This document shows positions 1-32,000 of a DNA stretch of 32,000 bases, piece after piece. Where the stretch lies: assembly GCF_900232105.1 (NCBI RefSeq), contig NZ_LT934425.1, positions 300,001-332,000 of the forward strand, written 5' to 3'. A model generated the notes under the pieces. That model was not told the DNA's origin, did not search any database, and worked only from the letters and a program-made list of their open reading frames with translations. The position numbers were made by a program, and so were the translations under genes. This DNA is from Candidatus Kuenenia stuttgartensis. Its GTDB lineage: Bacteria > Planctomycetota > Brocadiia > Brocadiales > Brocadiaceae. How positions within the stretch are numbered: the first letter of the stretch is position 1; every line of letters begins with the position of its first letter.

Positions 1-340
1 ACTTTGCGGATTCCGCCTTGCACATTACACAAACCAACGCATCTTTGTCACATTCATCACAATGATGAACGTCAAATTCCGATACTTCTTTTTTGCAATC
101 AGGGCACACCATGCCCATCGGAGCAACTGTTTTCCCTTTCATTGGCCCTAAATGCCCTTTTTTACAAGAGGGACACATCGGTAGTTCAATGGTCTCCGGT
201 ATCTGACGTTCCTGTGCCAGTGGTTTTACACTATGTTTAAATGTTTCTTCTTCCGAATACGCATAATTATTGCCCCATAAAACTGCGGAAAATATCACCG
301 CACTAAAAAAAACCGGTATTGACAACTTTTTGTTTTTCAT
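1..340 (-). CDS. Secreted cysteine-rich CxxC-repeat protein, 3' end cut by the window edge; paralog of 12555..13142
   Basis: Absent from the ORF track because it runs off the window. ATG at 338-340 (minus) is preceded by AAGGAG. Hand translation: MKNKKLSIPVFFSAVIFSAVLWGNNYAYSEEETFKHSVKPLAQERQIPETIELPMCPSCKKGHLGPMKGKTVAPMGMVCPDCKKEVSEFDVHHCDECDKDALVCVMCKAESAK... It has a signal-peptide-like N-terminus and aligns with PMCPFCEK...MVCPDCKSEVSALEVHHCDKCGKDVLVCTACQKASAG of the 195-aa protein at 12555..13142. Confidence 0.75.
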   Translation of the reverse strand, partial: MKNKKLSIPVFFSAVIFSAVLWGNNYAYSEEETFKHSVKPLAQERQIPETIELPMCPSCKKGHLGPMKGKTVAPMGMVCPDCKKEVSEFDVHHCDECDKDALVCVMCKAESAK

Positions 341-467
341 TGCTATCTACTCCTTTGTTTTTATATAAAACGCAACAAATAAAAAATGAATCTTCGTATT
401 TACTCCAGACTTCCCCCCCTTTCCGTTAAAAATTCAGCATTTAAAAAAACAGATAACAGTTCAGTCT

Positions 468-565
468 ACCGCAGAGAACGCTGCGATCGCAGAGGTTTTA
501 AGGAGATAAAAACAGAAAATTATGCAGGTACACATTGTATTTGTTTTCTCCGCGTCCTCTGCGGT
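468..565. repeat. REP-like inverted repeat (14-bp arms, 1 mismatch, 70-nt spacer)
   Basis: accgcagagaacgc (468-481) matches the reverse complement of gcgtcctctgcggt (552-565). A further cgcagagg copy lies at 488-495. The region is intergenic with no credible ORF. Confidence 0.6.
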
Positions 566-629
566 GAACTATTACAAAATAGGGTGCATTCCCGATTGTT
601 TGTAAGCGTTCATGGAGTCGGGGCAAAAC

Positions 630-662
630 AACCCTGACAGGGTTTGAAACCCTGTCAGGGTT
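630..662. repeat. Near-perfect 33-bp palindrome (15-bp arms, 3-nt centre)
   Basis: aaccctgacagggtt (630-644), tga, aaccctgtcagggtt (648-662). The second arm is the exact reverse complement of the first, and each arm is itself palindromic around its central base. Confidence 0.85.
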
Positions 663-1022
663 GACACTACTGCAACGTTTTATTGAAACATGGCAGAAAT
701 CACAAAAAATCGGGAATACACCCCAAAAATAGAATGTTTCCTGACACCATGCCACGATTTTCCAGGTTCATACCTTCTGTATCGTTTAACGTCTCAATAT
801 TTCATTCTATTTTAAATATTTAATATATATGAATCTTATGCTAGGGAAATCGTTGATTAATATCAAGAAGAAACTTAACTACCAACAAAATTACATGCCT
901 TTGTTTTCAAAACAAACATAGTGTATTTTACACCATTTAAACTATGTGAATACTGCTATTTATGGGTTTCATTTCATTCAACCTAACCCACACCTACTGG
1001 AGTAGGACTTATTTGTAAGTAA

Positions 1023-2300
1023 TTATTCAATTACCCGCCAGGCTACAGTACCTTCCTGTTGTTGATACCAGCCAGGGTCATCGTAGCTGGTAATGTCATC
1101 GCGAACCTTTAACACGGTAAACATACCGCCCATTTCGACTGGTCCAAACGGCCCTTTTCCTGTCATCATGGGTAGTGTATTTTTTGGCAAGGGCATGTTC
1201 ATCACTGCCATCCCGGACATGCCGCTCTCACCCATGGCCATATAATCCGGCAGCAGGTTTTGTATTTTCCGTTCCACTCCACTCTGATTTACACCGATCA
1301 TGTTTGGTACGTCATGCTTCATGGCGTTCATAACGTGGTGGTTCTTGTGGCAATGCAAAGCCCAGTCCCCCGGAGCATTTGCCACAAATTGTATGTCACG
1401 CGTAGTACCTGGTGGAACGTTAACCGTGGTTTCAGGCCATTGACCCGAGGCTGGAATGCGCCCTCCATCCGTACCGGTAATCTTAAAATTATAGCCGTGC
1501 AGGTGGATCGGGTGGGAGTCCATGCTCAGATTGGCGACTCTGATTCTCACCCTGTCTCCCAAACGGACTACCAATGGCGCCGTGCCAGGGAACACACGAC
1601 TGTTGAATGTGAAGAGGTTAAAGTCGGTCATGATGTTTGGATTCGGAGTACTTGTGCCGGGTTCGACAAACCATTCCTGAAGAAAGATACAGAAGTCCCG
1701 GTCGATCCTGGGCTGTTCTGGTTCTTTTGGGTGTATAATGAAAAAACCTTCCATCCCCATTGCCATCTGCACCATCTCGTCCGCATGCGGGTGATACATC
1801 TGTGTACCATGCTGACGGAGCGTAAATTCATAGACATAGGTCTCGCCCGGTTTGATTTGCGGCTGGTTCAATCCCCCGACGCCATCCATACCATTGGGCA
1901 GGAGTACGCCGTGCCAGTGGATCGTGGTATGTTCTGCAAGCTTGTTGGTGACTAAGATACGCACACGGTCACCTTCCACCGCTTCGATGGTAGGGCCTGG
2001 CGTCTGACCGTTATAACCCCAGCAGTTGACGATCATTCCTGGCGCAAACTCCCGCTTGACCGGTTCAGCGATCAAGTGAAAAACTTTAACGCCATTGTCC
2101 CACTTCCAGGGGAGGGTGCTCCCATTGAGTGTCGTAGCCGGTGTATAGGACAAGCCATGTATGGGTGGCATGATAGTGGTGGGTTGTGGTGTGGTCACTG
2201 TGTTTACAGCTTCCAACTGCTTGCGACCTAACAGCGTAGAAATACCGCCGGTTAGCAATGCCGCTGCGCTGGAAAGAATCATTTTCCGTCGGGTAATCAT
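1023..2300 (-). CDS. Multicopper oxidase (CopA/CueO-like), Tat-exported
   Basis: 425-aa ORF. The N-terminus MITRRKMILSSAAALLTGG is twin-arginine-like. Copper-ligand motifs are present: TIHWHG, HPH, HPIHLHG, HCHKNHH. AGGAG lies 6 nt upstream, and the gene starts 11 nt after the upstream gene's stop. Confidence 0.92.
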   Translation of the reverse strand: MITRRKMILSSAAALLTGGISTLLGRKQLEAVNTVTTPQPTTIMPPIHGLSYTPATTLNGSTLPWKWDNGVKVFHLIAEPVKREFAPGMIVNCWGYNGQTPGPTIEAVEGDRVRILVTNKLAEHTTIHWHGVLLPNGMDGVGGLNQPQIKPGETYVYEFTLRQHGTQMYHPHADEMVQMAMGMEGFFIIHPKEPEQPRIDRDFCIFLQEWFVEPGTSTPNPNIMTDFNLFTFNSRVFPGTAPLVVRLGDRVRIRVANLSMDSHPIHLHGYNFKITGTDGGRIPASGQWPETTVNVPPGTTRDIQFVANAPGDWALHCHKNHHVMNAMKHDVPNMIGVNQSGVERKIQNLLPDYMAMGESGMSGMAVMNMPLPKNTLPMMTGKGPFGPVEMGGMFTVLKVRDDITSYDDPGWYQQQEGTVAWRVIE

Positions 2301-2311
2301 GATAAATCTCC

Positions 2312-3772
2312 TTAATGATGAATATGGTTAGGGAGTTTTGATGGCTGAGTAGCTGGTTGTTCCACGGGTTGTGCGGGCGGATGGATAGTTTCCTCAGTAA
2401 CTAACAAGCGGCCACCAACTGCACGCTCCAGGTCAGACATGGCAATCCAGTAGTCCCTCAAAGTTTCGATGTATTCACGACCTGTGTTGATCTGGTTTTG
2501 CTTCGCCAGGAGTAACTCATACACCCCAATAAGCATGCCGTTGTAATACAGTTGGGACTCATCCACGATCCGCTGCCGAAGGGGAAGAATGACTTCCTGG
2601 TAGTATTCAACCATGTTGCGTGCAGTCAAAAGCCGATTGCGTATATCCCTGACCTCCGAACGTATATCGATTGCCAGAGAGGAGAGCCGCTGCTGGCTTT
2701 GCCTCAATTGTGCCTCCAACCGTGCGATCTCAGCCTGACGTTGGTCGAAGATCGGTAATTCAATCGTAAGATTAGGTCCTGTAAAATTTACGTTGTCAGC
2801 GACGTCGTGTTCAGTATTTACACCAACGTCAAATACATAAAAATACCGATATTTCCGCGTCAATAACAAGGCATGTGAGATGACCAGCGTCTCCTGTCGT
2901 GCGGCGGCTAAATCCAGGCGTTGTGACACAGCGAGCGACTCCAGATGTTCTAAAGGGATTTCATCTGCTGATAGCTCAGGAAGTCTGCCAGGGAGTTTCC
3001 ACGTAGTATCTGCTCCCCAAAGCCCCATCAGTCGGTTCAGACGCTCACGGTCAACAACGATTTGGATATCTGTTCTTGTCATGTCTAATTTCGCCTGAAC
3101 ATGGAACCCATGTTGATTTGCAAGATCTAACGTCTTTAAAGTGCCGGCATCGTGTTGACGGGTAGCAATGTCAACAGCTGCTTCCGTGGCCTGGACTACA
3201 GTTCGGCGCATCTCTAGTATTTGCTCATCTGCCTGAAGGGCGTAATAAGTTGACCGTACCGCCGCTGCCAGGTTCAAAACGGCATTACCAACACGCAGCT
3301 TCGCTTGTTCAAACTGAGCCGCAGCAACTTTCTTTCGTAAAGGACGCACAAGTAAATCAAGAAAATCCTGAACCACTGAAAATTCTGTATTGGTACTGCG
3401 ATGCCCTCCCACGGTCTTATCGGGGAACCTGAAGCTAGCTCCAAATGTAGGGTTCCGCAACAAACCAGCCTGTACAAGATCGGCCTGAGCAATACCCAGA
3501 TCTTCATATGTCGCCTGCAATGACCGGTTGTTAAGTAATGAAATCTGAACAGCTTCATCTAAGGTCAGTTCCTGTTGTAACATTAACCGGACGGCATCGA
3601 TCACCGCAGCATCCTCCGATGTGCCCTGACTCCAGTGTACCCGGCGACCAATGCGCTGTTCTATGATATTCTGGACGTCAGAAAATCCAGCCTCTTCAGG
3701 AACCGAAGCACAGCCAGCAAGTACTCCAATACACATGAGAGTTATAAATATGGCTATCAATCTCTGTGTCAT
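2312..3772 (-). CDS. cusC: TolC/OEP-family outer membrane efflux lipoprotein (CusC-like)
   Basis: The ORF track gives 2312..3829. I prefer the ATG at 3772 (MTQRLIAIFITLMCIGVLAGCAS, lipobox LAGC) because GGAGGG lies upstream and the ATG overlaps the upstream gene's TGA as ATGA. The length and alpha-helical/beta repeat sequence are typical of OEP family proteins. The symbol is by context only. Confidence 0.85.
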   Translation of the reverse strand: MTQRLIAIFITLMCIGVLAGCASVPEEAGFSDVQNIIEQRIGRRVHWSQGTSEDAAVIDAVRLMLQQELTLDEAVQISLLNNRSLQATYEDLGIAQADLVQAGLLRNPTFGASFRFPDKTVGGHRSTNTEFSVVQDFLDLLVRPLRKKVAAAQFEQAKLRVGNAVLNLAAAVRSTYYALQADEQILEMRRTVVQATEAAVDIATRQHDAGTLKTLDLANQHGFHVQAKLDMTRTDIQIVVDRERLNRLMGLWGADTTWKLPGRLPELSADEIPLEHLESLAVSQRLDLAAARQETLVISHALLLTRKYRYFYVFDVGVNTEHDVADNVNFTGPNLTIELPIFDQRQAEIARLEAQLRQSQQRLSSLAIDIRSEVRDIRNRLLTARNMVEYYQEVILPLRQRIVDESQLYYNGMLIGVYELLLAKQNQINTGREYIETLRDYWIAMSDLERAVGGRLLVTEETIHPPAQPVEQPATQPSKLPNHIHH

Positions 3773-4122
3773 TGTTTTCCCTCCGATTCGGTTTTGGAAA
3801 GTGCTGCCGGGACCAGTCCCATCCCACACTTAGGGCATCTGCCCAGGCTTGATTGTACTACTTCGGCATGCATCGGGCAGGTATACATTGTGGGTACGGT
3901 TGTGGGTGGATGCGTAGGCAAAGTTGGTTCGGTAGGCGGTTGTTCCGCTGTGACAGGTACCTCGGCCTGGAGCCAATTCGATCGTGGAGCAAATGCAGAT
4001 TCCAGTGCGTTCGGATTTGCCGGATCGTTGGTAGATATTGGTATTTGAAGTGTCTGGCTAGCACAACCCGTCAAGATTGTCACACACATAGCAGTCGTTA
4101 CTATCCGTGCTATCATTGTCAT
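3769..4122 (-). CDS. Small lipoprotein with a C-terminal heavy-metal-binding domain (HMBD, YxCPMH...CPxCGMxL)
   Basis: 117 aa. Signal and lipobox: MTMIARIVTTAMCVTILTGCAS. A Pro/Thr-rich linker is followed by YTCPMHAEVVQSSLGRCPKCGMGLVP. A G-rich SD sits upstream. The stop overlaps the cusC-like start (ATGA). Confidence 0.8.
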   Translation of the reverse strand: MTMIARIVTTAMCVTILTGCASQTLQIPISTNDPANPNALESAFAPRSNWLQAEVPVTAEQPPTEPTLPTHPPTTVPTMYTCPMHAEVVQSSLGRCPKCGMGLVPAALSKTESEGKQ

Positions 4123-4351
4123 CCCCCCTTTAAAAATGGCAGGAATACTACTCCAAAAGCAACCGCTGGTTTTGTTCTATCTTTGGTTAGCGGATAGAGA
4201 CTTTCTCCTTGTTCACCTGCCAATACCATTATAAGTACTTTTTAAACAAGTTATTATTCAATACCATAATCTGCTCTACACGATTTCAGCTATCAAGATT
4301 AACCCAAAATGTTTTCGCCACATTTTACCGACATCAGCGTGACTCGCCGTT

Positions 4352-4937
4352 TTACTTAATCAGTATACTTTTGCGTCGATTGTTCGAACTTATTTTTGCA
4401 CACGACCGGGCAAAAATAGTGCGTCTTACTCTGATAGGTGGCAAGTTGGCAAAATCTGGTTTGCTCTTGGTTATCCACAAATGCCAGTAATTTCCAGTAC
4501 GGTCGGTCAACCCGGCCGGTGTTTCTCCCAGAACGATGTCATTGAGAATCTTCACTTCTCTATCTAAGGTAAAAATCTTGATGGAAAAACAGGCAAAACT
4601 GCCGTGAACGATTAACCAGATTATGAACGGTAGTCTCCCTCATGTAGATGTTTTCATGAAAGCCCACGGCATCGCGGCAGTCAAGTATAAGCCCAAGCCG
4701 CCGATTGATGAGTTTCACGGAAGTAACCAGTGTGTCAGGTTCATAGGTGAGCAGTCTTTCCCAACCCGGCTCGTGTACCCATCTCAATTACCCCTCAGTG
4801 AAGACACCGAAGCGAAACACATGCCCGGCGGTATGATTCTCCTTGCCGATATAGGGAAAATAGATGTCACGCAGCTTATAGGCGGCATCAAACATCACTT
4901 GTAGCGAACCGTTACCAATAGTTAATTCTCGTGACAT
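4352..4937 (-). pseudogene. Glycoside hydrolase family 15 (glucoamylase-like) N-terminal remnant, with an in-frame stop, a frameshift and 3' truncation
   Basis: Hand translation from ATG 4937: MSRELTIGNGSLQVMFDAAYKLRDIYFPYIGKENHTAGHVFRFGVFTEG, then TAA at 4788-4790. The same frame continues LRWVHEPGWERLLTYEPDTLVTSVKLINRRLGLILDCRDAVGFHENIYMRETTVHNLVNRSRQFCLFFHQDFYLR and stops. This matches my recollection of GH15 N-terminal domains (IGNG...FPxxGxENHTxGHxFRFGV...WER...FHHDF). Weak continuation follows in another frame (ILNDIVLGETPAG..DRTG). The remaining ~450 aa of a normal GH15 protein are absent. Confidence 0.7.
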
Positions 4938-5023
4938 AACTCATTTCCTCATATACCTGGTAGTTCGATAATCTTCACATGGATTCTCATAAACAAAAAA
5001 TGATAGTTGTCTTCTTTAATAAA

Positions 5024-8000
5024 TTATATAATCATACCTGTTTCTGCAATACCGGGGTCTTTATTCAATTCCTTTTTAAACTTACGTTCTTTTATCCATG
5101 CATTCAGGCATGGCACCAGAAAAAACACAATCATCGCCATTGTCATGCCCCCAATGGAAGGGATCGCCATTGGTTTTGCAATTTCAGCGCCTGCACCGGT
5201 TGACCATATAATGGGCATCAGGCCAATAAATGTTGTCGCAGAGGTCATTACGGCCGGGCGTATCCTTCTCGTCCCTGCCAAAACAATGGTATCCCTTATC
5301 TCCTGAATACTTTTTATTTTTTTATCCTTAAACAGATCATTTATATATGTAGTGATAAGTACACCATCGTCCTGGACGATGCCAAACAGAGATATAAAAC
5401 CTACCCAAACGGCCACGCTAAAATTATATCCGAATAAATACTGCAGCAGAATGCCGCCTGCAATGGCAGTCGGTACACTGGTTAATAAAATAATCAGCAC
5501 TTGCGAAAATGATCTGAATGCCACGAAGAGGATAATAAAGCCAACAAACTGAGACAACGGGACAAGTATCTGCAATCTCTTTCTTGCCCGTACCTGATTC
5601 TCAAACTGTCCGCTCCATTGAATAAAATAACCCTGCGGCAACATGACTTTCTCAGATACCACCTTAGAGGCTTCTTCGACAAAGCTCATGGGGTCTCTGT
5701 CCCGTACGTTCATAAGGACATACGCCCTTAAAAGGGCGTTTTCACTGCTGATCATGGCAGGTCCCATGACGTAACGGATATCTGCAACCTGTGTAAGGGG
5801 GATAAGTTTGCCTGTGGAGCTTGAAACATAAATCCTTTTCAGTGCATCAAAATTATCGCGGAGTTCCCGGACGTATCTGACCCGTACAGGATAGCGTTCC
5901 CTGCCTTCCACTGTCGTTGTAATATTTTCTCCCCCTATAGCGGTCTCAATAATATCCTGCACATCCTTAATATTTATGCCATAACGTGCAATCTCCTCCC
6001 GCTTTATTATGAATTCAAGATATGGCTTTCCGGTAATCCTCTCCGCATAAAGATCAACCGCCCCCGGAACATCCCTTAAAGCCTTTTCAACATCCAGTGC
6101 CAGTTGCTGCAGCACGTTCAGGTCTGTCCCAAATATCTTAACGCCAATCGAGGTGCGGATACCGGTTGCAAGCATGTCAACGCGGTTTACTATGGGTTGT
6201 GTCCATATGTTTGCCACGCCTGGTATCCTCATGGCTTCATCCATTTCCTGTATAAGCTCCTGTTTCGTAATCCTCCGCTCATCGGGCAGAAACAAGTGAA
6301 AGACCGGGTGCAGGAAGGAAGGCACATATTGCAGAAAACCATACTCTATCTTTTTCTTTCGCCATTCCTCTTCAGGTTTTAAGGTGACAATCGTCTCAAA
6401 CATCTCGGCAGGCGCCGGATCGGTAGGGGTTTCCGCCCTGCCCAGCTTTCCCACGACTATATCCACCTCCGGAAATGACTTGATGATAACATCCTGTTTC
6501 TGCATCACCTTGAACGCATCGGTAAGCGCAACGCTCGGCAGCATAACCGGCATAAAAAGGATGGACCCTTCGTCCAATGGTGGCATAAATTCCCTTCCGA
6601 TCCTTTTCGCAACAAAAACAGATAAAATAATCACAACGATGGGAATCGTAAGAAATAGTCTCTTATGCTCCAATACCCAACGAAGTATCGGCGTATACCC
6701 GCTCAGGAGCAGCCTTGAGGTATAATTTCTCTCCATTGGCCTCAGTTTGCCTTTTAACATAAAAAAGCAAAGTGTCGGCGCCAGAGTAAGTGCGAACACA
6801 ACAGACGCTCCTATTGCAAACGTCTTCGTCCATGCGAGGGGTTTAAAAAGTTTTCCCTCCTGCCCGGTAAGCCCAAACACAGGCATAAACATAAAAATAG
6901 TAGTAAGGCCGGCAAAGAGGATTGGTGCCCCCACTTCTTTGGAAGAGTCAAGTATTATTTGAAACCTGCTCTTTTTGCCTTCATATTCTATAAGATTCCT
7001 GTATATATTTTCGGTGACAATAATTGCCATATCACTCACCTCGCCAATGGCAATAGCAATACCGGTAATGGTCATAATGTTTGAATCAATCCCCATAAAA
7101 TACATGCCCAGGAAGGAAATGATTATAGCTATAGGGAATCCAAGACAGCAGACAATAATACTTCGAATGTGCAATAAAAAGAGGGCTACAACGACAGAGG
7201 TAATAATTATTTCTTCTATAAGCGCCTCTTTCAGGGTGGCAATGACGCGATATATAAGCCCTTCTCTGTCGTAGAAAGGTACTATTTTTACCCCTGGCGG
7301 CAAACCGGGTTCGATTTCCTTTATCTTTTCCTTTATTCGCTTTATAACCTTTAACGGATTTTCCCCCTGGCGCATAATAACAACCCCGCCTGCAACCTCT
7401 GCGCCTTCCTTGTCCAGCGCCCCCCGCCTGAAGTCGCCTCCAATCTGAACCGTTGCTACGTTTTTTACAAAGACAGGCACGCCGTTATTGCTGCCAACGG
7501 TAATATTCTCGATATCGGTAACGTTTTTAATAAACCCAAGGCCGCGTATAATAAATTCCATATTATTGTTTTCCACCACCTTGGCACCCACATCGATATT
7601 GCTTTTTCGAACAGCCTCAAACACATCTCCAACAGTCAGGTTGTGCGCCATTAATTTATTGGGGTCCACATCCACCTGATATTGTTTGACAAAACCGCCC
7701 ACACCAGCAACCTCCGAGACGCCTTCAACGGCATTGAGCTGGTATCTGACAAACCAATCCTGGATAGACCGCAATTGTCCGAGATCATATCCTTTCCCCT
7801 CAACGGTATACCAAAAAATCTGTCCAAGTCCGGTAGCATCCGGACCTAGTCTTGGGAGAACATCTTTTGGAAGCAATGCCTGTACAAAGTTTAATCTTTC
7901 AAGCACCCTGGAACGTGCCCAGTAAAAATCGATATTTTCCTTGAAGATAATATAGACCATGGAGAAACCAAACGCAGACTGTGAGCGTATGACCTTTACA

Positions 8001-8233
8001 CCAGGAACGCCCAGGAGATTAACGGTCAGAGGATAAGTAACCTGATCCTCCACGTCCTGCGGGCTACGGCCAGGCCAGTCGGTGAAGACAATACACTGGT
8101 TTTCCCCGATATCAGGAATAACGTCCATGTTGATATGCCTCACCCCGAAGAGACCGCCGAATATCACCAGCAGGTAAAAGCATATGACGAGGAAACGGTT
8201 GTTAAGACATAGTTCGATAAGTTTATTGATCAT
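5024..8233 (-). CDS. cusA: CusA/CzcA-family heavy-metal efflux RND permease
   Basis: 1069 aa with a 12-TM RND architecture. The N-terminus MINKLIELCLNNRFLVICFYLL...DVIPDIGENQCIVFTDWPGRSPQDVEDQVTYPL is typical of the HME-RND family. The protein looks full length and intact. Confidence 0.93.
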   Translation of the reverse strand: MINKLIELCLNNRFLVICFYLLVIFGGLFGVRHINMDVIPDIGENQCIVFTDWPGRSPQDVEDQVTYPLTVNLLGVPGVKVIRSQSAFGFSMVYIIFKENIDFYWARSRVLERLNFVQALLPKDVLPRLGPDATGLGQIFWYTVEGKGYDLGQLRSIQDWFVRYQLNAVEGVSEVAGVGGFVKQYQVDVDPNKLMAHNLTVGDVFEAVRKSNIDVGAKVVENNNMEFIIRGLGFIKNVTDIENITVGSNNGVPVFVKNVATVQIGGDFRRGALDKEGAEVAGGVVIMRQGENPLKVIKRIKEKIKEIEPGLPPGVKIVPFYDREGLIYRVIATLKEALIEEIIITSVVVALFLLHIRSIIVCCLGFPIAIIISFLGMYFMGIDSNIMTITGIAIAIGEVSDMAIIVTENIYRNLIEYEGKKSRFQIILDSSKEVGAPILFAGLTTIFMFMPVFGLTGQEGKLFKPLAWTKTFAIGASVVFALTLAPTLCFFMLKGKLRPMERNYTSRLLLSGYTPILRWVLEHKRLFLTIPIVVIILSVFVAKRIGREFMPPLDEGSILFMPVMLPSVALTDAFKVMQKQDVIIKSFPEVDIVVGKLGRAETPTDPAPAEMFETIVTLKPEEEWRKKKIEYGFLQYVPSFLHPVFHLFLPDERRITKQELIQEMDEAMRIPGVANIWTQPIVNRVDMLATGIRTSIGVKIFGTDLNVLQQLALDVEKALRDVPGAVDLYAERITGKPYLEFIIKREEIARYGINIKDVQDIIETAIGGENITTTVEGRERYPVRVRYVRELRDNFDALKRIYVSSSTGKLIPLTQVADIRYVMGPAMISSENALLRAYVLMNVRDRDPMSFVEEASKVVSEKVMLPQGYFIQWSGQFENQVRARKRLQILVPLSQFVGFIILFVAFRSFSQVLIILLTSVPTAIAGGILLQYLFGYNFSVAVWVGFISLFGIVQDDGVLITTYINDLFKDKKIKSIQEIRDTIVLAGTRRIRPAVMTSATTFIGLMPIIWSTGAGAEIAKPMAIPSIGGMTMAMIVFFLVPCLNAWIKERKFKKELNKDPGIAETGMII

Positions 8234-8341
8234 AGGAATAAGAAACCACAGGTTGCACGGATTAAAAAAAAGAACAAGTAACCTGATTGCTCAGATTATT
8301 TTATTTTGTATTCAAACCTCTGTCATCCATTTTGATAAAAT

Positions 8342-8708
8342 TCAATTTTTGAACCTTCTATAATGAAGGGATTCTTCGCCAAAGTTTATAAGCAATCCTG
8401 TGCTATGGCGACTAGTAATAAGGCTATTTATTAACTGTGCTTCATCGACCTTTGACAAAGATTTTTCTGCTTTTATTTTCAACTATAATTTCATTGTAAA
8501 CAATGAAATCCGTAACATAATATTTTTTCAACTTTTGTTCTTTATAAAATATTTCCAATCGAAGTTGAGAAATAAATGGGGCATTTCTTAATTTGAACTC
8601 AATTTCCAAACATTCCTGATAAACGGCCTCCAGGCGTCCTGGTCCTATGATTCTGTGAACCTCCATTGCCGCTCCAATAATTTCATGTGTTCTTACATCT
8701 CTATCCAT
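8342..8708 (-). pseudogene. GxxExxY family protein (PD-(D/E)XK-like), frameshifted
   Basis: Frame A (8442..8708) reads MDRDVRTHEIIGAAMEVHRIIGPGRLEAVYQECLEIEFKLRNAPF...IIVENKSRKIFVKGR and stops. The expected C-terminus resumes in another frame: KIKAEKSLSKVDEAQLINSLITSRHSTGLLINFGEESLHYRRFKN, with its stop at 8342-8344. The shift lies in the A-rich run near 8470-8490. Total length would be ~122 aa, typical of the family. Confidence 0.75.
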
Positions 8709-8814
8709 ATATTTACCAACACCCTTTTATTTTACCAATTCTTAATCTTGAACAGGTTTTATCTGTGTGATCTGTACTACTATCCATCAATTTCTTGTTT
8801 TTTATGCGTGTTTT

Positions 8815-10371
8815 TCATGCCGCCATTTCCGTAAGTGCTTTAATATCAAGGGCTGAAGCGGTCATCAGTGAACAAGAGAACTTCTGGCCTTTCTCCGTCA
8901 AAACATAGCGGTTGGCCCTCGGAACTTTGCGGATTAGACCGTGTGCCCGCAGCATCTTTATCCGTCGGGTCGTTCGTCCGGAATATTTCTTTTGCTGATC
9001 CTTGCCGGATTGTTCGGATTCCCGGTAAAGCCACTTACGCAAATCATGGTTGCGGAATCCATTTATCGCGTTTTCGCCTTTGGACAGGAACATCAGCATC
9101 TGGTAATCATCCTGCTGCCAGGGATTCAAACCTCGATACCTCTTGCCCTCTTTGACAACCTTGTTACAAGCGCTGCTCACCACTTCTTTCAGTTTCTCCT
9201 CTACCTGAGCCGCCGCCAAAGCATCCCCATAACGATCATTGCATTGTTGGCTCACCTCACACCGTCGATGAAGATCGCTTACGCCCTTACGCATCTTCTG
9301 CCATGACGCCGGTTTGCCTTCATCATCATTGGGACTCCGAAAGACCTTAAAGTCCCGCGTATTATTGATCGTTGTCTCAATACGCAAGAGACTACCGCTC
9401 TTGTTATACATCTTCACTGAATTATAATTCACACTGTGCTTGACCCGTATACCTTCATAGCGTCTTCGATAGTCGCTGATAACCTCATCAGGGGCAGCGC
9501 CTGCAAGGTTACGCCTACCCAAATACTTCATCACCGAAGAACTGTCGCAAACCCGCATCGCATGATGAACAAACGATGGAAACAACTCCTCCAATGCCTC
9601 AACCGATTTAAACATGATGTCCGTCGCCCACTCCGTCTCATCCGCAGACCAGTAATACTCCGGTTCCAACGGACGAAGAATCTGCGACAATGCCGGGCAA
9701 CTGCCTAACGCAAGCCCGTTCAGCAGCTTCGCCCAGTCAGTCTTAAGCTGCTCATGGAGCAGAACCTGCGCAGCCGCAATATCCTCTATACGCACAAAAC
9801 AGTTGCCGTCCTTAACATAATCAATACCTTGCTTCTGAAGTTGCCGCTCCAGCCAATGACGACCATTGAGACAAATGAAAATATTAAACGGCGCCCAACT
9901 CTGGATACGAACATGACCAAAACCAAACACTGGATCATTAAAATAATGATACACAAAGACACACTTGCGGGGCGCCATTACCAACTCGAGCTTCTTGCTG
10001 GCCTTGTTGCCCTTGACCATCGGCGCAATACAAGGCTCTACCACACTCAACAGGCAGATGGAACCTTCCGTAATCCTCTTATCCGCCGCGATCTGGCGAG
10101 CCAACTTCTCCTTATCAACACCGCTGCTCATCAAATACCGCACCTCGATACCCAAATCTTTCGCCCGCGATTCACAACTGTCTCGCACCTGTGCCGTAAG
10201 CCCATTGACCCAACCGGAAAAATCCTTAAGCAGAATTCTCGCTTGGTTCATGAATGTTCCCATCCCACGCTCACTGGCCAACCACCGCAATGTCCCGCGA
10301 AAACGAATCCTGTCCAGACCGCTTATTGCACCCACGATCCTGTCTCGATATAATTCCATCAACTTATTCAT
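8815..10371 (-). CDS. Conserved-looking 518-aa protein of unknown function with a basic winged-helix-like C-terminus; possible mobility protein
   Basis: A long uninterrupted ORF with a strong SD (GGAGGA 7 nt upstream). The C-terminal segment RTTRRIKMLRAHGLIRKVPRANRYVLTEKGQKF resembles a wHTH wing. I found no DDE, HUH, Tyr or Ser recombinase motif. It lies inside the putative insertion. Confidence 0.8.
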   Translation of the reverse strand: MNKLMELYRDRIVGAISGLDRIRFRGTLRWLASERGMGTFMNQARILLKDFSGWVNGLTAQVRDSCESRAKDLGIEVRYLMSSGVDKEKLARQIAADKRITEGSICLLSVVEPCIAPMVKGNKASKKLELVMAPRKCVFVYHYFNDPVFGFGHVRIQSWAPFNIFICLNGRHWLERQLQKQGIDYVKDGNCFVRIEDIAAAQVLLHEQLKTDWAKLLNGLALGSCPALSQILRPLEPEYYWSADETEWATDIMFKSVEALEELFPSFVHHAMRVCDSSSVMKYLGRRNLAGAAPDEVISDYRRRYEGIRVKHSVNYNSVKMYNKSGSLLRIETTINNTRDFKVFRSPNDDEGKPASWQKMRKGVSDLHRRCEVSQQCNDRYGDALAAAQVEEKLKEVVSSACNKVVKEGKRYRGLNPWQQDDYQMLMFLSKGENAINGFRNHDLRKWLYRESEQSGKDQQKKYSGRTTRRIKMLRAHGLIRKVPRANRYVLTEKGQKFSCSLMTASALDIKALTEMAA

Positions 10372-10505
10372 AAGTAGTGTCCTCCAAATTGTCTGATTAC
10401 TATTTACGAGGATACTACTATACTTTATAATAAACTAAAAATCACCTTTTTGGTTGCGGCCAAAGGCCGCGCTAGGAAATCTGTGGTTTCAAAGTATTTT
10501 TTTGC

Positions 10506-12485
10506 CTATTTTTCTTCCTTAAACTCCATCGCTCCGCCATACAATGCACTTGCTCCGCCTGTAAGCTGGCTCTGGGAATCGATGAGGAAATTTGCTGATG
10601 TGACAACCCTGTCACCTTCTTCAAGCCCCTCCATCACAGGATAATAATCGCCCGCTTTTGGCCCAAGAATCACTTCCTTCCCAACGTATTGACCGTTGCC
10701 TTTATCAATATAGACAATCTTTCGTACACCCGTATCCAAAACTGCCGTGGCAGGAATGGCAAGCATTTGTGTGATTTTTTCAAGACGCATTCCGCACCTG
10801 GTGCAATTATCAGGTTTATCCGATGTTACTTCAGGATGCATGGGGCAGGTGTAAATGGTACGTTTTCTGTGTTCTGTTTTTTTCACCTTCATTCCCACAC
10901 CTTCCCTAACTTCCCATCTGCCCATTTGCCTTTTACAGTCGGGACATTCACCAGGCTTATCCGAGGTCATGCATGCCATAGGGCACATATAGACATACTT
11001 TTGTATCTTTTCACCAGTGGGCGAAGTTACCGTTATACTCTTCTGAAGCATCATACCACACATAGGACAAGACTTTGGGGAAGTATCAGGGTCCCATTCC
11101 TGCGGACAAATGCACGTCACCGTTTCATCAACAGGCATTTCCTTTTTTTCGAGATGCATACCACATACCGGGCAATCACCCGGTTTGTCAGACACATAAC
11201 AATTCATCGGGCATACATACTCATATTCAGTTTCCCCAATTCCCTCTGTTTTGCCTTCGGCAGTCATTTCAAGCCGCGCCGAGGTTTTTTTTATAAATGG
11301 GACATTATCCTCGGGGCATATACCGGGTCTGCTTGATTTAATTTCAGGATGATTGGGACATACATAATCCAGTCCGCTCACATAGGTTCTGTCTCGTTCC
11401 TCCAGTTCTTCAACAGGTATACGTATGCGGGCATTGACATACATGGCAGGTTTGAGTCTGAGCTGACGGTTAGGAATATCACACCGTATTTTCACAGAAC
11501 GCGTCTTATCGTCAAGAAACGGTTCTATAAACGATACCGTTCCGATAAATGCCTCTCCGGGATATGCAGGAGTTGTGACTTCCACCTCCTGTCCAACCTT
11601 TATCCACGCCATTTCATACTCATAAATGTTGGCCATCATCCAAACCTTGGAAAGATCGGCAAGGGTGTATATCATCTCGCCCGTCATAACATATTGCCCT
11701 TCCAGCATCTTCTTCTCTATGACAATACCGCTTATCGGGGCATAGATGATCGTATGTTGTTTTATTTTTCTGTTTCTTGCAAGTTCTTCAATCTGTCTTT
11801 CACTAATACCCCACCATAACAACCTTTTTTTGGTTGCATCTATGAGAGATATTGTGCCGTCCACCACTTCCTTAAAAGGGCTATTCTCTACTTTTTCAAA
11901 GGTTTCCAGCGCCAACAGATACTCTTTCTGTGTAGATACCAGATCAGGACTATACATCCATACCAATGACTCGCCTTTCACTACCTCTGTACCGGTGAAA
12001 TCAATAAACAGTTTGTCTATCCTGCCAGGAATCCATGCGGAAACAACCGCTTTAAGCCGTTCATCGTATTCAATCAATCCAACCGTATAAACATCTTTAG
12101 TTAACGACCGGAATCCGATAACGTCAGTTTTAACCTGTGCCAGTTTACGGGCGCGTTCACTTAATTCTACGGAGGCTAATGCACCTTCTTCCTCCATACC
12201 TGCACCTTTTTCGTATACAGGAACTAAATCCATGGCGCAAATAGGGCATTTTCCTGGTTTATCCATCCTGACGGAAGGATGCATCCCGCATGTCCAGTAG
12301 ATTATCTTCTTTTCTTTTGTTTCTTCAGCATTTGCGGAAGAAATAAAATTTATCCCATCCTGTAGAGACGCATTGCAATATGTCTCTACATAATTGGATA
12401 TTTGTATACCAGAAAGAACACTAAGTATGACAGTGACTATTATTATAAAATATCTCAAGGAAAGAAATTTTTGTTTAAACAACAT
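10506..12485 (-). CDS. cusB: CusB-like RND periplasmic adaptor (membrane fusion protein) carrying six HMBD-like modules
   Basis: The ORF track starts at TTG 12503. I prefer ATG 12485 (MLFKQKFLSLRYFIIIVTVILSV, a TM anchor). The MFP core is present (barrel-sandwich, hairpin and beta-barrel sequence, then LAIPATAVLDTGVRKIVYIDKGNGQY...VTSANFLIDSQSQL). HMBD modules: IYWTCGMHPSVRMDKPGKCPICAMDL; YVCPNHPEIKSSRPGICPEDN (degenerate); YVCPMNCYVSDKPGDCPVCGMHL; CICPQEWDPDTSPKSCPMCGMML; YMCPMACMTSDKPGECPDCKRQM; YTCPMHPEVTSDKPDNCTRCGMRL. Confidence 0.9.
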   Translation of the reverse strand: MLFKQKFLSLRYFIIIVTVILSVLSGIQISNYVETYCNASLQDGINFISSANAEETKEKKIIYWTCGMHPSVRMDKPGKCPICAMDLVPVYEKGAGMEEEGALASVELSERARKLAQVKTDVIGFRSLTKDVYTVGLIEYDERLKAVVSAWIPGRIDKLFIDFTGTEVVKGESLVWMYSPDLVSTQKEYLLALETFEKVENSPFKEVVDGTISLIDATKKRLLWWGISERQIEELARNRKIKQHTIIYAPISGIVIEKKMLEGQYVMTGEMIYTLADLSKVWMMANIYEYEMAWIKVGQEVEVTTPAYPGEAFIGTVSFIEPFLDDKTRSVKIRCDIPNRQLRLKPAMYVNARIRIPVEELEERDRTYVSGLDYVCPNHPEIKSSRPGICPEDNVPFIKKTSARLEMTAEGKTEGIGETEYEYVCPMNCYVSDKPGDCPVCGMHLEKKEMPVDETVTCICPQEWDPDTSPKSCPMCGMMLQKSITVTSPTGEKIQKYVYMCPMACMTSDKPGECPDCKRQMGRWEVREGVGMKVKKTEHRKRTIYTCPMHPEVTSDKPDNCTRCGMRLEKITQMLAIPATAVLDTGVRKIVYIDKGNGQYVGKEVILGPKAGDYYPVMEGLEEGDRVVTSANFLIDSQSQLTGGASALYGGAMEFKEEK

Positions 12486-12554
12486 AATTATCGCACCTTT
12501 CAAAATATAGCGTAATGAAGTAATGATTTTGCCTTAAACTTTTAGAGTAAAAAC

Positions 12555-13142
12555 CTATTTTTGAAACCGCTCTTGTTTTTTTTCACAAATTGGACAGGCC
12601 AGAAAGTCTATATCGCATGTCTTGCAATGCTGAATAAGCCATTCCTGCGACTTCATCCTGCAATCCCGGCATTTCATTTTCCAGGTTGCCAATGCCTTTC
12701 CCTTCACATATCTTGAGAGTACCTTTTTGCACTTGGGGCACTTGCCTATCATTGTTTCGGCTTTTAAACCAGCGGATGCCTTTTGACACGCTGTGCATAC
12801 AAGAACGTCTTTTCCACACTTGTCACAATGATGGACTTCGAGTGCTGATACTTCACTTTTGCAGTCAGGGCAAACCATACTTTTTGCGGCAAGTGCCTTT
12901 TCTTTCTCCGGACTTACATACACTTTCTCACAAAAAGGGCACATGGGTGGCTCTGTGGTTGAATGCTCAGCCAGCGGGTCGTTTTCACTGTGTTTGTGCG
13001 CTACCTCGCCAGCATACATCAGATTACCTCCCCACAGAAGTAGATACATAATTACCGGCGCAACTGTTTTTATAAATTTCTTACAAACCATGGTATCACC
13101 ACTTTTCATTAAAAGATTACTAATTCTTTTCCCTTTTACCAT
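12555..13142 (-). CDS. Secreted cysteine-rich protein with two tandem 4xCxxC (double zinc-ribbon-like) units
   Basis: 195 aa. ATG 13142 is preceded by GGAGGT at 8-nt spacing and overlaps the ATPase 3' end by 23 nt. The hydrophobic leader is VAPVIMYLLLWGGNLMYA. Unit A is MCPFCEKVYVSPEKEKALAAKSMVCPDCKSEVSALEVHHCDKCGKDVLVCTACQK. Unit B is KCPKCKKVLSRYVKGKALATWKMKCRDCRMKSQEWLIQHCKTCDIDFLACPICEK. Confidence 0.8.
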   Translation of the reverse strand: MVKGKRISNLLMKSGDTMVCKKFIKTVAPVIMYLLLWGGNLMYAGEVAHKHSENDPLAEHSTTEPPMCPFCEKVYVSPEKEKALAAKSMVCPDCKSEVSALEVHHCDKCGKDVLVCTACQKASAGLKAETMIGKCPKCKKVLSRYVKGKALATWKMKCRDCRMKSQEWLIQHCKTCDIDFLACPICEKKQERFQK

Positions 13143-15876
13143 ATTTAACTACCTCCATGATAATGAAGGTAAGAGAAGAAAAACCAAAGACGGTAATCCA
13201 ATCAATTAACTCCAGCGGTCTTACTCTGAAAATATCTTCGAAGAAAGGGGTATAGACGATAGCCACCTGTATGGCCAACGAAATCCCCGCTGCCAGCAGG
13301 AGTTTATTATTGGTAAAAACACCAATTTCAAATAAGGAACGTCTTGCATTCCTGCAGTTAAAAGAGTGAAATAATTGTGAGACGACCATCACACAGAAGG
13401 CAATTGTTCTGGCCAGCTCGATATCCCCACGCAACAGGTGAGGAGCCGCTTCATTACAAAACCAGTGGTAAAGATAGTCAGGTATTGCACGGGTTCCATA
13501 GTACAGGACATACGTATATGCCAGAAGGGTACTCATGGCAATGAGAAAACCCTGAAATAGAATCAGGATACCTAGACGCTTGTCTATGATTTGTTCTGTT
13601 GACCTTCTTGCCAGTCTTTTCATAATGTCAGGATCTACCGTATCGACACCCAAGGCCAATGCCGGCAGACCATCGGTGGCAATATTTATCCATAATATCT
13701 GGATAGGGAATAGGGGGATAGGAAGATTGAATATCGATGCGAGGAGCATTGTCAAAATCTCACCGGTATTACACGAGAGCAGATAGTGGATGGACTTCTT
13801 AATGTTGTCATAAATACCTCGTCCCTCTTCAATGGCTGCCTCTATGGAAGCAAAATTGTCATCCGTTATAACCATATCGGACGCCTCTTTTGTGACATCG
13901 GTTCCTGTAATACCCATGGCTACGCCGATGTTTGCTTCTTTTACAGCAGGGGCGTCATTTACGCCGTCACCGGTCATGGCCACAACGTCTCCCTGTTTCT
14001 TCCATGCCTTTACAATCCTGAGTTTGTGTTCAGCAGTTACACGTGCATATACGGCTATCTTTGACACTTCTTTTGCTAAATCGTCATCGGAAAGCGCATC
14101 TAACTCTATTCCATCAATAGCCTTTGAGGAATTGCTGCTAAGAAATCCCAGCTCTTCCCCAATAGCCCGGGCTGTATTCTTGTGATCACCCGTAATCATG
14201 ACCGTCTTTATACCGGCTGTATGACAAACGGCAACGGCTTCTTTGACCTCTGGTCTGGGTGGGTCAATCATGGCTAATAGTCCCACAAAGATCATCTCTC
14301 TTTCTACTGTGTCAGGGACAGGGTTGGTGATTTCCCGGTCAAGAGGCTTGTATGCCACACCGAGGACGCGCAGGGCAGACCCTGCCAAATTATTGTTTTC
14401 CTCCAAAATGACCTGTATATCGTTTTCTGTCAAATCCCTTGTCGTTCCATCATGATAAATCTTTGTACAATCCTGTAAGATTACATCAGGCGCACCTTTT
14501 TCACATACCTGTAAAGCAGGGGAGGTACCTCTTATTGTAGACATCTTCTTTCGTTCTGAATCAAAAGGAATTTCTGAAATGAGGGGGAATTGTTTATCCA
14601 ACATTTCCTTCCAGATACCTGTCTTTCCTGCTGCACTTAAGATGGCGCCCTCTGTAGGGTCGCCAATAACCTTCCATGTAGCGTCTTCTTTTTTAAGGTG
14701 GGTATTGTTACATAACACACCTATTTCCAGTGTCTTTTCGAGTGCTTTCTGGTCAATTCCCAGAAGAGATTCTCCGTTGACAAGAAAATTTCCATCCGGC
14801 ATGTAACCCGTCCCCGATACGTCAATGGTTTTACCATTGGCAAATATCTTTCTTACGGTCATCTCGTTTTGTGTTAAAGTGCCTGTTTTGTCTGAGCAAA
14901 TAACTGTAGCACATCCCAAAGTTTCTACTGATGGAAGCTTTCGGATCAGTACGTGCCGTTTCACCATGCGTTGCACCCCTAAGGCTAAGGCAATAGTCAC
15001 GATTGCTGGAAGACCTTCCGGAATGGCAGCCACGGCAAGGCTCACAGATATGAGGAATGCCTCTAATAATGGATCCTTTCTACACAACTCCAAAAGGAAT
15101 ACGATTGTTACGATCCCCAAACACAAATAAACCAATTTTTTCCCAAACACCTCGAGCTTTCGCTGAAGGGGGGTCTCTTCCTTCCCTGCCTCCTGAATGA
15201 GACCGGCAATCTTGCCCAACTCTGTGTGCATTCCCGTTGTTACAATAACGCACGTCCCTTTACCACTCGTTACCGAGGTCCCCATAAATACCATATTTTT
15301 CTGATCGGCAATGGGTAAAGAAGGATTGGGGAGTGGTTCAGTGGACTTACCAACCGGCGTTGACTCTCCTGTAAGAGAAGCCTCTTGGGTCATAAAACTA
15401 AAGGAAGAGCATAGTCTGCCATCAGCAGGGACGTAATCACCTGCCTCCAACAATACAATATCTCCCGGCACAATATCCCGGGAGGGGATGGATTGTATTT
15501 CGCCGTTCCGTGTTACCCTTGAAAAGGGTGCAGACATTTTTTGTAAGGCCTCAAGTGATTTCTCCGCGCGGTATTCCTGTATGAACCCAATAATCGCATT
15601 AATAATAACGATAGCAATAATGGCTAACGCATCGATCCATTCCCTCAAAACTCCGGAGACTATGGCGGCAGCAATCAATACCCAGACAATAAAGTTATTA
15701 AACTGCCCCAAAAAGAGGATGAAGGGAGATACACCTTTTTTTTCTTCCAGTTGATTGTATCCGTATTTCTTTAGCCTGTTTTCCGTTTCGTTAAGGCTAA
15801 GTCCGGCGTCAACCGAAGTATCAAGGTTCTTTATTACCTCATTGGCATGCATTGTATGCCACTGTAATTCAGTCAT
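13120..15876 (-). CDS. P-type cation-transporting ATPase, P2 (SERCA/PMCA-like, Ca2+/cation) subtype
   Basis: 918 aa. Motifs present: CSDKTGTLT phosphorylation site, TGDGVNDAPA, TM4 IPEGLPA, and TM6 WINIATDGLPALALG. There is no N-terminal CxxC metal-binding domain and no CPC motif, so it is not a P1B copper pump. Confidence 0.9.
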   Translation of the reverse strand: MTELQWHTMHANEVIKNLDTSVDAGLSLNETENRLKKYGYNQLEEKKGVSPFILFLGQFNNFIVWVLIAAAIVSGVLREWIDALAIIAIVIINAIIGFIQEYRAEKSLEALQKMSAPFSRVTRNGEIQSIPSRDIVPGDIVLLEAGDYVPADGRLCSSFSFMTQEASLTGESTPVGKSTEPLPNPSLPIADQKNMVFMGTSVTSGKGTCVIVTTGMHTELGKIAGLIQEAGKEETPLQRKLEVFGKKLVYLCLGIVTIVFLLELCRKDPLLEAFLISVSLAVAAIPEGLPAIVTIALALGVQRMVKRHVLIRKLPSVETLGCATVICSDKTGTLTQNEMTVRKIFANGKTIDVSGTGYMPDGNFLVNGESLLGIDQKALEKTLEIGVLCNNTHLKKEDATWKVIGDPTEGAILSAAGKTGIWKEMLDKQFPLISEIPFDSERKKMSTIRGTSPALQVCEKGAPDVILQDCTKIYHDGTTRDLTENDIQVILEENNNLAGSALRVLGVAYKPLDREITNPVPDTVEREMIFVGLLAMIDPPRPEVKEAVAVCHTAGIKTVMITGDHKNTARAIGEELGFLSSNSSKAIDGIELDALSDDDLAKEVSKIAVYARVTAEHKLRIVKAWKKQGDVVAMTGDGVNDAPAVKEANIGVAMGITGTDVTKEASDMVITDDNFASIEAAIEEGRGIYDNIKKSIHYLLSCNTGEILTMLLASIFNLPIPLFPIQILWINIATDGLPALALGVDTVDPDIMKRLARRSTEQIIDKRLGILILFQGFLIAMSTLLAYTYVLYYGTRAIPDYLYHWFCNEAAPHLLRGDIELARTIAFCVMVVSQLFHSFNCRNARRSLFEIGVFTNNKLLLAAGISLAIQVAIVYTPFFEDIFRVRPLELIDWITVFGFSSLTFIIMEVVKYGKREKN

Positions 15877-15900
15877 TTCGTTTTAGCCTCTCGCATTATC

Positions 15901-16812
15901 TCATGTCTTATACTGCATTTTTAATCTTTTCCTGTAATTCACACAGGGATGGCTTTCACTTGTTTCGCACAGATGCTTGTCTTCCTCGTTGTCTTTATAT
16001 AATCTTTGTATGCACACTTCGAGAGGCGACTCTGACACACTATATTTGTCAGACGGCAACAATATACACGATGCTGTATAACCTTCCGGATTAATATGGA
16101 TGAATTCACTTCCCGCCTTCCTGCTACAGTCCAAGAGACGGCCATCATTTGGAAGATGCAGTAAGTAGGTATTCGTTCTTTCTTTCAGATTTAAAAACCA
16201 TTGCCTAAATAAAGTCCGTTGTTGTGTTGATAGGGATAGCCCGTAATCATGCGATCTGCCAGTCGGTATATATTCTATAAATAATCCTAACTTGGCGCCA
16301 AAAGGGTACTTTTCCAAAAATGCCTCTTCTACTTGAATTAATTCAACATTCTCTGCTGTAACCGTGATAGAAAAACCATAGAGTATTTTATTGTTTTTCA
16401 GATTTGCAAAGGCATTCATAACATTATGATAGACACCAGCGCCCCGTCGTTTATCAGTCTCTCTTAAATCTCCTTCCAAACTAATTACCGGAATTATATG
16501 CGGTAATCCGGACAACTTTTTTGCAACAGCTTCAGAAATCATAGTCCCATTCGTTATCAGGATAAAAAAACTATTCTTATGGCCGCTTAAAATCTCCATG
16601 AGATTTGGATATAGCATAGGCTCGCCACCCGTAAGCATAAAAATGAAACTACCCAATGATTCAGCTTGTAAAAGAATATTTTCTAACATTTCTCCCGGCA
16701 AAATTTTTTTTTCCTTATAGATCCTGGCATAACAATGATCACAGGCAAGATTGCAATCAGAGAGAAGACTTATAAAAATAGTATGAGGGATGGGATTGCC
16801 ATTATTATCCAT
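15901..16812 (-). CDS. Radical SAM protein with a twitch/SPASM-like C-terminal Cys motif
   Basis: 303 aa. CNLACDHC is the CxxxCxxC motif, GGEP is present, and the C-terminal CSRKAGSEFIHINPEGYTASC fits C-x14-G-x4-C and is followed by 3 more Cys. The start is uncertain: there is no SD, and the frame stays open upstream. Confidence 0.85.
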   Translation of the reverse strand: MDNNGNPIPHTIFISLLSDCNLACDHCYARIYKEKKILPGEMLENILLQAESLGSFIFMLTGGEPMLYPNLMEILSGHKNSFFILITNGTMISEAVAKKLSGLPHIIPVISLEGDLRETDKRRGAGVYHNVMNAFANLKNNKILYGFSITVTAENVELIQVEEAFLEKYPFGAKLGLFIEYIPTGRSHDYGLSLSTQQRTLFRQWFLNLKERTNTYLLHLPNDGRLLDCSRKAGSEFIHINPEGYTASCILLPSDKYSVSESPLEVCIQRLYKDNEEDKHLCETSESHPCVNYRKRLKMQYKT

Positions 16813-16987
16813 CAGTTTATATTTCTTCTTTATCTTTTTATAAAAATTCCATAATACCCCCAGGTATCCGGGAAAAGTAAATACCCATGGTAAAAAGGCC
16901 TTCCTGAAAATGCGAAGAATATATTCATTACTATTGTTACTGGAAGATAGGGGGCATTATATTATTTATTTTTATAAATATTTAAAT

Positions 16988-17347
16988 TTACTTGTTTTCT
17001 AATAATTCTTTTATCTTATTTTTCAATTCTTGAAGATCAGAGGATTTTCTTATGTACGCATCGGCTGACCAGGACAAAAAACTTACCTTATAACAACTAA
17101 ACGCCGTGTTAATAATGATTGGTATTTTCCTGTGTTTGCTTAAAATTTTCCCCATAGCTTCGAGTCCATCCATTTTTGGCATAATAATGTCCATGACTAT
17201 TATGTCCGGCAAATAATCATTTACCACTTTTATGCCTTCTACGCCGTTCCTTGCGGTGATAACATTATACCCCTCGCTTTCCAATTCCTGTTTATACAGT
17301 AATAGTTGGTTTTTATCATCTTTTACTACAAGAATGGTTTTCATCAT
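16988..17347 (-). CDS. Stand-alone CheY-like response regulator receiver domain
   Basis: 119 aa. MMKTILVVKDDKNQ...PDIIVMDIIMPKMDGLE...PIIINTA...K gives the acidic pocket, the phospho-acceptor Asp and the conserved Thr/Lys pattern. There is no output domain. Confidence 0.88.
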   Translation of the reverse strand: MMKTILVVKDDKNQLLLYKQELESEGYNVITARNGVEGIKVVNDYLPDIIVMDIIMPKMDGLEAMGKILSKHRKIPIIINTAFSCYKVSFLSWSADAYIRKSSDLQELKNKIKELLENK

Positions 17348-17414
17348 GTATCTCTTAACTAACTTATAATTATCTACTTCATCTGCACAATCTTTAATAT
17401 TAAATATCTCAAAT

Positions 17415-17528
17415 TTATAAGGCTATCGGCATCCGATGTACAAATGTGGATGCCCTTGATACCATGGGGAAAAACACAACGATTGCACCTAAAATGCTTA
17501 ACATTGATAGATGTTTTTTTGTTAACAT
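17415..17528 (-). pseudogene. Orphan copy of the RBS plus signal-peptide region of the octahaem cytochrome gene (37 codons, then a stop)
   Basis: Hand translation MLTKKHLSMLSILGAIVVFFPMVSRASTFVHRMPIAL(stop), against the cytochrome N-terminus MLIRKHLSMLSVLIAIVVSFPMVSGASAFVYQMTPMAL. The DNA aligns over ~115 bp with 24655-24769 at roughly 80% identity by eye. Confidence 0.7.
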
Positions 17529-18214
17529 AAAACATCTCCTTTGGGAAATTTATAAACGACACAATTGTTTTACACATTGTAAAACTATCACAAGTTTTAT
17601 GCAGTGTCAAATATAATTTTATAATTGGAAAATAGTTTTAAATAAATTTTAATACACGAGGCAGGTTATTGTCTGTATGGTATTAACTTCCCGAATATAG
17701 CGTCATTAATATCTATGCAACAAGGTCTTCCTGGCAGAAGACATATACACAAACACAAATTTACTGATTTGAAATAAGCACAAATTAATTGTTGCAAAAT
17801 ATTTGATAAATGCATCAATTAATTTGATCTTCACATGTATAAGGAATTTCAATTCTTTCGTTATGTTTTAAAACACTCTACAGGAAATCCCTTTTAAGTA
17901 TGATATATGTTATCGTTTAGATGAAGGTTAATACAAAGGCCAATCCAGTGAATTTTTAATAGCCATGCAAAACGTTGTTTTAAGAAACAAGGCTATTGTT
18001 TTTATTGTATCGAACCTAAAGTAAATACTGCTTTTTAAAACATATTTTAGCAGCTTTTTTGTTCAGAGATTTTTCTATTTCTTTCAATTCCTTATCTCTC
18101 TAAAGAATAAAATTGTTTAAATCTGTTATTGAATTTCCTATGCTACACAAGACAACAGAGGCTGGAATAATAAGCAACTTCATGATACCTATTATTATTC
18201 TTTATTTTTTAAAT

Positions 18215-18430
18215 TTAAGATACTTCATCTATTTTGTATTCATCGGTTAGGCCAATGATGAGTAATATATTCCGTTGCTTCCTGAACATGCAGTTCACGG
18301 GTACCCCCCCTCCTGTACGATGACAAAATTTTACATCATTACATTCCCGGTAATATACAGGTCGCGAAGAAGGTTCAATAATGATATGACAAATTTCTTT
18401 AGCCTCTAAGATGTGATGTATATTCACCAT
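18215..18430 (-). CDS. Hypothetical small protein (71 aa) tightly coupled to glgX
   Basis: ATG 18430 lies 1 nt after the glgX TGA (18432-18434). The sequence is MVNIHHILEAKEICHIIIEPSSRPVYYRECNDVKFCHRTGGGVPVNCMFRKQRNILLIIGLTDEYKIDEVS. I recognise no family. Confidence 0.4.
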   Translation of the reverse strand: MVNIHHILEAKEICHIIIEPSSRPVYYRECNDVKFCHRTGGGVPVNCMFRKQRNILLIIGLTDEYKIDEVS

Positions 18431-18431
18431 T

Positions 18432-20600
18432 TCAGGCAAGAGGCGATGACCTCCTTTCCTCAACTAATTGAAGCAATACAAGGGATCGTGCTTCAAGGCT
18501 GTAAAGTTCTCCACCCTTCATTAGTTGTATGCTTCTCTTTCCCGTTGCTTCCCGCGTGTCTATAAGTGTCTTCCACTGTATTTTTGGATTATGCGCCGGC
18601 AAAACGAAAGAGATAGATTCATGATGAACGTTCATTAAAATCAACAGTGTGTCATCTACAATTTGTTTTCCACGTTCATCAACTTCTTCTATTGCATAAC
18701 CGGCCAGGCAGAGCGCTAAAGAGTGGGTACTAGGATTATTCCAGTCCTCATCGGTCATTTCCTTCCCATCAGGCCGGAACCATGTAAGGTCTTTTACCTC
18801 TGAGCCGGTAATCTTTCGTCCCTGAAAAAAGTGCCGCCGCCTCATGACAGGATGTTGATGGCGTAGTTGAGTTAGGAGACGGGTGAATTCCAGGAGTTCC
18901 TGCCGCGGTTTATCCAGATCCCAGTCTATCCATGAAATCTCATTGTCCTGACAATATGCATTATTGTTACCCTTTTGGGTACGGCCTATTTCATCTCCTG
19001 CCAGCAACATGGGTACCCCCTGTGATAGTATAAGGGTGGCAATAAAATTGCGTTTTTGCCGCTCTCGTAATTTTGCGACTTCCTGGTTGTCGGTTGGTCC
19101 TTCTATTCCACAATTCCAGCTCAGGTTGTAATCTGTTCCATCCTTGTTTCCCTCTCCGTTAGCCTCATTATGCTTTTCATTATAACTAACGAGGTCGTGA
19201 AGACAGAATCCATCGTGTGCCGTTATAAAGTTTATGCTGGCATATGGCCTTCGGCCTCCGTGCTCGTAAAGATCACTGCTCCCTGTCAGACGATAGGCAA
19301 GATTCCCTGCTACACCTTTATCACCATGCCAGAATTGTCTCACCGTATCACGATATTTTCCGTTCCATTCCGTCCAGAGGATGGGAAAATTTCCTACCTG
19401 GTAACCTCCTGGCCCCAGGTCCCATGGTTCGGCAATAAGTTTGACTTGCGACAACACCGGGTCCTGATGGATTATATCGAAGAAGGCGCCAAGCCGGTCT
19501 ACTTCATGAAGCTCGCGTGCCAGGGCAGACGCCATGTCAAAACGGAACCCGTCAACGTGCATTTCCAGCACCCAATACCGTAAGCTGTCCATAATAAGTT
19601 GAAGTACACGCGGGTGTATCATATTCGGCATATTTCCGCATCCTGTGTAATCCACATAATAGCGCTTGTTGTCTGATGCAAGGTGGTAATAATTGGCGTT
19701 GTCTATTCCGCGAAAAGAAAGAGTTGGCCCCAGATGATTTCCTTCAGCAGTATGATTGTATACCACATCGAGAATGACCTCTATACCTTCGCGGTGGAAG
19801 GTTTTAACCATGGTCTTAAACTCATTAACCTGCTCTCCCATTATACCGGAACCGGAATAACGCGCCGCCGGAGCGAAAAATCCTATAGAATTGTAACCCC
19901 AGTAATTAGAAAGACCGCGTCCGATGAGATCTTTTTCATCCACGAAATGGTGTACCGGCATTAATTCAACTGCGGTAATTTTCAGTGAATGAAGGTAATC
20001 TATTACCGCATGGCATGTCAGGCCGGCATACGTCCCTTGCAGTTCTTTTGGTACACCAGGATGTTGTTTCGTAAAGCCTTTCACATGCAGCTCATAAATC
20101 AGGGTCTTATGCCATGGAGTGCCAGGGGACACATCATCTCCCCATGTAAATGCGGGATCAACGACAACACACCTGGGGATATTAGGCGCACTGTCTCCAT
20201 CGTCTTTGGAAAGATCAGCTTCCTTGTGCCCCGGTGTATAGCCAAACAGCGCATCACTCCAGCAGATGGTTCCAGAGATCGCCTTGGCGTATGGATCCAG
20301 TAAAAGTTTGGCCGGATTAAACCTGTGACCTGACTTAGGTTCATAGGGACCATAAACACGGTATCCATAAAGTTGACCCGGGCGCACTGTGGGTAGATAG
20401 GTATGCCAGACCTGATCGGTGTGATGAGCCATCCGGATACGGGCTACTTCATGATTTCCGTCCTGTCCATCGAATAGACACAATTCCACACCCGTGGCAT
20501 TCTCTGAGAAGAGCGAGAAGTTAACCCCCGCTCCATCCCAGGTAGCGCCAAGCGGATACGCTTTACCTGGCCATTCAGTCATATGTGTAATTTCGTTCAT
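18432..20600 (-). CDS. glgX: Glycogen debranching enzyme GlgX (GH13 isoamylase-type)
   Basis: 722 aa. The N-terminus is PGKAYPLGATWDGAGVNFSLFSENATGVELCLFD. GH13 catalytic regions are present: DVVYNHT, GFRFDMAS, EPWD, FITAHDGF. Confidence 0.93.
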   Translation of the reverse strand: MNEITHMTEWPGKAYPLGATWDGAGVNFSLFSENATGVELCLFDGQDGNHEVARIRMAHHTDQVWHTYLPTVRPGQLYGYRVYGPYEPKSGHRFNPAKLLLDPYAKAISGTICWSDALFGYTPGHKEADLSKDDGDSAPNIPRCVVVDPAFTWGDDVSPGTPWHKTLIYELHVKGFTKQHPGVPKELQGTYAGLTCHAVIDYLHSLKITAVELMPVHHFVDEKDLIGRGLSNYWGYNSIGFFAPAARYSGSGIMGEQVNEFKTMVKTFHREGIEVILDVVYNHTAEGNHLGPTLSFRGIDNANYYHLASDNKRYYVDYTGCGNMPNMIHPRVLQLIMDSLRYWVLEMHVDGFRFDMASALARELHEVDRLGAFFDIIHQDPVLSQVKLIAEPWDLGPGGYQVGNFPILWTEWNGKYRDTVRQFWHGDKGVAGNLAYRLTGSSDLYEHGGRRPYASINFITAHDGFCLHDLVSYNEKHNEANGEGNKDGTDYNLSWNCGIEGPTDNQEVAKLRERQKRNFIATLILSQGVPMLLAGDEIGRTQKGNNNAYCQDNEISWIDWDLDKPRQELLEFTRLLTQLRHQHPVMRRRHFFQGRKITGSEVKDLTWFRPDGKEMTDEDWNNPSTHSLALCLAGYAIEEVDERGKQIVDDTLLILMNVHHESISFVLPAHNPKIQWKTLIDTREATGKRSIQLMKGGELYSLEARSLVLLQLVEERRSSPLA

Positions 20601-20703
20601 AGCTTATATTCTCAGAAACTAACCATGTTATTCCACTGGCCGAACAAAGGGCGCCAATGCTCCTCTGGGCTTATACCTGGTTCTTACAGTATGTAAATAC
20701 TTT

Positions 20704-22323
20704 TTATTTAAAACCTTTGGGTACTTTTATATTAATATTTTCAGAGACGCTAATCCCCTTGAATTCCTTTTCGATTTCTAAAAAAGCATCCACAATATCG
20801 GGATCGAAGTGCTCGCCGCTATCAGACTCTATACGTTTAACTGTCTCTTCGTGTGATAAGGGTTCTTTATAAGTCCTTTTTGATCTCATTGCATCATAGA
20901 CATCGCACACAGCAAAGATCCTTGCCTCCAGAGGAATTTGCAGCCCCTTTAAGCCTTCCGGGTATCCTTTACCATTATATTTTTCATGATGATACGCACA
21001 GATGTTTCTGCCCAGAATAAGAAACGATTGCTTCAGTTTGAATGTATCAATAGCATCCTGAAGTACCTGTTTCCCTATACGGGGGTGTTCCGCCATTTCT
21101 TTGTATTCTTCGTCCGATAGCATTGTTTTTTTCAATAAGATGGCATCCCGTATTCCCACTTTTCCTATGTCATGTAAGGATGCTGCATCATACAGGTCTT
21201 CAAGAAATTCGTTCTTGAGTATTTTCCGGTACTTTTTTTTCTTTCGCAACTGCCTTGCAAGTATTATGGTATAATTTCTTGTCCTTTCTAAATGATCCCC
21301 TGTTTCCTGGTCTCTGATTTCGGTAAGTCTTACCAGAGAAAATATAATAGCCTTCTGCGCCTCTATCAACGCCCAGAATCTTGAGAAATTTATATAGCCA
21401 ATAACCAATATAAGACAAATAAATAATGCCAGGAGCAGGACGGAGACCCATATCAATCGTTGTAAACCTGCCTTTAGTAAAGGATGGCTGTGGAACATAG
21501 CCACTATGAATCTCTTACCTGGAAGGAACTCCACCGTTGCATAGTGGATAGTTTCTACATCCGAAAGATATAACCACCCGGAACTATCATGGAAAATATA
21601 ATCCGACGTAGCAAAGTTAACAGATCCGTCCTGTTTTAAAGATATGATATTTCCTTCTTCAGTTTGAATAAACATATTTTTAGGGAGGACTTCAAGCACT
21701 TCTGAAAAAGATATGTCTAAAATCAAAATCCCATTTTTCTCGTTTTCAGAATTAAACAGAGGGGTCGCAAAACTTATCACCGAAATGCACGGGCCATCCG
21801 CCTTTTCCTGATCAATAGTTACACCTATTGGTGACGAACACATTTGATCCTTGTCGAGCTTCATAGTTTCTTGAAAATGGGGATGATGCCTGTGGTCTCG
21901 CAGATCAGAGTCAGGAACAATAATGGTTGTATCATCCTGATGTTTATTGATCCTGACAATCTCATGTCCTGAAGCATCGATAATTTTGATTTGAGAATAT
22001 TTTTTATATACCCTTGCAAAGTCGCGGAATATTTTCTCCTCAATTTTTTTATAATGGCTGGATTCAAAATCACTATCTGCGTAATCCTTAGTATTTGGCA
22101 AATCTCTGAGAAATAGCAAATTCTGTGCAGACCAGGAAAAATATTCTTCGATTATTTTCTTGCCTGAAACCAATTGTGCAGTGGTTTTCCCGTGTTGCCA
22201 TTTTGCCTCTCTTTCATATATCTGACTGCTACCAACATATAGAACTGTCCCAAAAAGTATAAAGAGAAGGATGGTAATTGATAAAAACATCACGTTTTGT
22301 TTTATGACATTCCTATTCAACAT
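20704..22323 (-). CDS. Membrane-anchored HD-GYP domain phosphodiesterase with a periplasmic sensor domain
   Basis: 539 aa with an N-terminal TM helix, a ~270-aa extracytoplasmic region and a second TM helix. The HD-GYP signature is LHDIGKVGI...HHEKYNGKGYPEGLKG. Confidence 0.88.
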   Translation of the reverse strand: MLNRNVIKQNVMFLSITILLFILFGTVLYVGSSQIYEREAKWQHGKTTAQLVSGKKIIEEYFSWSAQNLLFLRDLPNTKDYADSDFESSHYKKIEEKIFRDFARVYKKYSQIKIIDASGHEIVRINKHQDDTTIIVPDSDLRDHRHHPHFQETMKLDKDQMCSSPIGVTIDQEKADGPCISVISFATPLFNSENEKNGILILDISFSEVLEVLPKNMFIQTEEGNIISLKQDGSVNFATSDYIFHDSSGWLYLSDVETIHYATVEFLPGKRFIVAMFHSHPLLKAGLQRLIWVSVLLLALFICLILVIGYINFSRFWALIEAQKAIIFSLVRLTEIRDQETGDHLERTRNYTIILARQLRKKKKYRKILKNEFLEDLYDAASLHDIGKVGIRDAILLKKTMLSDEEYKEMAEHPRIGKQVLQDAIDTFKLKQSFLILGRNICAYHHEKYNGKGYPEGLKGLQIPLEARIFAVCDVYDAMRSKRTYKEPLSHEETVKRIESDSGEHFDPDIVDAFLEIEKEFKGISVSENINIKVPKGFK

Positions 22324-22449
22324 AATATATCTTGATTATTTGTTTGTTTCCTTTCTGAGATTACCATCATTTTGTTTCCACTGTTTCCCGACTCATATTT
22401 TTGCACTGCACAGTAAGACTTTCATACATTAAACTATTATCACAAAATA

Positions 22450-22677
22450 TTACTGTTCGTGCTTATGGCCGTAATGATGGTTATGCCCATCGTTATGGTG
22501 GTTTACTTCCATTTTTGCCAAATCCATCCCACACACAGGACATTTTCCAGGCTCATCGCTTTTACTGCCTTCATGTTTCATGTGGCAAAGATAACTATCC
22601 TCTATGCCATGTTCTGCCTCCATATATTCATAATTTTCATGGGCAGTTTCTGCACTGTGATGATGATCATGACTCAT
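22450..22677 (-). CDS. His-rich 75-aa protein with a central HMBD motif and no signal peptide
   Basis: MSHDHHHSAETAHENYEYMEAEHGIEDSYLCHMKHEGSKSDEPGKCPVCGMDLAKMEVNHHNDGHNHHYGHKHEQ. There are 16 His in 75 residues. GGGGAAG is a plausible SD about 5 nt upstream. Confidence 0.7.
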   Translation of the reverse strand: MSHDHHHSAETAHENYEYMEAEHGIEDSYLCHMKHEGSKSDEPGKCPVCGMDLAKMEVNHHNDGHNHHYGHKHEQ

Positions 22678-22800
22678 GTGCTTCCCCTGTTCCCGGAGTG
22701 ATTGTACATAGGCATAAACTATTATTATATAGTACAGTGTGTATGGTAATATGAGACATTACCTAGTATAGCGTTTCATTAAAATATCTACATTGATACC

Positions 22801-22880
22801 GTCATTGCGAGCGACAGCGAAGCAATCTTAAGTCTTTTGGGAACAAGAGATTGCTTCGTCACGCCACTCCCCGCAATGAC
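22801..22880. repeat. REP-like long hairpin (gtcattgcg...gaagcaatct arms) followed by a T-run
   Basis: gtcattgcgagcgacagcgaagcaatct (22801-22828) pairs with agattgcttcgtcacgccactccccgcaatgac (22848-22880): the outer 9 bp and inner 10 bp pair, with an internal bulge. It is followed by attttttttc on the plus strand. Confidence 0.8.
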
Positions 22881-22915
22881 ATTTTTTTTCGTACACCTTT
22901 TAGCGAAACGATTTA

Positions 22916-24769
22916 CTAGTCTTTTTCCTCCCACTCATACCAACGTTCCACTCCATAATCTGTATCAGTTGAATGACAACCGGCACAGGAATTTGTAATC
23001 ACGGTACCAGAACTGTTTTGAATACCGTTAGCCGTATTATTATCAGCCATCGCTTTGCTGGCGTATGGTTTGATAATATCAAAGACATGAGAAGATATGT
23101 CATTATTTACTGCGCTCTTTGCAGTTTTTGGCATATGACAACCTGTACAAAGGCTTCCACCAGGGCTGGAAGAACTGAATTCATGTTTTGCATGTCTGTT
23201 TTGTACTTCACCATCTTTCTCAATGGTCTCCGCAAAATCATCATGGCATGTAATGCAGATCTTATTATTGTCACTTCTCTTGCGTAATTGAGGTGTGCCT
23301 GCCTCGCCCGTAACGTGAGGTTCATGACACTGATAACATTTCTGTCCTGCATAGTTGTAATGATGACTCTTAATGAAATCCTGATATTGTTGACGATGTT
23401 TCTTGGAATGGTTATTCTCTGAGGCATTCTCACCTAAAGAACCGGCGTCATTATCATTCCAATAACCAGCCGTTGGATTGCCGTCGGCGTCTGTTTCCTC
23501 TATATAGTCCGCCAGTACCTTACCTGGTATAAATGGTGTAATCTCATCGCCATTGATAATAGAGGGATATTCTGTCTCAAAGTCGGCGCTATTTTCACCG
23601 TCCTTGTTTTTTACACGAACGTGACATTGCCCGCAAACTTCATTGCCACGATCTGAGGCCAGGTATTTCGGGTTAACGATATGCCTGGCTTTTCCACCTC
23701 CTTCAGATACGTGTAATTCGCCAGGCCCGTGACAGCTTTCACACGATATGCCCAGTTCCTTTGAATTAGAAACAAATTCTCCGTTGACATTTTGTGTAAT
23801 ATCCAATCCCGTTACGTGACAGCCCTCGCAATTCTGTTCAAAAGATTTTTCTTTATTCGGAGGAGTATCTTCGTCTGTTGTTATTAACGTGCCGTCATTG
23901 TTATACCATGTGCTTGCTTCGTAAGAAACCCAGGCTGCATCGGGATTACTTTGGTCTGCATTTCTATTATTATATTGTATGGGCAATATATAATGACTAT
24001 CTCCTGTTTTTACGTGATACCTCTGTTTTCCTGCAAAGGAAACGCCTCCATGAGTTCTGACTACGGTATATGTGACGGAAATAGCCTCATTGGTCAAATC
24101 ATAGAGGGTGACTTTATAGTCGCCTCCACTGATAAATGCCCTGAAGGCAACTTTGCCATCATCCGTGGTCATAAAATTTCCACTGAATGGAGCAACAACT
24201 GTATCAGATGCCGGCGTCTGGATGGTTTTTGCGTGAGCCGTTTCCTGCCAATCCTTATTGTCAGGATGGCAGCCCAGGCATACCGTACTCCCTACATATT
24301 CAGAGTCCGGGTGGGACGAGGAAGAAAGTTTTATTTTAACACTCTTTTTCTTCCCTGATTTTACCTTTACACTAAATTTATCATTGGGTAAATAAAACTC
24401 ATCAGATAAAGGTGTAGCTCTGACAATGTATTTACCGGGCGCAAGGTTTTTAATCTTAAACTTTCCCTTTTTGTTTGTGGTAGCCATGTCCTCAAAGGCT
24501 GACCCGTAAGCCGTTTCCTCTGTAAGTGTCTGGATGCTGATCGTTATATCTGTTAAAGGTTGCCCGTCGGTACTGGTTACCTTGCCAACTATTTTTCCTG
24601 TTTCTTTAGACGTGCTTTTTTGTAGAAAAATGCTATTTGAGCCGTTTGCCGAAGACAAAGCCATCGGCGTCATCTGATATACAAAAGCGGATGCCCCTGA
24701 TACCATTGGGAAAGACACAACAATGGCAATTAAAACACTTAGCATTGATAGATGTTTTCTTATTAACAT
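22916..24769 (-). CDS. Octahaem c-type cytochrome with an N-terminal CarboxypepD_reg-like beta-sandwich domain, secreted
   Basis: 617 aa with a signal peptide. Eight CxxCH motifs: CLGCH, CEGCH, CESCH, CGQCH, CYQCH, CITCH, CTGCH, CAGCH. The N-terminal GKIVGKVTSTDGQPLTDITISIQ...KGKFKIKNLAPGKYIVRATP pattern fits the beta-sandwich domain. Confidence 0.9.
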   Translation of the reverse strand: MLIRKHLSMLSVLIAIVVSFPMVSGASAFVYQMTPMALSSANGSNSIFLQKSTSKETGKIVGKVTSTDGQPLTDITISIQTLTEETAYGSAFEDMATTNKKGKFKIKNLAPGKYIVRATPLSDEFYLPNDKFSVKVKSGKKKSVKIKLSSSSHPDSEYVGSTVCLGCHPDNKDWQETAHAKTIQTPASDTVVAPFSGNFMTTDDGKVAFRAFISGGDYKVTLYDLTNEAISVTYTVVRTHGGVSFAGKQRYHVKTGDSHYILPIQYNNRNADQSNPDAAWVSYEASTWYNNDGTLITTDEDTPPNKEKSFEQNCEGCHVTGLDITQNVNGEFVSNSKELGISCESCHGPGELHVSEGGGKARHIVNPKYLASDRGNEVCGQCHVRVKNKDGENSADFETEYPSIINGDEITPFIPGKVLADYIEETDADGNPTAGYWNDNDAGSLGENASENNHSKKHRQQYQDFIKSHHYNYAGQKCYQCHEPHVTGEAGTPQLRKRSDNNKICITCHDDFAETIEKDGEVQNRHAKHEFSSSSPGGSLCTGCHMPKTAKSAVNNDISSHVFDIIKPYASKAMADNNTANGIQNSSGTVITNSCAGCHSTDTDYGVERWYEWEEKD

Positions 24770-24836
24770 AAAAACCCTCCTCCATTGCTTTTACATAACG
24801 CAGAAGCAATCTTTAAATAATATATTCTGGAATAAT

Positions 24837-26162
24837 TCACTGCGATAGTTGTATCCCCACTGCCCTTTCAAGATTTGCCAGATTTGTTTCATAATCAACT
24901 ACCGATTTATAATACTGAAGCTGTGAATCTAAAAGCACTCGCTGACTGTCAATCAGGCTGAGAAAATCGATGATATCCGCTTCATAGCCGATTTGCGCCG
25001 CTTTAAGCGCTTGTTCCGCCTGGGGAATAACGCCAGTTTTGAAAAGATTTACCGTGCTTTTCGATGATTGTAATCTGACGAAATAATCTTTTACTTCGAA
25101 AAGCGTCTTATTATTAATATACCGGTGCTCTGATCTGGAGGCAGAAAGAGCCTCATTTGCTTCCTCCACCCTGGCGCGGTTCTTCGGCCATAACCATGGT
25201 ATATTAATCGTAATAGAAGACGCCCACGCATCCGGGTTTCCGTCATTCTGCATATATTCAACCATAGGTTCAAAGTCCATAAAGTAATAGTCTTTTCTTG
25301 AAAGTTTTAGCTGTGCCTCATCCCTTTTGATTGCGTGGTCATATTTCTTTAGTTCAGGCCTGTTGTTTGAAGCAAGGTTTTCCAACCCTTCTAACGTTAC
25401 ATCCAAATTATGTATCTCAATAAGAGGGGGATCGCCCAATGGATGCTGCGGATGCCTGTCAAGTAAAACATTCATCATGGCAACAACCGACTCTTTTTCC
25501 TTGTTCAAAACAATAAGTTCATTCGTAAGTGTTGACAACTCTACCTGTGCAGAAAGCACATCCCTTTGCGATGTTTTGCCAACGGCGTATTTTGTTTCCG
25601 CGATTTTTGAAAATTTACGAAGCAGCTCCCTGTTCTCTTCCGTAATTGCAATAGCGCGGTTTACGTAAAACAGATCATAAAAGGCGGTTTTTACCAGGGC
25701 GGTAATTTCCTGCACCTTTGCCAACAGATCTTCTTCCGCCATTTTAGATTCCTGAGTTGCTATCTTCCCTCTCATGGCAAGTTTACCGGGAAATGGAATT
25801 TTCTGAGTCACGGCGTACCGCTGTTGCAGCATGCTGGTTTGGCCGTTAATGTTGAGAGGTTGGTTGGACATATTAAAAGAACCTGCCCGAAACATGGGGT
25901 CTTCGAGTGATTTCGCCTGAGAAATTCTCGACGCGGAAGCATTTAACCGCTGACGCACAGCAATAATCTCAGGATTATGTTCCATCGCCTCATTAATTAG
26001 CCACTGTATGTTTAACGTACCGGCAGGCTTTTCTTTAGGTTTGTCAGCGCCCACTTCTTCTTTTGTCTTTGATGGGGAAGTATCACAACTCCCGGTTCGT
26101 GAAATCAGGACAAATTGGGTGAAAAAAAGTAAAATGAGTATGAACATCTTTTCGTATTTCAT
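24837..26162 (-). CDS. TolC/OEP-family outer membrane protein (lipoprotein-type leader)
   Basis: The ORF track gives 24837..26210. I prefer the internal ATG at 26162 (MKYEKMFILILLFFTQFVLISRTGSC), though the start remains uncertain. The two-repeat OEP sequence organisation is similar to that of 2312..3772. Confidence 0.82.
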   Translation of the reverse strand: MKYEKMFILILLFFTQFVLISRTGSCDTSPSKTKEEVGADKPKEKPAGTLNIQWLINEAMEHNPEIIAVRQRLNASASRISQAKSLEDPMFRAGSFNMSNQPLNINGQTSMLQQRYAVTQKIPFPGKLAMRGKIATQESKMAEEDLLAKVQEITALVKTAFYDLFYVNRAIAITEENRELLRKFSKIAETKYAVGKTSQRDVLSAQVELSTLTNELIVLNKEKESVVAMMNVLLDRHPQHPLGDPPLIEIHNLDVTLEGLENLASNNRPELKKYDHAIKRDEAQLKLSRKDYYFMDFEPMVEYMQNDGNPDAWASSITINIPWLWPKNRARVEEANEALSASRSEHRYINNKTLFEVKDYFVRLQSSKSTVNLFKTGVIPQAEQALKAAQIGYEADIIDFLSLIDSQRVLLDSQLQYYKSVVDYETNLANLERAVGIQLSQ

Positions 26163-26235
26163 ATTTAACATTTCGGATTTTACCATTAAATATTTTGACA
26201 AAAAATGCAAAGAAATCTCTGATAAGGTACTGAAA

Positions 26236-27234
26236 TCACTCTTTACACGTAACCATATGACAATTACCTTCTTTGCACCCGGCTTCGCTGGTTAACAGAT
26301 GTGTATGAAAATAGACGGACGAAAAAAGTATCCCTGAGAAAAAAACCGATACGACGCTTAGATAGCAAGGCATCGCAAATAATCCGCCTTTGCTGAATGA
26401 TGATACTTTTGGTTCTACCAAACGGCTTATACGCTCTTCAAATGCCTGCTGTTCATTCGAAAATGAGGCTATCGCTATTTGCGTCATATGCTTTGTATTG
26501 TATCCGGACATTTTGACAAGGGCGCTTGCCAATGCAAGTGGTTCATTCATAAGCCGCAAAGCAGCATCGTCCGCAGCCTTCTCAGAGTGCATTTTATACA
26601 ACCGCACAAGATAATTATTAACCGGCAGAAAGAAATGAAGCGCACAGAATATCTGCATTATCGCAAATCGTAACGGGTCCCTGTGTTTCAGATGATGAAA
26701 TTCGTGAAGAACCACCGACTGTAGCTCTTTTGGGGTCAGATAAGAAAAAAGGCCGGCAGACAAACATATTTTGGGGCGAAATATGCCAAAGGTAAAGGCA
26801 TTGAATATTTTCTGCCCGGATACAAATATCGGGGAGTTTTTACATGGCAGTGTATTTAATGTATCATCCCCAATCGGATACTCTTTTATGTCCGTCAAAC
26901 CAAGAGAACGAAACAGACTGCGGTTTATAGTAAAGAGTAAAAACGCCTTATAAAAAGCCCTGCCGACGCCAACGAAATAAATACCCATACAAAGAAAATA
27001 AAACAACAGACACAGCGTATAAAAGCTGAAAAGGCAATTCAGACAAATACTTCCACAACAAGTTGCAGAGTGGTACGTGTTAAAAATCCCTTTTATATAG
27101 CTGTTAACACTCACCAGAATGCCGGCAACAAAAGCAGAGGCAATGATGCTGTTTATCAACAAAAAAAGAGCAAAACACTTATCAGCATTCTTTTGCTGAT
27201 TATTAGAAACGTTCTCTCCCCCTTTATTTTCCAT
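26236..27234 (-). CDS. M56-family (BlaR1/MecR1-like) membrane zinc peptidase lacking a penicillin-binding sensor domain
   Basis: 332 aa with multiple TM segments and the HEFHHLKHRDP (HExxH) motif. The Cys cluster HSATCCGSICLNC lies near TM2. The C-terminal tail is FHTHLLTSEAGCKEGNCHMVTCKE. The start overlaps the blaI-like gene by 11 nt. Confidence 0.85.
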   Translation of the reverse strand: MENKGGENVSNNQQKNADKCFALFLLINSIIASAFVAGILVSVNSYIKGIFNTYHSATCCGSICLNCLFSFYTLCLLFYFLCMGIYFVGVGRAFYKAFLLFTINRSLFRSLGLTDIKEYPIGDDTLNTLPCKNSPIFVSGQKIFNAFTFGIFRPKICLSAGLFSYLTPKELQSVVLHEFHHLKHRDPLRFAIMQIFCALHFFLPVNNYLVRLYKMHSEKAADDAALRLMNEPLALASALVKMSGYNTKHMTQIAIASFSNEQQAFEERISRLVEPKVSSFSKGGLFAMPCYLSVVSVFFSGILFSSVYFHTHLLTSEAGCKEGNCHMVTCKE

Positions 27235-27682
27235 TGATTTGCTCTTTCTTAAGCGATTGTTTCTTGGATTCTATGAGTTGCGAAAAATATTCCATCTTGT
27301 CCGGATTTAACTGCGACATGCATTCAACAAAATGAACCATTGCGGCTTTTAGCGACAGACCTGAAATCCCCTCAACAACAGCCTTCGACACCATCTCATA
27401 AAACTGTTCCTTACTATACAAAGGTTTATACAGGAAGGCCTTCTTTTCCCTTCTTCTGGTCAAAAGCCCCTTTTTCGTCATCCGGTTGGTGACAGTAATC
27501 ACGGTCGAATAAGAAACACTCCTCTCCTGAGGAAACGATTCCAGGATATCCTTCACGCTGCCCTCACCCTTCATCCACAATGCATTCATAATATCTTCTT
27601 CCAGTTTCCCCAGTACCTGATTCAGCCCTTTCCTGAAAGGATTAAAATTAAATTTCAACAGCTTCCCCTCCACATTTTGCAT
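27224..27682 (-). CDS. BlaI/MecI/CopY-family winged-helix transcriptional repressor
   Basis: 152 aa. LGKLEEDIMNALWMKGEGSVKDILESFPQERSVSYSTVITVTNRMTKKGLLTRRREKKAFLYKPLYSKEQ matches the penicillinase-repressor fold pattern. There is no CopY-type C-terminal CxCx4CxC. The true start may be a downstream TTG following GGAGGGG. Confidence 0.85.
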   Translation of the reverse strand: MQNVEGKLLKFNFNPFRKGLNQVLGKLEEDIMNALWMKGEGSVKDILESFPQERSVSYSTVITVTNRMTKKGLLTRRREKKAFLYKPLYSKEQFYEMVSKAVVEGISGLSLKAAMVHFVECMSQLNPDKMEYFSQLIESKKQSLKKEQINGK

Positions 27683-27769
27683 TAATTTTGCATTAATTAG
27701 TGTTATAGAATCTTAAGTGTATTGACACAATAATAAGCCCTTTTGGGCAAATCATTGTCAATTGAAATT

Positions 27770-27799
27770 ATTATATTCTACACCATGTAAAAGATGCAA
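27770..27799 (-). promoter_or_regulatory. Candidate sigma70-type promoter with an embedded TACA-N3-TGTA palindrome (BlaI/CopY-box-like operator)
   Basis: The minus strand reads TTGCAT (27799-27794), an 18-nt spacer cttttacatggtgtagaa, then TATAAT (27775-27770). The spacer contains the palindrome at 27779-27789. It lies ~90 nt upstream of the blaI-like ATG. Confidence 0.45.
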
Positions 27800-27824
27800 G
27801 ATTTTTTTTAGTTTTATGTAATGG

Positions 27825-27918
27825 GACGAGCCTCGTCGCACTACGCCGAAGGCCTAACTCCATTCTCGTTCCCAAGTTCCGACTTGGGAACGTACGTGCC
27901 CTGGAAGCTCCTGCTTCC
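27825..27918. repeat. Cluster of three REP-like hairpin units
   Basis: gacgagcctcgtcgcactac (27825-27844) shares its core with 29436-29462. gttcccaagt-tccg-acttgggaac (27868-27891) has a 10-bp stem. ggaagc-tcct-gcttcc (27903-27918) has a 6-bp stem. Confidence 0.75.
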
Positions 27919-28167
27919 ATTTAATAACAAATATTGGGATCAAAAGACGCCTTTTGTAAACCGAATGTTTCCCTTTTGCGTCCAAACCCATCTTCATATC
28001 CGAGACTCCTTTTGTCAAAATACGAAGCAGCCTGGCAAACTATCAGATATATTTTTGACAGATATCTGCCCTCTATATACAAACCGAAGCTGGCATAGCC
28101 AGAAGCAAACAAGCACGAGATAAAAAACACGAAGCACGAAATACGAAAAATGCGCTTGTTTAGAATG

Positions 28168-29358
28168 TCAGATCATTTTGTCATTAGAATTTGTTTCGGA
28201 TTTCACAATTACAGGCTGTGTTTCCTGCCTGAGAAAACGGAATATTTCTTCCGCCGCACGTTCAGATGCTCCTGGTTTTCCTATATCATCCATGAGTGAG
28301 CGTAGGTTTTCAATACACAGGTGTCTTTTTTGGTTATTCCTGAGCAATTCTATTGCCTGATTGGCCAGCCTGGAATAATTGTTACTGCACATGAGCGTTT
28401 CCGGAACAATCATCTTGTTTGCCAATATGTTTACCAGTCCGATATAAGGGGTGGTAAGGAACGGCCTGGCAATAAAATAAGCGAATGGTGAAATTTTATA
28501 AACAATAAGCATTGGTGTATGGTAATAGGCAATTTGCAGTGTAACAGTTCCAGAGCCGGCAAGGCAGATATCGGAAGACTGAATTATCTTGCGAACACAG
28601 CCAACGATAATTTCGGCGGGAAGATGAGATGCTTCTACTATTAAACGAATAAGAGAGAAATACTGTTCGCTGGTACAGGAAACGAGGATTTTTATGGAAG
28701 GGATGGTCTGTTTTATTTGTTTTGCTGCCCGGAGCAATAGCGGCAGCAGTCGGATAATTTCCTGTTTTCTGCTTCCGGGAAGCAGGGAAACGATGTACTC
28801 CCCCACTTGTTTTTCTTCCATCGAAAGGTGATTATTGATGCGTCGTTCCCTGTCTAATTCATCAAACAATGGGTGTCCAACATACGTGACCGGCAGTCCG
28901 GAAGTTTCATAAAAAGATTTTTCAAATGGATAGATGACGATTAAGAAGTCGACCAGTTTCCTTAGTTTTTTTATTCGCCATGGCCCGTGCGCCCATAATT
29001 GTGGAGTAATGTAATAAATTACCGGTATTTTTAATTTTTTTGCTGCCCTCGCAAGCTGGAAATTGAAACCGCAATAATCAATTAAGATGACGGCGCAAGG
29101 GGTTTCATGTTGAAAAAAGCGAACGCAATCTTTTTTCATGCGCAAAAAAGCGGATAATTCTGTCAAGGCGTGAAGCCACATGAGTGATTTTGTTTTCATA
29201 TCGCAAAGACAATGCAGGCCCGCTTCATTCATACGTTCTTTCCCCAAACCATAAAAGGTGATATTGGGATTTTTCTTAAGGAGGCTGCGCATCAGATTTG
29301 CTCCGTGGATATCCCCGGAGGATTCTCCCGCGCTGATAAATATCTTATAATTGTTCAT
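28168..29358 (-). CDS. lpxB: Lipid-A-disaccharide synthase LpxB
   Basis: The ORF track extends to 29487, but that extension translates REP hairpins. I prefer ATG 29358 (MNNYKIFISAGESSGDIHGANLMRSLL), the canonical LpxB N-terminus (AGExSGD). That gives ~396 aa. Confidence 0.88.
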   Translation of the reverse strand: MNNYKIFISAGESSGDIHGANLMRSLLKKNPNITFYGLGKERMNEAGLHCLCDMKTKSLMWLHALTELSAFLRMKKDCVRFFQHETPCAVILIDYCGFNFQLARAAKKLKIPVIYYITPQLWAHGPWRIKKLRKLVDFLIVIYPFEKSFYETSGLPVTYVGHPLFDELDRERRINNHLSMEEKQVGEYIVSLLPGSRKQEIIRLLPLLLRAAKQIKQTIPSIKILVSCTSEQYFSLIRLIVEASHLPAEIIVGCVRKIIQSSDICLAGSGTVTLQIAYYHTPMLIVYKISPFAYFIARPFLTTPYIGLVNILANKMIVPETLMCSNNYSRLANQAIELLRNNQKRHLCIENLRSLMDDIGKPGASERAAEEIFRFLRQETQPVIVKSETNSNDKMI

Positions 29359-29397
29359 ACGTTTGAAAATGTGAATGTGTAATAGTTTATGGAGATG

Positions 29398-29502
29398 GTA
29401 ACACTTTGGTCTTTTGAAACTGGAAATTGTCATTTGTAGTGCGACGAACCTCGTCGCACTACATGAATTTAGTGGGCTTAGTAACACCTTAGTCTTTTGA
29501 AA
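29398..29502. repeat. 22-bp direct repeats (2 mismatches) flanking a 12-bp-stem hairpin
   Basis: gtaacactttggtcttttgaaa (29398-29419) and gtaacaccttagtcttttgaaa (29481-29502) flank the hairpin gtagtgcgacga-acc-tcgtcgcactac (29436-29462). Confidence 0.8.
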
Positions 29503-29508
29503 AAGTAA

Positions 29509-29573
29509 GGGCGAAGCATTTGCCCGCTTGGGTGTGAACGCATTTATGACAATTTACAGCAAATGCTTCGCCC
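29509..29573. repeat. Perfect 15-bp inverted repeat with a 35-nt loop (REP/MITE-like)
   Basis: gggcgaagcatttgc (29509-29523) and gcaaatgcttcgccc (29559-29573) are exact reverse complements. Confidence 0.85.
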
Positions 29574-29645
29574 CTACATTGCTATTATTGGAATTTTTCA
29601 AAAAGCCAAATTGTTACCAATCATTTCATTTTCAGGCAGAGCGTA

Positions 29646-30869
29646 TTATCCTTGCCCTTCGCTTTCCTTTTCTGGTATTTTCCTGTCTTGCAATGGCGCA
29701 GGTGAAGGGGTATTTATTTTCTTTCGGGGTATTCGTTGGCGTGATCTGGCTTCTTCATTAAAAGGGTTTTTTCCTATCCAACAGGGAGAGATTTTCCTGC
29801 TGGAAATAACTTTACTGAGGAGCGAAAGGTCCTTTTTTGCAACCAGGGTAAAGGCTATTCCCTTCCTTCCCATACGGCCTGCACGTCCTGTACGATGCGT
29901 ATATTGCTCACCATCTCTTGGCATATCCCAATTAATCACATGCGATACATGAGAAAAGTCAAGCCCCCTTCCCGCAACGTCGCTCGCAATAAGGTAGCGG
30001 ATTTTTTGGCTTCTAAATCTGCGAATAATTGATGAACGCTTGTCCTGTGCGAGTCCGGCGTGCATATACTCAATATCATGAAAATCTTTCCTAAGCAGCC
30101 GAAACAGAGAGTCAACCATGTGCCGTGCATTACAGAAGATAAGCGCCTGGTTCACCTCCTCGCCCTTGAGATATTTAACGAGTTCTTCATGCTTTTGTTT
30201 CGGGTTGACATAAGAAAAATAATGTTCAATGCTTTCCGGTGCAGATCTCTTTGTAACAAGCGATATATACTGGGGTTCATGCAAACAGTCTTGTGTAAGT
30301 TTTTTTATATCATCGGGCATCGTTGCGGAAAAAAGCAGTGTTTGATGTTTGTGCCGTATACATGACAAAATGAATTCGATATCCTCAAGGAATCCTACCT
30401 TTAGCAGCTCGTCCGCCTCATCAAGGATAACACATTTTATCCGTGCAAATGAAAGTATCCCTTCGTACAAAAGATCTATGAGCCGTCCTGGGGTTGCCAC
30501 TAAAATATGCACTGTCTGTTTTACTCTGGCTATCTGTGCCGCCCTATCAAATCCGCCATAAACGGCATAAGGGATAACGTCCGTTTTTGCCGCTATTTTC
30601 CTGATCTCCTCCACATACTGCATACACAATTCACGAGTCGGAACAATCACAAGTCCCTGAATGGCGTCGAGGGAGGGATCAACTTTTTGAATAAGTGGGA
30701 TGGCGCAGGCTGCCGTCTTTCCCGACCCAGTCTCTGCCAGGGCACATAAATCATGGCCTGCGAAGATTATAGGGTAAGTCGCCTCCTGGATGGGAGTCAT
30801 TTCATTATATCCCATTTTATCGAGGGCTTTGAGGATGTCTGCAGAAAGCTCAAGGTCGCTGAATTTCAT
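29646..30869 (-). CDS. DEAD-box ATP-dependent RNA helicase
   Basis: 407 aa. Motifs present: a Q-motif region, AETGSGKT, PTRELC, DEAD, SAT, HRTGRAGR. The C-terminal tail is basic. Confidence 0.93.
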   Translation of the reverse strand: MKFSDLELSADILKALDKMGYNEMTPIQEATYPIIFAGHDLCALAETGSGKTAACAIPLIQKVDPSLDAIQGLVIVPTRELCMQYVEEIRKIAAKTDVIPYAVYGGFDRAAQIARVKQTVHILVATPGRLIDLLYEGILSFARIKCVILDEADELLKVGFLEDIEFILSCIRHKHQTLLFSATMPDDIKKLTQDCLHEPQYISLVTKRSAPESIEHYFSYVNPKQKHEELVKYLKGEEVNQALIFCNARHMVDSLFRLLRKDFHDIEYMHAGLAQDKRSSIIRRFRSQKIRYLIASDVAGRGLDFSHVSHVINWDMPRDGEQYTHRTGRAGRMGRKGIAFTLVAKKDLSLLSKVISSRKISPCWIGKNPFNEEARSRQRIPRKKINTPSPAPLQDRKIPEKESEGQG

Positions 30870-31052
30870 GTATAGTTATCCCCCTCCACAAGGCAATGAC
30901 CGCATAAATAGAACACAATGGCATTGGGTTAATTAAAAAGTTTTTACTCATATCATTTTTTTAAATCTATCTCCTTAAACATAAACCTTAATTTTTCACA
31001 AATTAAATCTTTTCCACTTCATTATCCTGTATTTTTTCCAGCATGGGTGGTT

Positions 31053-31176
31053 AAGGTTGCAACCAAATGTCATTAAGTTAAAGTTGTTTGATTAAAAACA
31101 ACCCCCTTTATCCCCCTTTATTAAGGGAGACTTTTGCGGCAGGTAGATTAACTTAATGACATTGGCTTGCAAACCT
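31053..31176. repeat. Imperfect ~29-bp inverted repeat element (MITE/REP-like) with a C/T-rich loop
   Basis: aaggttgcaaccaaatgtcattaagttaa (31053-31081) matches the reverse complement of ttaacttaatgacattggcttgcaaacct (31148-31176), with a 17-bp near-perfect core. The loop contains ccccctttatccccctttattaaggga. Confidence 0.75.
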
Positions 31177-31302
31177 GAACGGGCGGGAATATCGTTAATT
31201 TTGCAGTGATTACGATGTGATTGTCCTGGCAGACCCATCAATCATAGAGAATACGTGCAATACGCCCTATACAAGAATAGTTTTAAATTCTTTAACGTTG
31301 AA

Positions 31303-32000
31303 TTATACTGGCACCGGAGACATTTTCCATATTTCATTATTATATTCTTCTATCGTTCTGTCACTGGAAAATTTGCCGCTGCAGGCAGTATTCAAGATGC
31401 TCATCCTCGTCCATTTATTCTGATCCCGATACGCCTCTGCTACTTTTTTCTGAGCGTTGACATAACTTCTGAAATCTGCAATCGTCATCCACGGGTCGTT
31501 CGGACTGGTAAGCGAATGAATAATGCTATCAAATATTTTATATTCAAACTGGTTGAAATGGCCGCTTGTAAGTAACTGCATCACGCGAAGCAAGTCCTCG
31601 TCCGTGTGAATAATCGCATCCGGGTTATAGTTTTTTCGTAATTGGAAAACTTCTTCAGCAGTCAAACCAAAAAAAAAGAGGTTTTCATCTCCAACTTCTT
31701 TGCGAATTTCAATGTTAGCGCCGTCGAGTGTGCCGATAGTTATAGCGCCGTTCATCATGAATTTCATATTTCCCGTGCCCGAGGCTTCTTTTCCTGCCGT
31801 AGAAATTTGTTCGGAAAGGTCTGTGCCAGGGGCAATAATTTCCATGGCAGTTACAGAATAATTCGGCAAAAAAACCACTTTTAAATATTCGTGCATCTTT
31901 GGATCGGCGTTAATTACCTCCGCAACATTATTTATCAATTTAATAATGGTTTTTGCCATAAAATATCCCGAAGCGGCTTTTCCGCCAAAAAGGATGAGTC
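31303..32000 (-). CDS. glgP: Glycogen/maltodextrin phosphorylase, C-terminal part (5' end lies beyond the window)
   Basis: The frame continues open to position 32000. It contains the PLP-lysine region ISTAGKEASGTGNMKFMMNGAITIGTLDGANIEI and a typical C-terminus ending SSDRTIEEYNNEIW. Confidence 0.92.
   Translation of the reverse strand, partial: LILFGGKAASGYFMAKTIIKLINNVAEVINADPKMHEYLKVVFLPNYSVTAMEIIAPGTDLSEQISTAGKEASGTGNMKFMMNGAITIGTLDGANIEIRKEVGDENLFFFGLTAEEVFQLRKNYNPDAIIHTDEDLLRVMQLLTSGHFNQFEYKIFDSIIHSLTSPNDPWMTIADFRSYVNAQKKVAEAYRDQNKWTRMSILNTACSGKFSSDRTIEEYNNEIWKMSPVPV

Follow-up and report, generated by a model that had tools for sequence, protein, structure and literature searches.

A 1.7-kb insertion sequence of an undescribed, widespread family in Candidatus Kuenenia stuttgartensis, with a putative Rep_trans-like tyrosine-nuclease transposase

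We analysed a 32,000-nucleotide stretch of Candidatus Kuenenia stuttgartensis DNA (contig NZ_LT934425.1, positions 300,001 to 332,000; hereafter the window) around a minus-strand open reading frame of 518 codons, for which an earlier reading of the sequence had proposed a role as cargo or driver of an insertion. The frame is the single long ORF in its stretch, has no internal stops and is preceded by a GGAGG Shine-Dalgarno (SD) sequence 8 nt upstream of its ATG (Table 1). The description of a large, cleanly coding gene with its own SD therefore holds, and all four peptide blocks quoted in the original prediction, which gave no strand for the gene, are found in the translation.

Table 1. Features of the element and its target, in window coordinates.
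Feature	Position	Strand	Basis
Complete mobile element, 1700 bp, in gene orientation 5'-CTAGCGCGGCC...GATGGATAGTAGT-3'	8776..10475	minus	DNA identical in the window and 10 CP049055.1 loci; empty site
Left end (LE): terminus CTAGC, GC-rich hairpin GCGGCC-TTT-GGCCGC (10456-10470), then conserved AACCAAA	10449..10475	minus	
5'-UTR stem: anti-SD arm AGTAGTATCCTC (10408-10419) pairing with SD region GAGGACACTACT (10373-10384)	10373..10419	minus	
Sole ORF, putative transposase, 518 aa, ATG start	8815..10371	minus	
Two TBP-like alpha/beta repeats, putative catalytic domain, codons 1-390	9202..10371	minus	AF2 model, BFVD matches
MarR/ArsR-like winged helix-turn-helix (wHTH), codons about 455-505	8857..9009	minus	
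Candidate active-site codons D20, E112, Y141/Y143	10312-10314 (D20); 10036-10038 (E112); 9943-9951 (Y141/Y143)	minus	
Candidate active-site codons E247, D251	9631-9633 (E247); 9619-9621 (D251)	minus	
Candidate active-site codons K320-Y322-K324, R330/E332	9400-9414 (K320-Y322-K324); 9376-9384 (R330/E332)	minus	
Right end (RE): 39 nt past the stop codon, ending ...AAGAAATTGATGGATAGTAGT; terminal TAGTAGT conserved	8776..8814	minus	
Left target half GAAACCACAGATTTC: first 9-nt unit and the C of the C^A insertion point	10476..10490	minus	
Right target half ACAGATCACACAGATAAAA: remainder of the pre-existing array CACAGATTT-CACAGATCA-CACAGATAA	8757..8775	minus	

The unit that contains this gene is mobile. 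The element is present at the cusB-GxxExxY-cusA locus in the window and in one further assembly (L103) and absent from this locus in five others (L101, L102, L104-L106); occupied and empty sites differ by exactly 1700 bp inserted at C^A, and because the empty sites read ...CAGATTTC^ACAGATCAC..., the ends of the element are fixed to the base. The insertion to which the original prediction alluded is thus real and delimited to positions 8776-10475. It falls between the C and the A of TTTC^ACAGATC, with neither target duplication nor deletion in the empty-site comparison. The same protein is encoded at at least 10 unrelated sites of CP049055.1 ("Candidatus Kuenenia stuttgartiensis"), for example between ftsW and murG and between fliN and fliO, and the shared DNA is identical between the window element and 10 of these loci. 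Copy number, proposed earlier as a check, therefore comes to at least ten identical copies in unrelated contexts, and both ends are precise in all copies seen, with no sign of one-ended read-through. The C-terminal winged helix, the position between cusB and cusA and an ArsR-family homologue in RefSeq could together suggest an ordinary chromosomal ArsR/MarR regulator gene of the metal-efflux locus, but this reading is refuted by the empty locus in five assemblies and by the 10 or more occurrences in unrelated contexts, and we assign it next to no probability.

The sites entered by the element are degenerate CAYRRA sequences in arrays of 9-nt periodicity, often in the arms of long palindromes, and in a relative of 57% identity taking out CTAG...TAGT restores perfect 27-bp palindromes. 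Two models suggested by the flanks were rejected: the direct repeat that could be taken for a target duplication of 5 bp shifted by 2-3 "extra" nucleotides pre-exists as a 9-nt array in the empty site, and this pre-existing periodic array likewise rules out a coupling-sequence model of the Tn916/CTnDOT kind. An obligatory linkage of the target to GxxExxY genes was also discarded, since just 3 of the 11 Kuenenia loci show it, along with one weak case elsewhere. Insertion orientation, compared with the local GC skew of the flanks as a crude proxy for the replication-fork bias of IS200/IS605 elements, showed no bias (5 positive and 4 negative in Kuenenia; 21 versus 19 in other genomes) and so gives no support for replication-fork single-strand targeting.

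The two ends of the element are conserved yet asymmetric, and their hairpins are unlike each other. No terminal inverted repeats were found at the element ends, so the flanking inverted repeats for which the original prediction proposed to look are absent here. At LE, the pattern N-Y-A-G-C-G-C-R-G-C-loop-G-C-C-G-C-A-A-C-C-A-A is kept in 25 family members with variable loops, and in all 25 the antisense strand folds more stably. The boundary of RE against the flank reads GATAGTAGT^ACAGAT, and many relatives carry a subterminal RE hairpin (for example with stems CTTCGCG-GCA-CGCGAAG and CTTTGCG-CCT-CGCAAAG), in which a noisy regular-expression extraction found no strand asymmetry. Both end motifs are kept down to 29% protein identity.

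The family to which the element belongs is large. It comprises 5502 representative clusters at 50% identity, and searches returned more than 4500 protein matches, all named "hypothetical protein" and mostly on contigs of 1.7-2.4 kb, which bears out the likeness to multi-copy hypothetical proteins of other phyla that the original prediction had suggested. Most database contigs carrying the gene are of element length only. Among the phyla with family loci are Planctomycetota, Verrucomicrobiota, Acidobacteriota, Desulfobacterota, Pseudomonadota and Actinomycetota. In each of eight other genomes there are 3-6 near-identical copies, in units of 1.70-1.80 kb, and relatives of 29-57% identity from many phyla show the same architecture. 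None of about 80 loci examined has a second gene inside the unit, and all units measure 1.70-1.80 kb; one MITE-like derivative of 155 bp consists of LE and RE only. Because no other ORF lies in the unit and the gene co-varies with the conserved ends down to 29% identity, the role of driver is favoured, and multiple copies and strain polymorphism further support the suggestion of an unclassified, transposase-like driver of the insertion. It is from its being the sole, co-evolving ORF, and only from this, that we infer that the 518-aa protein catalyses movement.

Profile searches recognise little of this protein. No match to a catalytic domain was obtained in Pfam, NCBIfam, PHROGs, PADLOC or PDB sequences, and no known IS or housekeeping family was matched; the original prediction, which had seen no DDE, HUH, serine- or tyrosine-recombinase signature, stands in this respect, since no such family was matched in the first four of these resources. 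As to its alternative of a defence gene, PADLOC returned no defence-system match. The sole domain matches are weak winged-helix matches at aa 460-502, within the C-terminal segment read earlier as winged-helix-like: Pfam HTH_45 for the window protein (E 0.0056), the PDB MarR structure 3bj6 for the family profile (E 0.042), and HVO_A0261_N for 33 of 73 members. The AF2 model shows a helix-helix-helix-strand-strand pattern at this C-terminus.

Predicted structures are more informative about the rest of the protein. The AlphaFold models are confident (pLDDT about 92-94.5; pLDDT 94.5 and pTM 0.92 for codons 1-390 in AF2), and in the AF2 models the strand order b1-a-b2-b3-b4-b5-a occurs twice. The best structural matches are TBP-fold proteins, reaching E 3.3e-4 and probability 0.99 in BFVD by Foldseek, and TMt 0.41 with E 0.1 in the PDB; TM-scores to TBP are only about 0.4, and Foldseek gave no PDB match at E <= 1e-3. 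No RNase H-like, tyrosine- or serine-recombinase structure is among the best 50 Foldseek PDB matches, and the one match to an HUH relaxase is negligible (TM 0.10). Sixteen polar or aromatic residues are invariant in the 390-aa domain. The candidate active-site residues that are compared with Rep_trans below are invariant or nearly so and are placed on strands by AF2. Among them is the conserved block KMY322NK...LxR330xE332, in which strand 317-324 carries the invariant Y322-N-K324. The acidic residues D20 (in family alignment A1), E112, E247 and E332 are invariant, and D251 is 90% conserved and lost in the most distant homologues.

Several known transposon families share parts of the element's anatomy. 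IS200/IS605 elements likewise lack terminal inverted repeats and target duplications, carry subterminal hairpins at both ends with cleavage sites outside the hairpins, insert beside a short conserved sequence that resembles their own terminal cleavage site, and have MITE-like derivatives. Their TnpA is an HUH Y1 enzyme of about 150 aa, however, whereas the 518-aa protein has another fold and no HUH/Y1 domain (PF01797 not matched in profile searches), and the two end hairpins of the element are dissimilar, in contrast to those of IS200/IS605. This anatomy (subterminal hairpins, no inverted repeats or target duplication, a short specific target) would also be compatible with the protein being a passenger or accessory, such as a DNA-binding regulator or TnpB-like helper, in an element moved in trans by another enzyme, perhaps a Y1 TnpA of IS200/IS605 or a host recombinase reading the end hairpins. 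tnpB-only elements are common in IS200/IS605, the same genome contains a Y1_Tnp gene (L014), the wHTH is the only domain recognised by sequence, and RefSeq names one homologue an ArsR-family regulator. We nevertheless judge the passenger role improbable, because the 80 or so loci are without a second gene, the ends co-vary with the protein itself as described above, a 390-aa domain in which 16 polar or aromatic residues are invariant goes beyond the needs of a regulator, and the LE and RE hairpins resemble neither each other nor a shared TnpA site.

The HUH Y2 elements of the IS91/ISCR/Helitron group also have asymmetric ends, no duplication, a short specific target at the gene-downstream end and one large ORF, related to rolling-circle Reps in their case and putatively so here, but the 518-aa protein has neither their Y2_Tnp nor their Zn-finger domain (PF04986 and PF14319 not matched). 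IS110/IS1111 elements, which use a DEDD enzyme with a bridge or seeker RNA, similarly lack inverted repeats and target duplications and insert in fixed orientation into REP-like palindromic repeats; the protein has no DEDD/RuvC or Transposase_20 domain (PF01548 and PF02371 unmatched), no RuvC-like fold is among the best Foldseek matches, and the different flanks next to identical copies (ACAGA, ACGGA, ATAAA, ACAAA) argue against a strict RNA guide of the IS110 type. Searches for DDE families matched no DDE model in Pfam and no NCBIfam IS model, gave no RNase H-like Foldseek match, and revealed neither inverted repeats nor target duplications. For the site-specific recombinases, no Phage_integrase or Resolvase domain or fold was matched, and the empty and occupied sites leave no room for a shared core of 1 nt or more.

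A different comparison is offered by the Rep_trans initiators and MobT relaxases (PF02486, PF22477), which include pT181 RepC, pC221 RepD, CTXphi RstA, Tn916 Orf20 and ICEBs1 NicK and are represented by structure 4CWC (RepDE). Their published motifs are N', I (RxD), III (YxKxxE) and IV ([WL]xRxE), with the tyrosine in a beta-sheet (PMC5714925). By its predicted model, the 518-aa protein would share with them a TBP-like two-repeat catalytic domain, in which the first strand holds an Asp (D-x5-G-x-L), the strand that opens repeat 2 an acidic residue, and a beta-strand the tyrosine, within a [KR]-h-Y-N-K block that precedes L/W-x-R-x-E. Set against pT181 RepC, SFD46AMTIVGNL corresponds to GLD20RIRFRGTL, RLD142LAF to ATD251IMF, RIY191NK to KMY322NK, and L-W-R-V-E214 to L-L-R-I-E332. 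L328-x-R330-x-E332 is an invariant, exact match to motif IV, and in both proteins the E-to-Y spacing comes to 16 residues; in motif I, E247 and D251 are present and the Arg absent, and in motif III the Glu at +5 is absent. Hairpin-containing DNA sites are common to both families, and the behaviour expected of the 518-aa protein, single-strand nicking and rejoining, would be that of Rep_trans. The 518-aa protein differs in being about 200 aa longer, with large insertions and a C-terminal wHTH as well as the incomplete motifs I and III, and in being encoded in a multi-copy chromosomal element, the Rep_trans proteins in plasmids, phages or ICEs. Transposition is not among the Rep_trans roles given in PMC5714925 or PMC13107129.

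Homology to Rep_trans is not proven by profile and structure searches. HHalign comparisons of family alignment A1 pair D20 with D46, D251 with D142 and Y322 with Y191, at E values of 0.33 against RepC, 0.21 against 120 RepC-like sequences and 0.075 against nine diverse Rep_trans proteins, none of them significant; because the RepC homologue search gave only sequences of 81-100% identity, six diverse plasmid Reps were used in their place. PF02486 and PF22477, both of which match the control RepC, were not matched by the window protein at E <= 1, by 73 diverse members at E <= 5, or by four distant homologues, and 4CWC is not among the best 50 Foldseek PDB matches, including those from a domain-only model and a second PDB run.

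This lack of statistical support, with 4CWC missing from the best Foldseek matches and D20, E112, E247 and E332 available as invariant acidic residues, leaves some room for a transposase with a DDE-like hydrolytic metal centre on a new fold, or with other chemistry, that forms no covalent tyrosine intermediate and whose likeness to Rep_trans is convergent or accidental. DDE-type transposition normally entails target duplications and inverted-repeat ends. Both are absent, no RNase H-like fold is found among the Foldseek matches, and the K-x-Y-x-K and LxRxE blocks have the order and spacing of the Rep_trans catalytic strand pair, so that we consider this reading unlikely. The conserved acidic triad suggested earlier as a check does exist, but it is accompanied by an invariant tyrosine in a Rep_trans-like arrangement and does not belong to a DDE/RNase H fold. 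We interpret positions 8776-10475, with a probability of roughly 0.6, as an insertion sequence that was active recently and belongs to an undescribed family of very wide distribution, the 518-aa protein being a Rep_trans-like tyrosine-nuclease transposase.

The predicted domain order is shared with Rep-Arvir/RepSNJ2 (DUF7845), the Rep of archaeal pleolipoviruses and plasmids, in which an N-terminal catalytic TBP fold is followed by a MarR-like wHTH (PMC13107129, 2026). The Foldseek pattern is shared too: no significant PDB match and, in BFVD, viral TBPs, among them A0A2N9QVX7 (for Rep-Arvir, PMC13107129). Rep-Arvir has a catalytic Tyr with E/D/E ligands, for which the counterparts in the 518-aa protein are candidates; the tyrosine contexts are KHYYM and KMYNK, respectively. 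Neither the DUF7845 family HMM nor any Pfam catalytic-domain model gave a match at E <= 5 among 73 members, and Rep-Arvir serves the replication of viruses and plasmids in archaea, whereas the 518-aa family is bacterial and resides in IS-like units. Since the combination of TBP fold and wHTH seen in Rep_trans-like and Rep-Arvir-like proteins has until now been described only for plasmid or phage replication and for ICE relaxases (PMC5714925, PMC13107129), and many database contigs are unit-length, the unit could be a minimal integrated rolling-circle replicon or satellite that carries only a Rep and, like IMEX elements and CTXphi, uses host functions to enter chromosomes. This is highly improbable in view of at least 10 identical copies at different chromosomal sites, targets that are degenerate CAYRRA arrays and not a dif-like site, and a 1.7-kb unit with neither a second-strand origin nor another gene; moreover, the unit-length contigs have differing flanks and no wrap-around junctions, and the RE-LE circle junction (...GGATAGTAGT|CTAGCGCGG...) had 0 matches in JGI metagenome contigs.

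Under the favoured reading of a Rep_trans-like transposase, the N-terminal 390 residues would form a TBP-like pseudo-dimer acting as a metal-dependent tyrosine nuclease of the Rep_trans type, with Y322 in its beta-strand as the nucleophile and D20, E247/D251 and E332 as metal ligands, and the C-terminal winged helix would bind the ends, the AACCA-containing target, or both. One strand would be nicked at both element boundaries, the sense-strand nick lying always 5' of N-Y-R-R, which on the antisense strand corresponds to a position 3' of Y-Y-R-N. With the formation of 5'-phosphotyrosine links, a single strand could then move by peel-and-paste, as in IS200/IS605, or by rolling-circle copy-out, as in IS91, and be re-joined at a matching C^AYRR site, which would account for the absence of duplication. 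The stronger proposal, that this is a new mechanistic class in which a TBP-fold, Rep_trans-related tyrosine-nuclease transposase acts by single-strand cleavage and rejoining as the non-HUH counterpart of IS200/IS605 and IS91, with thousands of variants across most bacterial phyla and missing from the NCBIfam IS HMMs, Pfam and genome annotation, we hold at even odds.

The known prokaryotic transposase chemistries are DDE, DEDD, HUH, serine, tyrosine and Cas1. If the proposal is true, they would be joined by Rep_trans/TBP-fold nucleases, previously tied only to plasmid and phage replication and ICE transfer, and more than 5000 protein clusters now "hypothetical" or mis-annotated as ArsR regulators would receive a name and a function. 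It would also account for many orphan contigs of 1.7-2 kb and assembly breaks in metagenomes, and would improve IS annotation in anammox bacteria, in which transposase-linked rearrangements are prominent (PMC7709395). A small one-protein element with scarless, duplication-free, orientation-specific insertion at a short degenerate site may, in addition, serve for DNA insertion.

Whereas IS110/IS1111 elements carry a structured guide RNA in a long non-coding end, the non-coding LE region here has only 104 nt, most of which belongs to the end hairpin and the SD-sequestering stem. Rfam gave no match in the element, and promoter and terminator scans were uninformative. A -10-like TATAGT (10417-10422) overlaps the upstream arm of the stem; an apparent internal copy of the RE terminus in LE (TATAGTAGTAT) was dismissed, being absent from other subfamilies and probably just this -10 box. 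The arms of the 5'-UTR stem are paired in the MFE fold (-17 kcal/mol), with one mismatch in the window's own stem, and the stem probably blocks translation of read-through transcripts, which would keep transcripts from outside the element from expressing the gene. Most of 13 subfamilies checked have a perfect complement of 8-15 nt to the SD/start region, different in sequence in each, and in eight of them this complement is rarer than 7/500 shuffles.

The ORF of the original prediction is real, as are all the peptide blocks quoted from its translation, and we put at roughly 0.9 the probability that it encodes the transposase of a mobile insertion sequence (IS). An identical protein is encoded at at least 10 sites in the 4.33-Mb genome CP049055.1 of "Ca. 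Kuenenia stuttgartiensis" (which we take to be strain CSTR1), in contexts as unrelated as the ftsW/murG and fliN/fliO gaps. The DNA is identical among Kuenenia copies and breaks off abruptly at both ends. A protein look-up found the window's CusA in many assemblies; in the cusB-cusA spacer, the element is present in the window and in one other retrieved locus (L103), and absent from CP049055.1 and four other assemblies. The empty site reads ...GAAACCACAGATTTCACAGATCACACAGATAAAACC... and the occupied site ...CAGATTTC|CTAGCGCGG...GGATAGTAGT|ACAGATCAC..., a comparison that delimits a 1700-bp element (8776-10475) and shows that it entered between a C and an A without duplication or loss of any nucleotide. 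As an independent check we turned to OW818658.1, which holds six copies of a relative at 57% identity; when precisely CTAG...TAGT (1803 bp) is taken out, the rejoined flanks again form perfect 27-bp inverted repeats.

Features of the window and of retrieved loci (L-numbers); coordinates refer to the window unless a locus is named
Feature	Position	Strand	Remark
Putative transposase ORF, 518 aa	8815-10371	-	ATG start, GGAGG upstream
CusB-like membrane-fusion gene	10506-12503	-	Flanks 518-aa ORF
CusA-like RND pump gene	5024-8233		Flanks 518-aa ORF on other side
GxxExxY/PDDEXK_3 ORF	8442-8708		Truncated or frameshifted; adjoins 518-aa ORF
Bracketing copies of GAAACCACAG-type sequence	8242-8265 (+); 8757-8775 plus 10476-10490 (-); L101 3445-3480 and 3965-3990		
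P-type ATPase gene	13120-15876		Same metal locus as cusB/cusA
Cys-rich 195-aa protein gene	12555-13142		Same metal locus as cusB/cusA
Long palindromes	L036 2246-2305; L038; L052; L073 4190-4259; L025 640-698; L039 4246-4298		

Searches of Pfam, NCBIfam and PHROGs returned only sub-threshold winged-helix matches for the protein (aa 460-502), PADLOC and PDB sequences returned none, and 73 diverse relatives and a family profile likewise matched no known family. More than 4500 close matches were found, nearly all on contigs of 1.7-2.4 kb; none contains a Pfam domain, and all named ones are called 'hypothetical protein'. RefSeq names for homologues are 'hypothetical protein' or 'ArsR family transcriptional regulator', and the family comprises 5502 clusters (50% identity clustering, E <= 1e-3). 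The literature searched describes neither this family nor any transposase of the Rep_trans type (rolling-circle replication initiators), and although annotated transposases are numerous and receive attention in the Kuenenia genome papers, this gene goes unmentioned there. Mobile copies and the lack of a known family match support the proposal of an unclassified transposase-like family; judged against Pfam, NCBIfam and the literature searched, the element represents a new family of IS.

Eight further genomes, with hosts that include Brocadiaceae, Victivallales, Thermoguttaceae, Verrucomicrobiae, Terriglobia and a deltaproteobacterium, carry 3-6 near-identical copies each, 1.70-1.80 kb long. No terminal inverted repeats were found at the element ends, a negative outcome for the check proposed with the original prediction. 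The left end (LE, upstream of the ORF) has the consensus N-Y-A-G-C-G-C-R-G-C-(loop)-G-C-C-G-C-A-A-C-C-A-A-A, with a GC-rich hairpin of variable loop 5 nt from the terminus, which in 25/25 members folds more stably on the ORF's antisense strand; sense-strand A.C mismatches become G.T wobbles there. The right end (RE) terminates in (A/T)TAGTAGT about 40 nt past the stop codon; ahead of this terminus there is often a hairpin, with compensatory substitutions in its stem. On a Paraburkholderia plasmid, where the homologue is only 29% identical, both ends are still present. In most of 13 subfamilies checked, the 5' UTR can pair perfectly over 8-15 nt with the Shine-Dalgarno sequence and start codon; the complementary stretch has a different sequence in each subfamily and is rarer than 7/500 shuffles in 8 of the 13. 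The window has an 11/12 match (10408-10419 vs 10373-10384). Such a stem resembles the well-known means, familiar from IS10 and IS50, by which an IS avoids being switched on by transcripts that read through from outside. A MITE-like derivative of about 155 bp (L086 4089-4243), comprising only LE, about 100 nt and RE, directly follows a full element head-to-tail (junction TAGTAGT|ACAGCGCGGC), and at L080 (around 1591-1640) neighbouring 9-nt units of a single array each hold an element (RE|ACAGAGTTC|LE). At L094 (around 4236-4300), a fragment of an RE is joined without a gap to the LE of another subfamily; both cases, L080 and L094, represent nested or tandem insertion events.

All insertions are at C^A-Y-R-R-A (^, insertion point), with a similar CAYRRA unit 9-10 nt upstream and usually also an upstream (A)ACCA. 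The identical Kuenenia copies have ACAGA, ACGGA, ACAAA, ATAAA or ATATA at the target; the poorest fit to the consensus is tCACCGGACCATC^ACAGAACAC (L017, CP049055.1 3028750-3036306), in an IS-rich hotspot amid DDE_Tnp_1, ISL3 and HTH_Tnp_1 remnants. The empty cusB-cusA site shows that target arrays pre-date insertion, and in OW818658.1 long perfect palindromes have such arrays as their arms. Since the LE starts with CTAG, ACAG, CCAG or TTAG, the sense strand would be cut 5' of N-Y-R-R at both boundaries and at the target, equivalent to 3' of Y-Y-R-N on the antisense strand. In IS608, the cleavage tetranucleotides of flanking target and element end are related, and the same logic appears here. 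Long perfect palindromes of 9-nt periodic CACGGA/CACAGA units (arms up to 27 bp, loops 14-37 nt) recur in unrelated phyla as the preferred target of the IS; REP-like repeats, a protein-binding array and MITE ends are all candidate identities for them.

Rep_trans proteins share motifs N' (D), I (RxD), II, III (YxKxxE) and IV ([WL]xRxE); the Tyr is situated on a beta-strand, and metal is bound by D, D and E (PMC5714925). Against the rebuilt sequence of one member, pT181 RepC, SFD46AMTIVGNL pairs with GLD20RIRFRGTL of the 518-aa protein, RLD142LAF with ATD251IMF, FIRIY191NK with SVKMY322NK and LWRVE214 with LLRIE332, and 16 residues separate E from Y in both (E175 to Y191; E306 to Y322). Across 73 sequences D20, Y322, R330 and E332 are invariant and K320, K324 and D251 at least 90% conserved; E247 is invariant even in homologues at 21-29% identity where D251 is lost. 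HHalign against Rep_trans gave E values of 0.33, 0.21 and 0.075, none significant, though each alignment pairs the expected residues. Homologues of 21-23% identity at L112-L114 (Rhodococcus and Mycolicibacterium plasmids; L113, Caballeronia) keep the Y322/E332 block and adjoin IS110, IS256 and IS630 genes; their N-terminal strand with D20 is apparently absent or diverged, and annotated starts may be wrong.

AlphaFold2, run on the 73-sequence alignment, modelled the full protein with pLDDT 91.7 and pTM 0.85, and aa 1-390 alone with 94.5 and 0.92. The predicted secondary structure comprises two b1-a-b2-b3-b4-b5-a repeats with very long strands, then a helical linker and winged helix. Foldseek found no PDB match at E <= 1e-3. 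Among the matches listed, the best were TBP-fold proteins (PDB 1tbp and 1mp9, TM ~0.4; in BFVD, Terrestrivirus TBP, E 3.3e-4, prob 0.99, and A0A2N9QVX7), an HUH relaxase was negligible (TM 0.10), and none was an RNase H-like, tyrosine-recombinase or serine-recombinase structure. The same search behaviour was reported in 2026 for Rep-Arvir (DUF7845), a rolling-circle initiator that has a TBP fold and a MarR-like wHTH and is a distant relative of Rep_trans; mutagenesis in that study confirmed its catalytic Tyr and acidic ligands (PMC13107129).

The enzyme is probably Rep_trans-like, and we lean somewhat towards a tyrosine-nuclease mechanism. The protein would bind the end hairpins and AACCA-type sequences, and Y322 would nick one strand at both boundaries, with Y141, Y143 or a second subunit possibly supplying the second nucleophile; the single strand would be released or copied out and joined again at a C^AYRR site, with no duplication as a result. 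The element behaves like single-strand HUH transposons, yet its enzyme is unrelated to theirs. Two tests lent the mechanism no support, neither being decisive: a search of JGI metagenome contigs turned up no RE-LE junction, and insertion orientation showed no bias relative to GC skew.

In the window the IS comes between cusB and cusA, possibly with polar consequences for the pump. The CusB-like protein has five HMBD heavy-metal-binding repeats, and outer-membrane factor and multicopper oxidase genes lie downstream of cusA. Between cusB and cusA, inverted copies of GAAACCACAG(A/G)TT(T/G)CAC(A/G)GAT... stand on both sides of the GxxExxY/PDDEXK_3 gene; gene and brackets together resemble a small inserted cassette, and it would be the terminal arrays of this cassette that the IS targeted. 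At loci L010 and L014, too, the distance between the IS target and GxxExxY genes is small (within 25-65 nt). Farther along the window, 16500-18500 is a markedly low-GC stretch (0.28-0.34 vs ~0.43 around) with few long ORFs.

Follow-up and report, generated by a model that had tools for sequence, protein, structure and literature searches.

In the CusCFBA system of Escherichia coli (PDB 3H94, 3NE5), the N-terminal segment of the periplasmic adaptor CusB receives metal from CusF and activates the pump CusA. Whether CusB-type adaptors hand over metal or merely switch the pump is still debated, mainly on the basis of this disordered E. coli segment. The HMBD family (Pfam PF19335) has been studied in the N-terminal domain of LpCopA (PDB 8OVL). 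NMR revealed that Ag+ is bound there by exactly M44, C59 and M61, which shift upon Ag+ binding, whereas no shift was seen for C42, for C56 or for His side chains, and the same geometry is found in the N-terminal domain of SilB (PMC11970713). In its fold the domain is similar to zinc-binding domains, the ligands of which align with C42, H45, C56 and C59, and the study concluded that the HMBD is a sensor and not a delivery domain, a role likewise proposed for the SilB N-terminal domain (PMC11970713). In the P-type ATPase literature, the term HMBD mostly denotes an unrelated ferredoxin-like domain; one Nature Communications paper citing PF19335 describes a ferredoxin-like chaperone and was set aside as a source on the module. 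SilB from Cupriavidus metallidurans (PDB 5A4G) is an efflux adaptor with additional metal-binding domains located at its termini. The N-terminal one shares the knuckle fold of the HMBD and has a sulfur site of trigonal geometry, and the C-terminal one is an OB-fold resembling CusF. [quoted passage not shown]

The window analysed here, a stretch of 32,000 nucleotides from Candidatus Kuenenia stuttgartiensis, contains a CusB-type periplasmic adaptor gene at positions 10506–12503 of the window; this gene and all features located below lie on the minus strand. Its 665-aa open reading frame has a TTG start, and the database entries of this public, uncharacterised protein (Q1Q4X4_KUEST, KsCSTR_31700) comprise 659 aa, starting from Met7 (12485). 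The AF2 secondary structure contains an N-terminal membrane-anchor helix (aa 12–43, 12375–12470). The adaptor core is composed of the lipoyl, alpha-hairpin and beta-barrel domains (HlyD_D23, aa 134–356, 11436–12104; from Pfam, AF2 and Foldseek), and the C-terminal half of the membrane-proximal domain follows at aa 578–645 (10569–10772; from Pfam, the CusB alignment and AF2). Scanned as a whole against Pfam, the adaptor matches HlyD_D23 (6.7e-74, aa 134–356) and HMBD PF19335 (6.1e-39, in five stretches). It reaches 102.5 bits with the RND_mfp model TIGR01730 (cut-off 94.9) and 161.8 bits with the NCBIfam CusB subfamily NF007303, below the 390-bit cut-off. Judged by these scores, the adaptor is CusB-like but not a close CusB orthologue. 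It shares the four-domain fold of E. coli CusB, with phmmer matches to CusB chains in two blocks (1.1e-37) and a Foldseek match to 3ne5_C (E=5.4e-20, target TM 0.68). Unlike in SilB, no CusF-like OB-fold domain is detected among its Pfam matches with E up to 0.1. The encoded protein is a CusB-type adaptor, anchored in the membrane, that belongs to a Cu(I)/Ag(I) RND pump of the CusA type.

The pump is encoded at 5024–8233 (CusA/CzcA TIGR00914, 1034.9 bits). As in the E. coli system, the partner CusA retains the periplasmic three-Met site, its conserved Met triad aligning with E. coli M573/M623/M672. In almost every Brocadiales locus cusA comes after cusB, but here a 2.2-kb stretch lies between the two genes. 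It carries (8442–10371) a 518-aa ORF (8815–10371) and a PDDEXK_3 ORF (8442–8708). The 518-aa ORF matches no family and is missing from all other Brocadiales loci examined, and a search for terminal inverted repeats around it found none. The neighbouring genes encode an OEP/CusC-like outer-membrane efflux protein (2312–3829), a multicopper oxidase (1023–2300) and a 117-aa predicted lipoprotein (3769–4122; lipobox LTGC) with one canonical HMBD at its C-terminus, which is a candidate periplasmic metal chaperone. Small stand-alone HMBD proteins are also present in Brocadiales cusBA clusters. On the other side of the adaptor gene lies the gene for a membrane-anchored 195-aa protein with eight CxxC motifs (12555–13142), which belongs to a Brocadiales-only family recurrent beside cusBA.

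The adaptor contains a 211-aa insert (aa 367–577). E. coli CusB aligns with it in two blocks, residues 33–313 with query residues 58–356 and residues 323–396 with query residues 579–652. Therefore, the insert stands where E. coli CusB has a short linker of about 10 residues without internal modules, which connects the last strand of the beta-barrel to the first C-terminal strand of the membrane-proximal domain. The preliminary description had placed the array inside the beta-barrel, facing the funnel of the pump; the CusB alignment instead assigns it to the hinge linker (E. coli CusB 313/323). In line with this, the Foldseek alignment of the predicted adaptor model with CusB from the CusBA complex contains about 220 additional columns, and the precomputed Pfam order of one homologue reads HMBD, barrel-sandwich, helical bundle, beta-barrel, HMBD. 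In the alignment with ZneB from C. metallidurans (PDB 3LNN), the insertion point falls on a His-bearing linker. ZneB uses three core-domain side chains for Zn(II), probably H284 and E328 among them, to judge by residue spacing in the alignment and term counts in a review, whereas the Kuenenia adaptor has discrete Cys/Met modules inserted at this place. An alternative idea, that the insert lengthens the adaptor for a wide planctomycete periplasm, was rejected, since the insert is located at the membrane-proximal hinge on flexible linkers and not in the alpha-hairpin.

Together with one N-terminal copy, the five modules within the insert (I1–I5) bring the adaptor to six HMBD-like modules. The modules were scanned singly against Pfam HMBD (PF19335, gathering score 23.6 bits) and with a second profile, an HMM derived from the modules of this family. 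The N-terminal HMBD (aa 68–95, 12219–12302; 49.7 bits) has the ligand signature C-M-H-C-C-M and aligns with the M49/M64/M66 region of E. coli CusB, a homologous metal-binding segment that is Cys-free and has a Met triad only. In the HMM alignment, LpCopA M44/C59/M61 line up with E. coli CusB M49/M64/M66, and the corresponding residues of the N-terminal module are Met, Cys and Met, the Cys at the M64 position being the same as in LpCopA. I1 (aa 380–406, 11286–11366; YVCPNHP...GICPEDN, 29.7 bits) has lost the Cu(I) triad and retains Cys/His/Cys plus acidic residues, a set nearly invariant across Brocadiales. I2 (aa 427–454, 11142–11225; CPMNC...CPVCGM, 42.6 bits) has an intact Met/Cys/Met triad. 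I3 (aa 462–489, 11037–11120; CICPQEW...CPMCGM) has no Pfam match and is recovered by the family HMM alone (E=1.6e-5); its triad is Gln/Cys/Met, with Gln in place of the first Met. In I4 (aa 503–530, 10914–10997; CPMAC...CPDCKR, 24.6 bits), Arg replaces the last triad Met, giving Met/Cys/Arg. I5 (aa 550–577, 10773–10856; 45.9 bits) is canonical, with CPMHP...CTRCGM. According to the HMM alignment, N, I2 and I5 retain the whole triad, I3 and I4 part of it, and I1 none.

These results bear out most of what had been said of the module block. The stretch at 10776–11366 is HMBD-related and its minus-strand translation runs from YVCPNHP to RCGMRLEK as described, with correct flanks MYVNARIRIPVEE and MLAIPATAVLD. 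The loss of the second CxxC of I1 (GICPEDN) and the CICPQEW start of I3 were likewise read correctly. Four of the five internal modules and the N-terminal one exceed the Pfam HMBD cut-off, while the family-built HMM recovers all six modules on the CusB-type adaptor. The module scores are far beyond chance. On sequence grounds, we assign the modules to the rubredoxin-knuckle domain family solved in LpCopA, of which the E. coli CusB N-terminus is a Cys-free version. A phmmer match links aa 549–578 with LpCopA chain residues 38–67, and N, I2 and I5 share the CPMHP...CPxCGM motif and its Ag+/Cu+ triad (M44/C59/M61). LpCopA differs in having a single cytoplasmic copy on a P-type ATPase, in contrast to six periplasmic copies on an RND adaptor in Kuenenia, three of which carry conserved altered ligand sets.

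The AF2 model contains a common strand pattern in all six modules. The pLDDT is 80–89 for I1, I2 and I5, about 50 for I3 and I4, and below 50 for most linker residues. A single unbroken strand (aa 575–584) leads from I5 into the membrane-proximal domain without a linker. At the DNA level, no meaningful tandem or dispersed repeats were found across the gene. Therefore, the duplications are old, and we reject both a recent expansion of repeats and an artefact of assembly. The final two Lys codons of I1 fall in an A8 run (11285–11292), and in one assembly the gene is split by a frameshift within this run.

In Brocadiales, every full-length homologue and locus sampled has 4–7 internal modules. The order N-I1-I2(x1–3)-I3-I4-I5, in forms with a single N-terminal module, is found in 72 of 83 Brocadiales homologues; all our surveys are weighted towards relatives of the query, and such counts do not represent prevalence among all CusB-like proteins. 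Across the 83 homologues the ligand signature differs between module types and scarcely varies within any one of them, and copy number varies in the triad-intact I2 type alone (1–3 in relatives). Mean identity to the query is 0.71–0.87 for the modules, 0.80 for the core and 0.21–0.65 for the linkers. I1 and I4 are the most conserved modules (0.87) despite their incomplete triads.

Outside this order, a single HMBD at the same junction is usual in relatives from Aminicenantes, Omnitrophota, Zixibacteria, Gemmatimonadota, Sumerlaeota and Victivallales, and we consider I5 to be its orthologue. These uncharacterised adaptors share the identical insertion site and the I5-orthologous module, but are without the differentiated I1/I3/I4 types, and those with one copy have the I5 type alone. 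A few other lineages have internal arrays of 3–4 modules that are more alike within one protein (P0184, P0198, P0226, L038), consistent with separate, later duplications. Other adaptors carry N-terminal and C-terminal HMBD arrays of 2–6, and HMBD arrays are present in unrelated proteins too. The earlier view of HMBDs as solely single N-terminal appendages does not hold, as internal copies occur in many phyla; the part concerning characterised proteins stands, the homologues with internal HMBDs being uncharacterised. Literature searches on HMBD/PF19335, anammox CusB and adaptor metal-binding domains returned only N- or C-terminal extra domains and no description of internal HMBDs. The novelty of the internal array is weakened by the simpler forms in other phyla. 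The HMBD family and the terminal adaptor extras are already known, and what appears to be new is the internal hinge array, undescribed in the literature found.

Of the possible roles, the likeliest, which we put forward tentatively and at slightly less than an even chance, is that the array captures Cu(I) on a tether and hands it over, or senses it, at the hinge of the adaptor. The triad-intact modules N, I2 and I5 would bind periplasmic Cu(I), and the flexible I1–I4 would form a tethered antenna that boosts local capture near the pump. I5, presumably the ancestral module and joined without a linker to the membrane-proximal domain, may together with the N-terminal HMBD pass the metal to the three-Met entry site of CusA. 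Alternatively or additionally, these two modules may couple metal occupancy to a pump-activating hinge conformation. The altered ligands of I1, I3 and I4 probably make them lower-affinity sites, sites for other metals, or docking surfaces. A relay or switch role of the array is plausible. Simple Cu(I) capture does not explain why the triad-incomplete I1 and I4 are the most conserved modules. It is unlikely, though worth stating, that the five internal modules constitute an ordered, differentiated device instead of redundant copies. Their module-specific ligand sets would then make up either an affinity/selectivity ladder, moving Cu(I) in one direction out of the bulk periplasm to the entry site of CusA, or a multi-threshold hinge sensor. 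I1 might in that case respond to another metal or provide a docking site for a partner, for example the small HMBD lipoprotein or the CxxC-rich Brocadiales protein.

A rival explanation would make the array a pure allosteric sensor, whose occupancy shifts the beta-barrel/membrane-proximal hinge and turns CusA on with no metal being passed, the graded sites widening or sharpening the response. The proposals of a sensor role for the HMBD of LpCopA and for the N-terminal domain of SilB (PMC11970713) agree with it, as do the reported direct activation of CusA by CusB and the metal-dependent shift of ZneB at the same interface, both described in PMC4446572. The alignment of the insertion point with the His-bearing ZneB linker and the rigid attachment of I5 to the membrane-proximal domain in the AF2 model point in the same direction. 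However, a switch has no obvious need for five modules on flexible, poorly conserved linkers, nor would it be expected to tolerate 1–3 copies of I2, and the stand-alone small HMBD proteins in the clusters suggest metal trafficking among like modules; we consider the sensor somewhat unlikely. The Cys/His/Cys/Cys positions also match the structural zinc sites of zinc ribbons, so the modules could instead hold Zn and serve as spacers or assembly contacts of the adaptor ring, without handling transported metal. The zinc-like LpCopA fold with ligands at C42, H45, C56 and C59 (PMC11970713), the weak matches of single modules to zinc-ribbon families, and the high conservation of I1, I3 and I4, which lack the full triad and keep most of these positions, are in keeping with this. 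What makes it distinctly improbable is the response of LpCopA to Ag+ at M44, C59 and M61 and not at C42, C56 or His (PMC11970713), together with the Cys-free E. coli CusB segment, whose aligned Met residues bind Cu(I), the strict retention of the triad in N, I2 and I5, and the replacement of H45 in I2, I3 and I4.

We assign a still smaller chance to a periplasmic buffer that retains Cu(I), or a different thiophilic metal, close to the membrane, uncoupled from transport. The large number of Cys/Met sites in each hexameric ring of adaptors, the variable copy number of the predicted binding-competent I2 modules, and the arrays found in unrelated proteins would suit a buffer, but with no more than 36 modules per pump its capacity is small, and a free buffer would not need to be always at one precise adaptor junction and encoded beside cusA. 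The remaining reading, a decaying repeat expansion with no function besides the ancestral I5, appears extremely unlikely. It could account for the graded degeneracy of the modules and for the A8-run frameshift that splits the gene in one assembly. The conservation pattern already contradicts it, as no part of the insert is more conserved than the degenerate modules (0.87 identity) and the altered signatures of these modules hardly vary among Brocadiales homologues; DNA-level repeats, too, are absent.

The hinge HMBD would offer a folded, NMR-tractable form of the CusB N-terminal module, present as a single copy in many phyla. The conserved series of anammox bacteria, with its natural ligand variants, would provide a set of constructs for distinguishing relay from switch. 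Anammox bacteria are strictly anaerobic and possess many iron-sulfur and haem proteins; in wastewater treatment, where they are put to use, inhibition by copper is of practical concern. In these organisms, the array points to a heavy investment in periplasmic Cu(I) handling.

The adaptor is encoded by a 665-aa ORF at 10506–12503 (−) with a TTG start, and contains a HlyD_D23 domain at aa 134–356 (Pfam, 6.7e-74). The whole protein matches the HMBD family (PF19335) in five stretches with 6.1e-39. In the single-module Pfam scan, with an HMBD cut-off of 23.6 bits, the N-terminal module (N, aa 68–95) scores 49.7 bits, and the internal modules I1 (aa 380–406), I2 (aa 427–454), I4 (aa 503–530) and I5 (aa 550–577) score 29.7, 42.6, 24.6 and 45.9 bits, respectively. 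I3 (aa 462–489), which contains CICPQEW, lies below Pfam detection and gives no match; an iterated HMM built from modules of the family itself recovers all six, including I3 (E=1.6e-5). The translation of 10776–11366 is exactly as the preliminary description gave it, and by these Pfam and family HMM scores the array of HMBD-like modules in a CusB-type adaptor is real and far beyond chance. Since the adaptor gene contains no DNA-level repeats, the module duplications are old. The protein is identical to the 659-aa Candidatus Kuenenia stuttgartiensis entry KsCSTR_31700/UniProt Q1Q4X4, annotated as hypothetical or uncharacterised. An A8 homopolymer at 11285–11292 (−), adaptor codons Ile404–Thr407, reads as if it were A7 in another Ca. 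Kuenenia stuttgartensis assembly, splitting the gene so that it encodes a 406-aa adaptor ending in PFIKKPRRGLK before the stop and, separately, a 215-aa 'heavy metal-binding domain-containing protein'. Either a sequencing error or genuine slip-strand variation could account for this difference.

A phmmer search of solved structures matches chain residues 38–67 of 8ovl_A and 3rfu_A, at the N-terminus of LpCopA, a copper ATPase from Legionella. The 8OVL domain folds as a small bundle of beta strands that includes a rubredoxin-knuckle turn and binds Ag+ through three sulfurs (M44, C59 and M61), and its residues C42, H45, C56 and C59 correspond in alignment to zinc ligands in zinc-binding domains; it is most closely related to the N-terminal domain of the SilB adaptor, where C59 is replaced by Met, and the authors proposed a sensor role (PMC11970713). 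In the HMM alignment, M49, M64 and M66 of E. coli CusB fall exactly on the positions of M44, C59 and M61, so that the N-terminal segment of CusB is, by alignment, a Cys-free HMBD. These three methionines are the known Cu(I) ligands of E. coli CusB. M64 is named among three copper-binding Met residues of CusB in a published paper. Read at the C42/M44/H45/C56/C59/M61 positions of the same alignment, N and I5 carry the signature C-M-H-C-C-M, I2 C-M-N-C-C-M, I3 C-Q-E-C-C-M and I4 C-M-A-C-C-R, while I1 carries C-N-H-C followed by a CPED segment. The Cu(I) triad (M44/C59/M61 positions) is complete in three of the six modules, retains two ligands in two and none in one.

The alignment with E. coli CusB consists of two blocks (query 58–356 with CusB 33–313, query 579–652 with CusB 323–396) and becomes continuous when the insert is spliced out, indicating that 211 residues of the Kuenenia adaptor take the place of about 10 in the CusB linker. 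In CusB, this linker connects the final strand of the beta-barrel to the first C-terminal strand of the membrane-proximal domain. In the AlphaFold2 model, built from a 72-sequence alignment (mean pLDDT 73, core near 90), the last beta-barrel strand covers aa 355–363, the linkers are disordered, and aa 575–584 form one unbroken strand leading from I5 into the membrane-proximal domain. The top Foldseek match is CusB of the CusBA complex (3ne5_C, E=5.4e-20, target TM 0.68), aligned over 547 columns with a target of 324 residues. In addition, the precomputed Pfam order of a homologue is HMBD, barrel-sandwich, helical bundle, beta-barrel, HMBD. Because alignment, model, Foldseek match and Pfam order all place the insert at the hinge that joins the beta-barrel to the membrane-proximal domain, its earlier placement inside the beta-barrel region, facing the periplasmic funnel, is unsupported.

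Among the best 120 database homologues, mapped by anchor searches, Brocadiales proteins have 4–7 internal modules at the same site and deeper Brocadiia relatives 2–3; more distant relatives, about 500 aa long, carry a single module, except for one protein with two and another lacking any. In species-representative genomes, 4–7 are found in Kuenenia, Brocadia, Jettenia, Wunengus and Loosdrechtia, three in Subterrananammoxibius, four in one unrelated Planctomycetota genome, and mostly one in Aminicenantes, Zixibacteria, Gemmatimonadota, Omnitrophota, Sumerlaeota and Victivallales. The 83 full-length Brocadiales proteins share the order N-I1-I2(x1–3)-I3-I4-I5, with two I2 copies in 46 and one, as in the window, in 22. 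The ligand signature is nearly invariant for each module type in Brocadiales (I1 CNHC 77/84, I3 CQECCM 70/78, I4 CMACCR 76/83, I5 CMHCCM 80/82), and mean identity to the query is 0.71–0.87 for modules, 0.80 for the core and 0.21–0.65 for linkers.

When the insert alone is searched, without a profile, against 1.84 billion representatives, the anammox family appears as a single representative (1e-109), together with many other multi-HMBD proteins. These include adaptors with N-terminal (e.g. P0154, P0160 and P0178) or C-terminal arrays (P0141, P0149 and P0196), and adaptors with internal arrays of 3–4 HMBDs at the same junction (P0184, P0198 and P0226). Moreover, 5–7 copies occur in NuoD-like/NuoJ-like (complex I subunit-like) fusions (P0121, P0123, P0126, P0124 and P0133); we know of no description of HMBD arrays inside such proteins. 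The most alike modules within P0184, P0226 and the Subterrananammoxibius protein (L034) are 0.68–0.89 identical, a sequence pattern that fits separate, later duplications, whereas the Kuenenia modules are mutually only 0.42–0.57 identical.

The partner pump, a CusA/CzcA-family RND protein (5024–8233, 1034.9 bits), has Met residues aligned with E. coli M573, M623 and M672, a match that favours Cu(I)/Ag(I) as its substrate. The cluster also contains an outer-membrane factor, a multicopper oxidase and, adjoining the outer-membrane factor gene, a 117-aa predicted lipoprotein (3769–4122 (−), lipobox LTGC) with one canonical HMBD. A second small single-HMBD protein is encoded at 22453–22758 (−), and similar small HMBD ORFs lie downstream of cusA in several other anammox loci (L004, L005 and L021); by analogy with CusF, these proteins may be periplasmic chaperones. 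A 518-aa ORF without Pfam or NCBIfam family (8815–10371 (−)) separates cusB from cusA only in the window among the loci examined. It is probably a recent insertion, because the 37 other Brocadiales loci examined, nearly all with cusA immediately after cusB, yielded no homologue; a search for terminal inverted repeats around it was negative. Just upstream of cusA is an 88-aa PDDEXK_3 ORF (8442–8708 (−)), and Kuenenia sp. Bin_40 has a shorter fragment at the equivalent position. A membrane-anchored protein of about 180–195 aa with eight CxxC motifs (12555–13142 (−); partial paralogue at 2–346 (−)) is a member of a Brocadiales-specific family (57 database matches, all annotated hypothetical), which recurs upstream of cusB or downstream of cusA in 9/38 loci. 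The 0.9-kb gap at 4122–5024 may hold gene remnants, since its 40-aa ORF (…HYFCPVVCKNKF…, 4356–4478 (−)) looks like a remnant of a YHS-type domain and Bin_40 has a YHS-phosphorylase gene downstream of cusA. In L019 (Ca. Wunengus sp. YC64), a second cusBA pair on the same contig (1148–5814) encodes a 467-aa adaptor with two N-terminal HMBDs and no internal one, so both adaptor types can coexist in one genome.

The data directly support the family assignment, the position, the pattern of conservation and the metal context. Mechanistically, triad-intact modules would bind periplasmic Cu(I), and I1–I4 on their flexible linkers would act as a tethered antenna. I5, putatively the ancestral module and joined without linker to the membrane-proximal domain, may together with the N-terminal HMBD hand metal over to CusA or couple occupancy to the hinge. 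Taken as a whole, this scheme of Cu(I) capture, antenna, and hand-over or hinge coupling falls slightly short of probable. The hinge idea has a precedent in ZneB, which binds Zn at the interface of the beta-barrel and membrane-proximal domains and changes conformation (PMC4446572). The His-bearing ZneB linker (FLSQPHEGIVVP) aligns with the insertion point. From the residue spacing, this His is probably ligand H284.

The main rival to capture and hand-over is that module occupancy only switches the pump, a view favoured by the sensor reading of LpCopA and SilB; the flexible linkers and the varying number of copies of one fully competent type, I2, speak against it. Less likely are zinc ribbons with a structural role, a passive buffer or decaying repeats. 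Decay is contradicted by module conservation, which is highest in the degenerate I1 and I4, a pattern that indicates differentiation under selection.

Our literature search found no paper describing an internal HMBD in an adaptor, and a review of adaptor architecture places the extra domains for heavy-metal pumps at the N- and C-termini only (PMC4446572). The hinge insertion site is common in sequence databases and undescribed in the literature searched. The earlier interpretation holds in part: the CusB-type adaptor with an HMBD array stands, its barrel and funnel position does not, and the insertion site is widespread in databases. In the Kuenenia protein, a CusB-type adaptor, a known metal-binding module has undergone a lineage-specific expansion with differentiation of the copies.

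Follow-up and report, generated by a model that had tools for sequence, protein, structure and literature searches.

A clade-restricted family of putatively exported CxxC proteins linked to metal export genes in anammox bacteria

In the 32,000-nucleotide stretch of DNA analysed here (the window), a real and conserved gene encodes a protein with an exact two-module pattern of four CxxC knuckles per module. The protein is a member of a family with a predicted export leader and 2 x (4 x CxxC) architecture, which we denote X, the copy at 12555..13091 on the minus strand being X1. The family is restricted to one clade, the anammox bacteria, in which its genes show a tight and recurrent linkage to those for copper and metal export. 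From these features, X probably represents a new type of metal-binding helper in the periplasm. With a probability of about one half, X would be an exported, thiolate-rich chaperone or buffer that binds a metal, probably Cu(I), and serves Cus-type efflux; here we infer the metal binding, the metal and the compartment.

Anammox bacteria cause much of the nitrogen loss worldwide and serve in wastewater treatment, in which inhibition by copper and zinc poses practical difficulties; how they handle metals is not well understood. The unannotated, clade-restricted X accompanies essentially every copper-export module of these bacteria. If X does bind Cu(I) and relay it via thiolates outside the cytoplasm, metal trafficking in the periplasm would have a structural solution of a new kind, and strict anaerobes would be seen to use cysteine chemistry in place of the methionine of aerobes. 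Being one small soluble protein, it would also offer a handle on the way in which metal reaches CusB adaptors that carry HMBD modules.

The X1 gene and its repeat anatomy

An earlier note on this DNA had described a 195-residue open reading frame at 12555..13142 (-), lying between the genes of a P-type ATPase (13120..15876) and a CusB-like adaptor (10506..12503) on one strand; the frame is present in the list of open reading frames, and its position is as described. The start codon at 13142 is probably not the one used. In the closest relative of X1, at locus L016 (83% identity), this ATG is replaced by ACG and the second in-frame ATG by CTG, and because both upstream ATGs are lost there we place the start at the third, 13091 (MVCKKF...), which alone is conserved and where nearly all homologs begin. 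The open reading frame list, homolog alignments and the L016 comparison together give a gene of 178 codons at 12555..13091 (-). The strong Shine-Dalgarno sequence formerly seen within the 3' end of the ATPase gene was probably misread: GGAGGT and the ATG at 13142 are part of the ATPase codons for M-E-V ... K-Y-G. The ATPase stop and the X1 start are separated by a gap of about 28 nt and do not overlap. On the other side, the proposed distance of 51 nt to the adaptor gene holds if the adaptor starts at TTG, but the likelier start, ATG 12485 with the Shine-Dalgarno sequence AAGGTG, gives 69 nt, in agreement with 70 nt at locus L001. No terminator-like site was found between the ATPase, X1 and cusB genes.

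The encoded protein begins with a signal-peptide-like leader, MVCKKFIKTVAPVIMYLLLWGGNLMYA (13011..13091 (-), residues 1-27 of the 178-residue form), followed by a His/Glu-rich linker, GEVAHKHSENDPLAEHSTTEPP (12945..13010 (-)), for which the family consensus is E-E-T-H-K-H-S-E-K-A-L-A-P-E-H. Unit 1 (12771..12944 (-)) reads MCPFC-x19-CPDC-x10-HCDKC-x6-CTAC, has M-x-C-x-x-C at knuckle 2, and its Cys and His are invariant; unit 2 (12558..12749 (-)), the internal repeat, reads KCPKC-x19-CRDC-x10-HCKTC-x6-CPIC and is followed by a short C-terminal helix. The claim of an internal repeat is well founded, since the two halves of X1 form a gapless alignment with 41% identity (E=3e-12). The 16 patterned cysteines were likewise recovered by regular expression, in two units at residues 68-119 and 135-186 of X1 (numbered on the 195-residue form), both of the form C-x2-C-x19-C-x2-C-x11-C-x2-C-x6-C-x2-C. 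Thus the two units of four CxxC described earlier stand, but not the x11-12-HC spacing, which is in fact x10-H-C with 11 residues between the knuckles. A 17th cysteine, C20, lies within the leader and is not conserved.

A conserved family confined to anammox bacteria

The earlier note had allowed that the frame might have no conserved homologs at all; conserved homologs exist. Searches gave 57, then 107 homolog clusters at 90% identity, every named one from the Brocadiales (anammox Planctomycetota), and an exhaustive HMMER search of 1.84 billion proteins gave 40 representatives. The X loci found in GTDB species genomes come from anammox Planctomycetota without exception (49/49). Among 26 sequences with 30-85% identity to X1, H104 and 14 of the 16 patterned cysteines (all except C183 and C186) are invariant, and those two, together with H172, are conserved in 90% or more of the sequences; as aligned, the Cys and His residues are conserved far above chance. 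The knuckles keep a fixed spacing of 19-21 / 8 or 11 / 6 throughout the family. Both units carry M-x-C-x-x-C at their second knuckle (M72 kept in 96%, M139 in 92%), and 99 of 114 homologs have at least two such motifs. Three histidines of the His-rich linker are conserved, each in 75-79% of 52 sequences, and the linker motif is triplicated in the homolog P0117. Relatives with three modules also exist. The most distant relative is a lipoprotein form, encoded on a contig of 53.5% GC directly after a CusA-type pump; a cytochrome homolog is found near this gene.

All members are annotated as 'hypothetical'; a Jettenia homolog bears the UniRef name 'Putative heme protein', a label that we rejected, as the CxxCH motif is absent from X1 and all 114 homologs. 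Neither Pfam nor NCBIfam has a model above threshold for X, NCBIfam giving no match of any kind, a PHROGs search gave one meaningless match, and no description of the family, in anammox bacteria or elsewhere, was found in the literature.

Predicted fold and comparison with known cysteine modules

The AlphaFold models had a mean pLDDT of 60.9 for full-length X1 and 72.9 for a single unit; within the full-length model, unit 1 scored 47-62 and unit 2 81-90. The predicted structure is rich in beta-hairpins. A Foldseek search of the PDB with either the full-length or the single-unit model returned no match at E<0.1, and a PDB sequence search with the family profile gave generic zinc-ribbon matches only, the best being PolD DP2 (E=0.006). 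In Pfam, the best matches of X1 were below threshold: DZR_2 with 20.6 bits (cut-off 27) and Zn_ribbon_6 with 18.6 bits (cut-off 25). The comparison with a pair of double zinc ribbons made in the earlier note is sound as to the four CxxC per unit, whereas the fold itself rests on sub-threshold Pfam matches and a moderate AlphaFold model that has no significant match in the PDB. Like DZR_2 (PF18912), Zn_ribbon_6 (PF07191/YfgJ) and DZR (PF12773), X has four CxxC knuckles per module and a hairpin-rich prediction, and double zinc ribbon families appear as precomputed matches on distant X homologs. These families, however, are cytoplasmic, and X differs from them in its signal-peptide-like leader, fixed 19/11/6 spacing, invariant His and metal-locus context.

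Several other modules were compared with X. HMBD (PF19335) and YHS/TRASH are likewise small Cys/His knuckle modules located outside the cytoplasm and encoded in the same operons, with the CPxC knuckle in common, and YHS proteins adjoin X in many loci, but HMBD is a single 28-residue Cys3His unit. Homology of X with HMBD was rejected: an hhalign comparison of 219 X units with 28 HMBD repeats gave a probability of 16.6% over 8 columns, and X1 has no Pfam match to HMBD. The one paper found to cite PF19335 treats it as an MxCxxC chaperone motif, which is uninformative for X. The MxCxxC loops of the HMA-domain proteins Atx1, CopZ and MerP resemble the M-x-C-x-x-C at knuckle 2 of X at the level of the motif only. 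The cysteine-rich domain of DnaJ (PF00684) was also rejected, the X1 knuckles CPxCK / CPDCK / CDKCGKD / CxxCQK being without GxG and X1 having no match to it; precomputed PF00684 matches are found on some distant homologs only. Rubredoxin (PF00301) and CusF (PF11604) were not among the Pfam matches of X1 at E<=0.1.

Export and compartment

The leader described in the earlier note is well supported by its Sec-signal-like features: an n-region with KK, a hydrophobic core of 13-16 residues and a V/A-Y-A|E-E site. The X1 leader combines KK with a Kyte-Doolittle mean of 1.98 over a 12-mer and the site ...MYA|GE, and is the sole hydrophobic segment of the protein. Across the family, crude rules (positive n-region, hydrophobic core, small-x-small cleavage site) were applied to the 106 members whose N terminus is intact; 97 passed all of them, with no later segment resembling a transmembrane one. 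The neighbouring genes encode periplasmic products: a multicopper oxidase with a Tat leader, an HMBD lipoprotein, CusB and an outer membrane factor. The leader and the neighbours suggest that X is exported, and the periplasm is favoured over the anammoxosome as its putative compartment because X is linked to outer-membrane-factor/CusB/CusA systems.

Linkage of X to metal loci

Of 57 non-duplicate loci, 47 have a gene of metal homeostasis at most 1 kb from X on the same strand, and in three of the five exceptions the contig ends less than 1 kb upstream, the usual position of the partner. The partners are CusA/CusB with HMBD modules, CsoR-CopA, a P2A ATPase with a multihaem cytochrome, YHS proteins and multicopper oxidase; co-occurrence with HME-RND (CusA/CusB) operons, which the earlier note had proposed as a check, is thus seen, as is that with other copper genes. 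X adjoins cusB/cusA in the window and at loci L001, L005, L010, L012, L016, L021, L047, L049, L050, L060, L062-L064 and L066. The deepest-branching members have the architecture CsoR-CopA-X-OEP-CusB-CusA, and at their CsoR-CopA-X loci the C-H-C ligands of CsoR are retained, with GMxCxxC, CPC, YN and MxxSS all present in CopA. Other recurrent architectures are rSAM-ATPase-X-CusB-CusA, ATPase-CusB-CusA-X, BlaI-BlaR-X-OEP-CusB-CusA and MCO-(YHS)-X. A multihaem cytochrome is present in 24 of the 57 loci and is the nearest partner of X in 19; typically, it belongs there to a set of P2A ATPase, cytochrome and YHS genes that lies away from any RND pump. Hence the description of an exported protein inside a Cus operon, its export being predicted from the leader, fits the window, but elsewhere the Cus operon is one of several contexts, because of these loci without an RND pump.

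Directly upstream of X1 in the window, the gene at 13120..15876 (-) encodes a P2A-type ATPase, similar to PMR1/SERCA (Pfam Cation_ATPase_N/C, E1-E2). Its best NCBIfam matches are of the PMR1/SERCA type, with 769 and 696 bits, just below the equivalog cut-offs, and the PEGL motif together with this similarity led us to reject a copper P1B identity in favour of P2A. This ATPase is syntenic with X in many loci, and its pairing with the radical SAM protein encoded upstream of it (15901..16812 (-), Pfam Radical_SAM) recurs in L001, L016, L018, L021, L028, L047, L049 and others. Downstream of X1, the RND adaptor at 10506..12503 (-) carries five HMBD (PF19335) modules and is CusB-like (HlyD_D23, 6.7e-74; best NCBIfam match CusB). 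The RND pump at 5024..8233 (-) has 1034.9 bits with NCBIfam CusA/CzcA and 41% identity to E. coli CusA, and keeps both A399/D405/E412 (A-x5-D-x6-E) and the Cu(I)/Ag(I) Met triad M573/M623/M672; by these residues it is a true CusA type. It is followed by a small lipoprotein (3769..4122 (-)) with an LTGC lipobox and a C-terminal HMBD (Pfam, E=3.2e-10), a CusC-like outer membrane efflux protein (2312..3829 (-), Pfam OEP, 6.2e-34) and a multicopper oxidase similar to CopA/PcoA/CueO (1023..2300 (-); Cu-oxidase_3, _2; copper_res_A, 5.4e-55) with a twin-arginine leader (N terminus MITRRKMIL).

Proposed role and alternative explanations

In the role that we consider best, X would be exported by Sec and, after processing, be a soluble protein of about 150 residues, rich in lysine and composed of an N-terminal His/Glu-rich stretch and two homologous modules, each with four CxxC knuckles and one invariant His. 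Eight thiolates per module would be enough for two tetrahedral sites, that is, four in X1 and six in the three-module relatives. In the periplasm of anammox bacteria, which is anoxic, X would bind a thiophilic metal, Cu(I) being the likeliest, and would buffer or chaperone it for the CusCBA-type pump encoded nearby, to which it may hand the metal through the Cys/His HMBD modules of CusB or the methionine site of CusA; in this model, we infer both the transfer partner and the pairing of the knuckles. X would then fill the position held in E. coli by the methionine-based CusF. Like CusF of E. coli CusCFBA (Pfam CusF_Ec), X is small, predicted to be exported and encoded within or beside a cusCBA-type operon, and both proteins are His-rich at the mature N terminus (NEHHHETM in CusF). 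However, CusF is an OB-fold with a single Met2His(Trp) thioether site, whereas X has two or three Cys8 modules offering thiolates; the two share no sequence similarity, and X occurs also away from RND pumps. A tblastn search with E. coli CusF against the window and L001-L064 found no homolog at the sensitivity of BLAST, giving two noise matches with E>0.1 on the opposite strand. For a 'sponge' role, conceptual analogues might be Csp1 of methanotrophs and bacterial metallothioneins, exported or soluble proteins that buffer Cu(I) with many thiolates, but Csp, a Tat-exported four-helix bundle, has no similarity to X in sequence or predicted fold.

Because Cys4 sites of zinc ribbons are classically structural zinc sites, the cysteines of X may never see the transported metal. 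The eight cysteines of a unit would then hold two zinc ions permanently, serving just to fold a small, rigid module, and X would be an accessory or regulatory subunit that docks on a transporter, adaptor or cytochrome without touching the substrate metal. The nearest similarities of X are indeed to generic structural zinc modules (sub-threshold DZR_2 and Zn_ribbon_6, PolD DP2 zinc fingers, Rpb9-type ribbons), and cytosolic, eukaryote-like proteins with equal knuckle spacing match with E from 1e-7 to 1e-4. We regard such a role as unlikely, given that exported bacterial proteins rarely carry structural zinc ribbons, that the conserved linker rich in His, like the M-x-C-x-x-C motifs, points to exchangeable binding, and that X accompanies P2A ATPase, CopA, CusCBA and MCO, which have a metal in common rather than one docking partner. 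A redox function is another explanation: the multihaem cytochrome of 24/57 loci, typically beside the P2A (Ca/Mn-like) ATPase instead of an RND pump, fits a redox or other role no less than copper export. The Cys4 sites could bind iron as in rubredoxin, or the CxxC pairs could undergo thiol/disulfide cycling, X being an electron carrier with the exported multihaem cytochrome that, for example, reduces Cu(II) or Fe(III) before transport. The commonest architecture, with a cytochrome of about 500 residues directly upstream of X, speaks for it, as does the cytochrome homolog near the distant lipoprotein form; CPxC and CxxCG knuckles are also found in rubredoxins. Yet X1 has no Pfam rubredoxin or thioredoxin-like match even at E<=0.1, the CsoR-CopA-X-OEP-CusBA and window-type loci have no cytochrome beside X, and no member contains the CxxCH haem motif, so that we consider this function quite improbable.

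The radical SAM gene, two genes upstream of X1 in the window and present in many other loci, raises the idea that X is the precursor of a Cys-rich product in which the enzyme cross-links cysteines before export, as in sacti- or ranthipeptides, and the weak NCBIfam matches of the enzyme include SPASM-type peptide maturases. All of these matches are, however, far below their cut-offs, and X, with at least 150 residues and a predicted Sec leader, is unlike known RiPP precursors. What led us to reject the idea as the main explanation, and to hold it very improbable, is that the radical SAM gene follows the P2A ATPase and not X, being absent from the CsoR-CopA-X, BlaI-X and MCO-X loci.

The reading of X as a metal chaperone or buffer can be extended to a speculative and, in our view, doubtful scheme, in which an all-Cys/His relay of anammox bacteria replaces the Met-based route from CusF to the CusB N terminus and CusA, and is workable only in a permanently anoxic envelope. 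The clade-specific, multi-site X would load the HMBD modules of CusB, and would also serve the P2A-ATPase/multihaem-cytochrome/YHS module, possibly an unrecognised metal-handling system that supplies or protects the anammoxosome.

Other features of the window

The cusB and cusA genes of the window are separated by an insertion of about 2.27 kb (8234..10505 (-)), defined by DNA alignment with the L001 and L021 junctions and absent from the syntenic loci. It carries orf518 (8815-10371), which has no family match and was found in no other X locus, and a degenerate GxxExxY-like remnant; no terminal inverted repeats were found around it. At the edge of the window, tblastn and translation revealed X2, a second paralog of the CxxC protein with 51% identity to X1 (E=3e-30). 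The part of X2 within the window (2..340 (-)), cut by the edge, contains its own leader, His-rich linker and unit 1.

Gene, operon and pump

The maximal ORF of X1, the CxxC protein of the window, spans 12555–13142 on the minus strand (195 aa) in the ORF listing. The earlier note placed the start at 13142 with a strong SD in the ATPase gene, but both the ATG and the preceding GGAGGT fall within the ATPase frame, as its codons K-Y-G and M-E-V, respectively. At locus L016, which encodes the closest relative (83% identical), this ATG is replaced by ACG and the next in-frame ATG by CTG, whereas the third one (13091, MVCKKF...) is conserved, and nearly all homologs begin there in the alignments. Hence, from comparison of the sequences, the X1 gene most likely occupies 12555–13091 (178 aa), starting 28 nt past the ATPase stop; the mature protein is identical whichever of the three candidate starts is used. 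For the adaptor, the ATG at 12485 is the probable start, giving a spacer of 69 nt (70 nt at locus L001) instead of the 51 nt claimed previously. No terminator-like site was found between the ATPase gene, X1 and cusB on the minus strand.

Along the minus strand the window carries, in order, a radical SAM (rSAM) gene (15901–16812), a P2A-type, PMR1/SERCA-like ATPase with a PEGL motif (13120–15876), X1, a CusB-like adaptor with five HMBD modules (10506–12503), a 2.27-kb insertion with orf518 (8234–10505), an RND pump (5024–8233), an HMBD lipoprotein (3769–4122), an outer membrane factor (2312–3829), a multicopper oxidase (MCO, 1023–2300), and X2, a truncated second paralog (2–340). The pump shares 41% identity with E. 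coli CusA and keeps A399, D405 and E412 along with the Met triad M573/M623/M672. This set, the A/D/E residues with the Cu(I)/Ag(I) methionine triad, is the mark of the monovalent HME-RND class. E. coli CusF as a query gave no match in the window or in the other fetched loci.

Repeat units, leader and fold

Regular-expression analysis located two units of four CxxC knuckles in X1 (residues 68–119 and 135–186 of the 195-aa form) with the same spacing, C-x2-C-x19-C-x2-C-x11-C-x2-C-x6-C-x2-C, and no CxxCH motif. The halves align without gaps (41% identity, E = 3e-12), and besides the 16 patterned Cys there is one non-conserved Cys in the leader. As the units are identically spaced, the halves align and the sole hydrophobic stretch lies in the N-terminal region, the core observation of the earlier note, a leader peptide followed by two tandem 4xCxxC units with 16 patterned Cys, holds; the third knuckle is, however, preceded by x10-H-C and not by x11-12-HC.

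The leader is a family trait: 97 of 106 members with an intact N-terminus satisfy four crude sequence rules (a net positive n-region, a hydrophobic 12-mer scoring above 1.6, a small-x-small site, and the absence of any TM-like 19-mer further along the chain), the failures being mostly mis-called starts. The consensus cleavage-type site is (V/A/G)-Y-A↓x-E, whereas in P0121 and P0131, both distant relatives, the leader is of the lipoprotein type. Envelope proteins also surround X1 in the window, namely the multicopper oxidase with its RR leader, the HMBD lipoprotein, CusB and the outer membrane factor.

The idea of a pair of zinc ribbons stands as a resemblance in pattern and predicted secondary structure, but every Pfam score was below threshold (DZR_2, 20.6 bits against a cut-off of 27; Zn_ribbon_6, 18.6 against 25; also FYVE and CRIPT). 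NCBIfam gave no match for X1, and a search of PDB sequences with the family profile returned only generic zinc-ribbon stretches. AlphaFold2 with the family alignment reached a mean pLDDT of 60.9 (81–90 for unit 2, 47–62 for unit 1, below 50 for the leader and linker), each unit being predicted as successive beta-hairpins with a short helix at the end; a single-unit model reached 72.9. Profile-profile comparison found no match between the X units and the operons' own HMBD modules. X is thus, as modelled, zinc-ribbon-like, resembling double zinc ribbons with no demonstrable membership of a described family; assignments as an HMBD, rubredoxin or DnaJ-CR domain or as a haem protein were each rejected.

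An anammox-confined family

Conserved homologs, whose existence had to be checked, are plentiful: 57 clusters were found with the single sequence and 107 with a profile. All clusters with a named organism come from anammox bacteria (Brocadia, Jettenia, Kuenenia, Scalindua, Scalinduaceae, Hypogeohydataceae, Bathyanammoxibius, unclassified Brocadiales/Planctomycetota), as do all 49 loci of a GTDB scan with one genome per species, in which several genomes had two or three X paralogs. An exhaustive HMMER search of 1.84 billion representative proteins yielded 40 at E ≤ 1e-3 and 20 at E ≤ 1e-10. The members are called 'hypothetical protein' throughout, bar automatic labels such as 'phage FluMu protein Com' and 'putative heme protein', the latter unsupported since CxxCH occurs in no member. 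Our literature search found no description of the family.

Most members (76) have two units and 16 have three, single-unit ones being mostly fragments, and the knuckles are spaced 19–21 / 8 or 11 / 6 family-wide. Among 26 aligned sequences, H104 and the first 14 of the 16 Cys are invariant, with the last two Cys and H172 present in at least 90%; in a 52-sequence alignment each Cys is conserved at 94–100%. A conserved Met two residues ahead of knuckle 2 in both units (M72, 96%; M139, 92%) creates M-x-C-x-x-C, found in at least two copies in 99 of 114 homologs. The His/Glu-rich linker after the leader is also conserved (consensus E-E-T-H-K-H-S-E-K-A-L-A-P-E-H). Linker and unit copy number have been shuffled during family evolution. 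In P0117 (contig of L044) three copies of the linker motif E-x-HKH-x-EKGLAP-x-HEVE precede a lone Cys unit, and at L012 a two-unit gene is directly followed by that of P0128 (8528–8836), a paralog that has a leader of its own and one unit. Leaderless, Asn-rich, eukaryote-like proteins (P0129, P0130, P0133 and P0139; E of 1e-7 to 1e-4) contain 3–5 tandem units, CPxCGE-x20-CLKCG-x11-CxxC-x5-CxxCP; as this knuckle spacing is nearly that of X in proteins of cytosolic type, the bare module may be older than the exported family.

Genomic contexts

Neighbours were surveyed by tblastn of reference proteins against all 64 fetched loci and counted over the 57 non-duplicate ones. In 47 of the 57, X has a metal-homeostasis gene on its own strand no more than 1 kb away; in three of the five loci without one, the contig ends less than 1 kb upstream of X, the side on which the partner is usually found. 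CusB-CusA stands beside X in several architectures, so the suspected co-occurrence with HME-RND operons is confirmed, while 'inside a Cus operon' is true of the window and other CusB-CusA loci as one of several contexts. These are [rSAM]-P2A ATPase-multihaem cytochrome-[YHS]-X (Brocadia, Jettenia and many others); rSAM-ATPase-X-CusB-CusA (the window, L001, L016, L021); rSAM-ATPase-CusB-CusA-X (Kuenenia and relatives; L047, L049, L050); CsoR-CopA-X-OEP-CusB-CusA, with the most divergent, mostly three-unit members (L010, L012, L062–L064); BlaI-BlaR with X and OEP-CusB-CusA (L005, L032, L033, L060); and MCO-(YHS)-X (L020, L061, X2 of the window).

In the CsoR-CopA loci, the Cys/His/Cys ligand pattern is present in CsoR, and the motifs GMxCxxC, CPC, YN and MxxSS of CopA make up the P1B-1 copper signature. 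The position of BlaI-BlaR next to X and cusCBA suggests a metal-responsive regulator pair. The most distant relative placed, the lipoprotein P0131 (28% identical, contig of 53.5% GC), is encoded directly after a pump of the CusA type, and a homolog of the multihaem cytochrome of the other X loci is also encoded nearby. The rSAM and ATPase genes (13120–16812, minus strand, in the window; also L001, L016, L018, L021, L028, L047, L049) form a conserved pair of anammox metal loci, often followed by a multihaem cytochrome of ~500 aa and a YHS protein.

Putative function

Soft-metal handling outside the cytoplasm is the common factor of all X contexts. We give a probability of about 0.5 to the reading in which X is exported, uses its CxxC knuckles, perhaps together with its His-rich N terminus, to bind metal, and buffers Cu(I) or delivers it to Cus-type efflux, in the niche of CusF. 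It starts from a real conserved gene with a leader and a modular Cys pattern, restricted to one clade and linked to metal genes, a CusA-type pump and loci in which no CusF was found. Small Cys/His modules (HMBD, YHS), which a strict anaerobe can keep reduced, abound in X operons. Because X is associated with tripartite OEP/CusB/CusA systems, the periplasm is a more likely compartment for it than the anammoxosome. The nearest similarities of X are all to structural Zn modules, so that a structural adaptor permanently loaded with Zn has to be considered, though we regard it as unlikely. Somewhat less probable still is a redox partner of the multihaem cytochrome, whose gene is the nearest to X in 19 of the 57 loci and present in 24. 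That X is modified by the radical SAM enzyme is very improbable, as the rSAM gene tracks the ATPase rather than X. X is accordingly best described as a putative periplasmic accessory metal-binding protein of copper efflux loci, anammox-confined, which would work like CusF while lying outside the CusF family, with unrelated fold and ligand chemistry. Such a clade-specific CxxC protein, apparently exported and tracking every copper module of anammox genomes, would be notable to specialists, and the function proposed for it should be easily tested.

Other features of the window

X2, which runs past the window start and is 51% identical to X1, has a leader, a His-rich linker and unit 1 of its own; ~680 nt separate it from the multicopper oxidase gene upstream, a pairing seen also in L020 and L061. 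In L001 and L021, cusB and cusA overlap (ATGA) where they meet; in the window this junction is split by ~2.27 kb of extra DNA, which may be a mobile insertion affecting pump expression. Its orf518 (518 aa) has no family match, only a weak C-terminal winged-helix one, and a stop-riddled GxxExxY/PD-(D/E)XK-like remnant accompanies it; no terminal inverted repeats were found around the insert. The lipoprotein between cusA and the outer membrane factor gene, with an LTGC lipobox and a C-terminal HMBD (PF19335, E = 3e-10), is another candidate periplasmic metal carrier of the operon. One of the adaptor's five HMBD modules is close to the N terminus and the remaining four lie in a C-terminal extension; so many Cys/His metal sites on one adaptor are unusual. 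A second minus-strand cluster (20704–27682) encodes a BlaI-like repressor, a BlaR1/M56-M48 peptidase, an outer membrane factor, a multihaem cytochrome of 617 aa with a CarboxypepD_reg domain, and a Cache/HD-GYP protein.

Follow-up and report, generated by a model that had tools for sequence, protein, structure and literature searches.

What does a BlaR1-type membrane protease detect when it carries no penicillin-binding domain? The question was asked explicitly in a 2026 preprint on the PvmSR pair (bioRxiv 10.64898/2026.08.03.742534), and a 2023 review lists planctomycete and other homologs as unexplained. It is raised again by a gene pair of Candidatus Kuenenia stuttgartensis, which was analysed here within a stretch of 32,000 nucleotides (the window; position 1 is its first letter). 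A preliminary description of this DNA had read the pair as a BlaI-type repressor with a "sensor-less" M56 peptidase. Our analysis favours, with moderate confidence, a two-gene proteolytic switch controlling a copper/silver efflux system.

Gene pair and layout

The genes follow one another on the minus strand in the order promoter, BlaI-family repressor gene, overlapping M56 protease gene and CusC-like outer-membrane gene.

27224..27658, minus strand: BlaI/MecI/CopY-family repressor, 144 aa from the TTG at 27658; the longest ORF runs from the ATG at 27682
26236..27234, minus strand: M56 membrane zinc metalloprotease, 332 aa, PF05569
24837..26210, minus strand: CusC/TolC-like outer-membrane efflux protein (OEP), Pfam OEP E 6e-48

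The repressor ORF (27224..27682) and the M56 ORF, which carry Penicillinase_R and Peptidase_M56 domains, overlap by 11 nt, reproducing the BlaI/BlaR1 arrangement that had been recognised from the letters. The OEP gene lies 25 nt downstream of the M56 gene and is probably co-transcribed with it. A search of a plasmid collection returned distant Firmicutes M56 matches only and no member of the Kuenenia-type clade.

Repressor

The repressor matches PF03965 Penicillinase_R with an E value of 8e-26 over profile positions 1-114 of 115, and it has the winged-helix DNA-binding domain and C-terminal dimerisation domain of that family. Its PDB matches are 2G9W, 1SD6, 1OKR and 1SD4, the best being M. tuberculosis Rv1846c (2G9W). 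Translation probably starts at the TTG at 27658 and not at the ATG at 27682; the former start is accompanied by a conserved N-terminus (MKFNFNPF) and an upstream GGAGGGG ribosome-binding site, and gives the 144-aa product.

As the preliminary description had it, the C-terminal CxCx4CxC metal site of CopY is missing. The protein contains one Cys and no CxC motif, and the CxC motif is absent from all 45 other repressors aligned. In the dimerisation helix the motif VH|FVE (H|F-V-E, with H109 and F110 of the 144-aa product) aligns with the MecI cleavage site N101|F102. The pattern x-F-[VI]-[DE] is kept in most of the 45 other repressors, with a few outliers (e.g. L048, L050 and L052).

Promoter and candidate operators

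27770..27799, minus strand: promoter of the blaI-M56-OEP operon, with -35 TTGCAT (27799..27794), an 18-nt spacer and -10 TATAAT (27775..27770)
27776..27792, minus strand: candidate operator 1, TTTTACAtggTGTAGAA, an N3 dyad in the promoter spacer, 21.3 bits, core TACAtggTGTA at 27789..27779
17568..17584, minus strand: candidate operator 2, TTTTACAatgTGTAAAA, weight matrix score 20.3, the second-best match in 32 kb
24789..24805, minus strand: degenerate operator-like site, TTCTGCGttaTGTAAAA (minus strand), between the OEP and multiheme cytochrome genes, weight matrix score 12.8
22724..22743, minus strand: TACAcacTGTA-cta-TATAAT, core-perfect, before a 75-aa His-rich HMBD ORF (22450..22677)

The promoter could be read as first proposed, with TTGCAT and TATAAT enclosing a TACA-N3-TGTA palindrome. 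Its spacing departs from the canonical N2, as had been remarked, and N3 is kept in more than 25 orthologous promoters. Within the window TACA-N3-TGTA occurs five times where 0.5 would be expected, and no TACA/TGTA dyad with a spacing of N0 to N2 is found. The -35 hexamer is weak, agreeing with TTGACA at 3/6 positions, and for this reason the blaI promoter was not listed by a generic promoter scan. Distant orthologs carry TTGACA or TTGACT at the same place. The block of -35, operator and -10 is identical in five loci of the Kuenenia lineage, although the sequences on either side have diverged. More than 25 loci, belonging to several phyla, have a homologous candidate operator ahead of blaI, and the operator TTCTACA-N3-TGTAGAA (TTYTACA-N3-TGTARAA) is conserved across phyla, from Kuenenia to Nitrospirae and candidate-phyla-radiation (CPR) bacteria, always in the promoter spacer. 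A search of the 5' UTR against Rfam gave no match.

An operator weight matrix was trained only on other genomes; shuffled windows gave 0.74 hits of at least 9 bits each. In most loci a second operator copy precedes the efflux genes, and in 13 loci it lies between the M56 and OEP genes (these copies were not used for training). In Kuenenia, operator 2 overlaps the final bases of a TTGACA-17 nt-TAGTTT promoter upstream of a gene chain that runs from RR through radical SAM, P-type ATPase, DZR and cusB on to cusA. At the place of the degenerate site, just after the OEP gene, the relatives L004/L010, L008 and L009 have their second operator.

The site at 22724-22743, which shares the -10 arrangement of operator 1, is one of only two perfect matches to TACANNNTGTANNNTATAAT in the window, and the ORF that it precedes has a Pfam HMBD match (E 9e-9). 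Its role as an operator is uncertain, given flanks that score below 9 bits and its location at a rearrangement breakpoint. Two other TACA-N3-TGTA occurrences, both below 9 bits, are probably due to chance: one at 529, in the loop of a REP-like inverted-repeat element also present in L001, and one at 20685, upstream of glgX.

Protease fold, active site and topology

26692..26706, minus strand: catalytic HEFHH, residues 177-181 (H177, E178, H181), invariant in alignments A2 and A3 and aligned with the BlaR1 active site
27034..27060, minus strand: cysteines of the loop and TM2 entry, CCGSICLNC, residues 59-67, with C60 and C67 nearly invariant
26239..26307, minus strand: C-terminal tail, HTHLLTSEAGCKEGNCHMVTCKE, residues 310-332, C320-x4-C325-x4-C330, at the place of the BlaR1 extracellular sensor domain

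The M56 protein matches PF05569 Peptidase_M56 (E 1.8e-17) and has no second domain in its 332 aa. By profile it matches S. aureus BlaR1 (8EXP, E 7e-9), and the best Foldseek matches are likewise BlaR1 structures (8EXP-8EXT). NCBIfam BlaR1 models score at most 46 bits (best blaR1_generic), where the cut-offs are 400-1200, and the protease part alone is matched. The penicillin-binding (class D beta-lactamase-like) sensor domain is absent from the protein, which ends 23 residues past the last TM helix, much as the preliminary description had stated in saying that the peptidase stops after its protease/TM module. The family membership of both proteins would fit a classical response of the BlaI/BlaR1 kind, triggered by beta-lactams or by damage to the cell wall. 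Such a response is highly improbable, effectively refuted by this domain content; moreover, no beta-lactamase or PBP gene lies near the pair in the domain annotation of the window, and dozens of loci carry metal-exporter cargo.

No substitution of H177, E178, H181 or E218 is seen in alignments A2 and A3, which gives the protein the HEXXH and downstream Glu of a gluzincin; E218, within SEKAADDAA, is the probable third zinc ligand. Hydropathy analysis predicts three TM helices at about 21-45, 62-92 and 286-309. An AlphaFold2 run with 11 sequences gave a pLDDT of 68, and one with 67 sequences raised it to 86.7 (pTM 0.86), leaving the tail unchanged at only 50-68. The gluzincin domain is predicted to face the cytoplasm. 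The helix that precedes the tail aligns with TM4 of BlaR1, which in BlaR1 is followed by the extracellular domain. On the question of which side of the membrane the Cys segments occupy, homology with BlaR1 places both the loop (C60, C67) and the tail (C320, C325, C330) outside the cytoplasm, as a prediction. C64 and C67 may sit within the membrane.

A conserved cysteine loop and tail

Both motifs to which the first reading had drawn attention are present, HSATCCGSICLNC at residues 55-67 and FHTHLLTSEAGCKEGNCHMVTCKE at the C-terminus (309-332). No Met occurs in loop residues 46-61 (YIKGIFNTYHSATCCG) or in residues 62-67 next to them (SICLNC), and conserved Cys are found there instead; CCGSICLNC is the counterpart of the BlaR1 L2 loop and of the TM2-TM3 loop of the cyanobacterial protease PetP, a loop to which signal transmission has been ascribed as a proposal. 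In an alignment of 67 diverse homologs, whose columns average 29% identity, C320 never varies, and conservation reaches 90% or more for each of C60, C67, C325 and C330. The expectation that Cys and His would be conserved among orthologs therefore held for the five Cys, and failed for the His residues, which are not conserved in the clade; because of this, "Cys/His-rich" should read "Cys-rich" for the Kuenenia-type clade. The label "sensor-less" is misleading, since the Cys tail occupies the position of the BlaR1 sensor domain.

Cys-rich tails recur, as a survey of the tails of 187 proteins revealed. In the main clade the tail consensus reads C-x4-C-x2-H ... C-x2-H-C and then becomes His-rich up to the end, and long runs of His close many of the tails. 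Each of the 114 proteins that carry three or more tail Cys also has one loop Cys or both, the latter being true of 87; of the 26 proteins without tail Cys, none has both. Heme attachment by the tail sequence CKEGNCH (CX4CH) was considered and rejected, because close relatives lack the His (CKTRACN, CVTRACT) and keep the third Cys, and because the main clade has C-x4-C-x2-H instead.

The joint occurrence of loop and tail Cys fits loop-tail disulfides equally well as a metal site. It thus also speaks for an envelope thiol-redox sensor, in which the extracytoplasmic Cys would form a disulfide switch for oxidative or disulfide stress and copper would be an indirect trigger (through wrong disulfides) or none. 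We regard this as unlikely. Conserved extracytoplasmic Cys are even in number in the main clade (2 + 4) and odd in the Kuenenia-type clade (five), which counts against a disulfide switch there, as do the His runs, typical of metal binding, at the end of many tails. Kuenenia is moreover a strict anaerobe. The genes that accompany the pair bear on the same question from both sides.

Genes downstream of the pair

10506..12503, minus strand: CusB-like periplasmic adaptor with four HMBD repeats, Pfam HlyD_D23 plus four HMBD, best NCBIfam match CusB
5024..8233, minus strand: CusA-type heavy-metal RND pump, TIGR00914, 1035 bits

With its RND pump, CusB-like adaptor and outer-membrane factor, the locus encodes a system of the CusCBA type, and the pump retains the Cu(I)/Ag(I) methionine site: M561, M611 and M687, together with E613, align with the E. 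coli residues (M573/M623/M672 site). Against E. coli CusA the pump scores E 4e-256 (856 bits), versus 7e-164 (551 bits) against ZneA. A multicopper oxidase, the CusB-like adaptor and HMBD proteins are all encoded within the window. The cusB and cusA genes lie 12-20 kb from the switch, behind inserted genes.

Loci were searched for with alignment A2, and conservation was counted in alignment A3 (67 sequences). Synteny between the pair and genes of the CusC/CusB/CusA type is seen in Planctomycetota, Thermodesulfobacteriota/Deltaproteobacteria and Nitrospirae, and in all Brocadiales loci with enough sequence the OEP gene is downstream of the M56 gene. Of the 32 informative loci in which the tail is Cys-rich, 22 have OEP-CusB-CusA genes directly after the pair; of the nine loci whose pairs carry at most two tail Cys, none has them there. 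The Cys-rich-tail loci that lack this arrangement number ten, and eight of them come from CPR bacteria. In several loci, small proteins without annotation are encoded in the interval that separates M56 from OEP.

The preliminary description had argued from the surrounding metal genes that the Cys/His segments may sense metal. The metal link is considerably strengthened by the OEP-CusB-CusA synteny and by the conserved, repeated operator. Pumps from four lineages were tested and are CusA-like. Zinc or cobalt as the signal is disfavoured because all four score far higher against CusA than against ZneA, and by this sequence criterion the metal would be Cu(I)/Ag(I), not Zn.

A redox signal finds support in loci with other cargo. 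In the two CPR loci checked, DsbA-like and DsbD/CcdA-like genes follow the pair, and in Nitrospirae, pairs whose tail has a single Cys lie upstream of genes for thioredoxin-like, ResB and CcsA proteins. One of the checked CPR loci also has a copper-type ATPase and two multicopper oxidases adjoining the pair. In the Cus-linked clade, however, the pair is accompanied by an exporter dedicated to Cu(I)/Ag(I) and not by redox enzymes.

Periplasmic cysteines often form structural disulfides. It is also conceivable, if rather doubtful in our judgement, that the Cys are purely structural (disulfides or a structural metal) and that the signal enters through the cytoplasmic protease face, the repressor or a partner protein; candidate partners would be an HMBD protein or, in other clades, the small ORF that lies after M56 and before OEP. 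Such a role would suit a short, poorly modelled tail, PetP works without such cysteines, and the small proteins encoded beside the M56 gene in several loci would be at hand. However, the repressors have no metal motif, the tail stands exactly where BlaR1 has its sensor domain, and tail type tracks cargo type, which is expected of a sensor and not of a structural staple.

Proposed mechanism

For the copper/silver switch that we favour, the following course of events may be envisaged. Without a signal, a dimer of the BlaI-family repressor would occupy the TTYTACA-N3-TGTARAA dyads at its own promoter and before the remaining efflux genes (17568-17584). The M56 protein would span the inner membrane three times, with its protease domain in the cytoplasm and its loop and 23-residue tail in the periplasm, where the C60/C67 loop and the C320/C325/C330 tail would stand in for the penicillin-binding sensor domain of BlaR1. 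In the periplasm the Cys thiolates would bind Cu(I) or Ag(I), or be oxidised by it, and the change would be relayed through TM2 and TM3 to the M56 protease domain. Cleavage of the repressor by the protease could follow, within the dimerisation helix at the H|F-V-E motif that corresponds to MecI N101|F102. With the repressor off the DNA, the CusCBA-type pump and accessory metal-binding proteins would be made. Points against a copper switch are the poorly modelled tail, the weak -35, the degenerate operator after the OEP gene, the distance of cusB and cusA, and a loop that, unlike that of PetP, has no Met. Also to be set against it are the readiness of periplasmic cysteines to pair in structural disulfides, their even number in the main clade, the possible location of C64 and C67 within the membrane, and the unconserved His residues.

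Comparison with known systems

The closest precedent is PetR/PetP of the cyanobacterium Synechocystis sp. PCC 6803, in which the degradation of PetR requires PetP as well as copper (Garcia-Canas et al. 2021; bioRxiv 10.1101/2020.07.31.226407); a metal-responsive BlaI/M56 proteolytic switch has thus already been published. As in Kuenenia, a BlaI/CopY-family factor without the CopY Cys motif is paired with a short M56/M48 protease that is encoded by an overlapping gene and lacks a penicillin-binding domain, and the repressor site, GACA-N3-TGTC in PetR, has N3 spacing and lies between -35 and -10 (bioRxiv 10.1101/2020.07.31.226407). The proposed sensor of PetP is an extracytoplasmic loop of about 14 residues before the last N-terminal TM helix, with Met M53/M58 as candidate Cu ligands (bioRxiv 10.1101/2020.07.31.226407). 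PetP has four TM helices and these two loop Met, whereas the Kuenenia protein is predicted to have three, lacks Met in the loop, and carries five conserved Cys along with its C-terminal Cys tail. The half-sites (GACA in PetR, TACA in Kuenenia) and the host phyla also differ, and PetR, which can activate as well, controls plastocyanin/cytochrome c6 (petE/petJ) while the Kuenenia cargo is OEP-CusB-CusA efflux.

BlaI/BlaR1 and MecI/MecR1 of Staphylococcus and Bacillus share with the Kuenenia pair the gene order, a winged-helix repressor with an aligned cleavage motif, a gluzincin membrane protease (the best structural match) and TACA/TGTA half-sites. They differ in that BlaR1 has an extracellular acyl-enzyme sensor domain of about 250 aa where the Kuenenia protein has 23 residues and one N-terminal TM helix fewer, and in that the BlaI/MecI operators are N2 and the cargo is beta-lactamase/PBP2a, against N3 and a metal pump. 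CopY/CopR of Enterococcus, Lactococcus and Streptococcus resemble the Kuenenia repressor in family, TACA/TGTA box and copper-export regulon (PMC7253601); yet CopY senses Cu(I) itself through the C-terminal CxCx4CxC that the Kuenenia repressor lacks, and needs no protease.

Short M56 proteases without a penicillin-binding domain also occur in M. tuberculosis (Rv1846c/Rv1845c), in the M. abscessus pair and in P. aeruginosa PvmSR. The signals of such BlaIR pairs, PvmSR included (bioRxiv 10.64898/2026.08.03.742534), are not known or non-metal, and for none of the three did our literature search turn up a conserved Cys tail or an association with Cus genes. Nor did the literature available without subscription yield a BlaI/M56 regulator of cus or czc genes.

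In E. coli, periplasmic Cu(I)/Ag(I) is sensed by the two-component system CusRS (histidine kinase and response regulator), which turns on cusCFBA. CusRS is a functional analogue only, with a kinase and response regulator in place of the protease and repressor of Kuenenia, and no histidine kinase is encoded within the 32-kb window.

Occurrence and implications

At the level of sequence, the same design recurs in several uncultured bacterial phyla. Whether the pair represents a widespread, undescribed class of periplasmic Cu(I)/Ag(I) sensors is, to our mind, an evenly balanced matter. In this class a Cys(/His) tail of 20-40 residues and two loop Cys would replace the penicillin-binding domain and drive proteolysis of a BlaI-type repressor, taking the place of CusRS over CusCBA pumps in Brocadiales, Thermodesulfobacteriota, Nitrospirae and other uncultured lineages. 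The short tails of "sensor-less" M56 proteins would then be swappable mini-sensors that predict the cargo, be it Cus pumps, Dsb/Scs-like genes or cytochrome c maturation genes. A conserved extracytoplasmic Cys cluster whose presence and type track the regulated genes would be a concrete answer to what BlaR-type proteases sense.

If true, this would add a third route to the induction of copper efflux beside one-component (CueR, CsoR, CopY) and two-component (CusRS, CopRS) regulation, and would extend the PetRP principle from cyanobacterial cofactor choice to metal resistance in at least four phyla. In anammox bacteria, which are metal-dependent and used in wastewater treatment, the pair is a likely control point of copper tolerance, and its compact set of operator, repressor and protease could serve as a copper biosensor module. 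The genome matches of the locus search all come from metagenome-assembled genomes or enrichment organisms.

Gene content of the island

The repressor and M56 peptidase ORFs share 11 nt, the overlapping BlaI/BlaR1-type layout already recognised in the preliminary description. The metal genes it placed around the pair are likewise present in the window, namely an outer-membrane protein (OEP), a CusB-like adaptor, a CusA-type pump, HMBD proteins and a multicopper oxidase.

Genes of the switch and the adjoining island, and the second operator
27224..27682 (longest ORF), minus strand: BlaI/MecI/CopY-family repressor (PF03965, E 8e-26)
26236..27234, minus strand: M56 peptidase, 332 aa (PF05569, E 1.8e-17; also PF01435)
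26210..24837, minus strand, 25 nt downstream of the M56 gene: TolC/CusC-like OEP
Next in order after the OEP, minus strand: multiheme cytochrome, 75-aa His-rich HMBD protein, HD-GYP/Cache protein, GlgX
Following GlgX, minus strand: receiver-only response regulator, radical-SAM protein, type-II P-type ATPase, double-zinc-ribbon protein
Following the zinc-ribbon gene, minus strand: CusB-like adaptor with four HMBD repeats, unannotated 518-aa ORF, CusA/CzcA-family RND pump
After the RND pump, minus strand: further HMBD protein, second OEP, multicopper oxidase
17568-17584: operator 2, TTTTACAatgTGTAAAA, 20.3 bits with the operator weight matrix (PWM)

The RND pump matches E. coli CusA at E 4e-256 versus 7e-164 for the zinc pump ZneA. 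Its residues M561, M611, E613 and M687 align with M573, M623, E625 and M672 of the E. coli protein, and the three-methionine Cu(I)/Ag(I) site is thus retained together with its glutamate. With a CusA-like pump of this kind, the region is by its predicted products a copper/silver resistance island. The window belongs to a Candidatus Kuenenia genome, and its nearest public counterparts are MAGs of Kuenenia (94% and 67% identity at the protein level).

The 518-aa ORF between cusB and cusA (8815-10371) had no Pfam or NCBIfam match. In every Kuenenia-lineage locus the P-type ATPase, radical-SAM and receiver-only response regulator genes (13120-17347) keep their synteny with cusB; the ATPase is PMR1/SERCA-like type-II rather than heavy-metal P1B, an odd partner in a copper island. 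A REP-like element bounded by inverted ends (ACCGCAGAG ... CTCTGCGGT) lies downstream of the multicopper oxidase at 439-600, and is also found after the OEP gene in a relative (L001, 8616-8673).

The repressor and the protease

The true start of the repressor is probably TTG 27658, giving a 144-aa protein, as indicated by an alignment of five related loci in which this start yields a conserved N-terminus, MKFNFNPF, with GGAGGGG ahead of it. The closest solved relative is M. tuberculosis Rv1846c (2G9W). The protein contains one cysteine and no CxC motif, and the CopY-type cysteine motif was absent from all orthologous repressors aligned, so the repressor, to judge from its sequence, cannot sense metal as CopY does. 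It still resembles a protease substrate: VH/FVEC aligns with the known MecI cleavage site N101/F102 (VLN/FVEK), and the F-[VI]-[DE] motif is kept in most aligned orthologs, a few outliers differing. A 43-nt hairpin is possible in the 5' UTR of the repressor mRNA (27720-27762; -17.6 kcal/mol, z -3.5); only the three closest loci share it, and it had no Rfam match.

The peptidase, described beforehand as stopping after its protease module, indeed carries no further domain. The NCBIfam BlaR1 and MecR1 models cover the protease part only, with scores far under their cut-offs. HEFHH occupies residues 177-181, HSATCCGSICLNC residues 55-67, and FHTHLLTSEAGCKEGNCHMVTCKE the C-terminal end. Hydropathy analysis gave three TM helices (about 21-45, 62-92 and 286-309). 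The AlphaFold2 model, built from a 67-sequence alignment, has pLDDT 86.7 and pTM 0.86; its tail is of low confidence (pLDDT 50-68) and the modelled tail structure is uncertain. Cryo-EM structures of S. aureus BlaR1 are the top matches in both sequence and fold, and the profile alignment covers the protease domain and reaches into BlaR1 TM4, beyond which BlaR1 has its extracellular sensor domain. Because the protease has to reach the repressor, we infer that its domain must face the cytoplasm, which would leave both the 23-residue tail and the TM1-TM2 loop in the periplasm. This loop is the counterpart of that in BlaR1 and PetP; the corresponding loop touches the sensor domain in BlaR/MecR and was proposed to bind copper in PetP of Synechocystis sp. 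PCC 6803 (bioRxiv 10.1101/2020.07.31.226407).

Promoter and operators

The blaI promoter was located as first read, with TTGCAT at 27799..27794, an 18-nt spacer and TATAAT at 27775..27770, and TACAtggTGTA sits in the spacer at 27789..27779. A generic promoter scan did not list it, as TTGCAT agrees with TTGACA at only three of six positions. The N3 spacing does differ, as had been noticed, from the TACA-N2-TGTA box of BlaI/CopY (PMC7253601), and equals that of the PetR site, GACA-N3-TGTC, which likewise lies between -35 and -10. The window holds five TACA-N3-TGTA matches where 0.5 would be expected, one of them (at 529) in the loop of the REP-like element, and none with N0, N1 or N2 spacing. 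Five Kuenenia-lineage loci with diverged flanks agree throughout the block from -35 to -10 except at the central dyad bases, and orthologs down to 25% protein identity share the layout TTGAC[AT]-ttc-TACA-N3-TGT[AC]-gaa-TAtaaT. In one homologous locus (L005) the operator is a perfect 8+8 palindrome.

A PWM trained on blaI-promoter sites of other genomes scored the blaI promoter of the window at 21.3 bits and also recovered operator 2, with a background of 0.74 matches of at least 9 bits in shuffled windows. Operator 2 and the end of a TTGACA-17 nt-TAGTTT promoter overlap, and the operator precedes the genes running from the response regulator via cusB to cusA; a degenerate copy (12.8 bits) directly follows the OEP gene. 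By the same PWM, 13 other loci have a strong second site separating M56 from the OEP/CusBA genes, and Kuenenia relatives have theirs directly after the OEP gene. These second operators were not among the training sites, and they are the strongest evidence that the repressor would directly control the efflux genes. That the pair regulates Cus-type genes is very probable.

Conservation of the cysteines

A word-indexed homology search returned 40 homologs of the M56 protein, and a profile search of 1.84 billion representative proteins returned 230 clusters at E < 1e-30; nearly all family members come from metagenome-assembled genomes. We aligned 67 full-length members (mean column identity 29%). 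The preliminary description had pointed to cysteines and histidines together. Five cysteines bore this out, C320 being invariant and C60, C67, C325 and C330 each conserved at 90% or more, together with the catalytic residues H177, E178, H181 and E218; the histidines are not conserved in the Brocadiales clade.

The tails after the last TM helix sort into recognisable classes. The main clade has C-x4-C-x2-H-(5-10 residues)-C-x2-H-C, frequently continuing into a His-rich end such as HGHIHDHSHQHPH, and the Brocadiales clade, the window included, has a shorter C-x4-C-x4-C. Actinobacterial-type tails (HCEHDG...HLFCRWGV...DCPH) form a separate class. Among 114 proteins with at least three tail cysteines, 87 have both loop cysteines and 27 have one, versus both in 0 of 26 proteins without tail cysteines, counts that ignore shared ancestry. 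This co-occurrence suggests that loop and tail may act as one functional unit.

Gene neighbourhoods in other genomes

Contigs of homologs at 87%, 61%, 36%, 29% and 25% identity were inspected, as were 46 loci from one-genome-per-species collections. With the count restricted to distinct loci that have 1.5 kb or more of sequence downstream, OEP, CusB and/or CusA lie directly downstream in 22 of 32 with at least three cysteines in the last 40 residues versus 0 of 9 with fewer, although these loci are not phylogenetically independent. Three more pumps, from two Deltaproteobacteria and one planctomycete MAG, are CusA-type (CusA 1268 or 850 bits versus ZneA 587 or 543). In the main clade, small unannotated ORFs between the M56 and OEP genes, just after the second operator (L007 10954-11361; L006 10939-12150), could encode periplasmic metal-binding partners.

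CPR-type bacteria, which lack an outer membrane, account for eight of the ten exceptions. In both CPR-type loci examined (L044 3026-11933; L041 6363-9901) the pair, with a C-x5-C-x4-C tail, precedes DsbA-like, CcdA/DsbD-like and DUF3105 genes; in L044 an HMBD-bearing copper-type P-type ATPase and two multicopper oxidases are also encoded on the flanks of the pair. Nitrospirae pairs carrying just one tail cysteine (L019 1027-6646) are followed by PCYCGC, TPR, thioredoxin-like, ResB and CcsA genes. Because Cys-rich, one-Cys and CPR-type tails precede different genes, tail class tracks cargo class, the pattern predicted for a tail that acts as the sensor. The chief rival readings are a thiol-redox switch that copper would trigger indirectly if at all, and cysteines with a purely structural role, the signal then coming in by another route.

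In three Thermodesulfobacteriota/Deltaproteobacteria loci (L016, L017, L030) the M56 gene has CxxHC-type tail motifs, no recognisable BlaI gene upstream and a response-regulator gene downstream, which may be the same sensor wired differently. The full Cys-rich tail is found in L016 and L030; L017 has only two cysteines in the last 40 residues.

Proposed mechanism and known systems

The most likely reading is a proteolytic switch of the PetRP kind that responds to periplasmic Cu(I)/Ag(I), in which the extracytoplasmic cysteine cluster would be the sensor. Copper or silver is probably the signal; that the cysteines are the direct ligand we put at even chances. Domain content and cargo rule out a response to beta-lactams.

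BlaI/BlaR1 and MecI/MecR1 differ in having a sensor domain and N2 operator spacing, and CopY in carrying its own metal site on the repressor with no protease involved. PetR/PetP shares the copper-dependent proteolysis proposed here but has loop methionines and a photosynthetic regulon. Pairs lacking a sensor domain are also known in mycobacteria and P. aeruginosa, and a 2023 review, noting BlaR homologs from Planctomycetota and other phyla, says that their role 'remains to be elucidated'. A literature search, with most subscription journals outside its scope, gave no paper on a BlaI/M56 pair controlling cus or czc genes and none on a conserved Cys tail. Since relatives are known but neither of these was found in the literature, we regard the switch, on comparative genomics, as a probable variant within known BlaI/M56 systems.

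Apparent insertion between the switch and cusBA

A direct duplication of about 130 nt (24640-24790 and 17415-17545) comprises the RBS and signal-peptide codons at the 5' end of the 617-aa multiheme cytochrome gene, the second copy being a 37-codon remnant that adjoins operator 2. The cytochrome, HMBD ORF, HD-GYP/Cache and GlgX genes together (17.6 to 24.8 kb) have the look of a block inserted or rearranged within the island in this lineage, and an apparent insertion of this kind, marked by the duplication, would have parted the switch from cusBA. The 75-aa His-rich HMBD ORF (in the stretch 22450-22743) corresponds, at 86% identity, to the last third of a cytochrome c-HMBD fusion protein of 252 aa in L001. 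Homology to the fusion begins at 22719, directly below a core-perfect TACAcacTGTA-cta-TATAAT, which could be a new promoter born at a breakpoint, or chance.
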